Source: an uncultured Actinomycetota bacterium
Lineage (GTDB): Bacteria > Actinomycetota > Actinomycetes > JAFAQI01
Direction: 5' to 3'
NCBI GenBank assembly: GCA_963770565.1
Contig: CAVYQE010000002.1
Coordinates: 64,001-128,000 of the forward strand
DNA: 64,000 nucleotides
Shown one piece after another: positions 1 through 64,000 of the stretch (the stretch's first letter is position 1; every line of letters begins with the position of its first letter). Both the position numbers and the translations under genes were made by a program. The notes under the pieces were generated by a model that worked only from the letters and a program-made list of their open reading frames with translations, ran no database searches and had not been told where the DNA came from.

Positions 1-1742
1 CGGCTTCACCGTGCTGCCGATCCTGATCCACGGCGACGCCGCGTTCGCCGGCCAGGGCGTGGTCGCCGAGACCCTGAACCTCTCGCAGCTGCGCGGCTAC
101 CGCACCGGCGGCACGGTCCACGTCGTGATCAACAACCAGGTCGGCTTCACCACCTCGCCGGCCAGCGCGCGTTCGAGCGTCTACTCGACCGATGTCGCGC
201 GGATGATCCAGGCCCCGATCTTCCACGTCAACGGCGATGACCCGGAGGCCGTCGTACGGGTCGCGGAGCTGGCGTACGACTTCCGGCAGGCGTTCAAGAA
301 GGACGTCGTCATCGACATGCTCTGCTACCGCCGGCGCGGGCACAGCGAGGTCGACGAGCCGAGCTTCACCCAGCCGCTGATGTACGACCTGATCGACGCC
401 AAGCGCAGCGTCCGCAAGCTCTACACCGAGTCGCTGATCGGGCGCGGCGACATCAGCGTCGAGGAGGCCGAGGCCGCGCTGCGCGACTACCAAGGCCAGC
501 TCGAGCGAGTGTTCTCCGACAGCCGCGACACCAGCGGCACGCCGCTTGACGCGCCGATCCCGCAACCGGCGGAGACCGACCCGGAGACCGCGATCACCCC
601 CGAGACCCTGAAGCTGATCGGCGACAGCCAAGTCTCGCTGCCGGCCGGCTTCACCATCCACCCGCGGTTGCTGCCGCAGCTGGAGAAGCGGGCCGCGATG
701 GTCAGCGAGGGCGGGATCGACTGGGCCATGGGCGAGCTGATCGCATTCGGCTCGCTGCTGCTCGACGGCCACCCGGTGCGCCTAGCCGGACAGGACTCCC
801 GGCGCGGCACGTTCGGCCAGCGGCACTCGGTGCTCGTCGACCGCCGCACGGCGGAGGAATACACCCCGCTCGCGCACCTGTCGGACGACCAGGCCACGTT
901 CTACGTCTACGACTCGCTGCTCTCGGAGTACGCCGCGATGGGCTTCGAGTACGGCTACTCGGTGGCGCGGCCGGAGATGTTGGTCGCGTGGGAGGCCCAG
1001 TTCGGCGACTTCGCCAACGGCGCGCAGGAAGTGATCGACGAGTTCATGTCGGCGAGCGAGGCGAAGTGGGGTCAGCGCTGCGGCTTGACCCTGTTGCTGC
1101 CGCACGGCTACGAGGGTCAAGGGCCCGACCACTCCTCGGCGCGGATCGAGCGCTACCTGTCGATGTCGGCCGAGGACAACAGGACGATCGCGATCCCGAG
1201 CACGCCGGCCAACTACTTCCACCTGCTGCGCCGCCAGACGCTCGTCCGGCCGGCACAAGCCGCTCGTCGTCTTCACCCCGAAGTCGATGCTGCGGCTTCG
1301 AGCGGCGAGCTCGATGCCGGCCGATTTCACCAGCGGCCGCTGGCAGCCGGTCGTCCCGGACCCGAGCACACCGGACCCGGCCGCGATCACGAAGGTGATC
1401 CTGTGCAGCGGCAAGGTCTACTACGACCTGGTCAAGCACCGCGAGGCGACCGGTGCCACCAATGTCGCGATCGTGCGGGTCGAGCAGATCTACCCGCTGC
1501 CGATCGACCAGATCAACGCGGCCGTCGCGGCGTACCCCGGGATGACCGAGCTGGTCTGGGTGCAGGAGGAGCCGGCCAATCAGGGCACCTGGCCGTACGT
1601 CGCGCTCAACCTGCCGGAGCACCTTCCGCTCGGCACCTTCCTGCGCCGGGTGTCACGGCCGGCGTCGGCCTCTCCCGCCACCGGGTCGCACAGCCAGCAC
1701 GAGCTCGAGCAGGAAGCGCTGCTCGCCGAAGCGCTCGGCTGA
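1..1742 (+). CDS. kgd: Multifunctional 2-oxoglutarate decarboxylase/dehydrogenase E1 (3' part; 5'-truncated by window; one +1 frameshift near 1244)
   Basis: TPP motif [10 protein letters not shown]...[21 protein letters not shown] and [18 protein letters not shown] in the ORF from 11. The C-terminus ([14 protein letters not shown]...[10 protein letters not shown]...SPATGS) continues in frame 1287..1742 after an extra G near 1244. Confidence 0.93.
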
Positions 1743-1765
1743 CCGGAACCGATCGAAGCCAACCG

Positions 1766-1942
1766 ATGTATTTCACCGACCGCGGGATCGAAGAGCTCGA
1801 GCAGCGGCGGGGCGAGGAGACCGTCACGGTGAGCTGGCTGGCCGGGCGGTTGCAAGCCTTCGTCGACCTCAACCCCGAGTTCGAGGTGCCGGTCGAGCGG
1901 CTGGCGACCTGGCTGGCCCGCGCCGACGACGAGGACGACTGA
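1766..1942 (+). CDS. DUF6104-family small protein (58 aa)
   Basis: [18 protein letters not shown]...[21 protein letters not shown]. Recognised as the small protein that typically follows kgd in actinobacteria; ATG at 1766. Confidence 0.8.
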
Positions 1943-1959
1943 CCCGTCCCGAGCCTGTC

Positions 1960-2044
1960 CCAAGCAATGTCACATTGCCCCGCGCTTCGCGGGGGCAATG
2001 TGACAACACCCCACCAAACCCGGGGGGAATGTGACATTGCTTGG
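1960..2044. repeat. Palindromic intergenic repeat, family A copy 1 (REP/MITE-like)
   Basis: Terminal IR CCAAGCAATGTCACATT...AATGTGACATTGCTTGG with three AATGT(C/G)ACA cores about 31 bp apart. Lies between convergent genes; a related copy is at 22131-22217. Confidence 0.85.
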
Positions 2045-3013
2045 TCAGGGCAGGAGGACGATCTTGCCGAAGACATCACCGGCCACCAGCCGCTCGAAGG
2101 CGGCCCGGGCATCGGCGAGCGGCACCGTCGAGTCGATCGTCGGCCGCACCCCGCTCGCCACCATGAAGGCGAGCAGTCGTTGGAGCTCGGTGCGGGTGCC
2201 CATCGTCGACCCGAGCAGCTCGAGCTGAAGGAAGAACAGCCGCTGCAACTCCAGCGTCGGCAGCGGCCCGCTGGTCGATCCGCTGACGATCACCCGGCCA
2301 CCCGGTCGGACCGCCTTCAGCGAGTGACCGAAGGTGACCTCGCCCACGGTTTCGATGACCGCGTCGACCCGGTCGGGCAGTCGCGCGCCGGTCTCGAACG
2401 CCTGATCCGCGCCGAGGGACAGCGCCTTCGCCCGCTTCTCCTCCGAGCGCGACGTCACCCACATCCGGAGCCCGGCCGCGCGGCCGAGCGCAACCGCCGC
2501 CGTCGCGACACCGCCGCCGGCGCCCTGCACGAGCACGGTCTGCCCGGGCTGCGCCGCTGCTTTGGTGAACAGCATCCGGTACGCCGTGAGCCATGCGGTC
2601 GAGACCGACCCGGCCTCGGCCCACGACAGCTCGGCCGGCTTAGGAACGACATTGCGGGCCGGCACGAGCACCCGCTCGGCCAGCGTGCCCGGATAGACCT
2701 CCGAGAGCAGCGAGCGCTTCGGGTCGAGCGTCTCGTCCCCCCGCCCGCGGTCGCCATCGCCGATCACGGCGTGGACGACGACCTCGGTACCGTCTTCGGT
2801 CACGCCGGCGGCGTCGCACCCGAGAACCATCGGCAGCTTGTCCTCCGCCAGCCCGATCCCGCGCAACGAGAAGATGTCGTGGTGGTTCAGTGCCGCGGCG
2901 CGAACCTCGACGCTGATCCACCCAGCGCGAGGTGCCGGGTCATCGACCTCGCCGACGTCAAGCGCTGAGATCGGGTCGTCGGCGGAGAGCCGGGCAGCAT
3001 AGGCGGCAAGCAC
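2045..3013 (-). CDS. MDR-family (zinc-type alcohol dehydrogenase-like) NAD(P)H quinone oxidoreductase
   Basis: AALNHHD, LGCDAAG, VLVQGAGGGVA Rossmann motif, C-terminal GKIVL; TAGGGT -10 six nt before GTG. Confidence 0.88.
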   Translation of the reverse strand: MLAAYAARLSADDPISALDVGEVDDPAPRAGWISVEVRAAALNHHDIFSLRGIGLAEDKLPMVLGCDAAGVTEDGTEVVVHAVIGDGDRGRGDETLDPKRSLLSEVYPGTLAERVLVPARNVVPKPAELSWAEAGSVSTAWLTAYRMLFTKAAAQPGQTVLVQGAGGGVATAAVALGRAAGLRMWVTSRSEEKRAKALSLGADQAFETGARLPDRVDAVIETVGEVTFGHSLKAVRPGGRVIVSGSTSGPLPTLELQRLFFLQLELLGSTMGTRTELQRLLAFMVASGVRPTIDSTVPLADARAAFERLVAGDVFGKIVLLP

Positions 3014-3084
3014 ATCGCGACCCTACCGAGGCGAGGTACCGCGGTTGATCGTCACCCACGCGAGCGGTGGCGGAGACTGGTCGG

Positions 3085-3456
3085 ATGACCGACGTTGCAA
3101 CCGCCTTCTGTACCGGGATCGAGTCCGGCGACATGGACTCCGTCGTCGCACTGCTCCGCGATGATGTCGTGTTCCACAGCCCGATCGTCTACGCCGACTA
3201 CCACGGCCGGGACGCCGTCGCCCCGATCCTGCACGCGGTGGCAACGGTCTTCGCGGACTTCCGTTACACCGCCGAGTTCAGCGCCGCCGACGGGCACGCG
3301 CTGGTGTTCGAGGCCCGGGTGGGCGAGCGGAGCCTGCAGGGCATCGACATCCTTCGGATCGAGGACGGCGCAATCGCGGAGTTCACCGTGATGGTCCGGC
3401 CCTACTCGGCCGCGACCGCGTTGCGCGAGCGGATGGCGGCGCTACTGGCCGGCTGA
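3085..3456 (+). CDS. SnoaL/NTF2-like protein
   Basis: ALLRDDVVFHSP...GIDILRIEDGAIAEFTVMVRP pattern. Confidence 0.8.
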   Translation: MTDVATAFCTGIESGDMDSVVALLRDDVVFHSPIVYADYHGRDAVAPILHAVATVFADFRYTAEFSAADGHALVFEARVGERSLQGIDILRIEDGAIAEFTVMVRPYSAATALRERMAALLAG

Positions 3457-3465
3457 ACGCGCCGG

Positions 3466-4650
3466 TCAGCGGCGGGCGACGCCGTCTTCCCGCGCGGCTT
3501 GCGCGACCGCGGCCGCCACCGCCGGACCGACCCGTGGGTCGAAGACGCTCGGGATCACGTACTCCTCCGAAACGTCCTCACCCACCACGTCGCACAGTGC
3601 CCTCGCAGCGGCAAGCTGCATGTGGTCGGTGATCGCTGTCGCCCTGACGTCGAGCGCACCGCGAAACACCCCGGGGAAGGCGAGCACGTTGTTGATCTGG
3701 TTGGGGAAGTCGCTCCGGCCGGTCGCAACGACCCGGGCATGGCGGCGGGCCACATCCGGGTGGATCTCGGGATCGGGGTTGGCCATCGCGAAGATGATCG
3801 AGTCCGGCGCCATCTTGGCCACGTCGGCCTCGTCGACATGCCCGGCGGACAGCCCGATGTAGACGTCGGCGCCGACCATCGCATCGGTGATGGAGCCGGT
3901 GTAGCCGGCCTTGTTGGTGATCGCTGCGATCGCGGCCTTCGCCGGCGTCAGGTCGGCGCGACCGGGATGCACGATCCCCTTGCTGTCACCGACCGCGATG
4001 TCGCCGATCCCGGCACCGATCAGGATCTTGGTGACCGCGATGCCGGCCGCACCTGCGCCGGAGACGACCGCCCGCAGATCGCCCAGCGAGCGCCCGGTCA
4101 GCCGGGCCGCGTTGAGCATCGCGGCCAGCGCGACGATCGCCGTACCGTGCTGGTCGTCGTGGAAGACCGGGATGTCGAGGGCCGCCTTGAGCCGGTCCTC
4201 GACCTCGAAGCACCGCGGCGCACTGATGTCCTCGAGGTTGATCCCGCCGAAGCTCGGCGCCAGCCGGATGACCGTCTCCACCAGCTCATCGACCTCGTGG
4301 CAGGCAAGCGCGATCGGTACGGCGTCGACCCCGCCGAACTGCTTGAACAGCAGCGCCTTGCCCTCCATCACCGGAAGCGACGCCTCAGGCCCGATGTCCC
4401 CCAGTCCGAGCACCGCGGTGCCGTCGGTCACGATCGCGACCACCGAGGACTTCCAGGTGTAGTCGTCGACCAGCGCCGGTTCCGCGGCGATCGCTAGGCA
4501 GACGTCGGCAACCCCCGGGGTATAGGCGAGCGAGAGGTCCTCGCGGTCGCGCACGGCGATCTTCGAGGCGATCTCGATCTTGCCGCCCCGATGCAGTGCA
4601 AAGACCGGGGAATCATCGCGCGAGGTCATGGGCACAGTCTCCAGGGTCAT
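3466..4650 (-). CDS. NAD(P)-dependent malic enzyme (short form)
   Basis: SLAYTPGVA, VMEGKALLFK, INLEDISAPRCF, VFHDDQHGTA, GAGAAG, TGRSDFPNQINNVLAFPG. Confidence 0.95.
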   Translation of the reverse strand: MTLETVPMTSRDDSPVFALHRGGKIEIASKIAVRDREDLSLAYTPGVADVCLAIAAEPALVDDYTWKSSVVAIVTDGTAVLGLGDIGPEASLPVMEGKALLFKQFGGVDAVPIALACHEVDELVETVIRLAPSFGGINLEDISAPRCFEVEDRLKAALDIPVFHDDQHGTAIVALAAMLNAARLTGRSLGDLRAVVSGAGAAGIAVTKILIGAGIGDIAVGDSKGIVHPGRADLTPAKAAIAAITNKAGYTGSITDAMVGADVYIGLSAGHVDEADVAKMAPDSIIFAMANPDPEIHPDVARRHARVVATGRSDFPNQINNVLAFPGVFRGALDVRATAITDHMQLAAARALCDVVGEDVSEEYVIPSVFDPRVGPAVAAAVAQAAREDGVARR

Positions 4651-4884
4651 TCAAGGTCCTCACGATGCCATGAGTCGACAAGTCCGCAGCCGATGTCCGC
4701 ACGAGGGCAAGATGCGAAGAAGGTGCCGATCAGGCGCCCGCGGCAGGTGCCGCACATCGGCTTGCTAAGCGGGGATCACCCGATACGTTGCAATCTTGTC
4801 ATACGCCAGATCACCCGCGGTGCCTCGCTCAGGGTGCACAATGCCCACCAGCGCACACACAGTGCCCATCCACTAGGAGTTCAG

Positions 4885-5829
4885 ATGCCCTCGGTCCTGC
4901 CCCGCCCGCTCGTCGCCGCCGGCGCGCTTGCCCTCACGATCGGAGTAGCCGCCGGCTGTAGCAGCAACTCCTCCGGCGGCGGCACCCAGACGATCAGCCC
5001 GGGTGCAAGCACAACAGCCAGCTCGCCCGCGGCCGGTCCGGCCGGCTCGGACCCGGCGGCGGTTGCCCTGGTGCCCGCGTCGATCAAGTCGAAGGGATCG
5101 CTGACGGTTGCCGCCGACGCCTCCTACGCGCCCAACGAGTTCCTGGCCTCCAACGGCACCACCGTCGTCGGGATGGACGCCGATCTCGCCAAGGCGATCG
5201 GCAAGAAGCTCGGACTCTCGGTCAACGTGAAGAACATCACCTTCGACTCGATCATCCCCGGCCTCGTCGACGGCCGGTTCGACCTCGGCATGTCGTCGTT
5301 CACCGACACCAAGGCTCGGCAGAAGCAGGTCAACTTCGTCACGTACTTCAGTGCCGGTACGTCGTTCTACACCAAGGCAACCGGCGGCCCGGCCATCACC
5401 GGACTGTCGTCGTTGTGCGGCCTGTCGGTCGCGGTCGAGAGCGGCACCACGCAAGAGGCCGACGACAAGGCGCAGAGCACGAAGTGCACCAACGCCGGCA
5501 AGAAGGCCGTGAACGTCTTGTCGTTCAGCACCCAGAGTGCCGCAAACGTCGCGCTCAACGCGGGCCGGGCCCAGGTCGGCATGGCCGACTCACCGGTCGC
5601 GGCCTACCAGGTCAAGACGTCGAACGGTGCCTTCAAGCTGGCCGGCACGCCTTACGGCACCGCGCCGTACGGCATTGCGATCCCGAAGGCCGCCGGCACG
5701 ATGGACCAGGCCGTCCTCGCCGCCGTGAAGGACCTCATTTCGGACGGTACATACGCCACGATCATGACCCACTGGGGGATTCAGGCCGGAGACATCACCA
5801 ATCCGGTCATCAACGGAGCGATCAGCTAG
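4885..5829 (+). CDS. Polar amino-acid ABC transporter substrate-binding lipoprotein
   Basis: AGGAG RBS, lipobox VAAGC, family-3 SBP motifs (YAPNEF, FDSIIPGL, SSFTDTKARQ, PYGIA). Confidence 0.9.
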   Translation: MPSVLPRPLVAAGALALTIGVAAGCSSNSSGGGTQTISPGASTTASSPAAGPAGSDPAAVALVPASIKSKGSLTVAADASYAPNEFLASNGTTVVGMDADLAKAIGKKLGLSVNVKNITFDSIIPGLVDGRFDLGMSSFTDTKARQKQVNFVTYFSAGTSFYTKATGGPAITGLSSLCGLSVAVESGTTQEADDKAQSTKCTNAGKKAVNVLSFSTQSAANVALNAGRAQVGMADSPVAAYQVKTSNGAFKLAGTPYGTAPYGIAIPKAAGTMDQAVLAAVKDLISDGTYATIMTHWGIQAGDITNPVINGAIS

Positions 5830-5838
5830 GCCCGGTCA

Positions 5839-6801
5839 GTGAGCATCTCTTCGGAGCCGACCGGTACGGCGGAGATCACCGCCGTACCGGTGCGGCATCC
5901 TGGCCGGTGGGTCGGCGCCGTCGTGATCCTGGTGCTGCTCGCCATGCTGATCGACTCGTTCTTCACCAACCCGCAGTACAAGTGGGGTCAGCAGTGGAAG
6001 TACATCTTCACTTCGTCGATCCTGCATGGCATCGGGGTCACCCTCGAACTCACCGTGTCGGCGATGGCGATCGGCATCGCCGGTGGCATCCTGCTCGCGG
6101 TTATGCGGCTGTCGCCGAACCCGCTGATCTCAACCGTCAGCTGGTTCTACATCTGGCTGTTTCGCGGCACGCCGGTGCTCGTGCAGATCGTGATGTGGTT
6201 CAACCTCGCCTATCTGTTCCCGCGCCTCTCGCTCGGCGTTCCCTTCGGGCCCACGTTCGCCACCGCTGACACCAACAAGCTGATCTCTGCCCTGACCGCT
6301 GGGATCCTCGCGCTAGGTCTCAACGAGGCTGCGTACATGGCCGAGATCGTCCGGGCCGGCATCTTGTCGGTCGACGAGGGGCAGTCCGAGGCTGCGGGCG
6401 CCCTGGGCATGTCGCGCACCCTCGTGATGCGCCGCATCGTGCTGCCGCAGGCAATGCGGGTGATCGTGCCGCCGACCGGCAACGAGACGATCTCGATGCT
6501 CAAGACCACGTCGCTGGTGGCATTCATCGCCGTCCCCGAGCTCTTCCAGCAGGGTCAGAACATCATCAACCGGACCTTCATCACGTTGCCGTTGCTCATC
6601 ATGGTGAGCATCTGGTATCTCGCTATGACCTCGGTGCTCACGATCGGACAGTTCTACATCGAGCGCCACTTCGGTCGCGGATCCTCGCGCAGTGGCCCCA
6701 GCGCGACCCTGCCGAGGCGGATATGGGACGCGATCCGATTCACCCGCCCCGCGACCGGGTTCGACGTTCCGGTGATCCTGCCCGGCAGGCGGGGCCAGTG
6801 A
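5839..6801 (+). CDS. Amino-acid ABC transporter permease
   Basis: [35 protein letters not shown] (EAA motif), KTTSL. Confidence 0.93.
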
Positions 6802-7574
6802 CATCCGACGGCACGACCGCGATGGTGCGAGCGGAAGGGCTGCACAAGCGCTTCGGCCTCCAGCACGTCCTGAAGGGCATCGACCTCGAGGTGCAACGCG
6901 GCGAGGTGATGTGCGTCATCGGCCCGTCGGGGTCGGGCAAGTCGACGCTGTTGCGGTGCATCAACCACCTCGAGAAGATCAACGCCGGACGGTTGGAGGT
7001 CGACGGCGAGCTGGTCGGCTATCAGCAGCGCGGCGACAAGCTGTACGAGCTCAAAGAGCGCGAGGTTGCCCGGAAGCGGGCCGAGATCGGCATGGTGTTC
7101 CAGCACTTCAACCTCTTCCCCCATATGACCGCGCTCGGGAACATCGTCGAGGCACCGATCCGGGTCAAAGGCGTGTCGAAGGACGACGCCACCGAGAATG
7201 CCCGGCGGCTGCTGGCTCAGGTCGGGCTGGCCGGGCGGGAGGATGCGTATCCGCGGCAGCTCTCCGGCGGGCAGCAGCAGCGGGTCGCGATCGCCCGCGC
7301 GCTGGCGATGGATCCGAAGCTGATGCTGTTCGACGAGCCGACCAGCGCGCTCGACCCGGAGCTGGTCGGCGACGTGCTCGACGTCATGCGGGACTTGGCC
7401 CACACCGGGATGACGATGTTCGTCGTCACCCACGAGATGGGGTTCGCCCGCGAGGTCGGCGACAAGCTGGTCTTCATGGACGACGGCGTCGTGGTCGAGG
7501 CCGGTGCTCCGCGAGACGTCATCACCAACCCGCAGCACGAGCGGACCAAGAGCTTCCTGTCGAAGGTGCTCTAG
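6798..7574 (+). CDS. Amino-acid ABC transporter ATP-binding protein (GlnQ-like)
   Basis: [42 protein letters not shown]; GTGA overlap with the permease stop. Confidence 0.95.
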
Positions 7575-7590
7575 CGGCGCGTAGCACTCG

Positions 7591-7917
7591 CTAGCGCCTC
7601 CTCGGCACCCGCCCCGGCCTCGGCCCGACCCGCGCGAGCACCACGCCGCGAACCGCCGTCGCCGGCAGGCTGCCCAACGTCCGGCTGTCCGTGCTCCCGA
7701 ACTCGTTGTCGCCCTCGACCGTGATCCGGCCGTCCCGCTCGACCGACATCAGCCGCTTCACCGACAGCGGCCGGTCGGGCAGCTCGACCACCACCACCCG
7801 CCCGACCGACGGCGTACGACGAGGCCACCGCATCCAGACCACGAGCCGATCACCGTCGCGCAGGGCCGGGACCATCGACGGCCCGCGGACGAGCACGAGT
7901 CGCAAGGGCCAGCCCAT
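7591..7917 (-). CDS. sodX: Nickel-SOD maturation peptidase (S26 family)
   Basis: VRGPSMVP (Ser), SVKR (Lys), EGDN...STDSR; divergent from sodN. Confidence 0.9.
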   Translation of the reverse strand: MGWPLRLVLVRGPSMVPALRDGDRLVVWMRWPRRTPSVGRVVVVELPDRPLSVKRLMSVERDGRITVEGDNEFGSTDSRTLGSLPATAVRGVVLARVGPRPGRVPRRR

Positions 7918-7996
7918 GACGGCTCCCGATGTGTAGACGATCATCGACGCGGAATAGTGTCCTCAGAAGAGTTGAGTCAATTCTCGGGAGGACCTC

Positions 7997-8398
7997 ATGC
8001 CGCGTCGGACGCGTTCACCGCGCCTCGTCGTCTCTGCTCACTGCGACCTGCCCTGCGGTGTCTACGACCCTGCGCAGGCCCGGATCGAGGCGGAGTCGGT
8101 CAAGGCGATCATGGAGAAGTACCAGGGCAATGAGGACCCGGAGTTCCGGACCCGTGCCCTGCTGATCAAGGAGCAGCGCGCGGAGCTGGTGAAGCACCAC
8201 CTCTGGGTGCTCTGGACGGACTACTTCAAGCCCCCGCACTTCGAGAAGTACCCGCAGCTGCACCAGCTGTTCAACGACGCCACCAAGCAGGCGGGCGCGG
8301 CCGGCGCAAAGGGCAAGGTCGACCCGGCCGACGGCCAGAAGCTGCTCGACCAGATCGCCGAGATCGAGAAGATCTTCTGGGAGACCAAGCAGGCCTAG
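7997..8398 (+). CDS. sodN: Nickel superoxide dismutase precursor
   Basis: Ni-hook HCDLPCGVYDP after a short propeptide; VLWTDYFKPPH; GGAGG RBS. Confidence 0.97.
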   Translation: MPRRTRSPRLVVSAHCDLPCGVYDPAQARIEAESVKAIMEKYQGNEDPEFRTRALLIKEQRAELVKHHLWVLWTDYFKPPHFEKYPQLHQLFNDATKQAGAAGAKGKVDPADGQKLLDQIAEIEKIFWETKQA

Positions 8399-8841
8399 TG
8401 ATCCGGCCGGCGGTGGCGGGCGATGTGCCGGTCATCCACGCGCTGATCCACGAGCTCGCCGACTATGAACGTTCGGCGGAGCACGTGGTCGGCAGCGAAG
8501 CGGACCTGCTCGACGGCCTGTTCGGTGAGTCCCCGGCGGCCAGCTGCCACGTCGCAGAGCTCGACGGCGAGGTAGTGGGTTTTGCGCTGTGGTTTCGCAA
8601 CTTCTCGACCTGGCTGGCCAAGCCCGGCATCTATCTCGAGGACCTCTACGTCCGGCCGGCGGCGCGCGGCCACGGGCTCGGACGGGCGCTGCTGATGGAG
8701 CTGGTCGCGATCGCCCGGCACCACGGGTACGGCCGGGTCGAGTGGGCGGTGCTGGACTGGAACACCCCGGCGATCGGCTTCTACCAATCGCTCGGGGCCA
8801 CGCCCAACGACGAGTGGACGACCTGGCGGCTGACGATGTGA
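8398..8841 (+). CDS. GNAT N-acetyltransferase (SSAT-like)
   Basis: FSTWLAKPGIYLEDLYVRP.ARGHGLG, WAVLDWNTPAIGFY; start overlaps the sodN stop. Confidence 0.9.
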   Translation: MIRPAVAGDVPVIHALIHELADYERSAEHVVGSEADLLDGLFGESPAASCHVAELDGEVVGFALWFRNFSTWLAKPGIYLEDLYVRPAARGHGLGRALLMELVAIARHHGYGRVEWAVLDWNTPAIGFYQSLGATPNDEWTTWRLTM

Positions 8842-8963
8842 GCAACGCCACGGCGACATTCGTGAGTCGCGGGCGCTAAACGCCACCTGATCTGCGGGGA
8901 GATGAAAGAATTGGTCATTGAATGGCCCGAATCACCCCATCCGATACCATCCTGGGAGCAGGC

Positions 8964-9386
8964 ATGACGAATGCCTCTGGCGTCGCCGGCGTACCGGAAA
9001 CCGGGCCCAGCGACATCGTGGTCATCACCCTCCCGGCTGACAGCGCCTACCTGTCGGTGCTTCGCACCGCCACCGCCGGTCTCGCCGCCCGCCTGGACTT
9101 CACGATCGACGAGATCGAGGACCTCCGGATCGCGGTCGACGAGGCCTGCGCGATGCTGCTGCCACAGGCGGTGTCGGGAGCGGACATCACCTGCGAGTTC
9201 GAGCTCGAGGACGGCTCGATCCGGGTGAGCGTCAGCGTGCTGACCGACGACGGCGAGCAGCCCTCGCGCGACACCTTCGCCTGGACCGTCCTGTCCGCCC
9301 TCGCGGGCGACGTCGACAGCGCCGTCGACACCGACCGGCGGGTCACCATCTCGCTGCGCAAGCGCGGGAGCGGATCGACCCGGTGA
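8964..9386 (+). CDS. rsbW: Anti-sigma factor (RsbW/UsfX-like)
   Basis: LPADSAYLSVLRT, DEIEDLRIAVDEAC, FAWTVLSALA; coupled to the sigma gene. Confidence 0.85.
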   Translation: MTNASGVAGVPETGPSDIVVITLPADSAYLSVLRTATAGLAARLDFTIDEIEDLRIAVDEACAMLLPQAVSGADITCEFELEDGSIRVSVSVLTDDGEQPSRDTFAWTVLSALAGDVDSAVDTDRRVTISLRKRGSGSTR

Positions 9387-10213
9387 ACGACGACGCAACC
9401 GCGTCGTCACCGACGAACGGCGAGGTCCTGGCCGATCCTGGGCCCGACCGGCGAGTCGCGGACCGCGCGCATACCAGAGCGTTGTTCGTCGAGCTCGCCG
9501 TGCTGACCGAGGACGACCCCGAGCGCCGCCCGATCCGCGACGAGCTGGTCGAGCTGCACCTCCCGCTGGTCGAATACCTCGCCCGGCGGTTCCGCAACCG
9601 CGGCGAGCCGCTCGACGACCTCGTCCAGGTCGCCACGATCGGGCTGATCAAGTCGGTCGACCGGTTCGACCTCGGGCGCGGTGTGGAGTTCTCGACGTAT
9701 GCGACTCCGACCATCGTGGGGGAGATCAAGCGGCACTTCCGCGACAAGGGCTGGGCGATCCGGGTGCCGCGGCGGCTGCAAGAGCTCAAGCTCTCGCTCA
9801 ACAAGGCCACTGCCGAACTGTCCCAGCGCAACGGCCGGGCACCGACCGTGGCCGAGCTTGCTGTTCATCTCGAGCTCACCGAGGAAGACGTGCTGGAAGG
9901 CCTGGAATCGGCAAACGCCTACTCGGCGATCTCCCTCGACGCGCCGGACGTCGCCGACGAAGGGAGCACGGCGGTCTCCGACTCGCTCGGTGCCCTGGAC
10001 GAGGCGCTCGAAGGCGTGGTCTACCGCGAGTCGCTCAAGCCGCTGCTGGAGGCACTGCCCCCGCGCGAGAAGAACATCCTGATGCTGCGCTTCTTCGCCA
10101 ACATGACCCAGTCCCAGATCGCGTCCGACCTCGGGATCTCCCAGATGCACGTATCGCGACTGCTGGCCAAGACGCTCGCCCAGCTCCGCGAGGACCTGCT
10201 CGTCGACGAGTAG
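9383..10213 (+). CDS. sigF: SigB/SigF-family RNA polymerase sigma factor
   Basis: DDLVQVATIGLIKSVDRFD, YATPTIVGEIKRHFRD, TQSQIA..LGISQMHVSRLL. Confidence 0.93.
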   Translation: MNDDATASSPTNGEVLADPGPDRRVADRAHTRALFVELAVLTEDDPERRPIRDELVELHLPLVEYLARRFRNRGEPLDDLVQVATIGLIKSVDRFDLGRGVEFSTYATPTIVGEIKRHFRDKGWAIRVPRRLQELKLSLNKATAELSQRNGRAPTVAELAVHLELTEEDVLEGLESANAYSAISLDAPDVADEGSTAVSDSLGALDEALEGVVYRESLKPLLEALPPREKNILMLRFFANMTQSQIASDLGISQMHVSRLLAKTLAQLREDLLVDE

Positions 10214-10220
10214 CCGGCGC

Positions 10221-10592
10221 TCAGATACCGCCGAGCGCGGCCCGGCTTGACGGCATCGACGCGGCCACGAAGGTCGCGGCACCCACCGCGATCAACGGCA
10301 CCATCAAGGCGGTCAGGGTGTGGATCTGCCCGATCCCGATGACGACCGCGAAGAACGACACCAGGTACGTCGGCGTCTGCGCCCAGCGCCTGACCCGCCA
10401 GAGGCCACGCGCGGCCACCATCACCCCGGCGCCGTAGATCAACACGACGACGCCGAGCAGCACCGCCGTACCGCGGTCGTTCGGGTGGCCGAACACGGCC
10501 CGGACCAGCTCGCCTAGCCCCCACGCCGCCAGCGCGACCGCCTGCAGCGCCACCAGACCGGCGGCCACCTGCAGAGCTCGCGGACGTTCCAT
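10221..10592 (-). CDS. Small integral membrane protein (Rv3217c-like position)
   Basis: Four hydrophobic segments and a GLWRVRRWAQTP motif; syntenic with the DAG kinase/whiB1 block. Confidence 0.7.
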   Translation of the reverse strand: MERPRALQVAAGLVALQAVALAAWGLGELVRAVFGHPNDRGTAVLLGVVVLIYGAGVMVAARGLWRVRRWAQTPTYLVSFFAVVIGIGQIHTLTALMVPLIAVGAATFVAASMPSSRAALGGI

Positions 10593-10654
10593 CAGGTCGC
10601 GAGACTACGACGCAGCGCCGCTCGGCCCGATCGGCAGCCGGATATTCTGCCCGG

Positions 10655-11584
10655 ATGCACGCGATGCTCGTCGTCAACCCGAAGGCGACGGCAACGACGG
10701 AGCGCGAGCGCGACATCCTGACCCGAGCCCTTGGCAGCGACCTCAAGCTCGACGTGATCCAGACCACCCACCGGGGCCATGCGATCGAGCTCGGCCGGCA
10801 GGCGGCCGAGTCGGGCCTCGACCTGGTGGTGGTCCTCGGCGGGGACGGCACCATCAACGAGATCATCAACGGGCTGCTCGGCAGCGGGCCGTGGGACGGA
10901 TCGGCCGCCGACGCGCCGGCGCTCGCCGTGGTGCCGGGCGGCAGCACCAACGTCTTCAGCCGTGCGCTGAGCATCGCCCGCGACCCCGTGGTCGCGACCA
11001 GTGAGCTGCTCGAGGCGCTACGCGCCGGGCGCAGCCGCCGGATCGGCCTCGGCCGGGTCGACGAGCGCTGGTTCACCTTCACCGCGGGCCTCGGGATCGA
11101 CGCCGACGCCGTACGACGGGTCGAGCGCGCCCGGATCAAGGGGAAGGCGCCCACCCCGAATCGCTACATCCGGGCCACCGTGCGCAGCTTCCTCGCGATG
11201 GACCGCCGGCATCCGCCGCTCACCCTCGAGCGACCCGGCCAGGAACCGGTACCAGGGCTGTACCTCGGCATCGTCGCCAACACCGCACCGTGGACCTATT
11301 TCCGGTCGAAGCCGATCGTGCTGACGCCGGACGTGTCGTTCGACACTGGGCTCGACCTGGTCGCGATGCGCCGGATGGGCCTGCTCGCCACGATGCGGGC
11401 AGTGACCGGGATGCTGACGTCGACCGGGATCTCCGGCCGCGCCGCCGCGGTGTTCACGGACCTGCACGAGTTCCGCCTGTCCGGCGACACTCCCCTGCCG
11501 CTGCAGGTCGACGGCGACTACCTCGGTGACTGCACGAGTGCGACCTTCCGGGCCGTGCCGGCGGCGCTGCGGGTCATCGCCTGA
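10655..11584 (+). CDS. Diacylglycerol kinase family lipid kinase (Rv3218-like)
   Basis: VVNPKA, GGDGTINE, PGGSTNVF, QVDGD; TATTCT -10 six nt before ATG. Confidence 0.92.
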   Translation: MHAMLVVNPKATATTERERDILTRALGSDLKLDVIQTTHRGHAIELGRQAAESGLDLVVVLGGDGTINEIINGLLGSGPWDGSAADAPALAVVPGGSTNVFSRALSIARDPVVATSELLEALRAGRSRRIGLGRVDERWFTFTAGLGIDADAVRRVERARIKGKAPTPNRYIRATVRSFLAMDRRHPPLTLERPGQEPVPGLYLGIVANTAPWTYFRSKPIVLTPDVSFDTGLDLVAMRRMGLLATMRAVTGMLTSTGISGRAAAVFTDLHEFRLSGDTPLPLQVDGDYLGDCTSATFRAVPAALRVIA

Positions 11585-11623
11585 GCTCCCGACGTCCGCT
11601 GATCGGCGGCTGCCCACCGAAAG

Positions 11624-11639
11624 TGTGACCAGTGCCACA
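11624..11639. promoter_or_regulatory. CRP-like binding site 1 upstream of whiB1
   Basis: TGTGA-CCAGTG-CCACA versus consensus TGTGA-N6-TCACA (one mismatch); whiB1 is CRP-regulated in mycobacteria. Confidence 0.6.
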
Positions 11640-11784
11640 GGTCCCGAGAGCGACATTTCGCATTCTTTCCCTTGATCGCGACGGGCCGACGATCTAGCGT
11701 CGGAGCGGCAGTCAGCAAGCCTCTGGACAGCCTTGCGGCAACGCAATAGCGTCGCAAGAATCCGGTCGTCATCTCGACGGTTGG

Positions 11785-11800
11785 AGTGGTCCGGACCACT
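11785..11800. promoter_or_regulatory. Perfect 16-bp palindrome, DasR/GntR-like operator
   Basis: AGTGGTCCGGACCACT differs from the dre-type AGTGGTCTAGACCACT only at the two central bases. Confidence 0.5.
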
Positions 11801-11801
11801 T

Positions 11802-11817
11802 CGTGAAACTGTTCACA
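11802..11817. promoter_or_regulatory. CRP-like binding site 2 upstream of whiB1
   Basis: CGTGA-AACTGT-TCACA (one mismatch to consensus). Confidence 0.65.
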
Positions 11818-11894
11818 AGGGTTGAGCAGCCCAGCACGGGGTAGCCACACGACGGGCATCACCTGCGGGCGAGCCCTGAAGGAAGGACGAGCGC

Positions 11895-12146
11895 ATGGAC
11901 TGGCGACACCGGGCCGCCTGCCGTGACGAAGATCCGGAGTTGTTCTTCCCCATCGGCACCACCGGACCCGCACTACGGCAGGTCGACGAGGCCAAAGCCG
12001 TGTGCCGGCGCTGTGACGCGATCGACGAGTGCCTGCTCTGGGCGCTCGACAGCGACCAGGATGCGGGTGTCTGGGGTGGCCTGGACGAGGACGAACGCCG
12101 GGCCCTGAAGCGCCGCCGGGTCCGCACCGCACTGCGTACCGCGTAG
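11895..12146 (+). CDS. whiB1: WhiB1/WblE Fe-S transcription factor
   Basis: MDWRHRAACRDEDPELFFPIG, CxxC, GVWGG, four Cys; convergent with pdtaS. Confidence 0.95.
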   Translation: MDWRHRAACRDEDPELFFPIGTTGPALRQVDEAKAVCRRCDAIDECLLWALDSDQDAGVWGGLDEDERRALKRRRVRTALRTA

Positions 12147-12194
12147 CCCACGCCGGGTTGATCGCAGCGCTCGACCGCCCGCATCGCACCCTCG

Positions 12195-13682
12195 CTAAGG
12201 CCGTGGCGTCATCGCCACGTCGAACGACGCCACCGTGCCGCCAGAGTCGCGGCCGGCCACGCTGAGGGTGCCGCCCAGCTCGCCTTCGACCAGGGTGCGG
12301 ACGATGGCCAACCCCAGCCGATCGGATGCCGAGAGGTCGAACGCGGCCGGCAGACCACGTCCGTCATCGATGACAGCGATCCTGAGCCGATCGACCGACG
12401 GACAATCGACCACAACCTGCACATCACCACCGGCCTCGCCGTCGTACCCATGCTCCACTGCGTTCTGGACGAGCTCCGACAGCGCCATCGCGAGCGGTGT
12501 GGCGATCTCGGCCGGGAGCACTCCGAAACTGCCGGTACGCCGCACCCGCACGGAAGTGCCGGCCACCTCGGCGACCATGGCCAGCACCCGATCGGCGACC
12601 TCGTCGAAGCTGACCGCCTCGTCGAGGGTGCCGGACAGCGTCTCGTGGACCACCGCGATCGACGACACCCGGCGCACGGACTCCTGCAGGGCCTCGCGGG
12701 CTTCGGGCACCGCCATCCGCCGGGCTTGCAACCGCAACAGGGCGGCCACGGTCTGGAGGTTGTTCTTGACCCGGTGATGGATCTCCCGGATGGTCGCGTC
12801 CTTGGTCAGCAGCGCGCGTTCGCGGTGGCGCAGCTCGGTGACGTCGTGCACCAGCACCAGCGCGCCGATGTGCTCCCCACCCGGCCACAGCGGCAGCACC
12901 CGGAGCTGGACCACGACGTCGCCGGCCTGTAGGTCACCGCTGCCCGGCGCCCGGCCCCGGGCGACCACCCACACCGGTTCACCGATCGCCGGTGCGCCCC
13001 GGTCGGCCAGCGCCCGGGTCAGCTCGCTCAGGGAGCGGCCGGTCAGGTCGCCGACGTGCCCCAGCCGGCGGTACGCCGACAAGGCGTTCGGGCTGGCGAA
13101 GGTCACGACGCCGTCGGCGTCGAGCCGGATCAGGCCGTCGCCGACCCGCGGGCCGCCCTCGCGCGCGGCCTCGTCCGGGTATGGCCAACGCCCCTCGGCG
13201 AGCATCTGCGCGAGATCGTTCGCGCTGCGCAGGTAGGCGATCTCGAGCTGGCTGGGCGTGCGGGCGGCCGCAAGGTTGGTCGCGCGGGCGACCACGGCGA
13301 CGATCCTGCCGCCGGCCCGGACCGGCAGGGCCTCCTCGCGGACCGGGGTTCCGCCGACCCAGATCGGGTCGTTCTCCCGGCAGATCCGCCCTTCGGCCAG
13401 CGCGATCGCCAACTGCGGGCGGTCGGCGGCGGCGATCTCGGTGCCGACCAGGTCATCCTGGTACGCGGTAGGTGCGGTCAGTGGCCGCATCTGCGCAACG
13501 ACGACGAAGCGGGTCGCCGTACGGTCCGGAACGAACAGCACGAGATCGGCGAATGACAGGTCAGCGAGTAGCTGCCAGTCACCAACGAGTCGATGCAGGG
13601 CCGCAGCCCGTGCCACGCGGTCATCGGCGGCCGACCCCGGCGCGAGCCGCTCGCTGTCGAGCAGCTCGTCCATGGTTGGCAC
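12195..13682 (-). CDS. pdtaS: Cytoplasmic GAF-PAS sensor histidine kinase PdtaS
   Basis: WQLLADLSFADL, KDATIREIHHRVKNNLQTVAALLRLQARR, ELVQNAVEH, DDGRG, LGLAIV. Confidence 0.93.
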   Translation of the reverse strand: MPTMDELLDSERLAPGSAADDRVARAAALHRLVGDWQLLADLSFADLVLFVPDRTATRFVVVAQMRPLTAPTAYQDDLVGTEIAAADRPQLAIALAEGRICRENDPIWVGGTPVREEALPVRAGGRIVAVVARATNLAAARTPSQLEIAYLRSANDLAQMLAEGRWPYPDEAAREGGPRVGDGLIRLDADGVVTFASPNALSAYRRLGHVGDLTGRSLSELTRALADRGAPAIGEPVWVVARGRAPGSGDLQAGDVVVQLRVLPLWPGGEHIGALVLVHDVTELRHRERALLTKDATIREIHHRVKNNLQTVAALLRLQARRMAVPEAREALQESVRRVSSIAVVHETLSGTLDEAVSFDEVADRVLAMVAEVAGTSVRVRRTGSFGVLPAEIATPLAMALSELVQNAVEHGYDGEAGGDVQVVVDCPSVDRLRIAVIDDGRGLPAAFDLSASDRLGLAIVRTLVEGELGGTLSVAGRDSGGTVASFDVAMTPRP

Positions 13683-13778
13683 CGGACCAGGCTAGGGCCC
13701 CTGCCGAACCCGCGATCGTCGCGCTGATCATCGCCCGACGACGCCGGCGCCTGGCCAGCCGCACTCGCTCGGCGAGGA

Positions 13779-16301
13779 TCACGTTGGCCGCCGGTCGAGG
13801 GTCAGCCGCGATCCGGCAACGGCGCCGGTGCCGAGCATTGCCAGCAGCGGAATGCCGAGCACCACGATCGCGATCGTCGTCCACGGCATCACGAACGGGA
13901 TCGCCTTGGCGGCATGCAGGATCGCCCAGGCCGGGATGATGCCGGCCACGACGCCTTGGACGGCACCGAGCAGCGCCACCGCACCGGCCTGGTTGGCGAC
14001 CAGGAATCGCCGGGTCCGCGGCCGGCCGCCGACCGCGGCGAGGGTGATCAAGTCCGGCTTGCTCTCCGCCATCGACAGCCCGACCGAGATCGCGGTGGCC
14101 CCGAGGGTGACGATCGCGGCCGCGATCGCCAGCACGATCAGGCCGACCGAATAGTGACCGGCGTGATACCCGCGCTCGATGATCACCTGCGCGGTCACGT
14201 CGCCGAGCTGGTCGTTCAGGCGATCCGCCTGGGCCTGGGTCGGCACCCGCGGAGTGGTGGCGACGTACGTCGTCAAGGTGGTCCGTGAGTGCAGGGCCGC
14301 GGCGGTGGCAGGGGAAGCAATGCCGGCCACTGCCGCGCCGAGCTTGCCGACGTCGTCACGGACGACCGGCACCTGCCTGATCGCATATTCGTTGCCCGTC
14401 TTGATGTTCTCGCGTTCGAGCCTGGCCGGGAGGGTCGAGAACGCGATCACCGAGCCGCTCGTAAGCGCCCGCTCCGCAGCCGGGTCGACCCGGCCGGTCA
14501 GCGTGCGCAGGAGGCTGACCCCGCCGACCGCGACAGTGTTGGCGGAGGTGTCGGACGAGAACAGGTAGAGCGGGCGGCAGCCCTTGTCGTAGCACTCCGC
14601 GGTCGGCACCGGAGTGACCGAAGTGGCGCCGAGGTCGCGGCCGAAGACTGCAAGAGTAGCGGCCCGCCGTTGCGCCAGGTGACTGCCGCCGGCGAGCTTG
14701 AGCACCGGCTGGCCGATCCGGGCCTGGGGCATGTAGGTCGCGCGGTCCCGGTGCTCGGTGCTGACGAAGTACGCCGACACCGCGACGCTGCCGGCGATAG
14801 CGGCCATGATCGCGGCGACCGCCGGACCGGACCGGCCACGATGGCGGGCGGCGTCGCGCAACGCGAGGCGCGGCGCGAGCGGGAGGAACCGGGCCAGTTT
14901 GCCGGCCGCGCCGACCACGGCCGGCGCGCAGAAGACGAAGCCCAGCTCCGAGATGACGGCGCCGCCGAGGATCTGCCAGAAGTTGGCATGGCTGGCCGCG
15001 TGCCCGGCCACCAGCGCGCCGATCACCACCATCGCAAGGCCGAACGCCGGCACCCGCTTCGGTGTGCTCAGTGCGCCGCGCCGGCCGCTCAGCGCGAGGA
15101 CGACGTCCTCACGACCGGCTGCGCGAGCCGGCAACACACTCGAGATGATGCCGGTGAGGGTCCCCAACACCAGGACGCCCAACAACTCGAGCGGCCGCAG
15201 GTCGAACGCTCCCGGCACGCGGTTGGCCAGCCTCGACACCTCGGGCAGCGCGATTCGCGCGACCGCGATGCCGGCGCCGAGCCCAACCACTGCACCGACC
15301 ACGCCGAGCACCAGGCCGCCGGCCAGGACGATCTGCCGGACCTGGCGGGTGTCTCCCCCGGCCGCGGCGACCAGGGCGAGATCACGCCGCTGCCGTCGGG
15401 CGCCGACCGCGAAGGCGGCGCCGGCCAGCAGGACCACTTCGAGGACGGCGAGCCCGATCGCGACCGTTGCGATACCGATCCGGTCAGCGGTGGTCGTCCG
15501 GTTCGGCGGGTTGATCACCGGAGCGTCGGCCGGCGGGTGCTCGGCGACGTACCGCGAGGTGACGATCAGCCCGAGCGCGTTGAGCTGCCGGACCTCGGCC
15601 CAGGTCACCGGATGCGTGGTGGTGGCGAGCAGCATCGGGTCGCGGTTGTCCTGGCTCGACACTGCGGTTGCGTACACGGTATCCGCGTTGAGGGCATTGG
15701 GATTTCGTACGACGGCAGTCACCGTGCGCGGCTGGTTCGCCACCTCGATCGAGTCGCCGATCACGACGTCGAGGCGTTTGGCGAGGTGCTCGGTCACCCC
15801 GACCTGGTCGCTATCGCTCGGCGCATGTCCGGCCGTGACCGACGCGATCCCGGTGGTCAGCGGGTTGTTCAGGTCGAGCAGGTCGACGTCGCTGTCGAGC
15901 AGTCGGTCGTTCGCAGTCACCAGGGCAGAGGTGACCACTCGGGTGGCGACCGGGCCACGGGCGCCGATCATCGCCAGCGCGCGGGCCTGCAGCGCCACCG
16001 AGGCGGGCGAGCCCGAGGTCAACACGTGCTTGCCGCTGGGCTCGTAGCCGTAAGTCGGATCGACCCCTTGGAGGACCCGGCCGCCGCCGGGGCCTTGGAT
16101 CGCGACGTCGGCGGCGCCGATCTCCCGGGTGACCCGCTCGCCCGGGCTCAGTTGCATCGTGCGGGCCAACACGTCGGCCGAGCTCAGCCCGAGCACCGGG
16201 ATCGCCACCATCGCGACGACCAGGGCGCTGCGTGCCTTGTGCCGCATCGCATCGCGCCGCGCGATCCGCAACGTCGCGACCAGCGCGCTCGGTGAGTTCA
16301 T
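13779..16301 (-). CDS. FtsX-like (MacB-type) ABC transporter permease
   Basis: Two FtsX repeats (AFAVGARRQRRDLAL; ESKPDLITLAAVG) and large extracellular loops. Confidence 0.88.
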   Translation of the reverse strand: MNSPSALVATLRIARRDAMRHKARSALVVAMVAIPVLGLSSADVLARTMQLSPGERVTREIGAADVAIQGPGGGRVLQGVDPTYGYEPSGKHVLTSGSPASVALQARALAMIGARGPVATRVVTSALVTANDRLLDSDVDLLDLNNPLTTGIASVTAGHAPSDSDQVGVTEHLAKRLDVVIGDSIEVANQPRTVTAVVRNPNALNADTVYATAVSSQDNRDPMLLATTTHPVTWAEVRQLNALGLIVTSRYVAEHPPADAPVINPPNRTTTADRIGIATVAIGLAVLEVVLLAGAAFAVGARRQRRDLALVAAAGGDTRQVRQIVLAGGLVLGVVGAVVGLGAGIAVARIALPEVSRLANRVPGAFDLRPLELLGVLVLGTLTGIISSVLPARAAGREDVVLALSGRRGALSTPKRVPAFGLAMVVIGALVAGHAASHANFWQILGGAVISELGFVFCAPAVVGAAGKLARFLPLAPRLALRDAARHRGRSGPAVAAIMAAIAGSVAVSAYFVSTEHRDRATYMPQARIGQPVLKLAGGSHLAQRRAATLAVFGRDLGATSVTPVPTAECYDKGCRPLYLFSSDTSANTVAVGGVSLLRTLTGRVDPAAERALTSGSVIAFSTLPARLERENIKTGNEYAIRQVPVVRDDVGKLGAAVAGIASPATAAALHSRTTLTTYVATTPRVPTQAQADRLNDQLGDVTAQVIIERGYHAGHYSVGLIVLAIAAAIVTLGATAISVGLSMAESKPDLITLAAVGGRPRTRRFLVANQAGAVALLGAVQGVVAGIIPAWAILHAAKAIPFVMPWTTIAIVVLGIPLLAMLGTGAVAGSRLTLDRRPT

Positions 16302-17041
16302 CGGGCGGAGCCGCCGCTGAGCAACGTGGCCGGGTCGGGTCGGACGCCGGTGTCGTCGACGACGAGCCCATCGCGGAGGAACACGACCCGGTCGGCCCAG
16401 CCGGCCAGCCGGATGTCATGGGTCACCAGCACGGCCGCGGCGCCGGCCTCGCAACGCGCCCGCAGCAGTCGCATCACGTCTTCGCCGGTCACCGAGTCGA
16501 GCGCACCGGTCGGCTCGTCGGCAAGGATCAGCCGGCGCGGCCCGACGACCGCCCGCGCGATCGCCACCCGCTGCTGCTGGCCGCCTGAGAGCTCGTCCGG
16601 GAAGCGGTCGGCCAGGTCGTCGACGCCGACATCGGCCAGCGCGGCCAACGCCTCCGCTCGCGCCCGCCGGGCCGAGACTCCATCGAGCTCGCGGGGCAGG
16701 GCGACGTTCTCGGCCGCCGTCAACGCCGGGATCAGGTTGAGGTCCTGGAAGACGTAGCCGACGCTGCGGCGGCGCACCTGGGCCAGGGTCGCGCGCGAGA
16801 GCCCGGCGAGTGATCGGCCGGCCACCACCACGTCGCCGGAGGTCGCGGTATCGAGACCGCCGGCGATGTTGAGCAACGTCGACTTGCCGGAGCCGCTGGG
16901 TCCCATCACCGCGACGAACTCACCCTGGTCGACCGAGAGCGACACCCCGCGAAGGGCGTGCACGGCGGCCGCGCCCGTGCCGTGGACCCGGATCACGGTG
17001 AACATCTCGAGAACCGCACTCGTCTGCTGAATCTCGCTCAT
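16298..17041 (-). CDS. ABC transporter ATP-binding protein (LolD/MacB-like)
   Basis: [36 protein letters not shown]. Confidence 0.95.
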   Translation of the reverse strand: MSEIQQTSAVLEMFTVIRVHGTGAAAVHALRGVSLSVDQGEFVAVMGPSGSGKSTLLNIAGGLDTATSGDVVVAGRSLAGLSRATLAQVRRRSVGYVFQDLNLIPALTAAENVALPRELDGVSARRARAEALAALADVGVDDLADRFPDELSGGQQQRVAIARAVVGPRRLILADEPTGALDSVTGEDVMRLLRARCEAGAAAVLVTHDIRLAGWADRVVFLRDGLVVDDTGVRPDPATLLSGGSAR

Positions 17042-17652
17042 CGAGCCACTCCTTCCCCGGTGGGGTCGATTTCGGGCTCTGGCACGGCGACGGCGGCCTC
17101 GCCGGACTCCGACCGGACTCGCGCTTTCGGCGATCCGTCCGCCTGCGAGAGTCGCTGCTCACAGGCGTCGAGCCAGCGGATCTCGGCCTCGGCCGAGAAG
17201 ATCAGCGAGTCGAGCACGATCGGCCAGGCCATGCCCTCAGCGTCCTCGTCGTGCGCTCTCCGGAGCCGGGTGTAGTCCTGAAGCGCCCGCATCGTGTCGG
17301 TCCGCTGGGCCTGGACGACGGCGGGCAGGTCTGCGTCCGGCAACGCGGCGGCCATCGCCAGCTTGATCGCGAGCTCGTCGCGGGGCCGCTCCTCGCGATG
17401 CACCGGGGTCGCGAACCAGGCGGCGAGCTCGGCCCGGCCCTGGTCGGTCAGCGCGTAGCGCCGGTGGGTGTCGTCGGTCGCCTCGATCTCGATCACCAGA
17501 CGGTCGCGCTCGAGCCGCGACAAGGTCGTGTAGACCTGCCCGATGTTCAGCGGCCAGGTATTGCCGGTCCGCTCCTCGAAGTCGGTCCGAAGCTGGTAGC
17601 CGTAGCGCGGGCCGGCGGCAAGCATCGCCAGGATTCCCTGCCGGATCGACAC
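17038..17652 (-). CDS. PadR-family transcriptional regulator
   Basis: YGYQLRTDFE..TG..WPLNIGQVYTTLSRLERD, YALTDQGR, AEIRWLD. Confidence 0.92.
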   Translation of the reverse strand: MSIRQGILAMLAAGPRYGYQLRTDFEERTGNTWPLNIGQVYTTLSRLERDRLVIEIEATDDTHRRYALTDQGRAELAAWFATPVHREERPRDELAIKLAMAAALPDADLPAVVQAQRTDTMRALQDYTRLRRAHDEDAEGMAWPIVLDSLIFSAEAEIRWLDACEQRLSQADGSPKARVRSESGEAAVAVPEPEIDPTGEGVAR

Positions 17653-17694
17653 CTGCTACCTCCCCGCTCACCGCGCGACCACCGCCGGTCGAGC

Positions 17695-17723
17695 CATACG
17701 CAGTATGCATACCTCGTATGCAT
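17695..17723. promoter_or_regulatory. Tandem palindromic operators, probably bound by PadR
   Basis: Two abutting CATAC-N3-GTATG boxes (17695-17707, 17708-17720) overlapping a TTGCCA-N17-CATACT promoter on the minus strand. Confidence 0.7.
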
Positions 17724-17794
17724 TTGGCAAGCGCGAACCAGCGCGAAGCGCGGATATCGGGTGGGACGGGCGGGTGGTGGGGTGCGGGTGCCGC

Positions 17795-18868
17795 TCAGGC
17801 GACGAGGCCGACGCGGCGCAGCTCGACGGTGAGGTCGTGCGGGTTGGTCGAGGCGATCATCGCCGCGTCCAAGCGTGATGACGCCGTCGCGGATCAGCGA
17901 GACCAGGTGCTGGTCGAAGGTCTGCATGCCGTAGTAGGAGCCGTCGGCGATCAGGCTATTGATCGTCGAGGTCTTCTCCGGGTCGACGATCGCATCGGCG
18001 ACCCGGCCGGTGTTGATGCAGACCTCCATCGCCACGCAGCGGCCCTCGCCGTCGGCGCGGGGCACCAGCCGCTGGCAGATGATGCCGCGCAGCGCGCCGG
18101 CGAGCGACAGCCGGATCTGCTTCTGCTCGTGCGGCGGGAAGAAGTCGATGACGCGGCTGATGGTCTCCTGCGCGTCGGTGGTGTGCAGCGTCGACATGAC
18201 GAAGTGACCGGTCTCCGCGGCGGCCAGCGCGGCCTTGACGGTCTCCTGGTCACGCATCTCGCCGACCAGGATGACGTCGGGGTCCTGCCGCATCGCGGCG
18301 CGCAGTGCAACGACGAAGTCCTCGGTGTCCACCCGGACCTCGCGCTGGTTGACCATCGCGGTCTTGTCGAAGTGCAGGACCTCGATCGGGTCCTCGATCG
18401 TGACGATGTGGACCTCGCGGTTGACGTTGATGTGGTCGATCATTCCGGCGAGCGTGGTGGTCTTTCCCGAACCGGTCGGGCCGGTGACCAGGACCAGGCC
18501 GCGCGGCTCGAGCGCAAGCGTGCTCGAGCACGACCGGCAGACCGAGGTCGGAGAGCGGGATCGCGCCGATCGCAGACCCGGCGGAAGACCAGGCCGGCGG
18601 AGCCACGCGAACGGAACGCGTTGACCCGGAACCGGCCGACGCCGGACAGCGAATAGGCGAAGTCCGCCTCGTTGGTGCGGTCGAACTCGTCGACGAGGTC
18701 CTCGCGGAGCACCTCGCGCACCATCTGCTCGGTGTCGGCGGACGTCAGGTCGCGGGTCTCGAGCTTGCGCAGTCGGCCGTCAATTCGGACACGAGGCGGC
18801 GAACCGACCTTGCAGTGCAGGTCGGAACCGCCACATTCGACCAGCGCCCGCAGGAATGGCTCGATCAT
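17795..18868 (-). CDS. pilT: PilT/PilU-family retraction ATPase, broken by three +1 frameshifts (about 18575, 18520, 17872)
   Basis: SDLHCKVGSPPRVRIDG, GRFRVNAF, GPTGSGKTTT, TIEDPIE, RQDPDVILVGEMRD, AAETGH, STLHT, GMQTFDQ are spread over four frame segments. Probably sequencing errors; a pseudogene is not excluded. Confidence 0.85.
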
Positions 18869-18997
18869 CAATGACGTCACCCTTGGTGCTTCGGCGCGAA
18901 TGGTGCCCACCTTGACCCATCCCGCACGCTCAGCGTCAGCGTGTCCGCAATGTGCCGGGCCGATGCCTCGGCACGAGCGCCGCACCACGGCGTACCG

Positions 18998-19210
18998 CTA
19001 GTCGATGACGGCGATGACATCGCCTTCCTGGACCACCTGGCCCTCGCTGACCCGCAGGTCGCTCAGCGTGCCGGAGGCCTCGGCGAGCACCGGAATCTCC
19101 ATCTTCATCGACTCGAGGATCACGATGGTGTCGCCATCGGCAATGGCATCGCCCTGGCTCGCGACGACCTTCCAGACGTTGGCCACCATCTCTGCCCTGA
19201 CCTCGGCCAC
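18998..19210 (-). CDS. Stand-alone biotin/lipoyl carrier protein (TB7.3/Rv3221c-like)
   Basis: VRAEMVANVWKV...LESMKMEIPV..EASGT; GGAGG RBS. Confidence 0.92.
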   Translation of the reverse strand: MAEVRAEMVANVWKVVASQGDAIADGDTIVILESMKMEIPVLAEASGTLSDLRVSEGQVVQEGDVIAVID

Positions 19211-19260
19211 TGCCACCTCCCTGACGCGTTGATCTATCGAACCATCGAGGCCGGTCCGGG

Positions 19261-20036
19261 TCAGCGACCGGTCCAGCGTGGCGGGCGCTTGTCGAAGAAC
19301 GCCGAGATCCCCTCGGCCGCGTCCGCAGTGGTGGTCACCAGCGACAGCTGAGCCTGCATCGCTTCCAGCGCGACCGGCAGCGAGGTGGTCTCGGTGGCAG
19401 CGATCCACGCCGCCTTGCCGAGCCGCACCGCGACCGGCGGGGCCGCGGCGAGCCGCTGGACGTATCCCTCGACGTCCGCGTCGAAGCTGGCTGCGTCGTA
19501 CACCCGGGACACCAGACCCAGCTGGTAGGCCGTCGCTGCATCGAAGCGCTCCCCGGTCAGCATCCAGTCGAGCGCGTGCTTGGGCGAGACGTGCCGGGCA
19601 AGCAGGGCGCCGACCATGAACGGCCAGAGCCCGCGGTCCACCTCGGGCAGGCCGAAGGTCGCGGTGTCGCGAGCCAGCACGATGTCGCAGCCCATCGCCA
19701 GGCCGAGACCGCCGGCGAGGCAGATCCCTTGAACCCGCGCGACCACCGGCACCGGGCACTCGCGCATCGCGACCACCAGCTTCACCAGCAGGCCTCGGCC
19801 CTCATGGCGCTCGAGGCCGGTCGCGTCGTCGGCCATCACGGCCAGGTCGGCACCCGCGCAGAAGACCCGGTCGCCGGCCGACGACACGAGCACCACGCGG
19901 GTGCGCTCGTCCGCGGCAGCGCCCACGACCCCGTCGAGCAGGGCCTGCATGACCGGCGCCGACAGCGCGTTGCGGGCTTCCTCGCGGATGATCGTGAGCC
20001 GCAGGACCGGACCGTCCTGGACCACCTCGACATCGC

Positions 20037-20040
<4 letters not shown>
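19261..20040 (-). CDS. Enoyl-CoA hydratase/isomerase family protein
   Basis: ARNALS, FCAGADL, AGGLGLAMGCDI, FGLPEV, EGISAFFDKR. Confidence 0.92.
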
Positions 20041-21377
<1,337 letters not shown>

Positions 21378-21394
21378 GGCGGCACACTAGCGGG

Positions 21395-22135
21395 GTGGGA
21401 CTGGCCCTCATCATCCTGGTCGGCGCCGCGTGCGTCGGGCTCGCGCAGGGTGGCACCTTCGCCGCGCTCGCCGACCTGCCGTTGCGGGGCAGCCGGCTGG
21501 TCGGTTTTGCCGTCGCGGGCGAGGTCTTCGGGGCCGGGATGGCGTGGGCGACCAACGAGCGCGGCTGGTATCCAGTCGGGCTGGTCATCGCGGCCCTGGC
21601 CGGCTTCGCCTTCTGCGCCCGCAACATCCGCCTGGCCGGAGTGCCGCTGATCACGCTCGGCCTGCTCGCCAACGCGCTGGTGGTCGCGGTCAACGGAGCG
21701 ATGCCGGTCTCGGCCGCTGCCGCAGCTCGCGCCGGGGTGCCGACCGGCGAGATCGCATCCGGGGCCGACGCCCGGCACGTGATCGCCGGTCGAGGTACGA
21801 CGCTGCACGCGCTCGGCGACGTCGTACCGGTGGCGTTGCCGTGGCGACCCGAGGTCGCCAGCCCCGGCGACATCCTCGTCACGGCCGGGCTGGGCCAGCT
21901 GGTGCTGGTCGGGATGCGGCGCCGCCCGCGCAAGCGCCGCCCGGCCGGCCGCACCTCGGCCGCCGGACCTGGACCCGCCGCCGGACCTGGACCCGCCGCC
22001 GGGCCGGGCCCCGCTGCCGTAACGTGGACCCGAGCCGACGAGGAGACCCCATGGCCAAGAAGAAGCGCAAGCGCCGGGCGCGAGCAAAGAGCAAGGCCAA
22101 CCACGGCAAGCGCCCCAACTGCTGACCTCTCCTGA
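21395..22135 (+). CDS. DUF5317-like membrane protein (C-terminal extent uncertain)
   Basis: GLLANALVVAVNGAMPVS...LGDVVP...SPGDIL motif. The frame runs on through a (GPGPAA)3 repeat and across bL37. Confidence 0.7.
   Translation: MGLALIILVGAACVGLAQGGTFAALADLPLRGSRLVGFAVAGEVFGAGMAWATNERGWYPVGLVIAALAGFAFCARNIRLAGVPLITLGLLANALVVAVNGAMPVSAAAAARAGVPTGEIASGADARHVIAGRGTTLHALGDVVPVALPWRPEVASPGDILVTAGLGQLVLVGMRRRPRKRRPAGRTSAAGPGPAAGPGPAAGPGPAAVTWTRADEETPWPRRSASAGREQRARPTTASAPTADLS
21958..22018 (+). repeat. 18-bp tandem repeat x3 (GCCGCCGGACCTGGACCC) encoding AAGPGP
   Basis: Directly visible; the third copy is degenerate. Confidence 0.8.
22051..22125 (+). CDS. 50S ribosomal protein bL37 (actinobacteria-specific, 24 aa)
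   Basis: MAKKKRKRRARAKSKANHGKRPNC with the signature KANHGKRPN; GAGGAG RBS; near rsrA-sigR as in mycobacteria. Confidence 0.92.
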   Translation: MAKKKRKRRARAKSKANHGKRPNC

Positions 22136-22217
22136 GCAATGTCACATTGCCTAGGGACTTGTGGGGGCGATGTCACATCGCCCCCACAAATCGCGGGGGA
22201 ATGTGACATTGCTCAGG
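22131..22217. repeat. Palindromic intergenic repeat, family A copy 2
   Basis: CCTGAGCAATGTCACATT...AATGTGACATTGCTCAGG with the central hairpin TTGTGGGGGCGATGT-C-ACATCGCCCCCACAA; between convergent genes. Confidence 0.85.
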
Positions 22218-22226
22218 AACTGCGGG

Positions 22227-23168
22227 CTAGCTGAGGGTGGAGCGGATCCACTCCACCGTGCGACCGACGCCGGTGTCGATGTCGACCTGTGGCGACCAGC
22301 CCAGCACCTCACGAGCCGCGCTCGGGTCGAGGGCGTTCGCCTGAAGCTCGCCGGTTCGCGGTGCGGCGAACTCCGGCTCGTCCAGTGCGCCGGCGGCGAC
22401 CGCGACCACGTGATGCAGATCGAGCACCGAGGTCTGCACACCCGTCCCGATGTTGAACCGCCGGCCGGCACCGGCGGACATCGCCCGGACGAACGCATCG
22501 ACCGCGTCGTCGACGTAGAGGTAGTCGCGGGTGGACGAACCGTCGCCGAAGATCTTCGTCGGCCGGCGCTCCAGCATCGCGGTGCCGAAGATCGCCACGA
22601 CGCCGGCTTCGCCGTGCGGATCCTGACGCGGGCCGTAGACGTTAGCCAGCGCGAGCGAGGTCCAGCTCAGGCCGAACATCGCGCCGTACGCCGCGACGTA
22701 CAGCTCGCCGGAAACCTTGCTGACCGCGTACGGCGACTCGGGCCGCACCGGGATGTCCTCGGCGGCGGGCAGCTTCTCCGGCGCACCGTAGATCGTGCCG
22801 CCGGAGGAGGTGAACACCACCTTGCCCACCGAAGCGCGGCGCGCGGCCTCGCAGACGCTGATCGTGCCGAGGATGTTCTGGCGGGCGTCGAGCCACGGGT
22901 CGGCCACCGACACCCGCACGTCCACCTGAGCCGCAAGATGCAGGATCACCTCGGGCTGCACCTGGCCGACGAAGTCGACGAACTCCATGGTCGTGATGTC
23001 GATCTGGGCGAAGCGATATGGCTGCTCGGATGCTCGGGCGAGCTCCAGGTTGCGGGTCCGCCCGTTGGACAGGTCGTCGACGGCGGTGACGTCGTGACCG
23101 TCGGCGAGCAGCCGGTCGACCAGGTTGCTCCCGATGAACCCGGCCCCGCCGGTCACTAGCAGCTTCAT
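22227..23168 (-). CDS. NAD-dependent nucleotide-sugar epimerase/dehydratase (GalE-like)
   Basis: TGGAGFIGS, HLAAQ, SSGGTIYG, YAVSK (YxxxK), NVYGPRQ. Confidence 0.92.
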   Translation of the reverse strand: MKLLVTGGAGFIGSNLVDRLLADGHDVTAVDDLSNGRTRNLELARASEQPYRFAQIDITTMEFVDFVGQVQPEVILHLAAQVDVRVSVADPWLDARQNILGTISVCEAARRASVGKVVFTSSGGTIYGAPEKLPAAEDIPVRPESPYAVSKVSGELYVAAYGAMFGLSWTSLALANVYGPRQDPHGEAGVVAIFGTAMLERRPTKIFGDGSSTRDYLYVDDAVDAFVRAMSAGAGRRFNIGTGVQTSVLDLHHVVAVAAGALDEPEFAAPRTGELQANALDPSAAREVLGWSPQVDIDTGVGRTVEWIRSTLS

Positions 23169-23235
23169 ACGTCGACCCTATGAGACGGGCAACGCGATCG
23201 GACTTCAGCGCGCCCGCGAAGCGACCCGAAATCGC

Positions 23236-23520
23236 TTATTCGGCGCGATATTCGAGGGTGGAAATCTCGATCCTGACCTCATCGAGCTTGATCCGGAGGC
23301 GTTCCTTCAAGCCGTCCGGCGCAACTTCCCCGCCGCAACAGCGGGCGACGAGCGCCTTGACTTCCTGCTCGATGCCGAACTGGCGCAGGCACGGGCCACA
23401 CTCATCGAGGTGGCTGCGCACCTCGGCCTTGCTGGAGTCGTCGATCTCGCCGTCGAGATAGAGGTAGACCTGCCGAATCACCTCGACACAGTCGACGTCG
23501 TGAGGGTTTCCGCAGCTCAT
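23236..23520 (-). CDS. rsrA: Zinc anti-sigma factor RsrA/RshA
   Basis: MSCGNPHDVDC...YLDGE...HLDECGPC (HxxxCxxC), downstream of sigR. Confidence 0.93.
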   Translation of the reverse strand: MSCGNPHDVDCVEVIRQVYLYLDGEIDDSSKAEVRSHLDECGPCLRQFGIEQEVKALVARCCGGEVAPDGLKERLRIKLDEVRIEISTLEYRAE

Positions 23521-23533
23521 CGGTCACACCCCG

Positions 23534-24193
23534 TCATGTCGTGCTCCCAGCCTCGGGATGAACATAACCACGATCCGCCGCATAGTGCTCAAGTGCTTCG
23601 CGAAGGCCCCGCCGGCCCCGATGCAGCCGGGACATGACCGTGCCGATCGGAGTGCCCATGATCTCGGCGATCTCCTTGTAGGCAAAGCCCTCGACGTCGG
23701 CGAGATAGACCGCCATCCGGAACTCGTCCGGCAGTGACTGCAAGGCTTCCTTGATGTCGCTGTCGGGCAGGTGCTCGAGCGCCTCGGTCTCCGCGGACTT
23801 CAAGCCGGACGAGGTGTGCGACTCCGCACTCGCAAGCTGCCAGTCCTCGACCTCGGCGTTGCCGGACTCGAGCGGCTGGCGCTGCTTCTTGCGGTAGGTG
23901 TTGATGAACGTGTTGGTCAGGATCCGGTAGAGCCAAGCCTTGAGGTTGGTGCCTTCCTGGAACTGGTGGAAGGCCGCGAAGGCCTTGACGTAGGTCTCCT
24001 GGACGAGATCCTCGGCGTCGGTCGGGTTGCGCGTCATCCGCAGCGCAGCCGAATAGAGCTGGTCGAGGAACGGCAACGCATCGCGCTCGAACCGCGCGCT
24101 GCGCTCCTCGACGGTCTCCTCGGCCACGCCCGCGTCCCTTCGTACGGCGAGGCCCCAGCCGGGTGCCGGACGCCGGAGGGTCGACGACGTCAT
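23534..24193 (-). CDS. sigR: Thiol-stress ECF sigma factor SigR/SigH (possible long isoform from GTG 24334)
   Basis: [57 protein letters not shown]. Confidence 0.95.
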
Positions 24194-24343
24194 CGCGGGG
24201 GGCCGCGCCGACTGTATATCTGGTGCTGGTGACGCCGAGATGTCGCGGGGGGGCCGATTGCTGGGCGATCGGGACGCTCTCCGACGCTGATCAGCACCGC
24301 TGCCGTGGGCGCCGCGCGCCGTGATCCCGGTCACACCTGCTCC

Positions 24344-24369
24344 AACGCGCCGACTCACAGACCGATTCC
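24344..24369 (-). promoter_or_regulatory. SigR-dependent autoregulatory promoter (sigRp2-like)
   Basis: GGAAT-N18-GTT exactly (GGAAT cggtctgtgagtcggcgc GTT). Confidence 0.85.
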
Positions 24370-24981
24370 CGCCAGCCACGCAACCACCGCACCGGCGACC
24401 TCTGCGGGCGCCTGGCGCAACGAGTGGTCACCCCTGACGGTCACGACCGCCGGGCCGGCCGGCAACTCCGCGGCGGTGCCGAACGCGTCCTTGTCTCCCT
24501 GAACGACCAGCACCGGCAGGCTCAGCTGGTTGAGCGCCTCGAGCTCCTCGGCGCGGGACTTCTCCGGCCGGCCGGGCGGGTGCAGCGGGAACGCGAGGGC
24601 GATCACGGCCGTGGCGCCGAGAGTCGCCGCCGTACGGCAGGCGACCCGGGCGCCGCTGCTGCGGCCGGCCAGGATCAGCGGGCCGGGCCGGCCCCGCCGC
24701 AACGCGGTGACCGTCGCGATCCAGGCGGCGTCCAGGCGCGGGGCGGCCTCCGGGGCCCGCCGGCCCTTGACCCGGTAGGGCTGCTCGACCCGGGCCACGG
24801 TCCAGCCGGCATCGGTCAGCGCGGCGGTGACCGCACGCAGGTCCGGCGCGTCGATCCCGCCCCCGGCGCCGTGACCCAGCACGGCCAGCCCACGGGCCGG
24901 TTGGCCCGACGCCGCGCTGAGATGCGCGCGGGCGACGCCGCTCGGCGTGTCGATCGCGCGCACCCGAACCGCACCAGGCAT
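24355..24981 (-). CDS. Alpha/beta hydrolase (KANL3/Tex30-like)
   Basis: [15 protein letters not shown] nucleophile elbow, [21 protein letters not shown]. Confidence 0.88.
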
Positions 24982-25005
24982 CCGGACATGCTGCCAGGTC
25001 CCGGA

Positions 25006-25092
25006 CCCACGCATGGCCCATTGGTGGGGCTATAGGCCCACGCATGGCCCATTGGTGGGGCTATAGCCCCACGCATGGGCCATCGGTGGGGC
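25006..25092. repeat. Tandem 31-bp palindromic repeat, family B copy 1 (about 2.8 units)
   Basis: CCCACGCATGGCCCATTGGTGGGGCTATAG(G/C) units at 25006, 25037 and 25068. An inverted copy lies at 53134-53186. Confidence 0.9.
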
Positions 25093-25145
25093 GCGGGGTG
25101 GGCGGTCGATGCGACGATTCAACCCGTGAGTGCAGGAGCAGCGCG

Positions 25146-26132
25146 CTGAGCCGACGCGAGATCGACGACGAGGACCGCCTCGGCCGTCAGGGCCGGGGCT
25201 CGCGGCCGCGCAGCCGACTGCGGCCCAAGCACGACGACGCGCTGAGCGGGCGGGTGGTCAGCGTCGACCGCGGCCGCTACGGCGCGCTGCTCGACGACGA
25301 CACCCTCGTGGTCGCGATGCGAGCCCGCGAGCTCGGCCGGCGGGCGGTGGTCGTCGGCGACGCGGTCGACATGGTCGGCGACGTGGCGGGCGGTCCGGAC
25401 GCGCTGGCCCGGATCGTGCGGATCTCGCCACGCCGGTCGGTCCTGCGCCGCAGCGCCGATGACACCGACCCGGTCGAGCGGATCCTGGTCGCCAACGCCG
25501 ATCAGCTCGTGATCGTCGCGGCCACCGCGAACCCCGACCCCCAACCGCGGCTGATCGACCGCTGCCTGGTTGCCGCGTACGACGCCGAGATCGAGCCGGT
25601 CCTGTGCCTGACCAAGAGCGACGTTTCTCCTCCGGACCCGCTGGTTGCGGCGTACTCCCTGGTCGGCGTGCCGATCATTGTCAGCGGCCGGCCGGGCTTC
25701 GAGACCGCGGTGCAGGAGCTCCGGGAGCGGCTGCGTGACCGGGTGACCGTCTTCGTCGGCTCCTCCGGGGTCGGTAAGTCCACGTTGGTCAACGCACTCG
25801 TCCCCGACGCGACGCAGCGGATCGGCGCGGTGAGTGAGCGCACCGGCAAGGGCCAGCACACGACGACCGCGGCAATCGCGTTGCCGCTCCCGGGCAGCGG
25901 CTGGGTCGTGGACACCCCGGGCATCCGGTCGTTCGGTCTCGCGCACGTCAGCCGCGATCGCCTGGTGAGCTGCTTCCCGGACCTGGCCGGAGGCACGCTG
26001 CTGTGCCCGACCGACTGCGACCACCTCGACACCTCGGTGTGCGAACTCGACAACTGGGTCGCCGCCGGTCATGCCGCACCGGAACGGCTTGACTCGCTCC
26101 GCCGCCTCCTCGTCACCCGCGACGCCACGTAG
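25146..26132 (+). CDS. rsgA: Ribosome small subunit-dependent GTPase A (start uncertain, possibly CTG)
   Basis: VANADQ, TKSD, GSSGVGKS, GQHTTT, DTPGIRSFG, Zn finger CxxxCxHxxxxxC. Confidence 0.93.
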   Translation: MSRREIDDEDRLGRQGRGSRPRSRLRPKHDDALSGRVVSVDRGRYGALLDDDTLVVAMRARELGRRAVVVGDAVDMVGDVAGGPDALARIVRISPRRSVLRRSADDTDPVERILVANADQLVIVAATANPDPQPRLIDRCLVAAYDAEIEPVLCLTKSDVSPPDPLVAAYSLVGVPIIVSGRPGFETAVQELRERLRDRVTVFVGSSGVGKSTLVNALVPDATQRIGAVSERTGKGQHTTTAAIALPLPGSGWVVDTPGIRSFGLAHVSRDRLVSCFPDLAGGTLLCPTDCDHLDTSVCELDNWVAAGHAAPERLDSLRRLLVTRDAT

Positions 26133-26141
26133 GGTCGGCGC

Positions 26142-27602
26142 GTGACGCCGCCGCTCGCCCGCGCCACCTTCCGCGCCGACTGGCGACCGCTCGCCCGCCG
26201 GCACTGGTTGTTCGCGCTGATCTTCGCCCTGGGTACGACGCTGCGGGCGCTCGCGTGGTCGGCGTACCAGCCGGCGTTGTTCTACTCCGACTCCACCAAC
26301 TACCTGGCCAACGTGCACCGGGTCCCGAACGTCGCGTGGCATCCACCCGGCTACCCCTGGTTCCTTGACGCGACGCTGATCGGCCGGCACCTCGCGATCG
26401 TCACCGCGGTCCAGCACCTACTGCTGCTCGGCGACGGTCTGGTGATCTACCTCCTGCTGCTTCGGCTCGGTTGCGGTCGCATCGTCGCGGCGCTCGCGAG
26501 TGCGCCGTTGCTGCTCGACGCCTACCAGGTGCAGATCGAGCAGTACATCCTGTCGGAGGCGATCTTCGAGACGCTGTTGGTCGCGGCGATCGCGACCGCG
26601 CTGTGGCGCTCCGGGTCGGGGCCGCAGCGGCTGAGCATCGTCCGGGTGGCGGTGGCGGCGACGTTCGTCGGGCTCAGCGTGCTCGTGCGGCTCGACGCGG
26701 TCGGGCTCGTGCTTCCGCTGCTCGCCTGGGTGGTGTGGGCGGCGCGGCGGTACGGCGTGCGGTGGCTGACGAGGGCGGCGGTCGCGCTCGCCCTGGCGAT
26801 CGCCGCACCACTCGGCGTCGTGATGGGTTTGCACGGATCGGGTCGAGGCGCATCGATCACGGGGAGCGCACCGATCTGGCTGTACGCGCGAGTGGCCGGC
26901 TTCGCGGTGTGCAGCCACGACTCGATTCCCAAGGACGAACGCATGCTCTGCCCGACCCAACCGGTCGGGGACCGGCCGGGCCCGGTGTGGTTCCAGGACT
27001 CCGCCAGCTCGCCGGTCTGGCTGTACCTCGAGCAGAATCCGGGCCACTCCGCCGAGGTCGTGGCCTTCTCCCGGCGGGTGATCCTGGAACAGCCGCTTGA
27101 CTACGCCCACGCGATCGGCGCCGACTTCGCCCAGCAGTTCCGGCCGACCCGAGCGCAGACGCCCGACGGGCCGGAGGTGCAGTCGTGGCAGTTCCGGCTC
27201 ACGCTGAAGCCGGTCGACCCGACCAAACCGTTCGCGCAGTCGATGGTGAACGCCTACGGCACCGGGCAGGCCCGCATCGACGTCGGCATCGCCCGCGTCC
27301 TCCACGACTACCAGCGCTTCGTCTACCTGCCCGGTCCGGTCAGCGCGGTGATCCTGCTCTGCGGCGTGGTCGTCCTCGTCGTACGACGCCGCCACCCGCT
27401 CGCTCCGGCGCTGCTGCTCGTCCTCGGCTGTGCGGTGCTCACGGTCCTGACCGCGACGGCAACCGTGCTGTTCTCGTGGCGCTACATGCTGCCGACGCTC
27501 GTGTTCTATCCGCCGGCCGGAGCACTCGCCTGGACGATGGTCCGCACCCGAACGGTCAGCCGATCCTCAACCCCACCGGAGCTCGCCCTCACCGCGCCCT
27601 GA
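26142..27602 (+). CDS. GT-C-like multi-pass membrane glycosyltransferase
   Basis: First-loop YSDS..Y, HPPGYP, EQYILSE, WRY.LP; about 11 TM segments and a large periplasmic loop. Confidence 0.65.
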   Translation: MTPPLARATFRADWRPLARRHWLFALIFALGTTLRALAWSAYQPALFYSDSTNYLANVHRVPNVAWHPPGYPWFLDATLIGRHLAIVTAVQHLLLLGDGLVIYLLLLRLGCGRIVAALASAPLLLDAYQVQIEQYILSEAIFETLLVAAIATALWRSGSGPQRLSIVRVAVAATFVGLSVLVRLDAVGLVLPLLAWVVWAARRYGVRWLTRAAVALALAIAAPLGVVMGLHGSGRGASITGSAPIWLYARVAGFAVCSHDSIPKDERMLCPTQPVGDRPGPVWFQDSASSPVWLYLEQNPGHSAEVVAFSRRVILEQPLDYAHAIGADFAQQFRPTRAQTPDGPEVQSWQFRLTLKPVDPTKPFAQSMVNAYGTGQARIDVGIARVLHDYQRFVYLPGPVSAVILLCGVVVLVVRRRHPLAPALLLVLGCAVLTVLTATATVLFSWRYMLPTLVFYPPAGALAWTMVRTRTVSRSSTPPELALTAP

Positions 27603-27645
27603 CGGGGCCTCGCCGGCCGTCGGGGTCAAGGCCACCGAAGGGCGA

Positions 27646-28782
27646 TCAGATGCTGCGACCGATCCAGGTCCGTCCCGCGTCGACGCTGACGAACAGGTGG
27701 CCAGGGTCGCCGAGATACGCGCATTGCGAGCGGACGCAGGAGAAGGTGGGCGCGTCGGCTTCGAACTCGCCGACCGGCGCGCGGTCGACGAGCACCCGTT
27801 CCCAGCGTCGGCCCCGGTCGACGCTTCGCGCCACGACGAACACGTCGCGTGCCCCGACGGTGCGCAGGTACGGGCTGGCCAGCAACGCCCGACCCACTCG
27901 AACGAGCGCGGCCGGCGCGAACGCGACCGAGCGTGGCGGGCCGAACCGGCGGCCTCCGTCGTCGGATTGAACCAACGTCGACCGCTCCGGCGCCTCGCGG
28001 CGCTCGCAGGACAGTACGACCGTGCGGCCGTCAATGGTGACGACTCCGGTGTCGCGCTCCGATCGGTTGTGCCCGCCGCAGGCGTCCCGCCGTCGTACCC
28101 AGGTCCGGCCGGAGTCGGCCGACACGAGATACGTCGCGTGGGCATCGGGAGCACCGCCGGCCGGATGGCCGTAGAAGGTCGCGAAGATCCGCCGGCCGGA
28201 TGCGCTCAGGGCCGCACCGAAGCCGAACGCGAGCGGAGCGCGGTACACCGTCCGCCACCTGCCGCTGCCGGTAACGGCCCGTTGAATCATCGGGCGGCAC
28301 TCCGCCGGGCAACCGGTACGCCGATACGCCAATCGGTACGTCGTCGCGCCGGCGATTACCAGGGCGGAGGTCTTCGGGCCGGGGACTCGCCGCCACGTCC
28401 GCGCGTCGTTGTGAGTCACCCACAACGAGTCGCCGAACAGATAGCCGACGCCGTGCTGGGTGAACGCCACGCCGCCGACAAATGTTCGCCGTGTCACGAC
28501 CTGATGCGGCAACCGCTCCCGCTGCCACTGCTGTCCGCCGTCCGCGGTCTCTTCCAGCCGGTCGCAGAGTCGTTGCCCGCAGCCTCGGACCGTCAAGACC
28601 CAACCGACCCCATGTCCGACCCACGAGACGCCGACTGCCCGCGGTCCAGCCACTGATTTCGGCGGAACCCTGACCGCGCGGACGGATGGGCGGGTCGAGC
28701 TGACCGGGCCGTGAGTCGCACAAGCACCAAAGGCCAGCGATAGGAGCGCGAAGACCGACGCCACCCGACCTCGAGCGATCAC
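27646..28782 (-). CDS. Secreted lipoprotein with BNR/Asp-box repeats (beta-propeller)
   Basis: Lipobox LAFGAC; repeated S/T-x-D-x-G-x-x-W boxes (TADGGQQW, SADSGRTW, SDDGGRRF, SVDRGRRW, SVDAGRTW). Confidence 0.8.
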   Translation of the reverse strand: MIARGRVASVFALLSLAFGACATHGPVSSTRPSVRAVRVPPKSVAGPRAVGVSWVGHGVGWVLTVRGCGQRLCDRLEETADGGQQWQRERLPHQVVTRRTFVGGVAFTQHGVGYLFGDSLWVTHNDARTWRRVPGPKTSALVIAGATTYRLAYRRTGCPAECRPMIQRAVTGSGRWRTVYRAPLAFGFGAALSASGRRIFATFYGHPAGGAPDAHATYLVSADSGRTWVRRRDACGGHNRSERDTGVVTIDGRTVVLSCERREAPERSTLVQSDDGGRRFGPPRSVAFAPAALVRVGRALLASPYLRTVGARDVFVVARSVDRGRRWERVLVDRAPVGEFEADAPTFSCVRSQCAYLGDPGHLFVSVDAGRTWIGRSI

Positions 28783-28891
28783 ACAAGAGAGACGTCGCAC
28801 GTCGCATATCGGTTGGCTGGCCATCACCTGGGGCCCGGACGCCTCGGGTTTCGGCTTCCCAATCGTTCGGTCGCGATGCCAAGATCAACGC

Positions 28892-29257
28892 ATGGGATCG
28901 ACACTTGCGGCCGAGTTCGCCAACGCGCTGGCGGCCAAGGACCATGACCGAGTTCGCGACCTGCTCCATCCAGAGGTCGACTTCCGGGCGATGACGCCGA
29001 GCCGGATCTGGGAGGCGGAGCAGCCCGACGACGTCATCGGCGCGCTTGCGATCTGGTTCGACGACGGTGACGAGATCGAGCAGCTCGACGCGCTGGAAAC
29101 GGACGAGTTCGCCGACCGGCAGCGCGCGGGCTACCGCTTGCGGGTGCGGAACAACGACGGGCTGCACCTCGTCGAGCAGCAGGCCTACCTCAGCGAACGG
29201 GACGGCCGAATTGGCTGGCTACGCATCATGTGCTCCGGCTACCGACCGGTCGCCTAG
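28892..29257 (+). CDS. SnoaL/NTF2-like protein
   Basis: LLHPEVDFRAMTP...GRIGWLRIMCSG; NTF2-like pattern. Confidence 0.7.
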   Translation: MGSTLAAEFANALAAKDHDRVRDLLHPEVDFRAMTPSRIWEAEQPDDVIGALAIWFDDGDEIEQLDALETDEFADRQRAGYRLRVRNNDGLHLVEQQAYLSERDGRIGWLRIMCSGYRPVA

Positions 29258-29273
29258 CCCCTGCGCCGCCACG

Positions 29274-29367
29274 GTTGATCATGGCAAAAGGCGCGAAAAT
29301 CGACGGGAAAATCGCGCATTTCGCCATGATCAACGCGGCGTAGCGCCGCGATCAACGCGGCGTAGCG
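29274..29367. repeat. Inverted-repeat element (family C) plus an 18-bp direct repeat
   Basis: GTTGATCATGGC...GCCATGATCAAC (29274-29334) around an A-rich core, then GATCAACGCGGCGTAGCG twice; between convergent genes. Confidence 0.8.
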
Positions 29368-29372
29368 GCCGG

Positions 29373-30476
29373 TCAGACGGTTGCGCCGATCGCGATCGTT
29401 TCGTCGACCTCGGCGACCCGGGCGGCGAGCTCGTCCTTCTCGCGGTCGATCAGCTCGGCCTGGTCCTCGTCGGCCTTCATGAGGTCTTCGAGGTTCACGC
29501 CGGCCATGTCGAGCACGCCCATGTCGGTGTAGCACTTCTGGACCTTCTCGCCCCACAGCCCGATGTCCTTCACGCACGGCACGATCCGGCTGAACAGCAA
29601 CGACCGGAAGATCTGCTGGAACTCGGAGTTCTCCGAGATCTCCGCGCACTCCTTCACCGGCATGCCGAGCGCTTCGTACACCTCGATGCCGAGGAAGCGG
29701 TTGCGCATCAACCAACATCCCTCGACCACGAAGTCCTCGCGCTCGGAGCGCTCCTTGTCGGACAGCTCCTTGTACGCATCGCGCAGCGCGAGCCGACCGA
29801 ACGCGACGTGGCGGGCCTCGTCCTGCATGACGTAGGCGAGCAGCTGTTTTGCCAACGGGTTCTCGGCCATGTCCCGGAGTACGCCGAAAGCCGCGAGCGC
29901 GAGCCCCTCGATGAGGACCTGCATCCCGAGGTAGGCGTAGTCCCACTCCTTGGCCTCGAGCGCATCCTTGAGCAGCGACGCCAGGTCCTGGTTCATCGGG
30001 AAGACCGTGCCGACCTTCTCCTGCAGGAACCGCGCGAACGTCTCGACGTGCCGGGCCTCGTCCATAACCTGCGTGGCGCCGTAGAACTTCGAGTCGTTGT
30101 CGGGAACCGTCTCGACGATCCGTGCCGCGGTGATCATCGCGCCCTGCTCACCGTGCAGGAACTGGCTCCACGTCCACGCCGCCTGGTGATGGGTGAAGTT
30201 GTCGCGCTCCTTCTGGCTCATCTTGTTCCAGATCGGGGTGCCGTTGAACGGGTTGTACATCTCGGGCAGGCCGACCGGGTTGGTCGGATCGACCTCGAGC
30301 GACCAGTCGATCCGCTTTGTGCTGTCCCACTGCTTGTCCTTGCCCTTCTGATACAGCGAGAGCAGCCGGTCGCGGCCGTCGTCGTACTCCCAGCTGAACC
30401 GGGCCGCACCGTTGGCCTTGACGTCCCACGTGGTCGTGACGTCGGTGGCGATCGCGTACTTATCCGCTGTGCTCAT
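29373..30476 (-). CDS. Ferritin-like diiron oxygenase (AurF-like family)
   Basis: HGEQGA...DEARHVE and IEGLAL...DEARHVA: two E...ExxH diiron motifs. Confidence 0.85.
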   Translation of the reverse strand: MSTADKYAIATDVTTTWDVKANGAARFSWEYDDGRDRLLSLYQKGKDKQWDSTKRIDWSLEVDPTNPVGLPEMYNPFNGTPIWNKMSQKERDNFTHHQAAWTWSQFLHGEQGAMITAARIVETVPDNDSKFYGATQVMDEARHVETFARFLQEKVGTVFPMNQDLASLLKDALEAKEWDYAYLGMQVLIEGLALAAFGVLRDMAENPLAKQLLAYVMQDEARHVAFGRLALRDAYKELSDKERSEREDFVVEGCWLMRNRFLGIEVYEALGMPVKECAEISENSEFQQIFRSLLFSRIVPCVKDIGLWGEKVQKCYTDMGVLDMAGVNLEDLMKADEDQAELIDREKDELAARVAEVDETIAIGATV

Positions 30477-30555
30477 TGGTGCGCTCCTAACGGGCGCCCC
30501 AATGAGACGCCGATCACATCGGAGCGAGCCACCTTCGCTCCGCTTCGGTACTCGC

Positions 30556-31140
30556 TCATGACGAACCCTTCGTGAGCAGTCGTTCGACCAGATGGGACAG
30601 GCGGGCGGCAATGGCCTCGGCGGATCCGTCGGGGCTGTCGCTGGGAAGGACGAGGTAGGACACCGTCAACCGGGCGACCGTCTCGGCCGCAAGGGCAACG
30701 TCGGCCGGGTCGAGCTCCGGCCACTGCGCACTCCAGTAGCACTCGATGTTGGACCGGGCCGCGTTGATGATCGCGTCACCGCGAGTCGTGAGGAATGGCA
30801 GCAACTCGCTCGCGTCGTCGGTCAGCACCGCCTTGAGCAGCGGATTGTTCGACGCCTCGCGGATCGTCCACTCGGTCGCTGCCGCGACCGCGTCGCCGGG
30901 TGCGGTCGGGTTGACCTCGTCGAGGATCCGGTTGGTCCCGTCGATGAAGCGCTGCGCCTCCCGCATTGCCAGCGCCTGCGCGAAGGCGTCCTTCGAGCCG
31001 AACTCGTTGTAGAGGGTCTGCCGCGACACCCCGGCCGCCGCCGCGACGTCGAGCATCCGCGCCGACTCCCACTCGCCCGCGACGACCACGTCGTACGCCG
31101 CGTCGAGCAGCGCGTCCCGGGTGCTCCGTGCTTCGGCCAT
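30556..31140 (-). CDS. TetR-family regulator (AlkX-like)
   Basis: DVAAAAGVSRQTLYNEFGSK HTH; SELLPFLTT and ETVARLTVSY C-terminal domain. Confidence 0.9.
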   Translation of the reverse strand: MAEARSTRDALLDAAYDVVVAGEWESARMLDVAAAAGVSRQTLYNEFGSKDAFAQALAMREAQRFIDGTNRILDEVNPTAPGDAVAAATEWTIREASNNPLLKAVLTDDASELLPFLTTRGDAIINAARSNIECYWSAQWPELDPADVALAAETVARLTVSYLVLPSDSPDGSAEAIAARLSHLVERLLTKGSS

Positions 31141-31152
31141 CGCCGCCGATTG

Positions 31153-31177
31153 TTTACACGAACGGCCTTCGTGTCAA
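31153..31177. promoter_or_regulatory. TetR operator overlapping a TTGACA -35 box
   Basis: TTTACACGAA-N5-TTCGTGTCAA inverted repeat (one mismatch) directly upstream of tetR. Confidence 0.65.
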
Positions 31178-31208
31178 TCACCCGAGCGGGCGTCGATAGG
31201 GTCCGAGC

Positions 31209-32009
31209 GTGACCGACTGGACCGCCGACCTGCAGCTTGCGCACGAGCTGGCCGATGCGGCCGACACGCTCACGACGTCGCGGTTCCTCGCCGGCGACCT
31301 GGTCATCGAGAGCAAGCCGGACCTCACCCCGGTCACCGACGCCGACCGTCAGGTCGAACGCGAGATGCGCGAACAGCTCGAGCGAGCGCGCCCCGCCGAC
31401 GCCGTTCACGGCGAGGAGTACGCCGACACCGGCACCGGACCGCGACGATGGGTCATCGACCCGATCGACGGCACGAAGAACTTCGTGCGCGGCGTACCGG
31501 TGTGGGCCACCCTGATCGCGCTCCAGCAGGACGAGCGGACCGTCGTCGGCGTGGTGTCGGCACCCGCGCTCGGCCGGCGGTGGTGGGCGGCGAGCGGCGG
31601 CGGCGCCTGGACCGGGTCGTCCGTCCACGACGCCAGACCGTGCCGAGTGTCACGGGTCGGCGAGCTGGGCGACGCCTACCTCGCCTACTCCTCGCTGTTC
31701 GGCTGGGAGACCCTCGACCGGCTGCCGCAGTTCGTCGAGCTGATGCGCCGGGTCTGGCGGACCAGGGCGTTCGGCGACTTCTGGTCGCACATGATGGTCG
31801 CGGAGGGCGCCGTGGACGTCTCGTGCGAGCCGGAGGTGTTCCTCTGGGACCTCGCCGCGCTGCAGATCGTCGTCACCGAGGCCGGCGGCCGGTTCACCGA
31901 CCTCTCAGGCGTCGATCGCCCCGATGGCGGCAGTGTGGTGTGCAGCAACGGGCTGCTCCACGACGCCATGCTCAGCGCGCTCGCGGCGCCGACGGCCGTA
32001 ACCCGATAG
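31209..32009 (+). CDS. hisN: Histidinol-phosphatase (inositol monophosphatase family)
   Basis: KPDLTPVTDAD, GEE, WVIDPIDGTKNFVRGVPVWATLI, WDLAAL, EAGG. Confidence 0.93.
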   Translation: MTDWTADLQLAHELADAADTLTTSRFLAGDLVIESKPDLTPVTDADRQVEREMREQLERARPADAVHGEEYADTGTGPRRWVIDPIDGTKNFVRGVPVWATLIALQQDERTVVGVVSAPALGRRWWAASGGGAWTGSSVHDARPCRVSRVGELGDAYLAYSSLFGWETLDRLPQFVELMRRVWRTRAFGDFWSHMMVAEGAVDVSCEPEVFLWDLAALQIVVTEAGGRFTDLSGVDRPDGGSVVCSNGLLHDAMLSALAAPTAVTR

Positions 32010-32753
32010 CACCGCATCGATGCGCGGCGCCAGCGCCAGCGCGGCCGCGTCGAAGAAGCCGTAGCCGCCGGCCGCGCCCGACGGCGGGTTGCCCATCGAG
32101 ATCAGGTGCGCGATCGGGTCTCGCACCTGCCAGGTCCAGGTGCCCAGATGCGTGCCGAGCAGCTCCAGGTAAGTCACGACGACGAATGCCCCGATGAACA
32201 CCGTGGGCTGCCGGCCACGAAGCAGGAACCCGGCAAGGCAGCCGAACCACAGGACGCCGAGCACGTCCTGCCGGCCAGACAGGAACAGACCCCAAAACGC
32301 ATACGCCCCGGCAGCTGCCAGCGTCAGCGGGACGAGCACCCTGGCCCGTGACGTGACCGCCGGCGACCGGCCGATCGCCAGCGCTCCGAGGTAGACCAGC
32401 CCGTGGCCGGGCGGGACGAACCACGGCACGTTGTGCAGCCGGTAAATGTAGACGTGGAGCTCGTAGGAGAACGTGTATTCGACCAGCGTCGCGAACGCGA
32501 CGACCACGCCGACCTGGGCTCGGATCCGGAGCGGCTCGCGGGCCAGCAACGCCGCGAGCAGCACCCAGGTGCCGACCCCGAGCCAGCGCTGCGACGCCAG
32601 CGCAGCGCCATGCGCGCCGAGGCTGTGGTCCAGGGTGAGGACCGCGGTGATCCAGACCAGCACCGCGCCGACGATCTGCGCGCTGCGCAGCCGCGGCTGC
32701 GATCGGACCCGCTGCTGCGGTCGGACCCGCTGCGGTGCGGCTAGGTCGAGCAC
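31905..32753 (-). CDS. Conserved integral membrane protein of unknown function
   Basis: About 7 TM segments, YIYRLHNVPWFVPPGHG, ELLGT..GTWTW, GNPPSG; 3' end overlaps hisN. Confidence 0.7.
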   Translation of the reverse strand: MLDLAAPQRVRPQQRVRSQPRLRSAQIVGAVLVWITAVLTLDHSLGAHGAALASQRWLGVGTWVLLAALLAREPLRIRAQVGVVVAFATLVEYTFSYELHVYIYRLHNVPWFVPPGHGLVYLGALAIGRSPAVTSRARVLVPLTLAAAGAYAFWGLFLSGRQDVLGVLWFGCLAGFLLRGRQPTVFIGAFVVVTYLELLGTHLGTWTWQVRDPIAHLISMGNPPSGAAGGYGFFDAAALALAPRIDAVLSGYGRRRRERAEHGVVEQPVAAHHTAAIGAIDA

Positions 32754-32773
32754 CCGTCCAGTATCCGCCGGCA

Positions 32774-33358
32774 CTAGTCGTGCCAGGCGCGGGTGACGCC
32801 TTCGGGATAGACCAGCTCGCGGATCACGCGGGCCGGATTGCCGCCGACGAGGGTGTCGTCCGGTACGTCGCGGGTGACCACCGCTCCGGCGGCCACCAGC
32901 ACCCGGGAGCCGATCGTCACGCCCGGCAGGATGATCGCCCGGGCGCCGATCCACGAGCCGTTCCCGATCCGGATCGGCGCCTCGCGTACGGCACGGCCCT
33001 CGACCCCGTGGCTGTCGCTGTCGGTGAGGTAAGCCTCGTTGGCGATCGCGACGTCGTCGCCGATCGTGATCTCATGCACGCAGGAGATGAAGACCCCGTT
33101 GTTGAGAAACACCCGGTCGCCGATTCGCAGCCGGCCCCACCCGGTCACCAGGGTGTGGCGGTGCGAGGACCAGATCTTGAAGTGGTCGCCGACCGTCATG
33201 TCGGAGGCGTCGACGGTCGGCCGGCCGAGAATGGTGGCCTGGGCGCCGACCGACTTGCAGTGCCGCAGGTGCCAGTCCGCCGCGGCGCGCTGCGTGCCGT
33301 AAGCCCAGTAGAACCTCGCCTCGACGCGGCGGCGGCGCCACTCGGCCTTGAGGTCCAC
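32774..33358 (-). CDS. Hexapeptide-repeat acyltransferase (maltose/galactoside O-acetyltransferase-like)
   Basis: IGDRVFLN, IGNGSWIGARAIILPGVTIG, VGGNPARVIR. Confidence 0.9.
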   Translation of the reverse strand: MDLKAEWRRRRVEARFYWAYGTQRAAADWHLRHCKSVGAQATILGRPTVDASDMTVGDHFKIWSSHRHTLVTGWGRLRIGDRVFLNNGVFISCVHEITIGDDVAIANEAYLTDSDSHGVEGRAVREAPIRIGNGSWIGARAIILPGVTIGSRVLVAAGAVVTRDVPDDTLVGGNPARVIRELVYPEGVTRAWHD

Positions 33359-33368
33359 CGCGCAGACG

Positions 33369-34667
33369 CTAGCGGGCCGCCTCGACCACTTCGAGCACCG
33401 CCTCGGCGGCCGGCTCCGACAGTGGCTCGGGCCTGTGGCCGGACCGCTCGGCCCGGCGAAGCCGGCGCAGCACGAGCCCGCCCAGCAGCGCGGCGACCGC
33501 GCAGGACAGCCCGCCGAGGCCGAGCCCCCAGCGTGGGCCGACGTACTGTGCGACCGCGCCCGTCACCGGCCCGCCGATCGGCGTCGAGCCGAGGAATGCG
33601 ACCGCCCAGAGGGCCATCACCCGACCGCGCATCTGCGGCGCGGCGGCGAGCTGCAGGGTGCTGTTCCCCTTGGACAGGAACGTCACACTCGCGGCGCCGA
33701 CGCCGGCCAGCGCGACCAGCTCGACCGTGAGGTTGGGCGCAAGTGCCGCGGCCGCGATCACCACGGTGAAGATCACACACGACCGGGTCAGTGAGGCGAG
33801 CCCGGTCTTGCCGCGCCCGGCTGCATAGAGCCCGCCGACGACAGCGCCGATGCCCATCGACGCGGTCATGAACCCGTACGCCTGCGAGCCGCCGTGGAAG
33901 GCGCGGGTCGCCATGACCGGCAAGGTCACCTGGAACTCATACGCCAGGCACCCGACGATCGCCATCATCACCAACGGGATGAGCAGCCCGACCTCGTTCC
34001 TCACGTAGCGGACGCCCTCCCGGAGCTGGCCCTTGGCGCGCACGGCGGGGGTCGACGGCGACAGCGTGCTGGTGTCCATCTTCAGCAATGACGCGACCAC
34101 GGCAACGAAGCTCGCCGCGTTGACGATGAAGCAGACGCCGTATCCGCCGGCCGCGATGATGATGCCGGCGGCGGCCGGGCCGACCGCCCGCGCGACGTTG
34201 ACCAGCACCGAGTTCAACGTGACGGCGTTGCGGAGGTCCTTGGGGCCGACCATCTCCAGCACGAAGGTCTGGCGGGCCGGGTTCTCGAAGGTGTTGTTGA
34301 GACCGAGGATCACCGCGAGCACGCAGATCTGCCAGAGCGTGATCAGGTGGGTGAGCGTCAGGATGCCGAAGACGAGCGCCTGCACTCCCATCAGCGACTG
34401 CAGGATGATCATCAGCCGCCGCTTGTCGACCCGGTCGGCGACCACGCCGCCGTACGGGCCGAGCAGCAACACCGGCAGCGTCTGCAGCGCGACCACCAGC
34501 CCGACGTCGAAGCCGGAGCCGGTGATGTGCAGCACCAGGAACGACTGCGCGATGGTTTGCATCCAGGTCCCGACCAGCGAAGTGGCCTGGCCGTAGAAAT
34601 ACAGCTTGTAGTTCGGGTTGCCCAGCGAGGCGAAGGTGTCTCGGCGCAGCCGCTGGATCCGGGTCAT
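33369..34667 (-). CDS. MFS transporter (MFS_3/DHA3-like)
   Basis: GTWMQ, GGVVADRVDKRR, ARAVGPA, MRGRVMAL; 12 TM segments. Confidence 0.9.
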   Translation of the reverse strand: MTRIQRLRRDTFASLGNPNYKLYFYGQATSLVGTWMQTIAQSFLVLHITGSGFDVGLVVALQTLPVLLLGPYGGVVADRVDKRRLMIILQSLMGVQALVFGILTLTHLITLWQICVLAVILGLNNTFENPARQTFVLEMVGPKDLRNAVTLNSVLVNVARAVGPAAAGIIIAAGGYGVCFIVNAASFVAVVASLLKMDTSTLSPSTPAVRAKGQLREGVRYVRNEVGLLIPLVMMAIVGCLAYEFQVTLPVMATRAFHGGSQAYGFMTASMGIGAVVGGLYAAGRGKTGLASLTRSCVIFTVVIAAAALAPNLTVELVALAGVGAASVTFLSKGNSTLQLAAAPQMRGRVMALWAVAFLGSTPIGGPVTGAVAQYVGPRWGLGLGGLSCAVAALLGGLVLRRLRRAERSGHRPEPLSEPAAEAVLEVVEAAR

Positions 34668-35134
34668 GAGGCCGATCCGTCAGGACGCGCGAGGGCATTG
34701 ACCAGAGCCTCGAGCGCGGGCAGCGCGGCCTCGACCGCGACGACGTCCTCAGGGCTCAGCCGTTCGAGCCCGGTCATCAGCACCCGACCCCGCTCCGCGC
34801 GCAGCCGGTCATGGGTACGCCGGCCGCTGGCGGTCACCTCGAGCAAGCCGGCTCGCCGGTCTTCCGGGTCGGTCCGCCGCCTGATCAGGCCGGCCTCGTC
34901 CAGCGCTGCCACGACCCGGCTGAGCATGGTCGGGTTGACGCTCTCGATCTCAGCCAGCTCGGACAACCGCAACGGGCCCTGCCGGGCGACCACGCCGAGC
35001 GCGGACAACTGTGCGGGCGTCAGGCCGGAACCGCGAGTGAGGGCGTTGAACCGCCGGGCCAGCTTGCCGATCACCGCGCGCAGCCGGGCCGGGGTCTCGG
35101 CGTCCACGGTGGTCGGCGTCAGCGCGGTTGGCAT
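34664..35134 (-). CDS. MarR-family regulator
   Basis: GLTPAQLSAL, LSELAEIE, DPEDRRA, TASGR; TATACT -10 six nt before ATG. Confidence 0.92.
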   Translation of the reverse strand: MPTALTPTTVDAETPARLRAVIGKLARRFNALTRGSGLTPAQLSALGVVARQGPLRLSELAEIESVNPTMLSRVVAALDEAGLIRRRTDPEDRRAGLLEVTASGRRTHDRLRAERGRVLMTGLERLSPEDVVAVEAALPALEALVNALARPDGSAS

Positions 35135-35151
35135 GGTCGCAGTATATATAG

Positions 35152-35169
35152 TTGCCTGCTAGCACGCAA
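35152..35169. promoter_or_regulatory. MarR operator candidate
   Basis: TTGCCTGCTAGCACGCAA, a near-perfect 18-bp palindrome immediately upstream of the marR -10 box. Confidence 0.6.
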
Positions 35170-35240
35170 ATTGTTGTGACGTGTCGCATGCGACCACGTT
35201 CACCCCTCGCCCGGAGCCCGAACGGGCGTAAGGTTCACGA

Positions 35241-36620
35241 GTGGATCAAGCAGCCCGGCTCGCGGACTACCACGCCCGGGTCGACGCCCTGCGGGACGCG
35301 CTGCTGACGCTGCCCACCGATGCGCCGGTCCGGTTGCGCAAGTCGCGCGAGACCTCCAACCTCTTCCGGTCGCGAGATGGCGCCCATCGCGCCCTCGATG
35401 CCGACGGGTTCACCGGCGTTCTCAGCATCGACACCGCCAACCACACCGCCGACGTGCTGGCGATGACGACGTACGACGACCTGGTGGCAGCAACCCTGCC
35501 GTACGGCCTGATCCCGCTGGTCGTCCCGCAACTCAAGACGATCACGCTCGGCGGCGCGGTCACCGGGCTCGGGATCGAAGCGTCGTCGTTCCGCAACGGC
35601 TGCCCGCACGAGTCCGTGATCGAGATGGACGTGCTCACCGGCGACGGCCGCGTCGTCACCGCGACCCGCAGCAACGAGCATCGCGACCTGTTCTTCGGCT
35701 TTCCGAACTCCTACGGCACGCTCGGCTATGCGCTCCGACTGCGGATCGAGCTCGAGCCTGTGACGCCATACATCCACCTGCGGCACATCCGGTTCGACGG
35801 AGTCGGCGCGTGCGCACAGGCCATCACCGAGGTCTGCGCGAGCCGGGAGTGGGACGGCGAGCAGGTCGATTTCGTCGACGGCACCTGGTTCAGCCCGGCC
35901 GAGTGCTACCTCACCCTCGCGTCCTACTCCCCGACCGCGCCGTCCGCGTCGAACTACACCGGCCAGCAGATCTACTACCGCTCCATCCAGGAGCGCAGCG
36001 AGGACTGGCTCACCACCCGCGACTACCTGTGGCGCTGGGACACCGACTGGTTCTGGTGCTCGCGCGCGTTCGGCGCGCAGAACCCGCGGATCCGCCGGTT
36101 CTGGCCGGCCCGCTGGCGGCGGTCGGACGTCTACTGGAAGCTGATCGCCCTCGAGACCCGGTACGGCGTCAAGCGGCGGATCGACCAGCGCAACGGCAAA
36201 CCCGACGAAGAGCGGGTCATCCAGGACGTCGAGATCTCGGTGGACCATCTGGCCGAGTTCATCGACTTCCTCAACGCCCGCACCGGGATCGAGCCGGTAT
36301 GGATGTGCCCACTGAAGCAGCGCGATCCCGCCGCACACTGGGATCTCTACGCCCTTGACCCGGCCACGCTGTATGTCAACGTCGGCTTCTGGTCGACCGC
36401 CCCACTGCCTCCCGGCGAGCACGACGGCTACCACAACCGGGCCATCGAGGAGAAGGTCGCCGAGCTCGGCGGGCGAAAGTCGTTGTATTCCACCGCGTTC
36501 TATCCTGAAGATGAGTTCTGGGCGACTTACGGCGGCGAGGTCTACACGCTGCTCAAGAAGACCTACGATCCCAATGGTCGCCTGCTGAACCTCTACGACA
36601 AGACCGTCAAACGTCGATAG
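35241..36620 (+). CDS. FAD-binding oxidoreductase (Rv3719/TmsA/BfaA-like methylene-lipid reductase)
   Basis: TSNLFR, VPQLKTITLGGAVTGLGIEASSFRNG, FPNSYGTLGY, YLWRWDTDWFWCS, KSLYS; paired with a cfa-like gene. Confidence 0.85.
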   Translation: MDQAARLADYHARVDALRDALLTLPTDAPVRLRKSRETSNLFRSRDGAHRALDADGFTGVLSIDTANHTADVLAMTTYDDLVAATLPYGLIPLVVPQLKTITLGGAVTGLGIEASSFRNGCPHESVIEMDVLTGDGRVVTATRSNEHRDLFFGFPNSYGTLGYALRLRIELEPVTPYIHLRHIRFDGVGACAQAITEVCASREWDGEQVDFVDGTWFSPAECYLTLASYSPTAPSASNYTGQQIYYRSIQERSEDWLTTRDYLWRWDTDWFWCSRAFGAQNPRIRRFWPARWRRSDVYWKLIALETRYGVKRRIDQRNGKPDEERVIQDVEISVDHLAEFIDFLNARTGIEPVWMCPLKQRDPAAHWDLYALDPATLYVNVGFWSTAPLPPGEHDGYHNRAIEEKVAELGGRKSLYSTAFYPEDEFWATYGGEVYTLLKKTYDPNGRLLNLYDKTVKRR

Positions 36621-36646
36621 CGTTTCGAGTTCACCCCCGGGGAGAA

Positions 36647-37903
36647 GTGATGCCGCGCAAGCCGATCGCACAGGTCGTTGCCAACGCTCTCGGCCACCCT
36701 GACCTGCGCATCTCCGCGTACGACGGGAGCGCTACGGGTCCGGCCGACTCCTCGGTCAGCACCCATCTGTCGTCTCCTGCCGCCCTGTCCTACCTGATCA
36801 CCGCGCCGAGCTCGCTGGGTCTGGCGCGCGCGTTCGTCAGTGGCGAGCTCGAGATCGAGGGCGACCTCTACACCGCGTTGTCGATGCTGTGGAGCGACCG
36901 GATCGGCCGGCTGTCGTGGGCGGATCGGCTCGACGTGTTGCGCAACCTCGACCCCGCCGCGATCCGCTGGGTCGAGCCTCCTACCGAGGAGTTCGGCGCG
37001 CGCCGCCTGCAATACGGCTTCCGGCACTCGAAGGCCCGCGACGCGGAGGCGATCAGCCACCACTACGACGTGTCGAACAACTTCTACTCATGGGTGCTCG
37101 GGCCGTCGATGACCTACACCTGCGCCTGCTACCCCGAGGACGCCTCGACCTTGGAGGAGGCGCAGGCACACAAGTACGACCTGGTCGCCCGCAAGCTCAA
37201 CCTGCAGCCCGGCATGCGACTGCTCGACGTCGGCTGCGGATGGGGCGGAATGGTCCGGCACGCCGCGAAGCACTACGGCGTACATGCCCTCGGTGTCACG
37301 CTGTCGCGCCAGCAGGCCGAGTGGGGCGCGAAGGCGATCGCCGAGGACGGCCTCACCGGCACGGCCGAGATCCGGTTCTCCGACTACCGGGACGTCCGCG
37401 AGCGTGACTTCGACGCGGTGTCCTCGATCGGGCTGACCGAGCACATCGGCGCCTCGAACCTCGGTGCCTACTTCCGCTTCCTGCGTTCCAAGCTGCGGCC
37501 CGAGGGTCGCCTGCTCAACCACTGCATCACCCGCCCGACGACGACCGAGCGGGTCCACATCCGTGGCTTCATCGACCGCTACGTCTTCCCCGACGGCGAG
37601 CTCGAGGGCGCCGGACGGATCATCTCCGCGATGCAGGACAACGGGTTGGAGGTCCGGCACGAGGAGAACCTCCGCGAGCACTACGCGCGCACGCTGCATG
37701 CGTGGTGCGACAACCTCAACGACAACTGGGACGCCGCGGTGCGCGAGGTCGGGCTCGGCCGGGCCAAGGTCTGGGCGTTGTACATGGCGGGTTCGCGGCT
37801 CGGTTTCGAGCGCCGCACGATCGAGCTGCACCAGGTGCTCGGCGTGCGGGTGGCCGACAACGGCGAGTCCGGAATGCCGCTTCGCCCCGACTGGGGCGTG
37901 TAG
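36647..37903 (+). CDS. cfa: SAM-dependent fatty-acyl-phospholipid methyltransferase (Cfa/TmsB/BfaB-like)
   Basis: ISHHYDVSN, SMTYTCA, LLDVGCGWG, SIGLTEH, FIDRYVFPDGEL, HYARTL. Confidence 0.9.
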   Translation: MMPRKPIAQVVANALGHPDLRISAYDGSATGPADSSVSTHLSSPAALSYLITAPSSLGLARAFVSGELEIEGDLYTALSMLWSDRIGRLSWADRLDVLRNLDPAAIRWVEPPTEEFGARRLQYGFRHSKARDAEAISHHYDVSNNFYSWVLGPSMTYTCACYPEDASTLEEAQAHKYDLVARKLNLQPGMRLLDVGCGWGGMVRHAAKHYGVHALGVTLSRQQAEWGAKAIAEDGLTGTAEIRFSDYRDVRERDFDAVSSIGLTEHIGASNLGAYFRFLRSKLRPEGRLLNHCITRPTTTERVHIRGFIDRYVFPDGELEGAGRIISAMQDNGLEVRHEENLREHYARTLHAWCDNLNDNWDAAVREVGLGRAKVWALYMAGSRLGFERRTIELHQVLGVRVADNGESGMPLRPDWGV

Positions 37904-37948
37904 GCAGAGCCCCGACTGGGGCGTGTAGGCAGAGCCCCGACTGGGGCG
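37884..37948. repeat. 25-bp tandem repeat (about 2.6 units) of the cfa 3' end, each with a GCCCC-GACT-GGGGC hairpin
   Basis: GCCCCGACTGGGGCGTGTAGGCAGA at 37884, 37909 and (partial) 37934. Confidence 0.9.
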
Positions 37949-37949
37949 C

Positions 37950-40274
37950 CTAACGTCCAGGCTGCGACCCGGCTTCCGCGGCCTCGAGGTCGAGGTGGCG
38001 GTCGTGCAGGTCGCTCGGCCACCAGTTCCACTTGCCGAGGATCGCGACGGTCGACGGCACGAGCAGCGTCCGCACGAGGAAGGTGTCCATCAGGATGCCG
38101 ATCGCCAGGCCCGCACCGAGATCGGTGAACTGCTCGCCACCCGGAGTCTGCGAGCCGACGACCGCGAACACCGCGAACGTCCCGGCCAGCACAAGCCCCG
38201 CGCTGGTGACCGTCGATCCGGTGATTCCCACGGCGTGGCGTACCGCGGTCCGCAACGGCACTTCGTGCGCCTCCTCGCGGATCCGGGTCATCACGAGGAT
38301 GTTGTAGTCCTCACCCAGCGCGAGCAGGAACAGGAACATCAAGAACGGCAACAGGAACGTCAGCCCGTCGCTGCCGGCGATGCCCTGAAAGATGATCACG
38401 CAGAGGCCGAGGGCAGCAAGGTAGGACAGCGCGACGGAGATGATCAGATACAGCGGCGCCACCAAGCTGCGCATGACCACCGCGAGCAGGAAGCCGATGA
38501 TGAGGATCGCGATCGGAATGACGGTCCGCAGGTCGTGGTCCGAGGTCGCGGAGATGTCGTAGATCGCCGGTGCCTCACCGCCGACGGCTGACGCCGATGC
38601 GTGCACTTGGTCACCGACTTCGGTGACCACCCTCCGGACCTGCGGGACGACGCTGAGCGCCTTCGTGCTCGCGGGGTCACCGACAGTGAGGCTGGCGAGG
38701 TACTGCACGGTCTCGCCGTTGCTGCTGACGTAGTTCGCCTCGGCTCGATAAAGCGCGTAATCGAGGTCGGACATCTTGACACTCGCGGGCTTGACCGCCG
38801 GCAGCTTGCGCGGGTCACCGTTGGACACGAGTGCCGCAAGCTCGCTGTGCAGCCGCTGGTACGCCGCGCCGCCGAGCGTCGCGCCGTTGGGGTTGGTCGG
38901 GCCGGTGACCTCGTTGAACACGGTCGCCTTGGAGAGCAACTGTTGGGCCTGATCGAGCTCGGCCGGCGTCGTCCAGACCGGCTGACTGAACCGGAAGATC
39001 ACGTTGGTCGGGTTGGCAGCCGCCTTCGGGAAGTGATCGTTGAGCACGGAGTCGCCGGCCCGCGCGTCGGTACCCTTCGGGGCGGCGACGGTACTGCCGA
39101 AACCAGCCGGGGTGTAGGCGAGAACGGCCAGCGCGAGCCCACCGAACACCACAAGGCCCACCCCTAGGGTCAACGCCGGTCGCGCGATCACCCGCCCGGC
39201 CACGCGCCCCCACAGCGGTGTCTTCGCGTCGGGCTCGGGCTTCAGCTTGACCGGCCAGAACACCGCGCGGCCGAAGATCGCAAGCAGGGCTGGCAGCAAC
39301 GTCAATCCGGCGAGCAGCATCAAGAAGATCGCGATCGCCAGCGGAGCGCCAAGGCTCGAGTAGATGCCGAAGGTCGCCGCCAGCAGGCTGAGCAGGGCCG
39401 CGATGACGGTGCCCGCGGAGAAGGTGATGGACTCCCCGACCCGCTCGACCGCCCGCACAATCGCGTCCTGTGGCGGCAGCCCGGACCGGATCTCCTCCCG
39501 CACCCGGAAGATCAAGAAGAGCGCATAGTCGGTGCCGGCGCCGAGCACCAGGATGATCAGCATGATCTGGGACAGCGACGAGACCTGCAAGCCGGCGTGG
39601 GTGAGCTCGGCGACCACTCGACCGGCGAATTGACTGATCAGCAACGCCGGCAGCAGCGTGATGAGTGGCGCGAGCGGTGACCGAAAGATGATGATCAGCA
39701 GGATCAGGATGAACACGACCGACAGCAGCTGGACCTGTTCGGCAGTGTTGCCGGACTTCGCCTCCTGATCGATCTGGTCCGCCAGCATCCCCGCGACGTT
39801 GGTCTGCACCCCCGGCGGCGGGTGCAGCGTGCGAATCGCCGCCCGCAGGTCGTCGACCAGTTTCTTGGAGGGCCCATCCTGCCCGAGGTTGATGTCGGAC
39901 AGGGTCTGGATCTGGTTGGCGACGCCGTCCGGCGAAGTGCCAAGGTCCCGCACCTGCTTGACGGCTGGCACCTTGCCCAAGACGGCGATCAACTGCTCGA
40001 CGTACGGGACGTCACTCGCCGTCAGTTTGCCGGTCGTGCTCGACACCACCACCGGAACCGGCGTGAAGTTGGAGTTCTGCAAGGGCGAGGCCAGGTTGCT
40101 CGCGAGAGTGCTGGGCGAGTTCTTCGGCAGGAAGTCCGAGTTGTTGGCCTTCACCACGCTTGTCAGCGAAGGGAAGACCGCGAACGACCCGAAGATCGCG
40201 ACCAACCAGCCCAGGAGCACCAACCATCGGAACCGGACGGTGAATCGGCCGAGCGCTGAGTAGGCGGCGTGCAT
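37950..40274 (-). CDS. MMPL (RND-family) lipid transporter
   Basis: GAGTDYALFLIFRVREE and ALGEDYNILVMTRIREE (both DY motifs), DTFLVRTLLVP, NWWP. Confidence 0.93.
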   Translation of the reverse strand: MHAAYSALGRFTVRFRWLVLLGWLVAIFGSFAVFPSLTSVVKANNSDFLPKNSPSTLASNLASPLQNSNFTPVPVVVSSTTGKLTASDVPYVEQLIAVLGKVPAVKQVRDLGTSPDGVANQIQTLSDINLGQDGPSKKLVDDLRAAIRTLHPPPGVQTNVAGMLADQIDQEAKSGNTAEQVQLLSVVFILILLIIIFRSPLAPLITLLPALLISQFAGRVVAELTHAGLQVSSLSQIMLIILVLGAGTDYALFLIFRVREEIRSGLPPQDAIVRAVERVGESITFSAGTVIAALLSLLAATFGIYSSLGAPLAIAIFLMLLAGLTLLPALLAIFGRAVFWPVKLKPEPDAKTPLWGRVAGRVIARPALTLGVGLVVFGGLALAVLAYTPAGFGSTVAAPKGTDARAGDSVLNDHFPKAAANPTNVIFRFSQPVWTTPAELDQAQQLLSKATVFNEVTGPTNPNGATLGGAAYQRLHSELAALVSNGDPRKLPAVKPASVKMSDLDYALYRAEANYVSSNGETVQYLASLTVGDPASTKALSVVPQVRRVVTEVGDQVHASASAVGGEAPAIYDISATSDHDLRTVIPIAILIIGFLLAVVMRSLVAPLYLIISVALSYLAALGLCVIIFQGIAGSDGLTFLLPFLMFLFLLALGEDYNILVMTRIREEAHEVPLRTAVRHAVGITGSTVTSAGLVLAGTFAVFAVVGSQTPGGEQFTDLGAGLAIGILMDTFLVRTLLVPSTVAILGKWNWWPSDLHDRHLDLEAAEAGSQPGR

Positions 40275-40377
40275 TCGGTCGAGACCCTCCAGAGTGCTTG
40301 CTAGTAGCAACCATTCTTGCAAGCGATCGACCCGGCGATGCATCGGCCCTTGGACCGGCGGTCGGGGATGCGGTGAC

Positions 40378-42027
40378 TTAAGCGGTCGGCACGCTCGCGG
40401 CGCGCTGCAGGCCGAACTGCTCGACGGTGGCTTCACGCATCTTGAACTTCTGCACCTTCCCGGTCACCGTCATCGGGAACTCGCTCACGATCAGCACGTA
40501 GCGCGGCACCTTGAAGTGCGCCAGCCGACCCCGGCAGAACTCCCGCACCTCGTCCTCGGTGATCGCCTCACCGTCCCGTACGACGACCCACGCGCAGAGC
40601 TCCTCGCCGTACTTCTCGTCCGGGACACCGACCACCTGCACGTCCGCGATCGCGCGATGGGTGTAAAGGAACTCCTCGACCTCGCGGGGATAGATGTTCT
40701 CGCCGCCCCGGATCACCATGTCCTTGATCCGCCCGACGATGTTGAGGTAGCCGTCCTCGTCCATCGTCGCGAGGTCGCCGGTGTGCATCCAGCGGGCCGC
40801 GTCGATGACCTCAGCGGTGCGCTCGGGGTCGGCCCAGTAGCCGAGCATCACCGAGTAGCCACGAGTGCACAGCTCGCCCGGCGTTCCTCGCCCGACCGTC
40901 AGGCCGGTCTCCGGGTCCACGACCTTGACCTCGACGAACGGATGCACCCGCCCGACCGTCGACACCCGCCGCTCGAGATCGTCGTCGGCGCGGGTCTGGG
41001 TCGACACCGGCGAGGTCTCGGTCATGCCGTAACAGATCGTGACCTCGTCCATGTGCATCTCGGTGACGACCCGCTTCATCACCTCGACCGGGCACGGCGA
41101 GCCGGCCATGATGCCGGTCCGCAGGCTCGTCAGGTCATAGGTCGCGAAGTCCGGCAGCGCGAGCTCGGCGATGAACATCGTCGGTACGCCGTACAGCGAG
41201 GTGCAACGCTCCGCCTGCACGGCCGCCAGGGTCAGTGCCGGGTCGAACCCCGGCGCCGGGATCACGATGCACGCGCCGTGGGTGGTCACAGCGAGATTGC
41301 CGAGCACCATCCCGAAGCAGTGGTAGAACGGCACCGGGATGCAGACCCGGTCGCGGTCGGTGTAGCGGCAACCTTCGCCGATGAAGAACCCGTTGTTGAC
41401 GATGTTGTGATGGCTGAGCGTCGCGCCCTTCGGGAACCCGGTCGTGCCGCTGGTGTATTGGATGTTGATCGGATCGTCCGCCGACAGTGTCGCGGCCCGG
41501 GCGCGCACCGGGTCGAACGACGCCGACGCATCGCCGCGGGTGCTCACCCGCTCCCACTCCGGTGACCCGAGGCAGATCACCGTCTCGAGCGCAGGCACGT
41601 CACCGCGCACCTCGCCCACCATCTCGACGTAGTTGGAGGTCTTGAACTCCGGCGCGCAGACCAAAGCCCGGCAACCGGACTGGTTCAGGGCGAAGGCGAG
41701 CTCGTGCGTGCGGTACGCCGGGTTGATCGTCACCAGGATCACGCCGATCCGGGCCGTGGCGTACTGCACGAGCACCCACTCGGCACAGTTCGGCGCCCAG
41801 ATCCCCAGTCGGTCCCCGCGGGCCAGGTCGAGCTCGAGCAGGCCGAGCGCCAGCTCGTCGACCGCCGCGTCGAGCTGGCGATACGTCCACCGCCGCCCAG
41901 TCGCGCAGTCGACCAGCGCCTCCGAGTCGGGCGCAAGCGACGCAGTGCGCGCGAGGTTGTCGCCGATCGTCTCGCCGAGCAGCGGCAGAGCACTCGTCCC
42001 AGCGGCGTACGACGGGGTCTGGCTCAC
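40378..42027 (-). CDS. Fatty-acyl-CoA synthetase (AMP-binding, ACSF2-like)
   Basis: [48 protein letters not shown]. Confidence 0.95.
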
Positions 42028-42137
42028 TCCTCAAACCTTGCCACGGCTAGCGGCATGCGTCACGAGACCAGGTCTCCGCGGTCGGCTGGGCCAGGTCGGC
42101 CGCCCCCACGGGTAGCTTCGTCCGGGTTCATCTGTCC

Positions 42138-43127
42138 TCACACCAAGTAGCCGACCAGCTCCACCGTGACGAGCGCCCTCCCGGAATGCGCCGCGGAACG
42201 GACCGCGATTGCCCGTGCGGAAGAGACAGCGGTCGTCACAGTGTTCGCCGTTCGTCCGCCGTGCGGACCCCACTCCGCCGCGACCACCGCAGGCGAGGTT
42301 CCCGCCGCACCGGCGTGGAGCACTCCGGCTTTCGTGGTGCCATTCACCGCAACGGTGTAGATCGCGCCATTGGCACCCTTCGGCAGATGCGCGGCGAGTG
42401 GGATCACTTTGGTCTCGTTGGCCGTGATCGGCGACTTCGAGTGGTACACGGTGGTCGGCTTGGTCAGCAGGACCGGGGACAACGGCGCGTTGAGCAGCCC
42501 AACCCGAAAGCCGTTCACCTTGATGCTCTGGTTGGCGAGAGTGTCGACGTACACGGCGAGCATGCAGCCGTGCGGAAACGGCCCGTTCACCGACTTGGGG
42601 ATGACGAGCCGGGTCACGTGCATGGACGATCCGGCGAACGGACCGAGCTGCGTGCTTGCAATCACGTTTCCGAGGGTCGCGATACCCGACGACCAGACTG
42701 CAACGGACAGAGTGGTGTTCGTGTTGGCGATGTAGTACACCTCGGCATCGCGCACCCGGGCGCCTGGTGGCAGCTCGAAGAAGCAGCCAAGAGGGTCGCT
42801 GGTAGTTGCGCTGACGCCCTCGCTCACGAACACCCGCCCGTCTGCCAAGCTGTTGAGCGGCGTAAGGTCACCCCAACTCGCGAACCGATAGGACACGCCG
42901 TGCTCCGGCGGCGAGCTGATCGAGGAGAGGCCGCCCGGCGTGCCCCGCGGGAGAGCACCCGCGCTGGGTACGACCACCGCCGGCGGCACAGCGGCCGACG
43001 CCACCGAACCCGTGCCGATCAGTGCGGCACCGCTCGCCGCCCCGGTCAGAAGACTTCTCCTGCTGATGTAGTGCGACCCCGATCCATGCCGAATTAGAGC
43101 ACGCCCGACAGGCGCGATGTGGCGCAC
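42138..43127 (-). CDS. Tat-exported protein of unknown function with a C-terminal actinobacterial surface beta-domain (start uncertain)
   Basis: ISRRSLLTGAASGAAL...ASA twin-arginine signal; C-terminal LPKGANGA...ANTVTT...VELVGY pattern. The upstream part of the tracked ORF (to 44129) is a shadow frame. Confidence 0.65.
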   Translation of the reverse strand: MRHIAPVGRALIRHGSGSHYISRRSLLTGAASGAALIGTGSVASAAVPPAVVVPSAGALPRGTPGGLSSISSPPEHGVSYRFASWGDLTPLNSLADGRVFVSEGVSATTSDPLGCFFELPPGARVRDAEVYYIANTNTTLSVAVWSSGIATLGNVIASTQLGPFAGSSMHVTRLVIPKSVNGPFPHGCMLAVYVDTLANQSIKVNGFRVGLLNAPLSPVLLTKPTTVYHSKSPITANETKVIPLAAHLPKGANGAIYTVAVNGTTKAGVLHAGAAGTSPAVVAAEWGPHGGRTANTVTTAVSSARAIAVRSAAHSGRALVTVELVGYLV

Positions 43128-43318
43128 AGGCCGATTATTGACGCCGTGTACGGGAAGCGGTTGTCCGATTGACGCGAACGCAACCCTTGTTCGGCCGGTT
43201 GACCACGTTCTAGCCAGGACAAACAGCCATGGCGGGTTAGGGGCCCGCTGTGACCTCCAACTCGCCATGATCTTGGCCACCGAGCGGCTGGTGGTCGAGT
43301 CTCTCCGGGCTGGTCGGG

Positions 43319-44341
43319 TCAGCGGGCCTGGCCGCTGTGCGGCGCGACTTGCAGGCTCGACTCGTCCACCGCCTGGAAGGCACTCGCCGGGATCGTCTTG
43401 AGTTGCTCGATCATCGTGTCCGACCACTTGGTGCTGGCCTCGCCCTGGAAGTACCACGGCGACCCGTTGTCCGCGAGGATCAGCCCGAAGGTCTTCATCG
43501 CCTGCAGGACGACTCTGGTGGCCCGGCTGTATCCGGTCATCGAGAAGCTCGCCTTCAACCGGAACCGCGCGCCCATCGGCGGGTAGTCGAGGCTGCGCTT
43601 GCTCCCGGCCTGGTGCTCGGCCGGCCAGATGAAGTGCTCCGACGTCACCGGCGCGGTGAACCGGATCGCGTGGTCGACGTACCCGGCTCGGACCTCGCTC
43701 GGCCGCAACAGCCCGGGCAGGATCGGAAGCCCGGCGGCGTCCGCCGAGGTCAGACCGCTGGCGCCGAGGTTCAGGTGCGCCTTGAAGCGCAGCTTGTTGC
43801 TGTTGAGGTTCCAGACCGCGCCGGATCCGGCGGTCCAGCCCTTGTTGGTGTCGCGGGTGGCGAAGGTCTCGTAGTCCAGGCAGGTCGCCTTGTCGACGAC
43901 GATCGCGTGCCGGTCGCCGCCAGCGTTCCGGCCGCCCTCGATCTTCGTGTCCTTGCCAAGCGGGTAACGGACGTGATCGCTCTCCGAGCCGTACATGAAC
44001 TTCACGTGCACCTTCGGGTGGCTGGCACTCACAACCGTGATCGGGATGCCGTACGGCACCGGCTGAGCGCCGAACGACGGACCGAAGTCGGGGTGCAGCA
44101 GGTCGGACCGCCCGATGTGCTTCACCCACTCCGCGCTGTGCTTGTTGACCGGCAGCTTGCTGATATCGGTGTTCCAGACGTTGTCAGCCGGGAAGACCGC
44201 GCACGTCGTACCCGGCAGGTGGCTCGGCGGAGGCGTCGCCGCGGCTCGCCCGGCAGGCACCGAGCCCGCGGCGGGTATGGCAATGACACAACCTGCGGCG
44301 GCGAGCATTGCGGCGGCCGCGGACCCCACGAGACGTCTCAT
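43319..44341 (-). CDS. Conserved secreted protein of unknown function
   Basis: Signal peptide; FPADNVWNTDIS, GDRH, TSADAAGLPILPGL, DHAIRFT, PMGARFRL, GLILADNG. Confidence 0.75.
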   Translation of the reverse strand: MRRLVGSAAAAMLAAAGCVIAIPAAGSVPAGRAAATPPPSHLPGTTCAVFPADNVWNTDISKLPVNKHSAEWVKHIGRSDLLHPDFGPSFGAQPVPYGIPITVVSASHPKVHVKFMYGSESDHVRYPLGKDTKIEGGRNAGGDRHAIVVDKATCLDYETFATRDTNKGWTAGSGAVWNLNSNKLRFKAHLNLGASGLTSADAAGLPILPGLLRPSEVRAGYVDHAIRFTAPVTSEHFIWPAEHQAGSKRSLDYPPMGARFRLKASFSMTGYSRATRVVLQAMKTFGLILADNGSPWYFQGEASTKWSDTMIEQLKTIPASAFQAVDESSLQVAPHSGQAR

Positions 44342-44419
44342 TCCGTGTATATCGGCACGCAGACACCCCCGTTACACCTTTCTCGGCCACGATCTCGGTG
44401 CTTCGATCAGGTCACCGCT

Positions 44420-45727
44420 CTATCCGGACCGGGCTTCCTCGAGGCCGGCGTCGATATCCGTCATCGCCAGCAGCACCCCGCCGGCGATGAACAGCACCAG
44501 CAACGACAGGATCGCCTGCCGAAACGAGCCAGTCGCGTTGACGACGATCGTGAAGAGCAGCGGCGCCGCCCAGGAGGTCCCTTCGTTGGCGACTTCGTAG
44601 AGCCCGAAGTACGTCGCTTCGTGTCCGGCCGGCACGAGCTGCGACCACAGCGATCGCGCGAGTGCCTGCGAGCCGCCGAGCACGATGCCGATCGCGATCC
44701 CCACCCCAACCGCCTGCGACTTCGAGTGCAGCTCGAGGTAGGTGTAGAGGATCAGCAGGCACCACACGACCAGGGTGGCGAGAATCGCGCGCTGCGCGCC
44801 GATCCGTGCGGCAATGCGGGCCGCAAGCACCGCGCCGCCCATCGCGACGAACTGGATCAACAGGATCAACGCGAACAGGAACGTCGCCGCCTTCGAGGCG
44901 CTGTCGCCGAACAACTCGTGCGTGATGAACGTCGACGAAAGTCCGATGACTGCGGAGATCGCATCGGAGAACAGCAGGTACGCGATCAGGTAGCGCCGGG
45001 TGTTCGGCCGATGAGCCAGCACCCTGGCCGCATCGGCCAGCCGGGCGCGCGCTCTTGTCCGGCCGCCGAGCGGATGCAGCTCTCGCGGCGGCGGCAGCAT
45101 CCTCAGCGACCACAGCCCGAAGCCGGCCCACCACAGTCCGGCCGAGACGAAGCAGATCCGCACTGCGGTCGGCTTGTCGAGCCCGATCGCGTGGTGGGCG
45201 AGGAGCAGAGCCAGGTTGAGCGCGAGCAGCAGGCCGCCGCCGAGGTAGCCGTACGCGAAGCCCCGGCTCGACAACGCGTCGCGCTCCCCAGGAGCCGCCA
45301 GCGCCGGCAGGAGTGAGTTGTAGAGGACGTTGGACGCGCCGTACGTGAGACTTCCGAGCAGCATCAGGATGCCGGCCGCGACGTAGTCGCCGCCCGAGGT
45401 GGCCGCGAATGCCACCGCGATCGCGGAGCCGCCAACGCAGGCGAATGCGAGCCAACGTTCGACCGACCGGCGATGGTCGGCGGCCGCACCGAGCAGCGGC
45501 AGTACGGCGACCTGGGCGAGCGCCGCGATCGTGATCACCAGCGAGGGGTAGGACTCGGTCCGCAGGTGCAGCGGGCCGACCGACACCAGGATCGACCGCT
45601 TCGCGTGATGCTTGGTCACGAGTGCGAGCAGCCACGGACCGACCAGCACGGTAGAGACCGTGGTCTCCCAGCCGTGGTTCGCCCAGGAGTACATCGACCA
45701 GCCCTTGACGGCACGGTCGTCGGCCAC
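44420..45727 (-). CDS. MFS transporter, UMF1/ATG22 family
   Basis: WSMYSWAN, LGAAAD, YNSLLP, SSRGFAYGYLGG, GGSQALARS, YFGLYE. Confidence 0.9.
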   Translation of the reverse strand: MADDRAVKGWSMYSWANHGWETTVSTVLVGPWLLALVTKHHAKRSILVSVGPLHLRTESYPSLVITIAALAQVAVLPLLGAAADHRRSVERWLAFACVGGSAIAVAFAATSGGDYVAAGILMLLGSLTYGASNVLYNSLLPALAAPGERDALSSRGFAYGYLGGGLLLALNLALLLAHHAIGLDKPTAVRICFVSAGLWWAGFGLWSLRMLPPPRELHPLGGRTRARARLADAARVLAHRPNTRRYLIAYLLFSDAISAVIGLSSTFITHELFGDSASKAATFLFALILLIQFVAMGGAVLAARIAARIGAQRAILATLVVWCLLILYTYLELHSKSQAVGVGIAIGIVLGGSQALARSLWSQLVPAGHEATYFGLYEVANEGTSWAAPLLFTIVVNATGSFRQAILSLLVLFIAGGVLLAMTDIDAGLEEARSG

Positions 45728-45776
45728 GCGGTGAGCGTGTCACAACGGCGGAAGCGGATCGCCCTAAAGTGGCGGC

Positions 45777-46247
45777 ATGCTGCTCAGCGGGTTCAACCAC
45801 GTGGCCACCCTCACCAACGACAGCGATCGGCTGCACGCCTTCTACCGCGAGGTCTTCGACGCCGAGGTCGTCCGCGACGGCGCCGAGTTCGCCGACCAGG
45901 GCGGACCCCGCCTGTCGGTGATCAGGATCGGTCCGGGCTCCGAGCTCAACGTGTTCGAGATCGACGGAAACACCGAGGCCGACCGGCAGACCCCGATGTT
46001 CGGCCGGGGCCGGATCGACCACCTCGCCCTCGAGGCGTCGTCACTGGAGAGCTTCGAAGAGTTGCGAAGCCGGCTGATGGCCCGAGGTGCAGCCGATGAC
46101 TTCGTGACCGACTTCGGGTCGATCCTGAGCGTCTTCTTCCGCGATCCCGACGGGCTCGAATGTGAGCTGGTCGTACCGAACCCGGATGCGGCGGCGGACG
46201 TTCACAACCCACCGGGCACCCGCGCCGCGCGGTACCCGGCCGCCTGA
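45777..46247 (+). CDS. VOC/glyoxalase family protein
   Basis: FNHVA, FYREVF, IDHLAL, FFRDPDGLECEL. Confidence 0.9.
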   Translation: MLLSGFNHVATLTNDSDRLHAFYREVFDAEVVRDGAEFADQGGPRLSVIRIGPGSELNVFEIDGNTEADRQTPMFGRGRIDHLALEASSLESFEELRSRLMARGAADDFVTDFGSILSVFFRDPDGLECELVVPNPDAAADVHNPPGTRAARYPAA

Positions 46248-46395
46248 CACGATTGCGTATCGCCTCGCACAGGGCGGACGTCGTGATGACCGAGCGAGCC
46301 GGAACGCACGGCGACCCGTTCTGGCAGAACGAGTGTCCGCTGATGGTGGCCTGGGCGTTTGGCTTGCGAGTACGAATTGCCGCGTGCCGGTCTGG

Positions 46396-47364
46396 TCAGG
46401 TCGGGTAACGCACGTACGCCGTACCGAGGGTGCGGACGAAGTCGGGGTCGGCGACCGGGTCGGCCGGGATGTCGAGCGGCTCGTCGCAGCCGGCGAAGTC
46501 GGCAGCGAACCGGCTGAGCACCTCGTCAAGGTCGAGATCCTCGGTGTGGTCGTCATGCCGGCGCCGGTCGGCCTCGTCGTGGAAGGCGATTGCCTTCCAC
46601 GACAAGCTCACCCGCAACTGTTCGGCCGGGAACACGGCCCGGTCAACGCCCTCCTCGGAGATGGCCCAGGCGCCGCTGTCGCGACGGACCAGCTCGGCTT
46701 CGCGGGTCAGCGTCACCATGCCGTCCTCGACCCGCCCGGTCGGGCGCACCCGGTGCCACATGAAGTCGTTGTCGGCGACGATCGCCGTGTTGTCGATCGC
46801 CCCCTCGTGCACGACCGACGCGCCGTCGACGCCGGCTGGCCAGTATTCGAAGCCGCCGTCGGCACCGCGATAGAACCAGGCGACCGCGGTCGCCACCTTC
46901 ACCCGCGCGTCCTCGAACAGCCCGGACAACCCCATCATGGTCAGGAACGTGATCGGGTACTTCGTACGGTCGAAGCCGCGGAACGCCGGCACGTCGGTGT
47001 GACCTGCGCCTTGGGCGAACGGCAGCTGCCAGGTGAGGTTGACGTAGACGGTTGTCGGCCGGACGATCTCCGCACCGAAGAGCCGACGTGCGGCGTCCGC
47101 GAAGCGCGCGCTCTCGAGGATCGGCCGTACGCCGTGCAGCGGCTCGCCGTCGGTCGCCCAGTTGCCGCGGAAGACCGGCGCGATGATCATCTGGGCCGGC
47201 TCCGCCTGCCCCGACAGGGCCGCGTACTCGGCGCTGTTGGCGAAGTATCGCTGCACCGGCCAGTACGGCTGATGCGCGTCGATCAGTGACCGGACCAGTC
47301 CCGGGTCGTCGACAGCGGTGTCGAGCACGACCGGCGGGCGTGGAAGCGGCGTGCCTTCTCCCAT
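46396..47364 (-). CDS. Putative Fe(II)/2-oxoglutarate-dependent oxygenase (uncharacterised)
   Basis: GHTD (HxD), GGFEYWP, distal WHRV and RVS (RxS) in the order expected for a DSBH oxygenase. The fold assignment is inference. Confidence 0.6.
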   Translation of the reverse strand: MGEGTPLPRPPVVLDTAVDDPGLVRSLIDAHQPYWPVQRYFANSAEYAALSGQAEPAQMIIAPVFRGNWATDGEPLHGVRPILESARFADAARRLFGAEIVRPTTVYVNLTWQLPFAQGAGHTDVPAFRGFDRTKYPITFLTMMGLSGLFEDARVKVATAVAWFYRGADGGFEYWPAGVDGASVVHEGAIDNTAIVADNDFMWHRVRPTGRVEDGMVTLTREAELVRRDSGAWAISEEGVDRAVFPAEQLRVSLSWKAIAFHDEADRRRHDDHTEDLDLDEVLSRFAADFAGCDEPLDIPADPVADPDFVRTLGTAYVRYPT

Positions 47365-47384
47365 CAGATCTGCGGCCGGATCGA

Positions 47385-47591
47385 CTACTGGTGTTCTGCG
47401 GTTCGAGCCGCCTCAGCAGCTTCGACCGCGGCAGTCATTCGGGCCGCCGCCGCCCGCACAACGCGGTCCTCATCGGCGGTGAGGTCCGCGGCCCGCATCT
47501 CGATAACCCATGCGATGCGTTCTAGGTCGAACACGATCCAGGGCGTCAGCCGATCGTCAACCGCCCATGCCCTGAACGTCGCTTCGTCCAT
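47385..47591 (-). CDS. Hypothetical 68-aa protein
   Basis: ORF MDEATFRAWAVDD..., co-oriented and ending 20 nt before the oxygenase-like gene; no motif recognised. Confidence 0.4.
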   Translation of the reverse strand: MDEATFRAWAVDDRLTPWIVFDLERIAWVIEMRAADLTADEDRVVRAAAARMTAAVEAAEAARTAEHQ

Positions 47592-47623
47592 TCGTGCAGT
47601 CTGAGCCACCAGACGGGCTTTGT

Positions 47624-47777
47624 CATCACACGTGATTCGTGCGAGACGGCACGAGATCACGTCTGATGGAGCGGCATCCGCCGGGGCGGCAGGGTGCGCC
47701 GGAGCTGTGGGCCTTGACGTCGGCAACCGTTCGGTTCGTGAGCCGTTACGGGTGGCGGGGCACTTCTAGCGGCTCAC
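47624..47777. other. Two long intergenic hairpins
   Basis: CATCA-C-ACGTGAT-TCGTGC..GCACGA-G-ATCACGT-C-TGATG (47624-47668) and GTGAGCCG...CGGCTCAC (47738-47777). Confidence 0.6.
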
Positions 47778-47809
47778 ACATCGCTCGGCGGTGGTGGGCG
47801 ACGCGGGGC

Positions 47810-48364
47810 TCAGTCGCGAACGACCAGGGTGTCGAGCGGCGTGCGGCTGAAGACCTCGCGCGCCATCGGCAGGAAGCGGTCCAGCGACTCGGTCGGGTAC
47901 GCCGGATCGAACGACCGTTGGTCCCATCGCTCGCAAAACCGCACGCAGGCCTTGAAGTACGGGTTGCTCCGGTAGGCGTCGCGCATCGTGCGGTCCTTGC
48001 CGATGTGGTGGAAGTAGTAGTAGCCCTGGAACAGGTCGTGGTGCTTGACCACCCACCAGTTCTGGTCACCGACGAACGGGCGCAGCACCGCCGCCGCGAC
48101 CTCGGCGTGATTGTCCGGGGCGAGCGAGTCCCCGATGTCGTGCAGCAGCGCACACACGACCGTCTCGTCGTCCTCGCCGTCGTGCAGCGCCCGGCTCGCG
48201 GTCTGCAGGGAATGGACGTACCGGTCGACGGCCGCCGTACCCGGGTCCTCTTCCTTCAGCAACTCGAGCTGGGCGAGCACGAAGTCGAGGGTGGGCGGCG
48301 CCGCGATGGTGTCGAGATCCGCGCAGTCCTCGGCGGTCATGTGATCCATGCGCGTGTAGGTCAT
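47810..48364 (-). CDS. HD-domain protein (PhnZ-related/COG4341-like)
   Basis: HSLQTA, ALLHDIG, NHAE, KHHD.FQGYYY, WDQ: the H..HD..H..H..D dimetal ligand set. Starts 6 nt after the sqdB stop. Confidence 0.85.
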   Translation of the reverse strand: MTYTRMDHMTAEDCADLDTIAAPPTLDFVLAQLELLKEEDPGTAAVDRYVHSLQTASRALHDGEDDETVVCALLHDIGDSLAPDNHAEVAAAVLRPFVGDQNWWVVKHHDLFQGYYYFHHIGKDRTMRDAYRSNPYFKACVRFCERWDQRSFDPAYPTESLDRFLPMAREVFSRTPLDTLVVRD

Positions 48365-48370
48365 GGTGCG

Positions 48371-49558
48371 TCAGTCGTGTTGGCGCCAGAGCGAGCGCGC
48401 CGGGATCTTGTCGACGTCGACCCGGTCGACGAAGCGCTGCGCGATCGCAGTCACCTCTTCCAGCAGGCCCTCCTCGAGTGTGATCGGCGAGAGCCCGAGC
48501 TCGATCAGCTGGCCGTTCTCGACCAGCAGGTCGTTCTCCTCGGCCTCGTTGCGCGGGTTCTTGACGTGGTCGATCTCGACGCCGGTGAGCCGCGAGACCA
48601 GCTTGGCGAGGTCGATCAGGCGATGCGTCTCGGTCATCTGGTTGAAGACCCGCACCCGCTGGCCCTTGGCCGGCGGCTGCTCCAACGCAAGCTGGATGCA
48701 GCGAACCGTGTCCTGGATATGAATGAACGCACGGGTCTGGCCACCGGTGCCGTGCACGGTCAGCGGGTAGCCGATCGCCGACTGCATCAGGAAGCGGTTG
48801 AGCACCGTGCCGTAGTCGCCGTCGTAGTCGAACCGGTTGATCAGCCGGTCGTCCCGACTGGTCTCAGCGGTCTGCGTGCCCCAGACGATGCCCTGGTGGA
48901 GGTCGGTGACCCGAAGGGCGTCGTTCTTGTTGTAGTAGGCGAACAGCAGCTGGTCCTGCGTCTTGGTCATGTGGTAGATCGAGCCCGGGTTCGGCGGGTA
49001 GAGGATCTCCGACGACACCGTCTCGCCGTTGCCGATCGGGATCTCGACCTGCAGGTATCCCTCGGGGATCTTGACCCCGGCCGTGCCATAGCCGTAGACG
49101 CCCATCGTGCCCAGGTGGATCACGTGGATGTCGAGGTCGGCCTCGACGATCGCGGCCAGCAGGTTGTTGGTGGCGTTGAGGTTGTTGCTGACCGTGTAGC
49201 GCTTGTGCCATGACGACTTCATCGAGTACGGCGCGGCCCGCTGCTCGGCGAAGTGGACGACCGCGTCCGGCTGCCAGTCCTGCAGCAGCGTGAGCAGCCG
49301 GTGGTAGTGGACCGCAACGTCGAAACGGTCGAACCCGATCTCCTTGCCGCTGAGCTCACGCCAGGTCTTCAGCCGGATCCCCATCGGCGTGATCGGCGTC
49401 AGCGACGACGCCTCAAGCTCGATGTCGGCCTGCCGCCGGGCGAAGTTGTCGACGATCCGCACATCGTGGCCCTGCTCCGACAGGTGCAGTGCAGTCGGCC
49501 ACCCGCAGAAGCCGTCGCCACCGAGAATCAGGACCTTCACCGGACCACCTTTCGCCAT
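48371..49558 (-). CDS. sqdB: UDP-sulfoquinovose synthase
   Basis: GGDGFCGWPTAL, HFAEQRAAPYSM, HLGTMGVYG, PGSIYHMTK, TDLHQGIVWG, RFDYDGDYGTVLNRF, FNQMTE. Confidence 0.95.
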   Translation of the reverse strand: MAKGGPVKVLILGGDGFCGWPTALHLSEQGHDVRIVDNFARRQADIELEASSLTPITPMGIRLKTWRELSGKEIGFDRFDVAVHYHRLLTLLQDWQPDAVVHFAEQRAAPYSMKSSWHKRYTVSNNLNATNNLLAAIVEADLDIHVIHLGTMGVYGYGTAGVKIPEGYLQVEIPIGNGETVSSEILYPPNPGSIYHMTKTQDQLLFAYYNKNDALRVTDLHQGIVWGTQTAETSRDDRLINRFDYDGDYGTVLNRFLMQSAIGYPLTVHGTGGQTRAFIHIQDTVRCIQLALEQPPAKGQRVRVFNQMTETHRLIDLAKLVSRLTGVEIDHVKNPRNEAEENDLLVENGQLIELGLSPITLEEGLLEEVTAIAQRFVDRVDVDKIPARSLWRQHD

Positions 49559-49636
49559 GCCGTGCCGAGTCGCGCCATGCTCAGGGCTGCCGGGATCGCC
49601 GGCAGGCCGCCCCGAGCCTAGCGACAGCAGCGGCCG

Positions 49637-50644
49637 CTACGCGGGGGCGGAGCGTTTGGCCCGCCAGGCCGGCACCGAGACCACGGCCAGCACGGTCAGC
49701 TCAGCAAGCACGGTCACCAACCTCGACGTGATCGCCGCGGCCTGCAGCTCGGCGTGCGGATAGAGGTTGCGCAGCATCCAGATGTAGACGACCTCACGGA
49801 CGCCTACCCCGCCGGGCGCGAACACAACCACCAGGCCGACCGCCCACGCCACGCACGTTGCGCCCGCGACGTACAGCGGGTAGGTCGGGTTGCGGATGCC
49901 GGAGACCGCGAGCTGGCTGAGGATGCCCGCGATGCCGTAGGCGACATACCCGAAGGAGTAGGTGCCGGTCGCCCGGACCACGCCGGCGTGAGTGACCCTG
50001 GTACGCCGCTCGAGCCAGCGCCCGCACAACGTGGGCACTACGACGACGATCGCAAGCGGCAGGTAGATCGGGTTGTGCACGGTCGCCCACAACGCGCCGA
50101 CGCCGAGCGCGGCCGCCAGCACGATGACGTTCTCGGCCGCGACCGCGGCGGCTTTGTCGCGAACCCGTCCCTGCACGGTCGTGGCCCGAGTGAGCGGGGC
50201 CCAGATCCCGCCCGGGAGATAGCGGGTGACCTGCGTCTTGCACCACTGCTCGACCGGCAGCCGGTGAATGCGTTCGGTGATCAGCACGGACCAGCCGAAG
50301 GCAAGCGCGACCCACCAGACCAACGCCGCGGCGTACGCGAGCACGAGCGCCCAGATCCTGACCGTGGACAGGTCGATCTTGGTCGCGGCTCGATAGGCGA
50401 TGTAGCCGACGAGGATCAGCGCGAGCGGGAGGTAGACGACCCGCGCGATCGCGATCGCCCGTGGCGCTCGGCGCTCGAGCTCCTTGAAGCGCTCGTGCCC
50501 GCGCATCAGCAGCCGATGACTGCGGGTCATCAGCCCGACCTTGGCGGGCCCGGTCTTGGTTGGCTCAGTCGTGGTCGGCTCAGTCGTGGCGGGCGCAGCC
50601 TCGGCGGGGAGCTCGAGACCTTCCTGCTCGGGCGCGATCGACAT
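49637..50644 (-). CDS. Lysylphosphatidylglycerol-synthase-TM (flippase-like, AglD2/UPF0104) membrane protein
   Basis: RYLPGGIW, APGGVGVRE, SRLVT; about 8 TM segments; TGATG overlap with the GT2 stop. Confidence 0.8.
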   Translation of the reverse strand: MSIAPEQEGLELPAEAAPATTEPTTTEPTKTGPAKVGLMTRSHRLLMRGHERFKELERRAPRAIAIARVVYLPLALILVGYIAYRAATKIDLSTVRIWALVLAYAAALVWWVALAFGWSVLITERIHRLPVEQWCKTQVTRYLPGGIWAPLTRATTVQGRVRDKAAAVAAENVIVLAAALGVGALWATVHNPIYLPLAIVVVVPTLCGRWLERRTRVTHAGVVRATGTYSFGYVAYGIAGILSQLAVSGIRNPTYPLYVAGATCVAWAVGLVVVFAPGGVGVREVVYIWMLRNLYPHAELQAAAITSRLVTVLAELTVLAVVSVPAWRAKRSAPA

Positions 50645-51465
50645 CAGCCGCCGGCCAGCCGACCGGCCCGTCTGGCCCGGTTCCACTCGCGCCACCACGT
50701 GGTCAGGATTACCCGGGCGTAGCGCCCGGCATACAGAACGTTGTGCCCCTTCTTGCTCTCGCCCGCGAGCCGCTTATGCATCGTGATCGGGCGCTCGGCG
50801 ATCCGGTAGCCGTGGTAGATCGCCCCGATCAGCAGCTCCGAGGTCTGATACTGCACCTGCACCTGCGGCACGGTCTGGGTGACCTCGACCCGCATCGCGC
50901 GGAAGCCGCTCGACGTATCGGTGACGTGGGTGCGGGTAAGCAGGCTCACCAGCTTGGCGAAAACGGTTACGCCGGCGTGCCGGAACCGGTCGTCGGTCTC
51001 CGCCACCCCGAGGACTCGGGAGCCGATGACGAAGTCGGCCTCGTCCTGGACCAGCGGCTCGAGCACAGTCGGGATCTCGACCGGGTCCCACTGCATGTCG
51101 GCGTCGAGGGTGACGACGTACTGCGCGGCGAACTCGCTGGCCAGCTGGTAGCCAAGCCGCAGGGCCACCCCGTGGCCGCAGTTGCGCTCGAGCCGGGCCA
51201 GATAGACGCCCTCCCGGTCACGGACGACGTCGCTGGTGCCGTCGGTGCTGCCGTCGTCGATCACCAGGGTGTCGACCTCGAGCCCGCAGGCGGTCGCCGG
51301 GATCGCGTCGAGCACCGCGCCAAGGCTGTCCTGCTCGTTGAGCGCGGCGATGATCGCAACCGTCGGCGCCAGCTTGAGCGACGCGTGTCTGGTCCGGAAG
51401 TCTTCGAGCGCGGCCGACCTGACCTGGCCGATATACGGCCGGTCCTTGCGGTTGGTCGCGGACAC
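50644..51465 (-). CDS. GT2 polyprenyl-phosphate glycosyltransferase (DPM1-like)
   Basis: IIAALNE, IDDGSTDGT, NCGHGVA, LDADMQ, VIGSR, DTSSGFRA, RLAGESKK; TAGGGT -10 before GTG. Confidence 0.9.
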   Translation of the reverse strand: MSATNRKDRPYIGQVRSAALEDFRTRHASLKLAPTVAIIAALNEQDSLGAVLDAIPATACGLEVDTLVIDDGSTDGTSDVVRDREGVYLARLERNCGHGVALRLGYQLASEFAAQYVVTLDADMQWDPVEIPTVLEPLVQDEADFVIGSRVLGVAETDDRFRHAGVTVFAKLVSLLTRTHVTDTSSGFRAMRVEVTQTVPQVQVQYQTSELLIGAIYHGYRIAERPITMHKRLAGESKKGHNVLYAGRYARVILTTWWREWNRARRAGRLAGG

Positions 51466-51528
51466 GACCCATACCCTACGGTTCGGCGGTACTAGCGATA
51501 CATCGAACGATCTCGACAGGAACATCTC

Positions 51529-53124
51529 GTGCCCGGTGAGACATCTCAAGGCGGTGACTCCGCGACGTTGGCGACCCGGTCGCCGGCGGCCTCGGACGCG
51601 CCCGAGGTGACCGTCTCGGCGGATGGGTCGACCTCGACTGCCGGCCGGTTCGAGCGCTGGATCCGCCCGGGAGTGGTCGTCGTACTCCTCGTCTCGATCG
51701 CGCTGCGCTTCATCGCGCCGTCGCCGCTGTGGCTCGACGAGGCCCAGACCGTCAACATCGCCCATCGCTCGCTCCACCACCTGATCAGCGCGCTGCGGGA
51801 GGACGGCTCACCGCCGCTGTACTACCTGCTGCTGCACGCCTGGATGGCGGTCTTCGGCACGAGCACCTTCGCGGTCCGCGCGCTGTCCGGCATCTTCTCG
51901 GTCGCGTCCCTGCCGGTCATGTACGTCGTCGCGCGCCGGTTCCGGCTGGTCGGCGACTCGGCGTGGGCGGCGGTCCTGCTGCTGGCCACCTGCCCGTTCG
52001 TCGTGCGCTACGGCAGCGAGACCCGGATGTACTCGCTGGTGCTGTTACTCGTGTTGCTGGCGATGCTGACCTATCACTGGGTGTGGACCGACGGCGGGCT
52101 CTGGCCGAACGTCAGCGCCGCGCTCGTCACCGCGGCTCTTGTGCTCACGCAGTACTGGGCGTTCTTCCTGACCGCGACCGCGGTCGTGGCGATCGGCGTC
52201 GCGGCGTGGCGCGGGACCCGGCGGGCGCTGTGGCTGCTGCTACCGATGGCGGTGGGCTGGCTCGCGTTCATCCCGTGGCTCCCGTCGTTCGCCTACCAGA
52301 ACGCCCACACCGGCGCGCCCTGGGGAACTCCGCCCGGCCTCGAGGTGCCGGTCCTGACGATCGGCGCCTGGGTCGGGAACGGGCTGACCGCGCCCGCGCT
52401 GAGCTGGTCCTACTACCTGCTCATCGTCGCCGCAATCGCCGGCTACGTGACCGCGAGCGGGCGGATCAGCCTCGGCCGGCCGCTTCGGCAGTGGCCGACG
52501 CTCGTGCTGGGGCTCGCAATCCTGACCATGCTCGTCGGCACGATCGCCAGCGACCTGAGCGACACGTCGTACTCACCGCGGTACAGCGCGATCGTCGTGG
52601 GACCGATCCTGCTGGTGATCGCCGCTGGCTTCGCGGCCCTGCCGGCTCAGGTGCGTAACGGCGCGATTGCGGTGGTGACCGTGCTCGGTCTTGCGAGTGC
52701 GGCCTTGATCCCTGGTCAGCTGCGGACCCAGGCCGGCCAGGTCGCCACAATTCTCAAAGCAGCCGGGCCGCATGACCTGGTCGTGTTCTGCCCCGATCAG
52801 CTCGGCCCCGCGGTCAACCGGATCGCGCCGCACGAGGGCACCCAGGTCGTCTATCCGAGCTTCGGCTCGGCGGCAATGGTCGACTGGGTCGATTACGCGA
52901 AGCGCAACGAGACCGCCGACCCGCTGGCATTCGCCAAGACCGCGTTGCAGCGCGCGGACGGGCACCAGATCTGGCTGATCTACGCGATCGGCTACCAGAC
53001 CCTCGCGGGTGGCTGCACCTCCCTTTATGCCTCGTTCACCGCTGCCCGCGGCGTACCGATCGATGCCCTGAACCCGCACTCCGCGTTCGAGAAGTACAGC
53101 GTCGCCGAGTTCCCCGCCAAGTAG
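51529..53124 (+). CDS. GT-C fold glycosyltransferase (PMT_2/GT39/ArnT-like)
   Basis: LWLDEA, DGSPPLYYLLL, VRALS, ETRMYSL, PRY; about 12 TM segments plus a C-terminal extracellular domain. Confidence 0.85.
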   Translation: MPGETSQGGDSATLATRSPAASDAPEVTVSADGSTSTAGRFERWIRPGVVVVLLVSIALRFIAPSPLWLDEAQTVNIAHRSLHHLISALREDGSPPLYYLLLHAWMAVFGTSTFAVRALSGIFSVASLPVMYVVARRFRLVGDSAWAAVLLLATCPFVVRYGSETRMYSLVLLLVLLAMLTYHWVWTDGGLWPNVSAALVTAALVLTQYWAFFLTATAVVAIGVAAWRGTRRALWLLLPMAVGWLAFIPWLPSFAYQNAHTGAPWGTPPGLEVPVLTIGAWVGNGLTAPALSWSYYLLIVAAIAGYVTASGRISLGRPLRQWPTLVLGLAILTMLVGTIASDLSDTSYSPRYSAIVVGPILLVIAAGFAALPAQVRNGAIAVVTVLGLASAALIPGQLRTQAGQVATILKAAGPHDLVVFCPDQLGPAVNRIAPHEGTQVVYPSFGSAAMVDWVDYAKRNETADPLAFAKTALQRADGHQIWLIYAIGYQTLAGGCTSLYASFTAARGVPIDALNPHSAFEKYSVAEFPAK

Positions 53125-53133
53125 CCCGCGCTA

Positions 53134-53186
53134 CCCCACCAATGGGCCATGCGTGGGGCTATAGCCCCACCGATGGGCCATGCGTG
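53134..53186. repeat. Family B repeat copy 2 (inverted relative to 25006-25092)
   Basis: CCCCACCAATGGGCCATGCGTGGGGCTATAG followed by CCCCACCGATGGGCCATGCGTG. Confidence 0.88.
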
Positions 53187-53190
53187 TGGC

Positions 53191-53218
53191 TTGACACATT
53201 CCGATAGTGGAATATGTT
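53191..53218 (+). promoter_or_regulatory. Housekeeping-type promoter with an ArsR operator
   Basis: TTGACA-N16-TATGTT with ATTCC-N6-GGAAT between the boxes; GTG start six nt downstream. Confidence 0.7.
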
Positions 53219-53224
53219 TGGGTC

Positions 53225-53566
53225 GTGGCCCGATCCTCCACGACGTCGGACGTCTTCAACGCGGTTGCCGAGGCGCACCGGCGCGAGATCCTCGACGTAC
53301 TGATCGCCGGTGAGAAGGCGGTCGGGGCGATCGTGGACGACCTGTCGATGTCACAGCCCCAGGTGTCCAAACACCTCCGGGTGCTCAGTGAGGTCGGGCT
53401 CGTCAGGTGCCGGACGGATGGGCGTCGCCGGCTCTACCGCCTGGAGCCAGCGCGCCTTCGGCCGTTTCACGAGTGGCTGGCCAAGTACGAGCAGGCCATG
53501 AACGACCGGCTGGACCGGGTGGACGACTACCTCAAAGAGCTCCAACAACAAGGAGAACGGCAGTGA
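53225..53566 (+). CDS. ArsR/SmtB-family regulator
   Basis: DVFNAVAEAHRREIL, SQPQVSKHLRVL, GRRRLYRL. Confidence 0.92.
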   Translation: MARSSTTSDVFNAVAEAHRREILDVLIAGEKAVGAIVDDLSMSQPQVSKHLRVLSEVGLVRCRTDGRRRLYRLEPARLRPFHEWLAKYEQAMNDRLDRVDDYLKELQQQGERQ

Positions 53567-54066
53567 CCCCTCATCGACACAGGACGGCCGTCATCGAGTT
53601 CCCGAACGATCTGGAGATCGTGGTCACTCGAGAGTTCGACGCTCCGATCCAGCTCGTCTTCGACGTCTTCACCAAGCAGGAGCATGTGCGCAAGACGTTC
53701 GCTCCATTTGGGGAGGAGGTGACGGTCTGCGATATCGATCTGCGGGTGGGCGGCGACTATCACTACGTCATGGTGACCGACGACGGAATCGAGTGCTCGT
53801 TTCGTGGCACCTTCCTGGAGATCGAGCCGCCGTCGCGGACGGTCGAGACCTGGCTGTTCGAAGGATGGCCGGATGCGGAAGCCGTCGAGACGATCGAGCT
53901 GCACGAGACCGACGGGGTCACGAAGCTCACGTGGACGCTGGCGTTCAGCGACCAAGCCGGCCGGGACCACATGACGAAGTTCGACGGCATCGAAGCGAAC
54001 TTCGACAACGTGGAGGCTTACTTGTGGTCACTGCTCGACACAGACGACACTGTCTCTCATGGGTGA
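53563..54066 (+). CDS. SRPBCC/AHSA1-like protein (CalC-like)
   Basis: TREFDAP..LVF, DLRVGGDY, GTFLEIEPP; GTGA overlap with arsR. Confidence 0.9.
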   Translation: MTPHRHRTAVIEFPNDLEIVVTREFDAPIQLVFDVFTKQEHVRKTFAPFGEEVTVCDIDLRVGGDYHYVMVTDDGIECSFRGTFLEIEPPSRTVETWLFEGWPDAEAVETIELHETDGVTKLTWTLAFSDQAGRDHMTKFDGIEANFDNVEAYLWSLLDTDDTVSHG

Positions 54067-54247
54067 CCCTGACGAGCCCATGCCCGCGCCACTCCCGCGA
54101 GCGTCATTGGCCCGCCGGGTCTGGCATCGGTTCACCCACCTGCTGGATGACCGGGAGCCCGGCGAGTACTCATCGATCGCACCCCGGGACGCGGACGGGA
54201 CCCGCAAGACGATCTTCTTCTTCAACGGCAGCGGACGTGGCCGCTAA
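54059..54247 (+). CDS. Hypothetical 62-aa protein
   Basis: Overlaps the SRPBCC stop and fills the gap; GC-rich third codon positions. Confidence 0.45.
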   Translation: MGDPDEPMPAPLPRASLARRVWHRFTHLLDDREPGEYSSIAPRDADGTRKTIFFFNGSGRGR

Positions 54248-54250
54248 CGC

Positions 54251-54787
54251 CTACCGGATGACGCGGTAGTCGACGAGCAGATGGCCGCTGGGCGAGGCCT
54301 CGCCTCGGATCGCTTCGAGCCGAATCGACGGCAGCCCGTCGAGAAGCCTTCGTCCGCTGCCGACGATTGCCGGCGCGATCACGAGCCTGAGTTCGTCGAC
54401 GACGTCGGCAGCAAGCAGCGCGCGAGCGACCGAGATGCTGGCGTGGACGCCGATGTCTCCTCCGGGCCGATCCTTCAGGTCCCGCACAAAATCGACCAGC
54501 CCGCCATCGACCACGGTCGAATTGGCGAATTCCCGATCGAGCGGCGTGGACGTGGCGACGTACTTCTGCACTCCGTTGATGAACGTCGAGAACGGCTGGA
54601 TTTCACTGCCCGGCCAGAACTCAGCCCACTCCTCGTAGCTACGGCGGCCGAGAATCACCGCGTCCTGCGCGGCGATGACCGCAGCGAGGTTGGTGTCCAT
54701 CGCGTCGTCCCATTCGGTGATGAATCCGTCGGGAGCTTCGGCGACGCCATCGAGGGACAGCAACTCGTACACGACGACCTTGCGCAC
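54251..54787 (-). CDS. Dihydrofolate reductase-like (RibD C-terminal) protein
   Basis: SLDGV, LGRRSYE, KYVATS, VDELRLVIAP..GSGRRL. Confidence 0.88.
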   Translation of the reverse strand: MRKVVVYELLSLDGVAEAPDGFITEWDDAMDTNLAAVIAAQDAVILGRRSYEEWAEFWPGSEIQPFSTFINGVQKYVATSTPLDREFANSTVVDGGLVDFVRDLKDRPGGDIGVHASISVARALLAADVVDELRLVIAPAIVGSGRRLLDGLPSIRLEAIRGEASPSGHLLVDYRVIR

Positions 54788-54814
54788 GCTCACCACCTCC
54801 AGGTGATCCGAACG

Positions 54815-56269
54815 CTAGCCGGGTGGGCAGGCGGTCAGAACCGTCCACCGCTCCTTCGCCGGACCTGATACGCCGCGGAAGGTGTAGACGGTCCGCAGGT
54901 CGACCGGAACCCGGGGTGACAACCCGACCTGCAGCACTGTGCCGGTCGCGGTCGGGATGATGCCGACCGAGCCGACCGGAACGTTGAGTCGCCAGGCCAC
55001 CAGCGGCACCTGGAACCGCTGAACGTTCAGCGGGCCGCAGCGCAGGATCTCCGCGCGGCCGCCGGCGAGCGCAATCGCATGCGGAAGCGCGGCCGCCAGC
55101 TTGCCGGCCAGCCGTCCGGTGCCGACCCCGGTGTGCACCTGGCGCCCGACGGTCAGCCCGCGCGGGAGGATGCACAACGCCAGCACCAGCCAGACCGCCA
55201 CGAGCACACCGACCGACGCCCTCGACCGCGGCCCCCAACGGGCGACCGCGCGGCACACGTCCGCGACGAACAGCCCCGCCACCACACACGCCAGCGCATC
55301 GCCGGGCAGGAGGTATCGGGGCGCGCCGGTCGCGAAGCGGCCCTGCGCAAGGACGGCGTCCACTACCAACCAGCCGAGTGCGGCCAGGCTGAGCCACAGC
55401 GAAGGACTCGCAACCCGATCGCGTCGCCATGCGACGAGCGAGGCGAGGAAGCCGGCGATGAACAGCACCTCGACCGGCCCGGACAGCAGATGCCAGGTCT
55501 CCCGGATCGTCGCGATGCCCGGTTGACGGGTCAGCAGCGGGCCGCCCTGGCTCTGATGCGTCGCGGCGTTGGCCGACCGGAAGAACTGCCGCGCGCCGAA
55601 CCAGTCGATGACGAACCACGAGAACGGTACGGCGACACCGACCGCGACCGCGAGCAGGCGCCGGCGCCACGACCCGGACCAGGCCAGCCACAGCAGGTAG
55701 CCGAGCAGGAACGGCCACGCCTCCGGCCGCAACCAGCCGGCAAGCAGAAGACAGACCAACACCCAGCGTTTGCGGCCGGCGAGATAGCAGTCGACCGCGG
55801 CAAGCACGGCGGCTGCCGCCATCGGCTCGGACATCCCTTGCACCAACAGGTAGGCGAGGTACTGGTTCGACGCGGCCAGCCCGACCGCGGCAACCGCGCC
55901 GGCGCCCGGGCCGGCGAGCCGGCAGCCCAGCCGGAAGGCGATCGCGAGCGACAACAACGCCGCCGCCCGGGCGGTCACCAACCACAGGATCGGCGCAGCC
56001 GACCCGAAGATGGCAAAGAATGTGTCGAGCGCGATCGCCAGCGGCTTGACCGAGGTTGCCGCCAACCGGGTGTCGAGGTTGCCGTGCAGGATCTCGCGGC
56101 CCCAGATCAGCCATGACCACGGGTCGTAGGCGATGCCCCGCGGCAGCACCAGCAGAGAGAGTGCCGCCAGCGCGACGCTGCCGACCAGCATCACCGGCCA
56201 GCTCGGCAGCCGGCCGACCGAGCGTGCGGACGCGCCGACCGGAGCGCCCGAGACTCGGTCGGCTGGCAT
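54815..56269 (-). CDS. GT-C-like multi-pass membrane protein
   Basis: YDPWSWLIWGRE first loop, GMSEP, LRPEAWP, PRYLLP; about 11 TM segments. Confidence 0.6.
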   Translation of the reverse strand: MPADRVSGAPVGASARSVGRLPSWPVMLVGSVALAALSLLVLPRGIAYDPWSWLIWGREILHGNLDTRLAATSVKPLAIALDTFFAIFGSAAPILWLVTARAAALLSLAIAFRLGCRLAGPGAGAVAAVGLAASNQYLAYLLVQGMSEPMAAAAVLAAVDCYLAGRKRWVLVCLLLAGWLRPEAWPFLLGYLLWLAWSGSWRRRLLAVAVGVAVPFSWFVIDWFGARQFFRSANAATHQSQGGPLLTRQPGIATIRETWHLLSGPVEVLFIAGFLASLVAWRRDRVASPSLWLSLAALGWLVVDAVLAQGRFATGAPRYLLPGDALACVVAGLFVADVCRAVARWGPRSRASVGVLVAVWLVLALCILPRGLTVGRQVHTGVGTGRLAGKLAAALPHAIALAGGRAEILRCGPLNVQRFQVPLVAWRLNVPVGSVGIIPTATGTVLQVGLSPRVPVDLRTVYTFRGVSGPAKERWTVLTACPPG

Positions 56270-56465
56270 GCGGAGCACGTTCGTCGCCCCGTTCGTCAGT
56301 GAGGGTGTCGCCGTGCCGGCGACAAGGCAGCAGGCAGACGATATCCGGAGGTTTTGGCCGCCCGCCGACCGCGCATCCTAGGATGGAACGACCGCCATCA
56401 TCGATACGTAGTCGCTCCGCTCCGGACGCTGCGTCCCAGATGCGCGAGAAGCCCGGAGGAGATCG

Positions 56466-57977
56466 GTGTCGCGGCAAGACGAGCAAGTCGTCGTGATCGG
56501 CGCCGGCCCGGCCGGGCTGACCGCTGCCTACGCCCTGGTCAAGGCGGGCAAGCCGGTGACGGTCTTCGAGGCCGATGACGTTGTCGGCGGCATCAGCCGA
56601 ACGGTCGAGCGCGACGGCTGGCGCTTCGACATCGGCGGCCACCGGTTCTTCACGAAGGTCGGTGCGGTCGAAGACCTGTGGCACGAGATCCTGCCGGACG
56701 AGGACTTCCTGCTCCGCCCGCGGATGAGCCGGATCTACTACGACAACAAGCTCTTCGACTACCCGCTGAAGGCGTCGAACGCCCTGAAGAACCTCGGCAT
56801 CGTCGAAGCCGTGAAGTGCGTGCTCTCCTACATCTGGGTACGGATTCACCCACCCAAGGACCAGTCGACGCTCGAAGGCTGGGTGGCGGCACGCTTCGGC
56901 TGGCGGCTCTACCGCACCTTCTTCAAGACCTACAACGAGAAGGTCTGGGGCGTCCCGGCGAGCGAGATCGCCTCCGACTGGGCCGCCCAGCGGATCAAGA
57001 ACCTGTCGCTGTTCAACGCGGTCGTCAACTCCTTGCTTCCCCGCCGCAACCAGACCGAGATCACGACGCTGATCGAGGAGTTCCAGTACCCCAAGTACGG
57101 CCCGGGGATGATGTGGGAGCGGGCGCACGAGCTGGTGACCGCCGGCGGCGGCACGGTCGTGATGGAGACCGGCGTGACAGCGGTCACGCGCGACGACTCG
57201 GGTGCGACCGCAGTCGTGACGACCCATGACGGCAATCAGACGTCGACGCCGGCGAGCGCCGTGGTCAGCTCGATGCCGCTTCCGCTGCTGGTGCTCGCGA
57301 TGGACCCGCCGGCCCCCGACGACGTGCAGCGCGCGGCGCACCGGCTCTCGCATCGCGACTTCCTGACCGTTGCGCTGGTCGTGCCCGCGTCGGCCAGCTT
57401 CCCCGACAACTGGATCTACATCCACTCCCCCGACGTGAAGGTCGGCCGGATCCAGAACTTCGGCTCGTGGTCGCCGTACCTGGTCAAGGACGGCCGGACC
57501 TGCCTGGGTCTCGAGTACTTCGTGTTCGAGGGCGACGAGCTGTGGACGATGCGCGACGATGACCTCGCGGTGCTCGCCGAGAAGGAGCTGATCGAGCTCG
57601 GCCTGGTCGGCAACGGGCAGGTCGAAGCGTCGTTCGTCGTACGGATGCCTAAGGCCTACCCGGTGTACGACGAGGGCTACAGCGACGCGGTCGACGTAAT
57701 CCGTGGCTGGCTCGCCGAGGCAGTGCCGAACGTCTATCCGGTCGGCCGCAACGGCATGCACAAGTACAACAACCAGGACCACTCGATGCTGACCGCAATG
57801 CTCTCGGTCGACAACCTGATGAACGGTGCGTCACACGACGTGTGGGCGGTCAACGTCGAAGAGGACTATCACGAGGAAGACTCTTCGGCGACCAAGCCCG
57901 CACCTGGCGCCGGCACCGGTCGGGGCGCGCCGGTCGTGCCGAGAGCAACCACGAGCAAGCCGAGCGGCAACACGTAG
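56466..57977 (+). CDS. FAD-dependent oxidoreductase (UDP-galactopyranose mutase/HemY-like, glycan-cluster type)
   Basis: [56 protein letters not shown]. Confidence 0.85.
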
Positions 57978-59188
57978 TGATTGAAGAAGGTCTGCGTGTT
58001 GGTGAGGTCGTAGGCCCACATCACCAACGCGCAGGATAGCGCCAGACCTGACGGAGTGCGCGGCACGCGGAGGACAACGATCGCGTACGCCGCGAGCAAC
58101 GCCGCCGCGAGCAGCCAGAAGCCCACTTTGTGCCCGTGCTGCAAGAGCAGCGCGGGGATGTTCAGCGCCTTGGTCTTGGCGCCGAGCGCGAGCTGGGCGT
58201 GCACCGCGTCGTGCCACAGGTCGCGCGGGCCGGCGATCAGCCAGGGCAGCCCGATCGCGAACGCGATCGCGACCGAGCCGATCGCCCGGCGCAGGCCGAA
58301 CGACGGCCAGAGCGCGAAGGCCGGCACCAGCAGCACGACCGGCTGCTTGCTCGCCAGCGCGACGGCGAGCGCGACCATCGCGAGACCCGGACGATCGTGG
58401 TCGATCGCAACGATCGCCGCGGCGATCAGCATCACTAGCAGCGGCTCGGTCCACGAGCGGTTGATCAGGTAGACCCAGCCCGGCATCACGAGGAGCAAGG
58501 CGGCGAGCATCGACGACCGGCTGGCGCCGTACCGGCGGAGCAGGACCGCGGACAGCACTGACGCCGCCAACAGACCGAACCGCACATCGCCGGTCAGCCA
58601 GCGAAACGGCGCGAGCACCAGGGTGCTGGCCGGCAGGTACGGATAGACGTTCTGCAGCCCGGTGCTGTGCTGCCAGTGCTGGCGGTAGAGGTCGTCACCG
58701 TGCAGCAGGCCGGTGCTCGACTGCTGCAGCAGGTCCCACACGTCGATGTTCGGGTTGCTGATCAGCACGATGGTCACGACGCCGGCGGCTCCGGCGAGTA
58801 CGACGACGGCGTACCACGCTGCTCGTTGCCACCGCTGCGGAACCACCAGCGCGAGCGCCGCAGCTACCGCCGCGGCGACCCCGAGCAGGTGGATCGCGAC
58901 CAGGTCGCCACCGTGGAGGTAGAGAAAGGCCTTCGACGGCAGACGGACCGCTTCGACGACGCAGACCGCCATCGGCACTGCGAGCAACCGGCAATCAGGC
59001 AAAGCCAGCGACGCACCGCTGCCCGCCACGACCACGACCAGCGCGAAGCCGACCACGATGCAGACCAGCCCGACCGCGCTGTAGTAGCCGGCGTGCGTAT
59101 CGTCGCCGATCGCGAGCAGGCACCAGGCGAGCAGGACCGCGGCGGTTGCGGCCGTGCTGCGACGGGTCGCAGTCACCCGACCTCCCAC
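57869..59188 (-). CDS. GT87-like (GT-C) membrane glycosyltransferase
   Basis: IDVW, YPYLP, GDVR, WTEP, ASKQ, FFNHY; multiple TM segments. Confidence 0.65.
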
Positions 59189-59239
59189 TGCCGCTCCGGC
59201 GCCCGCGGCCGGCTGGAGGCGACCCTACCGGCGCTGCGC

Positions 59240-59536
59240 TCAGCCGCCGGCCATCGCGCCGATCACGTAGAACGGCTCGGCGCCGCTCGCGACCGCCGCC
59301 GGCAACGGTGCGTCCGGCGGCTCGTGGGAGAGATCCTCCTCACAAGCGAAGAACCGGATGAATGGGCGGCGCCGCATCGTGGCCGGGTCGCGGATCGTGC
59401 CGGACAGCGCGGGAAATCGCGCCTCGAGCTCATCGATCACGGCCTGCTGGGTCGGCGGATCGGCCACGTCGAGCGTTATCTCGGACCCGATTCCCGCGAG
59501 GGTCCGCAAGTGGTAGGGCAGGACGACGCGGATCAC
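59240..59536 (-). CDS. MoaD/ThiS-family ubiquitin-like protein
   Basis: VVLPYHLR...LEARFPAL...RRPFIRFF, C-terminal AMAGG; GTGA overlap with the upstream gene. Confidence 0.88.
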
Positions 59537-60648
59537 GCCAGGGTCTGAACTTCCACCGAGAGAACGCGTGGCAGGTCGTGGACGATCGGCTGCCAGCTGT
59601 CGCCGGCATCCGCCGACCCGTAGACCTGACCGCCGGTCGTGCCGAAGTAGATCCCGCACGGGTCGAGGGAGTCGATCGCCATTGCGTCGCGCAGCACGTT
59701 GTGGAAGCAGTTCTCCTGGGGCAGCCCGTTGGTGAGCGGCTCCCACTCCTCGCCGCCGACCCGGCTGCGATAGACCCGCAGCTTGCCCTCGGGCGGGTAG
59801 TGCAGCGAGTCGCTGGTGATCGGTACGACGTAGACCGTGTCGGGCTCATGCGCGTGCACGGCGATCGGGAACCCGAAGTCGCTCGGGAGGTTGCCGCTGA
59901 TCTCGCGCCAATTGCTGCCGCGGTCGTCGCTGCGCATGACGTCCCAGTGCTTCTGCATGAACAGCGTGTCGGGCCGGTCTGGGTGCCGGGTGATCCGGTG
60001 CACGCAGTGACCGACCTCCGCGTCCTCGTCCGGGATGCCACCAGAGCGCAGGCCGCGGTTGGCCGGCTCCCAGGTCTGCCCGGCATCGTCACTGCGGAAC
60101 GCACCGGCCGCCGAGATCGCCACGTGCAGCCGGTCAGGATCGACGGGGTCGATCAGGACCGTGTGCACGCACATGCCGCCGGCGCCGGGTTGCCAGTCGG
60201 GCCCGGTGCGGTGGGTTCGCAGACCGGCCAGCTCGTGCCAGGTCACCCCGCCGTCGGTGGTCTTGAACAGCGCGGCATCCTCCGCACCGGCGTAGACCAG
60301 GTCGGGGTCGGTCGCCGACGGCTCGAGGTGCCAGACCCGGGCGAACTCCCACGGGTGCGGGGTGCCGTCGTACCACTGATGCGTTCCCGGCGTGCCGTCG
60401 TAGGCGAACTGGTTGCCCACCGCCTCCCAGCTGCGGCCGCCGTCATCCGAGCGCTGGATCACCTGCCCGAACCACCCGGAGGTCTGCGAGGCGTAGATCC
60501 GGTCGGGCTCGGCCGGGCTGCCGGCCAGGTGATAGACCTCCCAACCGCCGAAGTGCGGACCGCTCACCTCCCAGTCGGCGCGCCGGCCGTCCGAGGTCAG
60601 GACGAACGCGCCCTTTGCAGTGCCCACCAGCAGTCGTACGCCGCTCAA
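59533..60648 (-). CDS. Cytoplasmic BNR/Asp-box beta-propeller protein (sialidase/Ycf48-like)
   Basis: LLVGTAKG, repeated [32 protein letters not shown] boxes; no signal peptide; TTG start with GAGGAG RBS. Confidence 0.88.
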
Positions 60649-60768
60649 TTCGACTCCTCGATTCGTGTGTGAACCCGGCCCGGGTCGGCTTGTGGCCTGC
60701 CGAGCGCCCACAGTTTGGCGTGCACCACTGACATCCGTGGGTCACGAATAGGTTCCGATCAGGAATAC

Positions 60769-61740
60769 CTATGAAGTGCCTACTTTTTGGGCGCGCTGAG
60801 TGGCGAGCAGCAGCCGGTCGCCGGCGGCGAGCACAGGATCGGTCCCGATCCCGAGGTCGACCGTGCCATTACGGACGATCGCAAGCACCAGACCCGCGTG
60901 GTCGCGGCGGATCGCGCTAAGCACCTTTCCGACCGCGGCGGGATCCGCGTCGATCTCGACAAGGGCGTGGTCGTCGGAATCCATCAGCTGCTCGACCAGC
61001 GGGCCGGCGTGCGGGGTCTCGAGGCTCTTGGCCAGGGTGTGCGCGACCAGGCCGTCCACCGAAAGGGTCTGCTGGACGCCGAGCGCTTCGAGCGCATCGC
61101 GAACGGTGTTGGAGTTGGTGAGCGCGGTCATCGGCACGTCGGGCGCCGCGCGTCGGAGCAGCACCGCACTCACCAGCACGTCGCCGTCGTTGGTGGCGGT
61201 GACGAGGATGTGGTCGGCGCCGACCGGCCGGCCGCGGGCAATCACCGCCGGGTCGGTCGGGGCGCCGTGGATGACGTGCACATCGCTCGGGACGAGACTC
61301 GCGTCGAGGTCGCCGATCACGACCACGTCGACGTCGACGGCGTCCAGCTCGCGGACGATGGCGGGAATGGTCTGATGGTTCCCGACGACCAGGCGGTAGG
61401 TGCCGGTCGGGAAGTGACGTTCCATCTGCATGAACCTCCGGATTCCTGCCGAGACCGACGCGCCGGTGACGACCGCAAAGATCGCTCCGAGCAACGGGAT
61501 CGCGGTCAACATGACGAGCGAGGCGACGACGCGGCCGGATGAGTTGTGCGGCGAGATGTCGCCGTACCCGACCGTCGTCGCCGTCGTGACGGCCCAGTAG
61601 AGCGCGCTGCCGTAGCCGATCCCCTGGGTCGCGGCGAACAGACCGGCACCACCGAGCACCACGACGACGAACCCACCGAACAACATTGCGAGGTGCCGGC
61701 GCACGCGAACGCTGAAGAACTTCGCGAGGAAGATCAGCAC
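60769..61740 (-). CDS. 2-TM potassium channel with RCK (TrkA-like) domains
   Basis: TTATTVGYGD selectivity filter followed by TrkA-N/TrkA-C-like domains. Confidence 0.9.
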   Translation of the reverse strand: MLIFLAKFFSVRVRRHLAMLFGGFVVVVLGGAGLFAATQGIGYGSALYWAVTTATTVGYGDISPHNSSGRVVASLVMLTAIPLLGAIFAVVTGASVSAGIRRFMQMERHFPTGTYRLVVGNHQTIPAIVRELDAVDVDVVVIGDLDASLVPSDVHVIHGAPTDPAVIARGRPVGADHILVTATNDGDVLVSAVLLRRAAPDVPMTALTNSNTVRDALEALGVQQTLSVDGLVAHTLAKSLETPHAGPLVEQLMDSDDHALVEIDADPAAVGKVLSAIRRDHAGLVLAIVRNGTVDLGIGTDPVLAAGDRLLLATQRAQKVGTS

Positions 61741-61797
61741 GCGGACAGTGTCCCCGACCGCGGCGCCACATCCCGGCGCGAATCGCGCAGGGTCGGG

Positions 61798-63288
61798 CTA
61801 GTCAGCCAGTGGCAGCCGTACGACGAACGTCGTGTTGCCGGGCTGGCTCGACAGTGTGACGTCACCACCGTGGGCCCGCGCGACGGCGGCCACGATCGCC
61901 AGGCCGAGACCACTGCCGCCGGTCATCGGGGCCCGGCCCGGGTCGGCTCGGTAGAACCGCTCGAACACCCGCGGCTGCGCAGCTGCCGGGATGCCCGGTC
62001 CGTCATCGCTCACCCGCAGCACCGCGAACCGGCCCAGATCGTCCCGGGTCGCGGTCAACTGCACCGTGGTGCCAGGCGGGGTGTGAGTTCGTGCGTTCGT
62101 CAGCATGTTGGTCACCAGCTCGCGGAGCCGGTGGTCGTCACCCATGACGATGATCGGCTCCCGCGGCAGGTCGAGCAGCCAGTGATGGTCGCGGCTGGCC
62201 GCCTGAGCATCGTCTATCGCTTCGATCGCGAGCCGGCTCAGGTCGACGTCCTGGCGCTCGAGCGGGCGCCCGGCATCGAGTCGCGCCAGCAGCAACAGGT
62301 CGTCGACCAGCACCCCCATCCGCTCGGCCTCGGACTCGATCCGCGCCATCGCCGACAGCACCGGCTCCGGAAGCGGCTCGCGCAGCCGTCGCACCGATTC
62401 GGCGTGACCGCGGATGGCCGCGACCGGCGTTCGCAACTCGTGCGAGGCGTCGGCGATGAACTGCCGCAGCCGCTGCTCGGTGTCGCGGCGGGTCAGCAGG
62501 CTCGACTCGACGTGGTCGAGCATGTGGTTGAACGCGACCCCGAGCTGGCCGACCTCGGTGCCGGGCATCGGCGTCTGCACCCGATGCGACAGCTCCGGGT
62601 CGTCCTCGGCCAGCGACGACTCGCTGACCCGCCGCGCGGTCGCCGTGACCCGGGTCAGCGGTCGAAGCGAGAGCCCGATCAGCCATCCACCGGTTACCAC
62701 CGTGATCAGCAGTACGCCACCGAAGACCGCGAGCTCGACCACCAGCAGCTCCGCCAAGGTCTCGTGCAGTGGCTTCAAGGGCAGGCCGACCACGACCCGG
62801 TCGCCGTCTCGCAACGTCGCGGCGCGCAGGCGGTAGTCACCGAACAAGCCGAGATCGCGCGAGACGTAGCGACCGACCGGCAGCGCGACCAGAATCTGTC
62901 GCACGTCGGCTGGCGCGACCGGCGGGTGATGCCGGCCGACGATGCCGATCGTGCTCAGCTGAGTCCCGGTGATCCTGGCGCCCAGGGTTCCTTGGGCCTG
63001 CCCCCGCGCGTCGCCGAAGCCGTCGTCCGCGTCGTCGTCGCCGTCGTTGGTGACCAGCGAGCGGCCGGACTCGTCAGCGGCGGACACGTAACGGGCGCTC
63101 GCCGCGTTGACCTGTTGATCGAGGCGGCCGAGCAGGAAGCGGTTGAGCGCCAGGACGGTCACCAGCGCGATGACCGCGAACGCGCCGACCATCACCGCGA
63201 GGATGCTGGCGAGCACGCGGAACCGAAGAGTACGGCGCTCCCACCACGGCGTACCCACGGGCGTCTCGCGGCGTCGCCGACGGGTCAC
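61798..63288 (-). CDS. Membrane sensor histidine kinase (TcrY/TrcS-like)
   Basis: Two TM segments, HAMP, FIADASHELRTP, NARTHT, DDGPG, FERFYR, GSGLGLAI. Confidence 0.93.
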   Translation of the reverse strand: MTRRRRRETPVGTPWWERRTLRFRVLASILAVMVGAFAVIALVTVLALNRFLLGRLDQQVNAASARYVSAADESGRSLVTNDGDDDADDGFGDARGQAQGTLGARITGTQLSTIGIVGRHHPPVAPADVRQILVALPVGRYVSRDLGLFGDYRLRAATLRDGDRVVVGLPLKPLHETLAELLVVELAVFGGVLLITVVTGGWLIGLSLRPLTRVTATARRVSESSLAEDDPELSHRVQTPMPGTEVGQLGVAFNHMLDHVESSLLTRRDTEQRLRQFIADASHELRTPVAAIRGHAESVRRLREPLPEPVLSAMARIESEAERMGVLVDDLLLLARLDAGRPLERQDVDLSRLAIEAIDDAQAASRDHHWLLDLPREPIIVMGDDHRLRELVTNMLTNARTHTPPGTTVQLTATRDDLGRFAVLRVSDDGPGIPAAAQPRVFERFYRADPGRAPMTGGSGLGLAIVAAVARAHGGDVTLSSQPGNTTFVVRLPLAD

Positions 63289-64000
63289 GACGGCGGACGG
63301 AGCACGTAGCCGGCCCCCCGAACCGTGTGGATCATCGGCGTCCGGCCAGCGTCCACCTTCTTGCGCAAGTAGGAGATGTAGAGCTCGACCACATGGGCCT
63401 GGCCGCCGAAGTCGTACTGCCAGACCCGGTCGAGGATCTGCGCCTTGCTCAGGACCCGCCGCGGGTTGTGCATGAGGTATCGGAGCAGTTCGAACTCGGT
63501 GCCGGTCAGGTCGATCGGAGTGCCGCCGCGCTGCACCTCGTGCGCGTCCTCGTCCAGGGTGAGGTCGCCGACCGAGAGGACCGATGAGCCGGCCGCCTGT
63601 GCCATGCCCATCCGCCGGAGCACACCGCGCAACCGCGCCAAGACCTCTTCGAGGCTGAACGGCTTGGTCACGTAGTCGTCACCACCGGCGGTGATGCCGG
63701 CGATCCGGTCTTCGACCGCGTCCCGCGCGGTGAGGAAGACCACGCAAACGGTCGGGTTGTCGGCCCGCAGCTTCGCCATGACCGCGATCCCGTCGATGTC
63801 CGGGAGCATCACGTCGAGGATCACGGCGTCGGGGCGGAACGTCCGCGCCACGTTCACCGCGTCAGCGCCGGTGCCGGCGGTTTCGACCGCCCAGCCCTCA
63901 TAGCGCAAGACCCGGGAGAGCAGTTCCGCCAGGCTGGGTTCGTCGTCGACGACCAGCACCCGGGCCGGCGTACCGTCCGCCCGGGTCAGCGCGGACGACG
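63285..64000 (-). CDS. OmpR-family response regulator (TcrX/TrcR-like), 5'-truncated by window
   Basis: LTRADGTPARVLVVDDE, LDVMLPD, FLTARD, DDYVTKPF, VELYISYLRKK, HTVRGAGY. Confidence 0.93.
   Translation of the reverse strand, partial: SSALTRADGTPARVLVVDDEPSLAELLSRVLRYEGWAVETAGTGADAVNVARTFRPDAVILDVMLPDIDGIAVMAKLRADNPTVCVVFLTARDAVEDRIAGITAGGDDYVTKPFSLEEVLARLRGVLRRMGMAQAAGSSVLSVGDLTLDEDAHEVQRGGTPIDLTGTEFELLRYLMHNPRRVLSKAQILDRVWQYDFGGQAHVVELYISYLRKKVDAGRTPMIHTVRGAGYVLRPPS

What the first reader, a model, noticed from the sequence alone, without database searches (positions are those of the whole stretch)
47810..53124. sqdB with a three-component (GT2 + flippase + GT-C) glycosylation module: candidate extracytoplasmic sulfoquinovosylation system
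Seen: an operon GT2 -> flippase-like (TGATG-coupled) -> sqdB -> HD protein, with a divergent GT-C transferase; no GT4 sqdX or sqdC/D in this window. Established: bacterial SqdB normally supplies UDP-SQ to SqdX or SqdD/C to make the lipid SQDG. GT2/flippase/GT-C trios load a sugar onto polyprenyl-phosphate, flip it and transfer it to surface glycans or proteins. Sulfolobus uses the SqdB homolog Agl3 to put SQ on N-glycans. Inference: this actinobacterium may make polyprenyl-P-sulfoquinovose and decorate a cell-wall polymer, lipoglycan or protein with SQ. I know of no description of this route in bacteria.
Basis: partly seen in the sequence, partly recalled or inferred. Interest (0 to 1): 0.8.

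Follow-up and report, generated by a model that had tools for sequence, protein, structure and literature searches.

The report
Sulfo-sugar synthase with surface glycosylation genes
A soil actinobacterium keeps the gene that makes the activated sulfo-sugar UDP-sulfoquinovose next to genes that look able to load a sugar onto a lipid carrier, flip it across the membrane and attach it outside the cell, which would be a use of this sugar not described in bacteria but is not yet shown by chemistry.

Summary
On the minus strand lie a DPMS/ArnC-like GT2 (50644-51465), a membrane protein overlapping it by TGATG (49637-50644), SqdB (48371-49540) and an HD protein (47810-48364). A GT-C (51529-53124) is divergent. 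SqdB matches Arabidopsis SQD1 over its full length and keeps the catalytic motifs. The membrane protein is a diverged UPF0104/MprF-flippase-like protein by fold. The GT-C fold is confirmed.

The module recurs. One Mycobacteriales MAG of 80 sqdB loci has the same order. Of 120 listed membrane-protein relatives, 32 appear to share a contig with an SqdB or GT-C relative. Other Actinomycetota pair sqdB with the same GT2 subfamily plus GtrA or GT-C-like domains, including GT-C-like::GT2 fusions in cultured Saccharomonospora and Prauserella. Relatives of the GT2 occur fused to GtrA, UPF0104 or GT-C-like domains.

Best reading (about 0.5): polyprenyl-phosphate-sulfoquinovose is made, flipped and transferred to an unknown envelope acceptor.

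Limits: the sugar, the carrier and the acceptor are all inferred. sqdX elsewhere in the genome could not be excluded. The HD gene is not a conserved member. I found no description in print. I rate it a new variant of the three-component glycosylation systems.

The parts
50644..51465 (-). GT2 glycosyltransferase of the polyprenyl-phosphate sugar synthase class (273 aa, no predicted membrane domain of its own)
   Evidence: Pfam PF00535, E=5e-22. The best NCBIfam hits are Dol-P-hexose transferase, AglJ, PpgS and ArnC, all below their equivalog cut-offs. The best solved relatives are Pyrococcus DPMS 5MLZ (6.4e-13) and ArnC. DADxQ and GESKKG are conserved across 8 sqdB-linked homologues. The GTG start at 51465 rests.
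49637..50644 (-). 'MEM': polytopic membrane protein, a diverged UPF0104 / MprF-flippase-domain-like protein (335 aa). Its start overlaps the GT2 stop (TGATG).
   Evidence: PF03706 scores only E=0.011, 15.7 bits against a cut-off of 33.4. 14 of 120 listed homologues carry a precomputed PF03706 domain. The AlphaFold2 model has pLDDT 85.6. The six best PDB matches are all MprF, TM-score 0.45-0.52 over about 300 columns. The overlap was read.
48371..49540 (-). SqdB, UDP-sulfoquinovose synthase (389 aa from the GTG; an ATG at 49558 would give 395 aa)
   Evidence: Matches Arabidopsis SQD1 (1I24/1QRR) at E=6e-93 over residues 8-392, keeping GxxGxxG, GTMG and YHxxK. The catalytic residues are named in PMC4388408. 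It is 66-88% identical to sqdB in 80 genomes, cyanobacteria included. NCBIfam NF041015 gives E=5e-102 but 341.7 bits against a cut-off of 575.
47810..48364 (-). HD-domain protein (184 aa) that starts 6 nt after the sqdB stop. It is probably co-transcribed but is not a conserved member of the module.
   Evidence: Pfam HD, E=7.6e-07. There are weak N-terminal matches to PhnZ and TmpB. No homologue was found in any of the 80 sqdB loci. L001 has a convergent methyltransferase at this place.
51529..53124 (+). GT-C fold glycosyltransferase (PMT_2 / GT39-GT83-like, 531 aa; the start is uncertain within about 80 nt), divergent from the GT2
   Evidence: PF13231 scores 30.3 bits against a cut-off of 26.1. 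The AlphaFold2 model has pLDDT 89. All 50 PDB matches listed are GT-C enzymes, the best being ArnT 5F15. W68, D70 and E71 after the first helix, and C421 and C496 in the C-terminal domain, are invariant in 38 sequences.
51466..51528 (.). Short divergent intergenic region between the GT2 and the GT-C (presumed shared promoter region)
   Evidence: Read directly. No sigma-70-like site was found there by the consensus scan.

Best explanation
This is a four-gene module for extracytoplasmic sulfoquinovosylation.

1. SqdB makes UDP-alpha-sulfoquinovose from UDP-glucose and sulfite. This step is shown by homology.
2. The soluble, DPMS/ArnC-like GT2 transfers sulfoquinovose to a polyprenyl phosphate at the inner face of the membrane and gives polyprenyl-P-beta-sulfoquinovose. 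This step is inferred.
3. The translationally coupled UPF0104/MprF-like membrane protein anchors the GT2, flips the anionic lipid-linked sugar to the outer face, or both. This step is inferred.
4. The divergently transcribed GT-C transfers the sugar, again with inversion, to an unknown envelope acceptor: a wall polysaccharide, a lipoglycan or a protein. This step is inferred.

The HD gene is a local passenger or accessory.
For: Identity of SqdB:
- Full-length match to SQD1 with the catalytic motifs kept (PMC4388408).
- 66-88% identity to sqdB across phyla.

GT2 class:
- The nearest solved relatives are DPMS and ArnC.
- NCBIfam's best hits are Dol-P-hexose transferase, AglJ, PpgS and ArnC.
- Of the 150 best representatives found with the GT2 profile, 23 carry a GT-C-like membrane domain and 2 carry a MEM-like domain.
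- Of 14 of those representatives scanned with Pfam, 3 are GT2+GtrA and 2 are DUF2304+GT2.
- MEM therefore sits where GtrA sits in sister proteins.

MEM:
- It has an MprF flippase-domain fold and overlaps the GT2 by TGATG.

GT-C:
- The fold and the conserved D-E after the first helix are confirmed.

Linkage:
- L001 has the same order at 88/60/66/63% identity for SqdB, MEM, GT2 and GT-C.
- 21 of 120 MEM rows share a longest-contig length with the top SqdB rows (chance about 1.4), and 15 share one with GT-C rows (chance about 0.9).
- 28 of the 54 MEM rows with contigs of 5 kb or more match one list or the other.
- 16 of the 17 GT-C matches fall among the 48 closest GT-C relatives.

Independent analogues next to sqdB:
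- L019 and L026 have a GT-C-like::GT2 fusion plus GtrA.
- L004 has MEM plus a GT-C-like gene directly upstream of sqdB.
- L002, L041, L013 and L040 hold the same GT2 subfamily near sqdB.
- On a quick SqdB tree the GT2-linked loci fall in at least 3 places.
Against: - No chemistry exists. The donor sugar of the GT2, the lipid acceptor and the final acceptor are all inferred from neighbourhood and family.
- Only 1 of 80 species-representative sqdB loci has the identical arrangement.
- The wider support from contig-length matching is indirect.
- The rest of the genome could not be searched, so an sqdX or sqdD elsewhere, with SQDG as the only product, is not excluded. 70 of the 80 sqdB loci lack a GT4 within 500 bp.
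- MEM does not reach the Pfam PF03706 cut-off, and its fold match is moderate (TM-score about 0.5).
- UPF0104 proteins are so far linked by experiment to glycerolipids (MprF; gpgSDF, PMC12713373), not to polyprenyl-phosphate sugars.
- SqdB scores below the NCBIfam equivalog cut-off.
Confidence: 0.5

Rival explanations
1. This is a sulfo-glycolipid module. SqdB, the GT2 and MEM make a sulfoquinovose-bearing membrane lipid and flip it to the outer leaflet as the end product. The lipid could be a glycerolipid or polyprenyl-P-sulfoquinovose itself. This would parallel MprF and the gpgSDF/hexSDF operons. The GT-C next door would then use another donor or be only loosely connected.
For: - UPF0104 proteins with experimental links act on glycerolipids. 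The MprF structures are the only fold matches. GpgF is a UPF0104 protein encoded with a glycolipid synthase (PMC12713373, passages).
- GT2, MEM and SqdB are on one strand and tightly packed, while the GT-C is divergent.
- Linkage of MEM to SqdB (21 rows) is more frequent than linkage of SqdB to GT-C (6 rows).
Against: - The GT2 belongs to the DPMS/ArnC/AglD class, and its closest relatives are fused to GT-C-like and GtrA domains. This points to a donor for a GT-C rather than an end product.
- The known glycolipid operons with UPF0104 use a GT4, not this GT2 class.
- GT-C orthologues are co-located with MEM on 15 of 120 rows and in L001.
Confidence: 0.2
2. This is an ordinary three-component system for a common hexose, with sqdB as a neighbour only. 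The GT2, MEM and GT-C would carry glucose, mannose or another sugar on polyprenyl phosphate. SqdB would feed a classical SQDG synthase (SqdX or SqdD) encoded elsewhere.
For: - sqdB is often not adjacent to its transferase: 70 of 80 loci have no GT4 within 500 bp.
- The GT2 hits are to hexose, GalNAc and Ara4FN transferases and say nothing about donor choice.
- The database names for the GT-C relatives are 'mannosyltransferase'.
- The rest of the genome is unseen.
Against: - Linkage of this GT2 subfamily or MEM with sqdB recurs in several SqdB lineages and different gene orders: WIN/L001, L002, L004, L019/L026, L041 and L013/L040.
- In L001 the MEM ORF overlaps the start of sqdB.
- The contig matches of MEM to SqdB are far above chance.
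Confidence: 0.2
3. The SqdB homologue makes a nucleotide sugar other than UDP-sulfoquinovose, and the module decorates the envelope with that sugar.
For: The score is below the curated NCBIfam equivalog cut-off, 341.7 against 575.
Against: - It is 66-72% identical to cyanobacterial sqdB.
- It aligns over its full length with SQD1 and keeps GxxGxxG, Thr and YxxxK.
- Close relatives are fused to PAPS reductase, which makes sulfite, in 7 of 80 loci.
Confidence: 0.05

Closest known systems
Three-component extracytoplasmic glycosylation systems. Examples are GtrA/GtrB/GtrV-type O-antigen glucosylation, ArnC/ArnEF/ArnT, CsbB/GtcA/YfhO and the mycobacterial PpgS/Rv3632/Rv3779 GalN system (all recalled), and the pentofuranose systems of Kelly et al. 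2024 (PMC11127046, abstract and outline read).
   Same: A cytoplasmic polyprenyl-phosphate sugar synthase, a membrane flippase candidate and a GT-C transferase are encoded together. A gene that makes the special donor sugar lies in the cluster.
   Different: - The linked sugar gene is sqdB, so the inferred sugar is an anionic sulfonated hexose.
- The flippase candidate is of the UPF0104/MprF type instead of GtrA, EmrE-like or MATE.
- The acceptor is unknown.
- Nothing is shown biochemically.
Archaeal AglD-type proteins (GT2 fused to a UPF0104 domain) and the GT2 + UPF0104 + PMT/STT3-like neighbourhood predicted by Makarova et al. 2015 (PMC5898192, passages read)
   Same: - The same three protein families occur as neighbours.
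- Relatives of the window's GT2 exist as GT2::MEM fusions, P0384 and P0397, which is the AglD architecture.
- The best NCBIfam hits of the GT2 are haloarchaeal Dol-P-hexose transferase and AglJ.
   Different: - This module is bacterial and its genes are split.
- It is linked to sqdB.
- The archaeal systems carry hexoses on dolichol phosphate for N-glycans.
- The flippase role of UPF0104 is a prediction there too.
The SqdB/SqdX (or SqdB/SqdD) pathway to the lipid SQDG
   Same: The same first enzyme, UDP-sulfoquinovose synthase.
   Different: - No GT4 or GT8 transferase is in the window.
- The partners here are an inverting GT2, a flippase-like protein and a GT-C.
- By contrast, 10 of the 80 sqdB loci do have a GT4 within 500 bp.
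Agl3 of Sulfolobus acidocaldarius, a UDP-sulfoquinovose synthase for an N-glycan (PMC4388408 and PMC11407970, passages read)
   Same: Sulfoquinovose is used for a non-lipid glycoconjugate on the cell surface.
   Different: - In Sulfolobus the sugar is part of a lipid-linked oligosaccharide. That it is built on the cytoplasmic side and transferred en bloc is recalled, not read.
- Here a single sugar would be carried by polyprenyl phosphate and added outside the cell.
MprF, and the gpgSDF/hexSDF operons (PMC12713373, passages read)
   Same: A UPF0104-type membrane protein is encoded with the enzyme that makes a charged lipid head group, and is thought to flip the product.
   Different: - The substrates there are glycerolipids and the synthase is a tRNA-dependent transferase or a GT4.
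- Here the synthase is a DPMS-like GT2 and a GT-C is attached.

Membership tests
UDP-sulfoquinovose synthase (SQD1/SqdB/Agl3) | Full-length homology to the solved SQD1 structure | tested here: met
   E=6e-93; residues 8-392 align with 13-393 of 1I24.
UDP-sulfoquinovose synthase (SQD1/SqdB/Agl3) | GxxGxxG, the catalytic Thr and the YxxxK motif (Thr145, Tyr182, Lys186 of SQD1) | tested here: met
   GGDGFCG, LGTMG and IYHMTK align with the SQD1 motifs. The residues are named in PMC4388408.
UDP-sulfoquinovose synthase (SQD1/SqdB/Agl3) | Auxiliary and model-specific: a score above the curated cut-off of NCBIfam NF041015 | tested here: not met
   341.7 bits against 575, at E=5e-102. The protein is 66-72% identical to cyanobacterial sqdB, so I read this as a narrow model and not as a different enzyme.
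UDP-sulfoquinovose synthase (SQD1/SqdB/Agl3) | Forms UDP-sulfoquinovose from UDP-glucose and sulfite | not testable with these tools
   This needs an enzyme assay.
Polyprenyl-phosphate glycosyltransferases of GT2 (DPMS/GtrB/ArnC/AglD class) | GT2 (GT-A) domain with a DxD motif | tested here: met
   PF00535, E=5e-22. DAD is invariant in 8 sequences.
Polyprenyl-phosphate glycosyltransferases of GT2 (DPMS/GtrB/ArnC/AglD class) | Closest characterised relatives are polyprenyl-phosphate sugar synthases | tested here: met
   DPMS 5MLZ at 6.4e-13 and ArnC at 7e-10. NCBIfam hits are Dol-P-hexose transferase, AglJ, PpgS and ArnC, all below their equivalog cut-offs.
Polyprenyl-phosphate glycosyltransferases of GT2 (DPMS/GtrB/ArnC/AglD class) | Association with membrane partner or flippase-type domains | tested here: met
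   Of the 150 best representatives, 23 carry a GT-C-like domain and 2 a MEM-like domain. Of 14 scanned with Pfam, 3 carry GtrA and 2 carry DUF2304.
Polyprenyl-phosphate glycosyltransferases of GT2 (DPMS/GtrB/ArnC/AglD class) | Transfers a sugar to polyprenyl phosphate; here UDP-sulfoquinovose as donor | not testable with these tools
   This needs an in vitro assay.
UPF0104 / PF03706 (MprF flippase domain, 'PplT') | Pfam PF03706 at or above the gathering score | tested here: not met
   15.7 bits against 33.4, E=0.011. The L004 homologue scores 31.0 bits. 14 of 120 homologues carry a precomputed PF03706 domain. I therefore call MEM 'UPF0104-like', not a member.
UPF0104 / PF03706 (MprF flippase domain, 'PplT') | Fold of the MprF transmembrane domain | tested here: met
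   The model has pLDDT 85.6. The six best PDB matches are all MprF, probability 1.00, TM-score 0.45-0.52; the next matches have probability 0.18 or less.
UPF0104 / PF03706 (MprF flippase domain, 'PplT') | Lipid translocation activity | not testable with these tools
   This needs a flipping assay.
GT-C glycosyltransferases (PMT_2; GT39/GT83-like) | Pfam PMT_2 above the gathering score | tested here: met
   30.3 bits against 26.1.
GT-C glycosyltransferases (PMT_2; GT39/GT83-like) | GT-C fold | tested here: met
   The model has pLDDT 89. All 50 PDB matches listed are GT-C enzymes, including ArnT, ALG9/12, STT3/PglB, PMT, AftD and Emb.
GT-C glycosyltransferases (PMT_2; GT39/GT83-like) | Conserved acidic residues in the first loop after helix 1 | tested here: met
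   D70 and E71 are invariant in 38 sequences. They follow helix 38-59 in the model. That this motif defines the family is recalled.
Three-component extracytoplasmic glycosylation system | Synthase, flippase candidate and GT-C are encoded together, and this is conserved across genomes | tested here: met
   The window and L001. Contig matches of MEM to GT-C on 15 of 120 rows and of MEM to SqdB on 21 of 120 rows.
Three-component extracytoplasmic glycosylation system | A lipid-linked monosaccharide is used outside the membrane to modify a finished glycan or protein | not testable with these tools
   This needs genetics and glycan analysis.
SQDG pathway (SqdB + SqdX/SQD2 or SqdD) | A GT4 or GT8 sulfoquinovosyltransferase gene | tested here: not met
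   None is in the 64-kb window. The rest of the genome was not available.

The most novel reading that the evidence does not exclude
Many soil Actinomycetota, including uncultured Mycobacteriales and, with other partners, Pseudonocardiaceae, Thermoleophilia and Rubrobacterales, make polyprenyl-phosphate-sulfoquinovose and use it outside the membrane to put a permanently anionic sulfonate sugar on wall polymers, lipoglycans or proteins. A UPF0104/MprF-type protein would serve as the flippase for a polyprenyl-linked sugar. This would be a new bacterial glycoconjugate class, a new non-photosynthetic source of sulfoquinovose in soil, and the first assigned substrate of this kind for a stand-alone UPF0104 protein.
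Probability: 0.45. Interest if true: 0.8.

Novelty: new variant of a known kind. Interest (0 to 1): 0.7.

Why it matters
In bacteria sulfoquinovose is known as the head group of the membrane lipid SQDG. Its breakdown is a large part of the sulfur cycle (recalled).

A route that places it on cell-envelope polymers of non-photosynthetic soil actinobacteria would have three consequences. It would add a new kind of anionic wall decoration, functionally comparable to teichoic acids or succinyl and phosphate substituents. It would add a new environmental pool of the sugar. It would give a testable function to the large, uncharacterised UPF0104 family next to glycosyltransferases.

The hypothesis can be tested directly. 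Cultured Saccharomonospora and Prauserella strains carry an analogous cluster with a GT-C-like::GT2 fusion, GtrA and SqdB.

Tried and rejected
- Complex prediction of GT2 with MEM gave no verdict (score 0.00). It counts neither for nor against binding.
- Sequence search of the PDB with MEM and with the GT-C found nothing useful. Fold searches were needed instead.
- All-against-all clustering of 759 neighbour ORFs gave clusters too small to use. I replaced it with Pfam scans and profile searches.
- My first greedy gene calls miscalled overlapping high-GC ORFs, for example in L001. I replaced them with six-frame ORFs.
- The promoter and terminator scan of 47300-53400 found 1 promoter-like site (shuffles average 0.5) and 1 terminator-like site (shuffles average 1.5), and none in the GT2/GT-C intergenic region.
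- The window holds no tRNA and no Rfam family.
- The 378-aa reading of the GT2 ORF and the 353-aa reading of MEM were rejected in favour of shorter starts.
- I considered the HD protein as a functional member, for example a PhnZ-like oxygenase acting on the sulfonate. I rejected it as a conserved part because no homologue lies in any of the 80 loci. Its function stays open.
- The careful tree search did not finish within the time limit. Only the quick tree is reported.
I therefore could not read full contigs of the environmental relatives or the rest of the source genome.

Full report
**Anatomy.** The window has 66-74% G+C. I called genes by third-position G+C together with ORF structure. In 47810-53124 there are five genes.
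- On the minus strand lies a GT2 glycosyltransferase (Pfam PF00535, E=5e-22). After it come a polytopic membrane protein with no Pfam match at E<=0.01 (called 'MEM' here), an SqdB homologue and an HD-domain protein.
- On the plus strand, divergent from the GT2, lies a GT-C glycosyltransferase (PF13231 PMT_2, 30.3 bits against a cut-off of 26.1).

The GT2 stop TGA (50646-50644) and the MEM start ATG (50644-50642) share one base.

Three starts needed correction.
- The GT2 most likely begins at the GTG at 51465 (273 aa). The stretch upstream is full of rare codons. The homologous ORF in L001 cannot exceed 275 codons. The N-terminus MSATNRKDRPYI is conserved with L001.
- MEM begins at 50644 (335 aa).
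- SqdB probably begins at the GTG at 49540, behind AAGGTGG. This gives 389 aa, as in most homologues.

The HD gene starts 6 nt after the sqdB stop. The GT2 and the GT-C are about 63 bp apart.

**Surroundings.** The neighbours include MMPL, FadD-like and mycolic-acid-cyclopropane-synthase-family genes, WhiB and ECF sigma factors. This fits an actinobacterium of the Mycobacteriales in the wide sense. The closest SqdB locus is a 'Mycobacteriales bacterium' MAG.

**SqdB.** The protein aligns with Arabidopsis SQD1 over residues 8-392 (E=6e-93) and keeps GGDGFCG, LGTMG and YHMTK. These correspond to the GxxGxxG motif and to Thr145, Tyr182 and Lys186 of SQD1 as described in PMC4388408 (passages read).
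- A scan of one genome per species found 588 relatives. The best 80 are 66-88% identical and include cyanobacteria, alphaproteobacteria, Bacillota and Actinomycetota.
- The NCBIfam equivalog model NF041015 matches at E=5e-102 but below its curated cut-off, 341.7 against 575 bits. I report this as a result against. Given the other evidence, I read it as a narrow model.
- In 7 of the 80 loci SqdB is fused behind a PAPS-reductase domain. Five are confirmed by Pfam and two more by phmmer. That enzyme makes sulfite, which fits a sulfite-using enzyme.

**GT2.** The nearest solved relatives are Pyrococcus dolichyl-phosphate mannose synthase (6.4e-13) and three ArnC structures. The best NCBIfam matches are haloarchaeal Dol-P-hexose transferase, AglJ, PpgS and ArnC, all far below their equivalog cut-offs. 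So the class is clear but the substrate is not.

Eight sqdB-linked homologues share DDGSxDxT, DADxQ, GSR and GxSKK. The protein has no membrane domain of its own.

A profile of these eight sequences was run against 1.84 billion representative proteins. It found 3,323 proteins at E<=1e-30. Among the best 150:
- 23 carry a large membrane domain of the type found in L019 and L026, 20 of them at E<1e-50.
- 2 carry a MEM-like domain behind the GT2: P0384 at E=6e-100 and P0397 at E=1e-74.
- Of 14 that I scanned with Pfam, 3 are GT2+GtrA fusions and 2 are DUF2304+GT2.

Fusion to a GtrA domain, a UPF0104-like domain or a GT-C-like domain is what one expects of a synthase that hands a lipid-linked sugar to a flippase and a GT-C. 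MEM stands where GtrA stands in sister proteins.

**MEM.**
- Pfam PF03706 (LPG_synthase_TM, UPF0104) matches only at E=0.011, 15.7 bits against 33.4.
- A 46%-identical relative in L004 reaches 31.0 bits.
- 14 of the 120 listed homologues carry a precomputed PF03706 domain, and some sources name them 'YbhN (UPF0104 family)'.
- The language-model atlas placed 26 of 30 hits in a set whose first cluster has PF03706 on 12% of its members. This is a lead only.
- An AlphaFold2 model from 38 sequences has pLDDT 85.6.
- The six best PDB matches are all MprF, aligned over about 300 columns with TM-score 0.45-0.52 and probability 1.00. The next matches have probability 0.18 or less.

I therefore call MEM a diverged UPF0104/MprF-flippase-domain-like protein. 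It fails the Pfam cut-off, so this is 'works like', not 'is a member'.

**GT-C.** The model has pLDDT 89. All 50 PDB matches listed are GT-C enzymes, the best being ArnT bound to undecaprenyl phosphate. In 38 sequences W68, D70 and E71 just after the first helix are invariant. So are two cysteines (C421, C496) in the C-terminal alpha/beta domain. The cysteines suggest a domain outside the cytoplasm; this is inference.

**Is the module conserved?** I searched the window proteins against the 80 sqdB loci with tblastn.
- SqdB was found in 80 of 80 loci, the GT2 in 10, MEM in 2 (L001, L004), the GT-C in 1 (L001) and the HD protein in 0.
- L001 has the same order, GT-C divergent and then GT2-MEM-SqdB. 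Identities are 63%, 66%, 60% and 88%. Its MEM ORF overlaps the start of sqdB.

The identical arrangement is therefore rare among species representatives. The protein searches, however, gave indirect evidence for many environmental copies. The tables list the longest contig of each 90% cluster, and equal lengths in two tables point to one contig.
- 21 of 120 MEM rows share a length with the 119 SqdB rows that give a contig length. Jittered lengths give a mean of 1.4 and at most 6.
- 15 of 120 MEM rows share a length with the GT-C rows (mean 0.9 by chance).
- 6 lengths are shared between the SqdB and GT-C lists, and 4 by all three lists.
- Of the 54 MEM rows with a contig of 5 kb or more, 28 match one list or the other.
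- 16 of the 17 GT-C rows that match lie among the 48 closest GT-C relatives.

This is a proxy and a lower bound, because the tables show 120 rows only. I could not read those contigs.

**Independent analogues near sqdB.** Eight of the 80 loci hold a close relative of this GT2 (phmmer E<=2e-22) within 7 kb of sqdB.
- L019 (Saccharomonospora sp.) and L026 (Prauserella rugosa) encode a 762-772-aa protein whose C-terminal half is this GT2 (45% identity). A GtrA gene sits between it and sqdB.
- The N-terminal half of that protein aligns with the window's GT-C family in a profile comparison: probability 83%, E=8.6e-06, over the first helices, with YIDTF aligned to WLDEA. One relative has a weak GT87 match (E=0.0073). 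I call this domain GT-C-like with moderate confidence.
- L004 (Thermoleophilaceae) has a MEM homologue and a gene of the same GT-C-like type directly upstream of sqdB. That gene is broken into three frames. A DUF2304-GT2 lies nearby.
- L002 has two GT2 genes, the GT-C-like protein and two DUF6077 membrane proteins upstream of sqdB.
- L041 (Rubrobacterales) has a DUF2304::GT2 immediately after sqdB. L013 and L040 (Rhodanobacteraceae and a relative) have one 2-3 kb downstream.

On a quick SqdB tree (the careful search did not finish) these GT2-linked loci need 5 label changes, and well-supported branches force at least 3. The association therefore does not come from a single shared ancestor.

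**Base rate against over-reading.** Only 10 of the 80 sqdB loci have a GT4 within 500 bp. A missing sqdX next to sqdB is therefore the rule, and its absence from this window is weak evidence.

**Mechanism.** These parts are shown by homology or fold:
- SqdB is a UDP-sulfoquinovose synthase.
- The GT2 is of the polyprenyl-phosphate synthase class.
- MEM has the MprF flippase-domain fold.
- The divergent gene is a GT-C.

These parts are inferred:
- The GT2 uses UDP-sulfoquinovose and a polyprenyl phosphate.
- MEM anchors the GT2, flips the product, or both.
- The GT-C uses that product on an envelope acceptor.

GT2 and GT-C enzymes both invert (recalled), so the final linkage would be alpha. I put this reading at about 0.5.

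**Rivals.**
- A sulfo-glycolipid as end product, flipped by MEM, about 0.2. This parallels MprF and gpgSDF (PMC12713373, passages read).
- An ordinary hexose system with sqdB as a mere neighbour and SQDG made by a transferase elsewhere, about 0.2.
- A different product of the SqdB homologue, about 0.05.

**Comparison with what is known.** The module works like the three-component systems for extracytoplasmic glycosylation. For these I read the abstract and outline of PMC11127046, which shows that the flippase family can vary (MATE there). PMC8035078 I saw only in a search listing. The Gtr, Arn, CsbB/GtcA/YfhO and PpgS/Rv3632/Rv3779 examples are recalled.

The closest architectural precedent is archaeal. 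Makarova et al. (PMC5898192, passages read) described UPF0104 as the C-terminal domain of AglD-type GT2 proteins. They also described it as a neighbour of PMT/STT3-like enzymes, and predicted a flippase role. A preprint (10.1101/2022.03.11.483950, passages read) lists glycosyltransferase fusions of this domain.

What is new here is the conserved link to sqdB in bacteria.

**Searches for prior description.** None of these full-text searches found a paper that proposes a polyprenyl-linked or GT-C-dependent route for sulfoquinovose in bacteria:
- sulfoquinovose with polyprenyl and glycosyltransferase;
- sqdB with Actinobacteria;
- sulfoquinovose with cell wall and Actinomyc;
- UDP-sulfoquinovose with polysaccharide and bacterial;
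- sulfoquinovose with undecaprenyl;
- sulfoquinovose with GtrB, GT-C, ArnT, lipoarabinomannan or O-antigen;
- sulfoquinovos with dolichol phosphate or Agl3.

The library lacks most subscription journals, so this is not proof of absence.

**Verdict.** I rate it a new variant of a known kind, with interest 0.7.

Noticed in passing
L006 8870-11218, L012 8969-11215, L021 2099-4246, L023 9098-11221, L027 9152-11239 (Isoptericola jiangsuensis, complete genome); also L015 and L068: SqdB is fused behind a PAPS-reductase (CysH-like) domain in 7 of the 80 loci, mostly Nocardioidaceae. These loci sit in clusters with GT2, GT4, sulfotransferase and pyruvyl-transferase genes. That suggests sulfite channelling and sulfoquinovose in a polysaccharide built in the cytoplasm. 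Five fusions are confirmed by Pfam and two by phmmer only.
   Followed up: partly
window 26142-27602 (+): This is a 486-aa polytopic membrane protein with a weak PMT match (E=0.0055). It is homologous (E=4e-53) to the N-terminal domain that is fused to this GT2 subfamily in L019 and L026 and in 23 of the 150 best GT2 representatives. It may be a second GT-C-like user of the same lipid-linked donor. It lies 21 kb from the module, next to an RsgA GTPase gene.
   Followed up: partly
L019 6528-11155 (Saccharomonospora sp. CUA-673); L026 6450-11155 (Prauserella rugosa NRRL B-2295): Cultured strains carry a GT-C-like::GT2 fusion, a divergent GtrA gene and sqdB. In L026 an arylsulfotransferase gene follows at 12485-14077. 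These strains are the handiest organisms for testing the idea.
   Followed up: partly
window 47810-48364 (-): The HD protein matches PhnZ and TmpB (HD-domain oxygenases that cleave C-P bonds) only over its N-terminal His/HD region (E=1.2e-08 to TIGR03276, far below the cut-off; PDB 4MLM at E=6e-04). It is packed 6 nt behind sqdB but is absent from all 80 other sqdB loci. Its function is open.
   Followed up: partly
L009, L011, L014, L020 (Solirubrobacterales and relatives), about 8300-13400: Here sqdB lies between a peptidase M48 and PspA-associated protein B upstream and a PspA/IM30 gene downstream. In three of the four loci (L011, L014, L020) a GT4 gene follows sqdB. L016, not scanned with Pfam, has a GT4 at the same place. 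This looks like a classical SQDG pair set inside a membrane-stress locus.
   Followed up: no
L008 6819-9331: A sulfatase and a formylglycine-generating enzyme gene lie just upstream of sqdB in a Solirubrobacteraceae MAG.
   Followed up: no
L002 4681-9943: Two large DUF6077 membrane proteins lie between the GT2 genes and sqdB, and an epimerase and two phosphodiesterase genes lie downstream. DUF6077 may be another transferase-like membrane family tied to this sugar.
   Followed up: no
L004 8490-10256: The GT-C-like gene upstream of sqdB is split over three reading frames in this assembly. It is either a pseudogene or a set of frameshift errors.
   Followed up: no
window 36647-44341: This stretch holds a CMAS-family methyltransferase, an MMPL transporter, an AMP-binding (FadD-like) enzyme and two ORFs of 393 and 340 aa with no Pfam family. 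It looks like a lipid-export locus unrelated to the finding.
   Followed up: no
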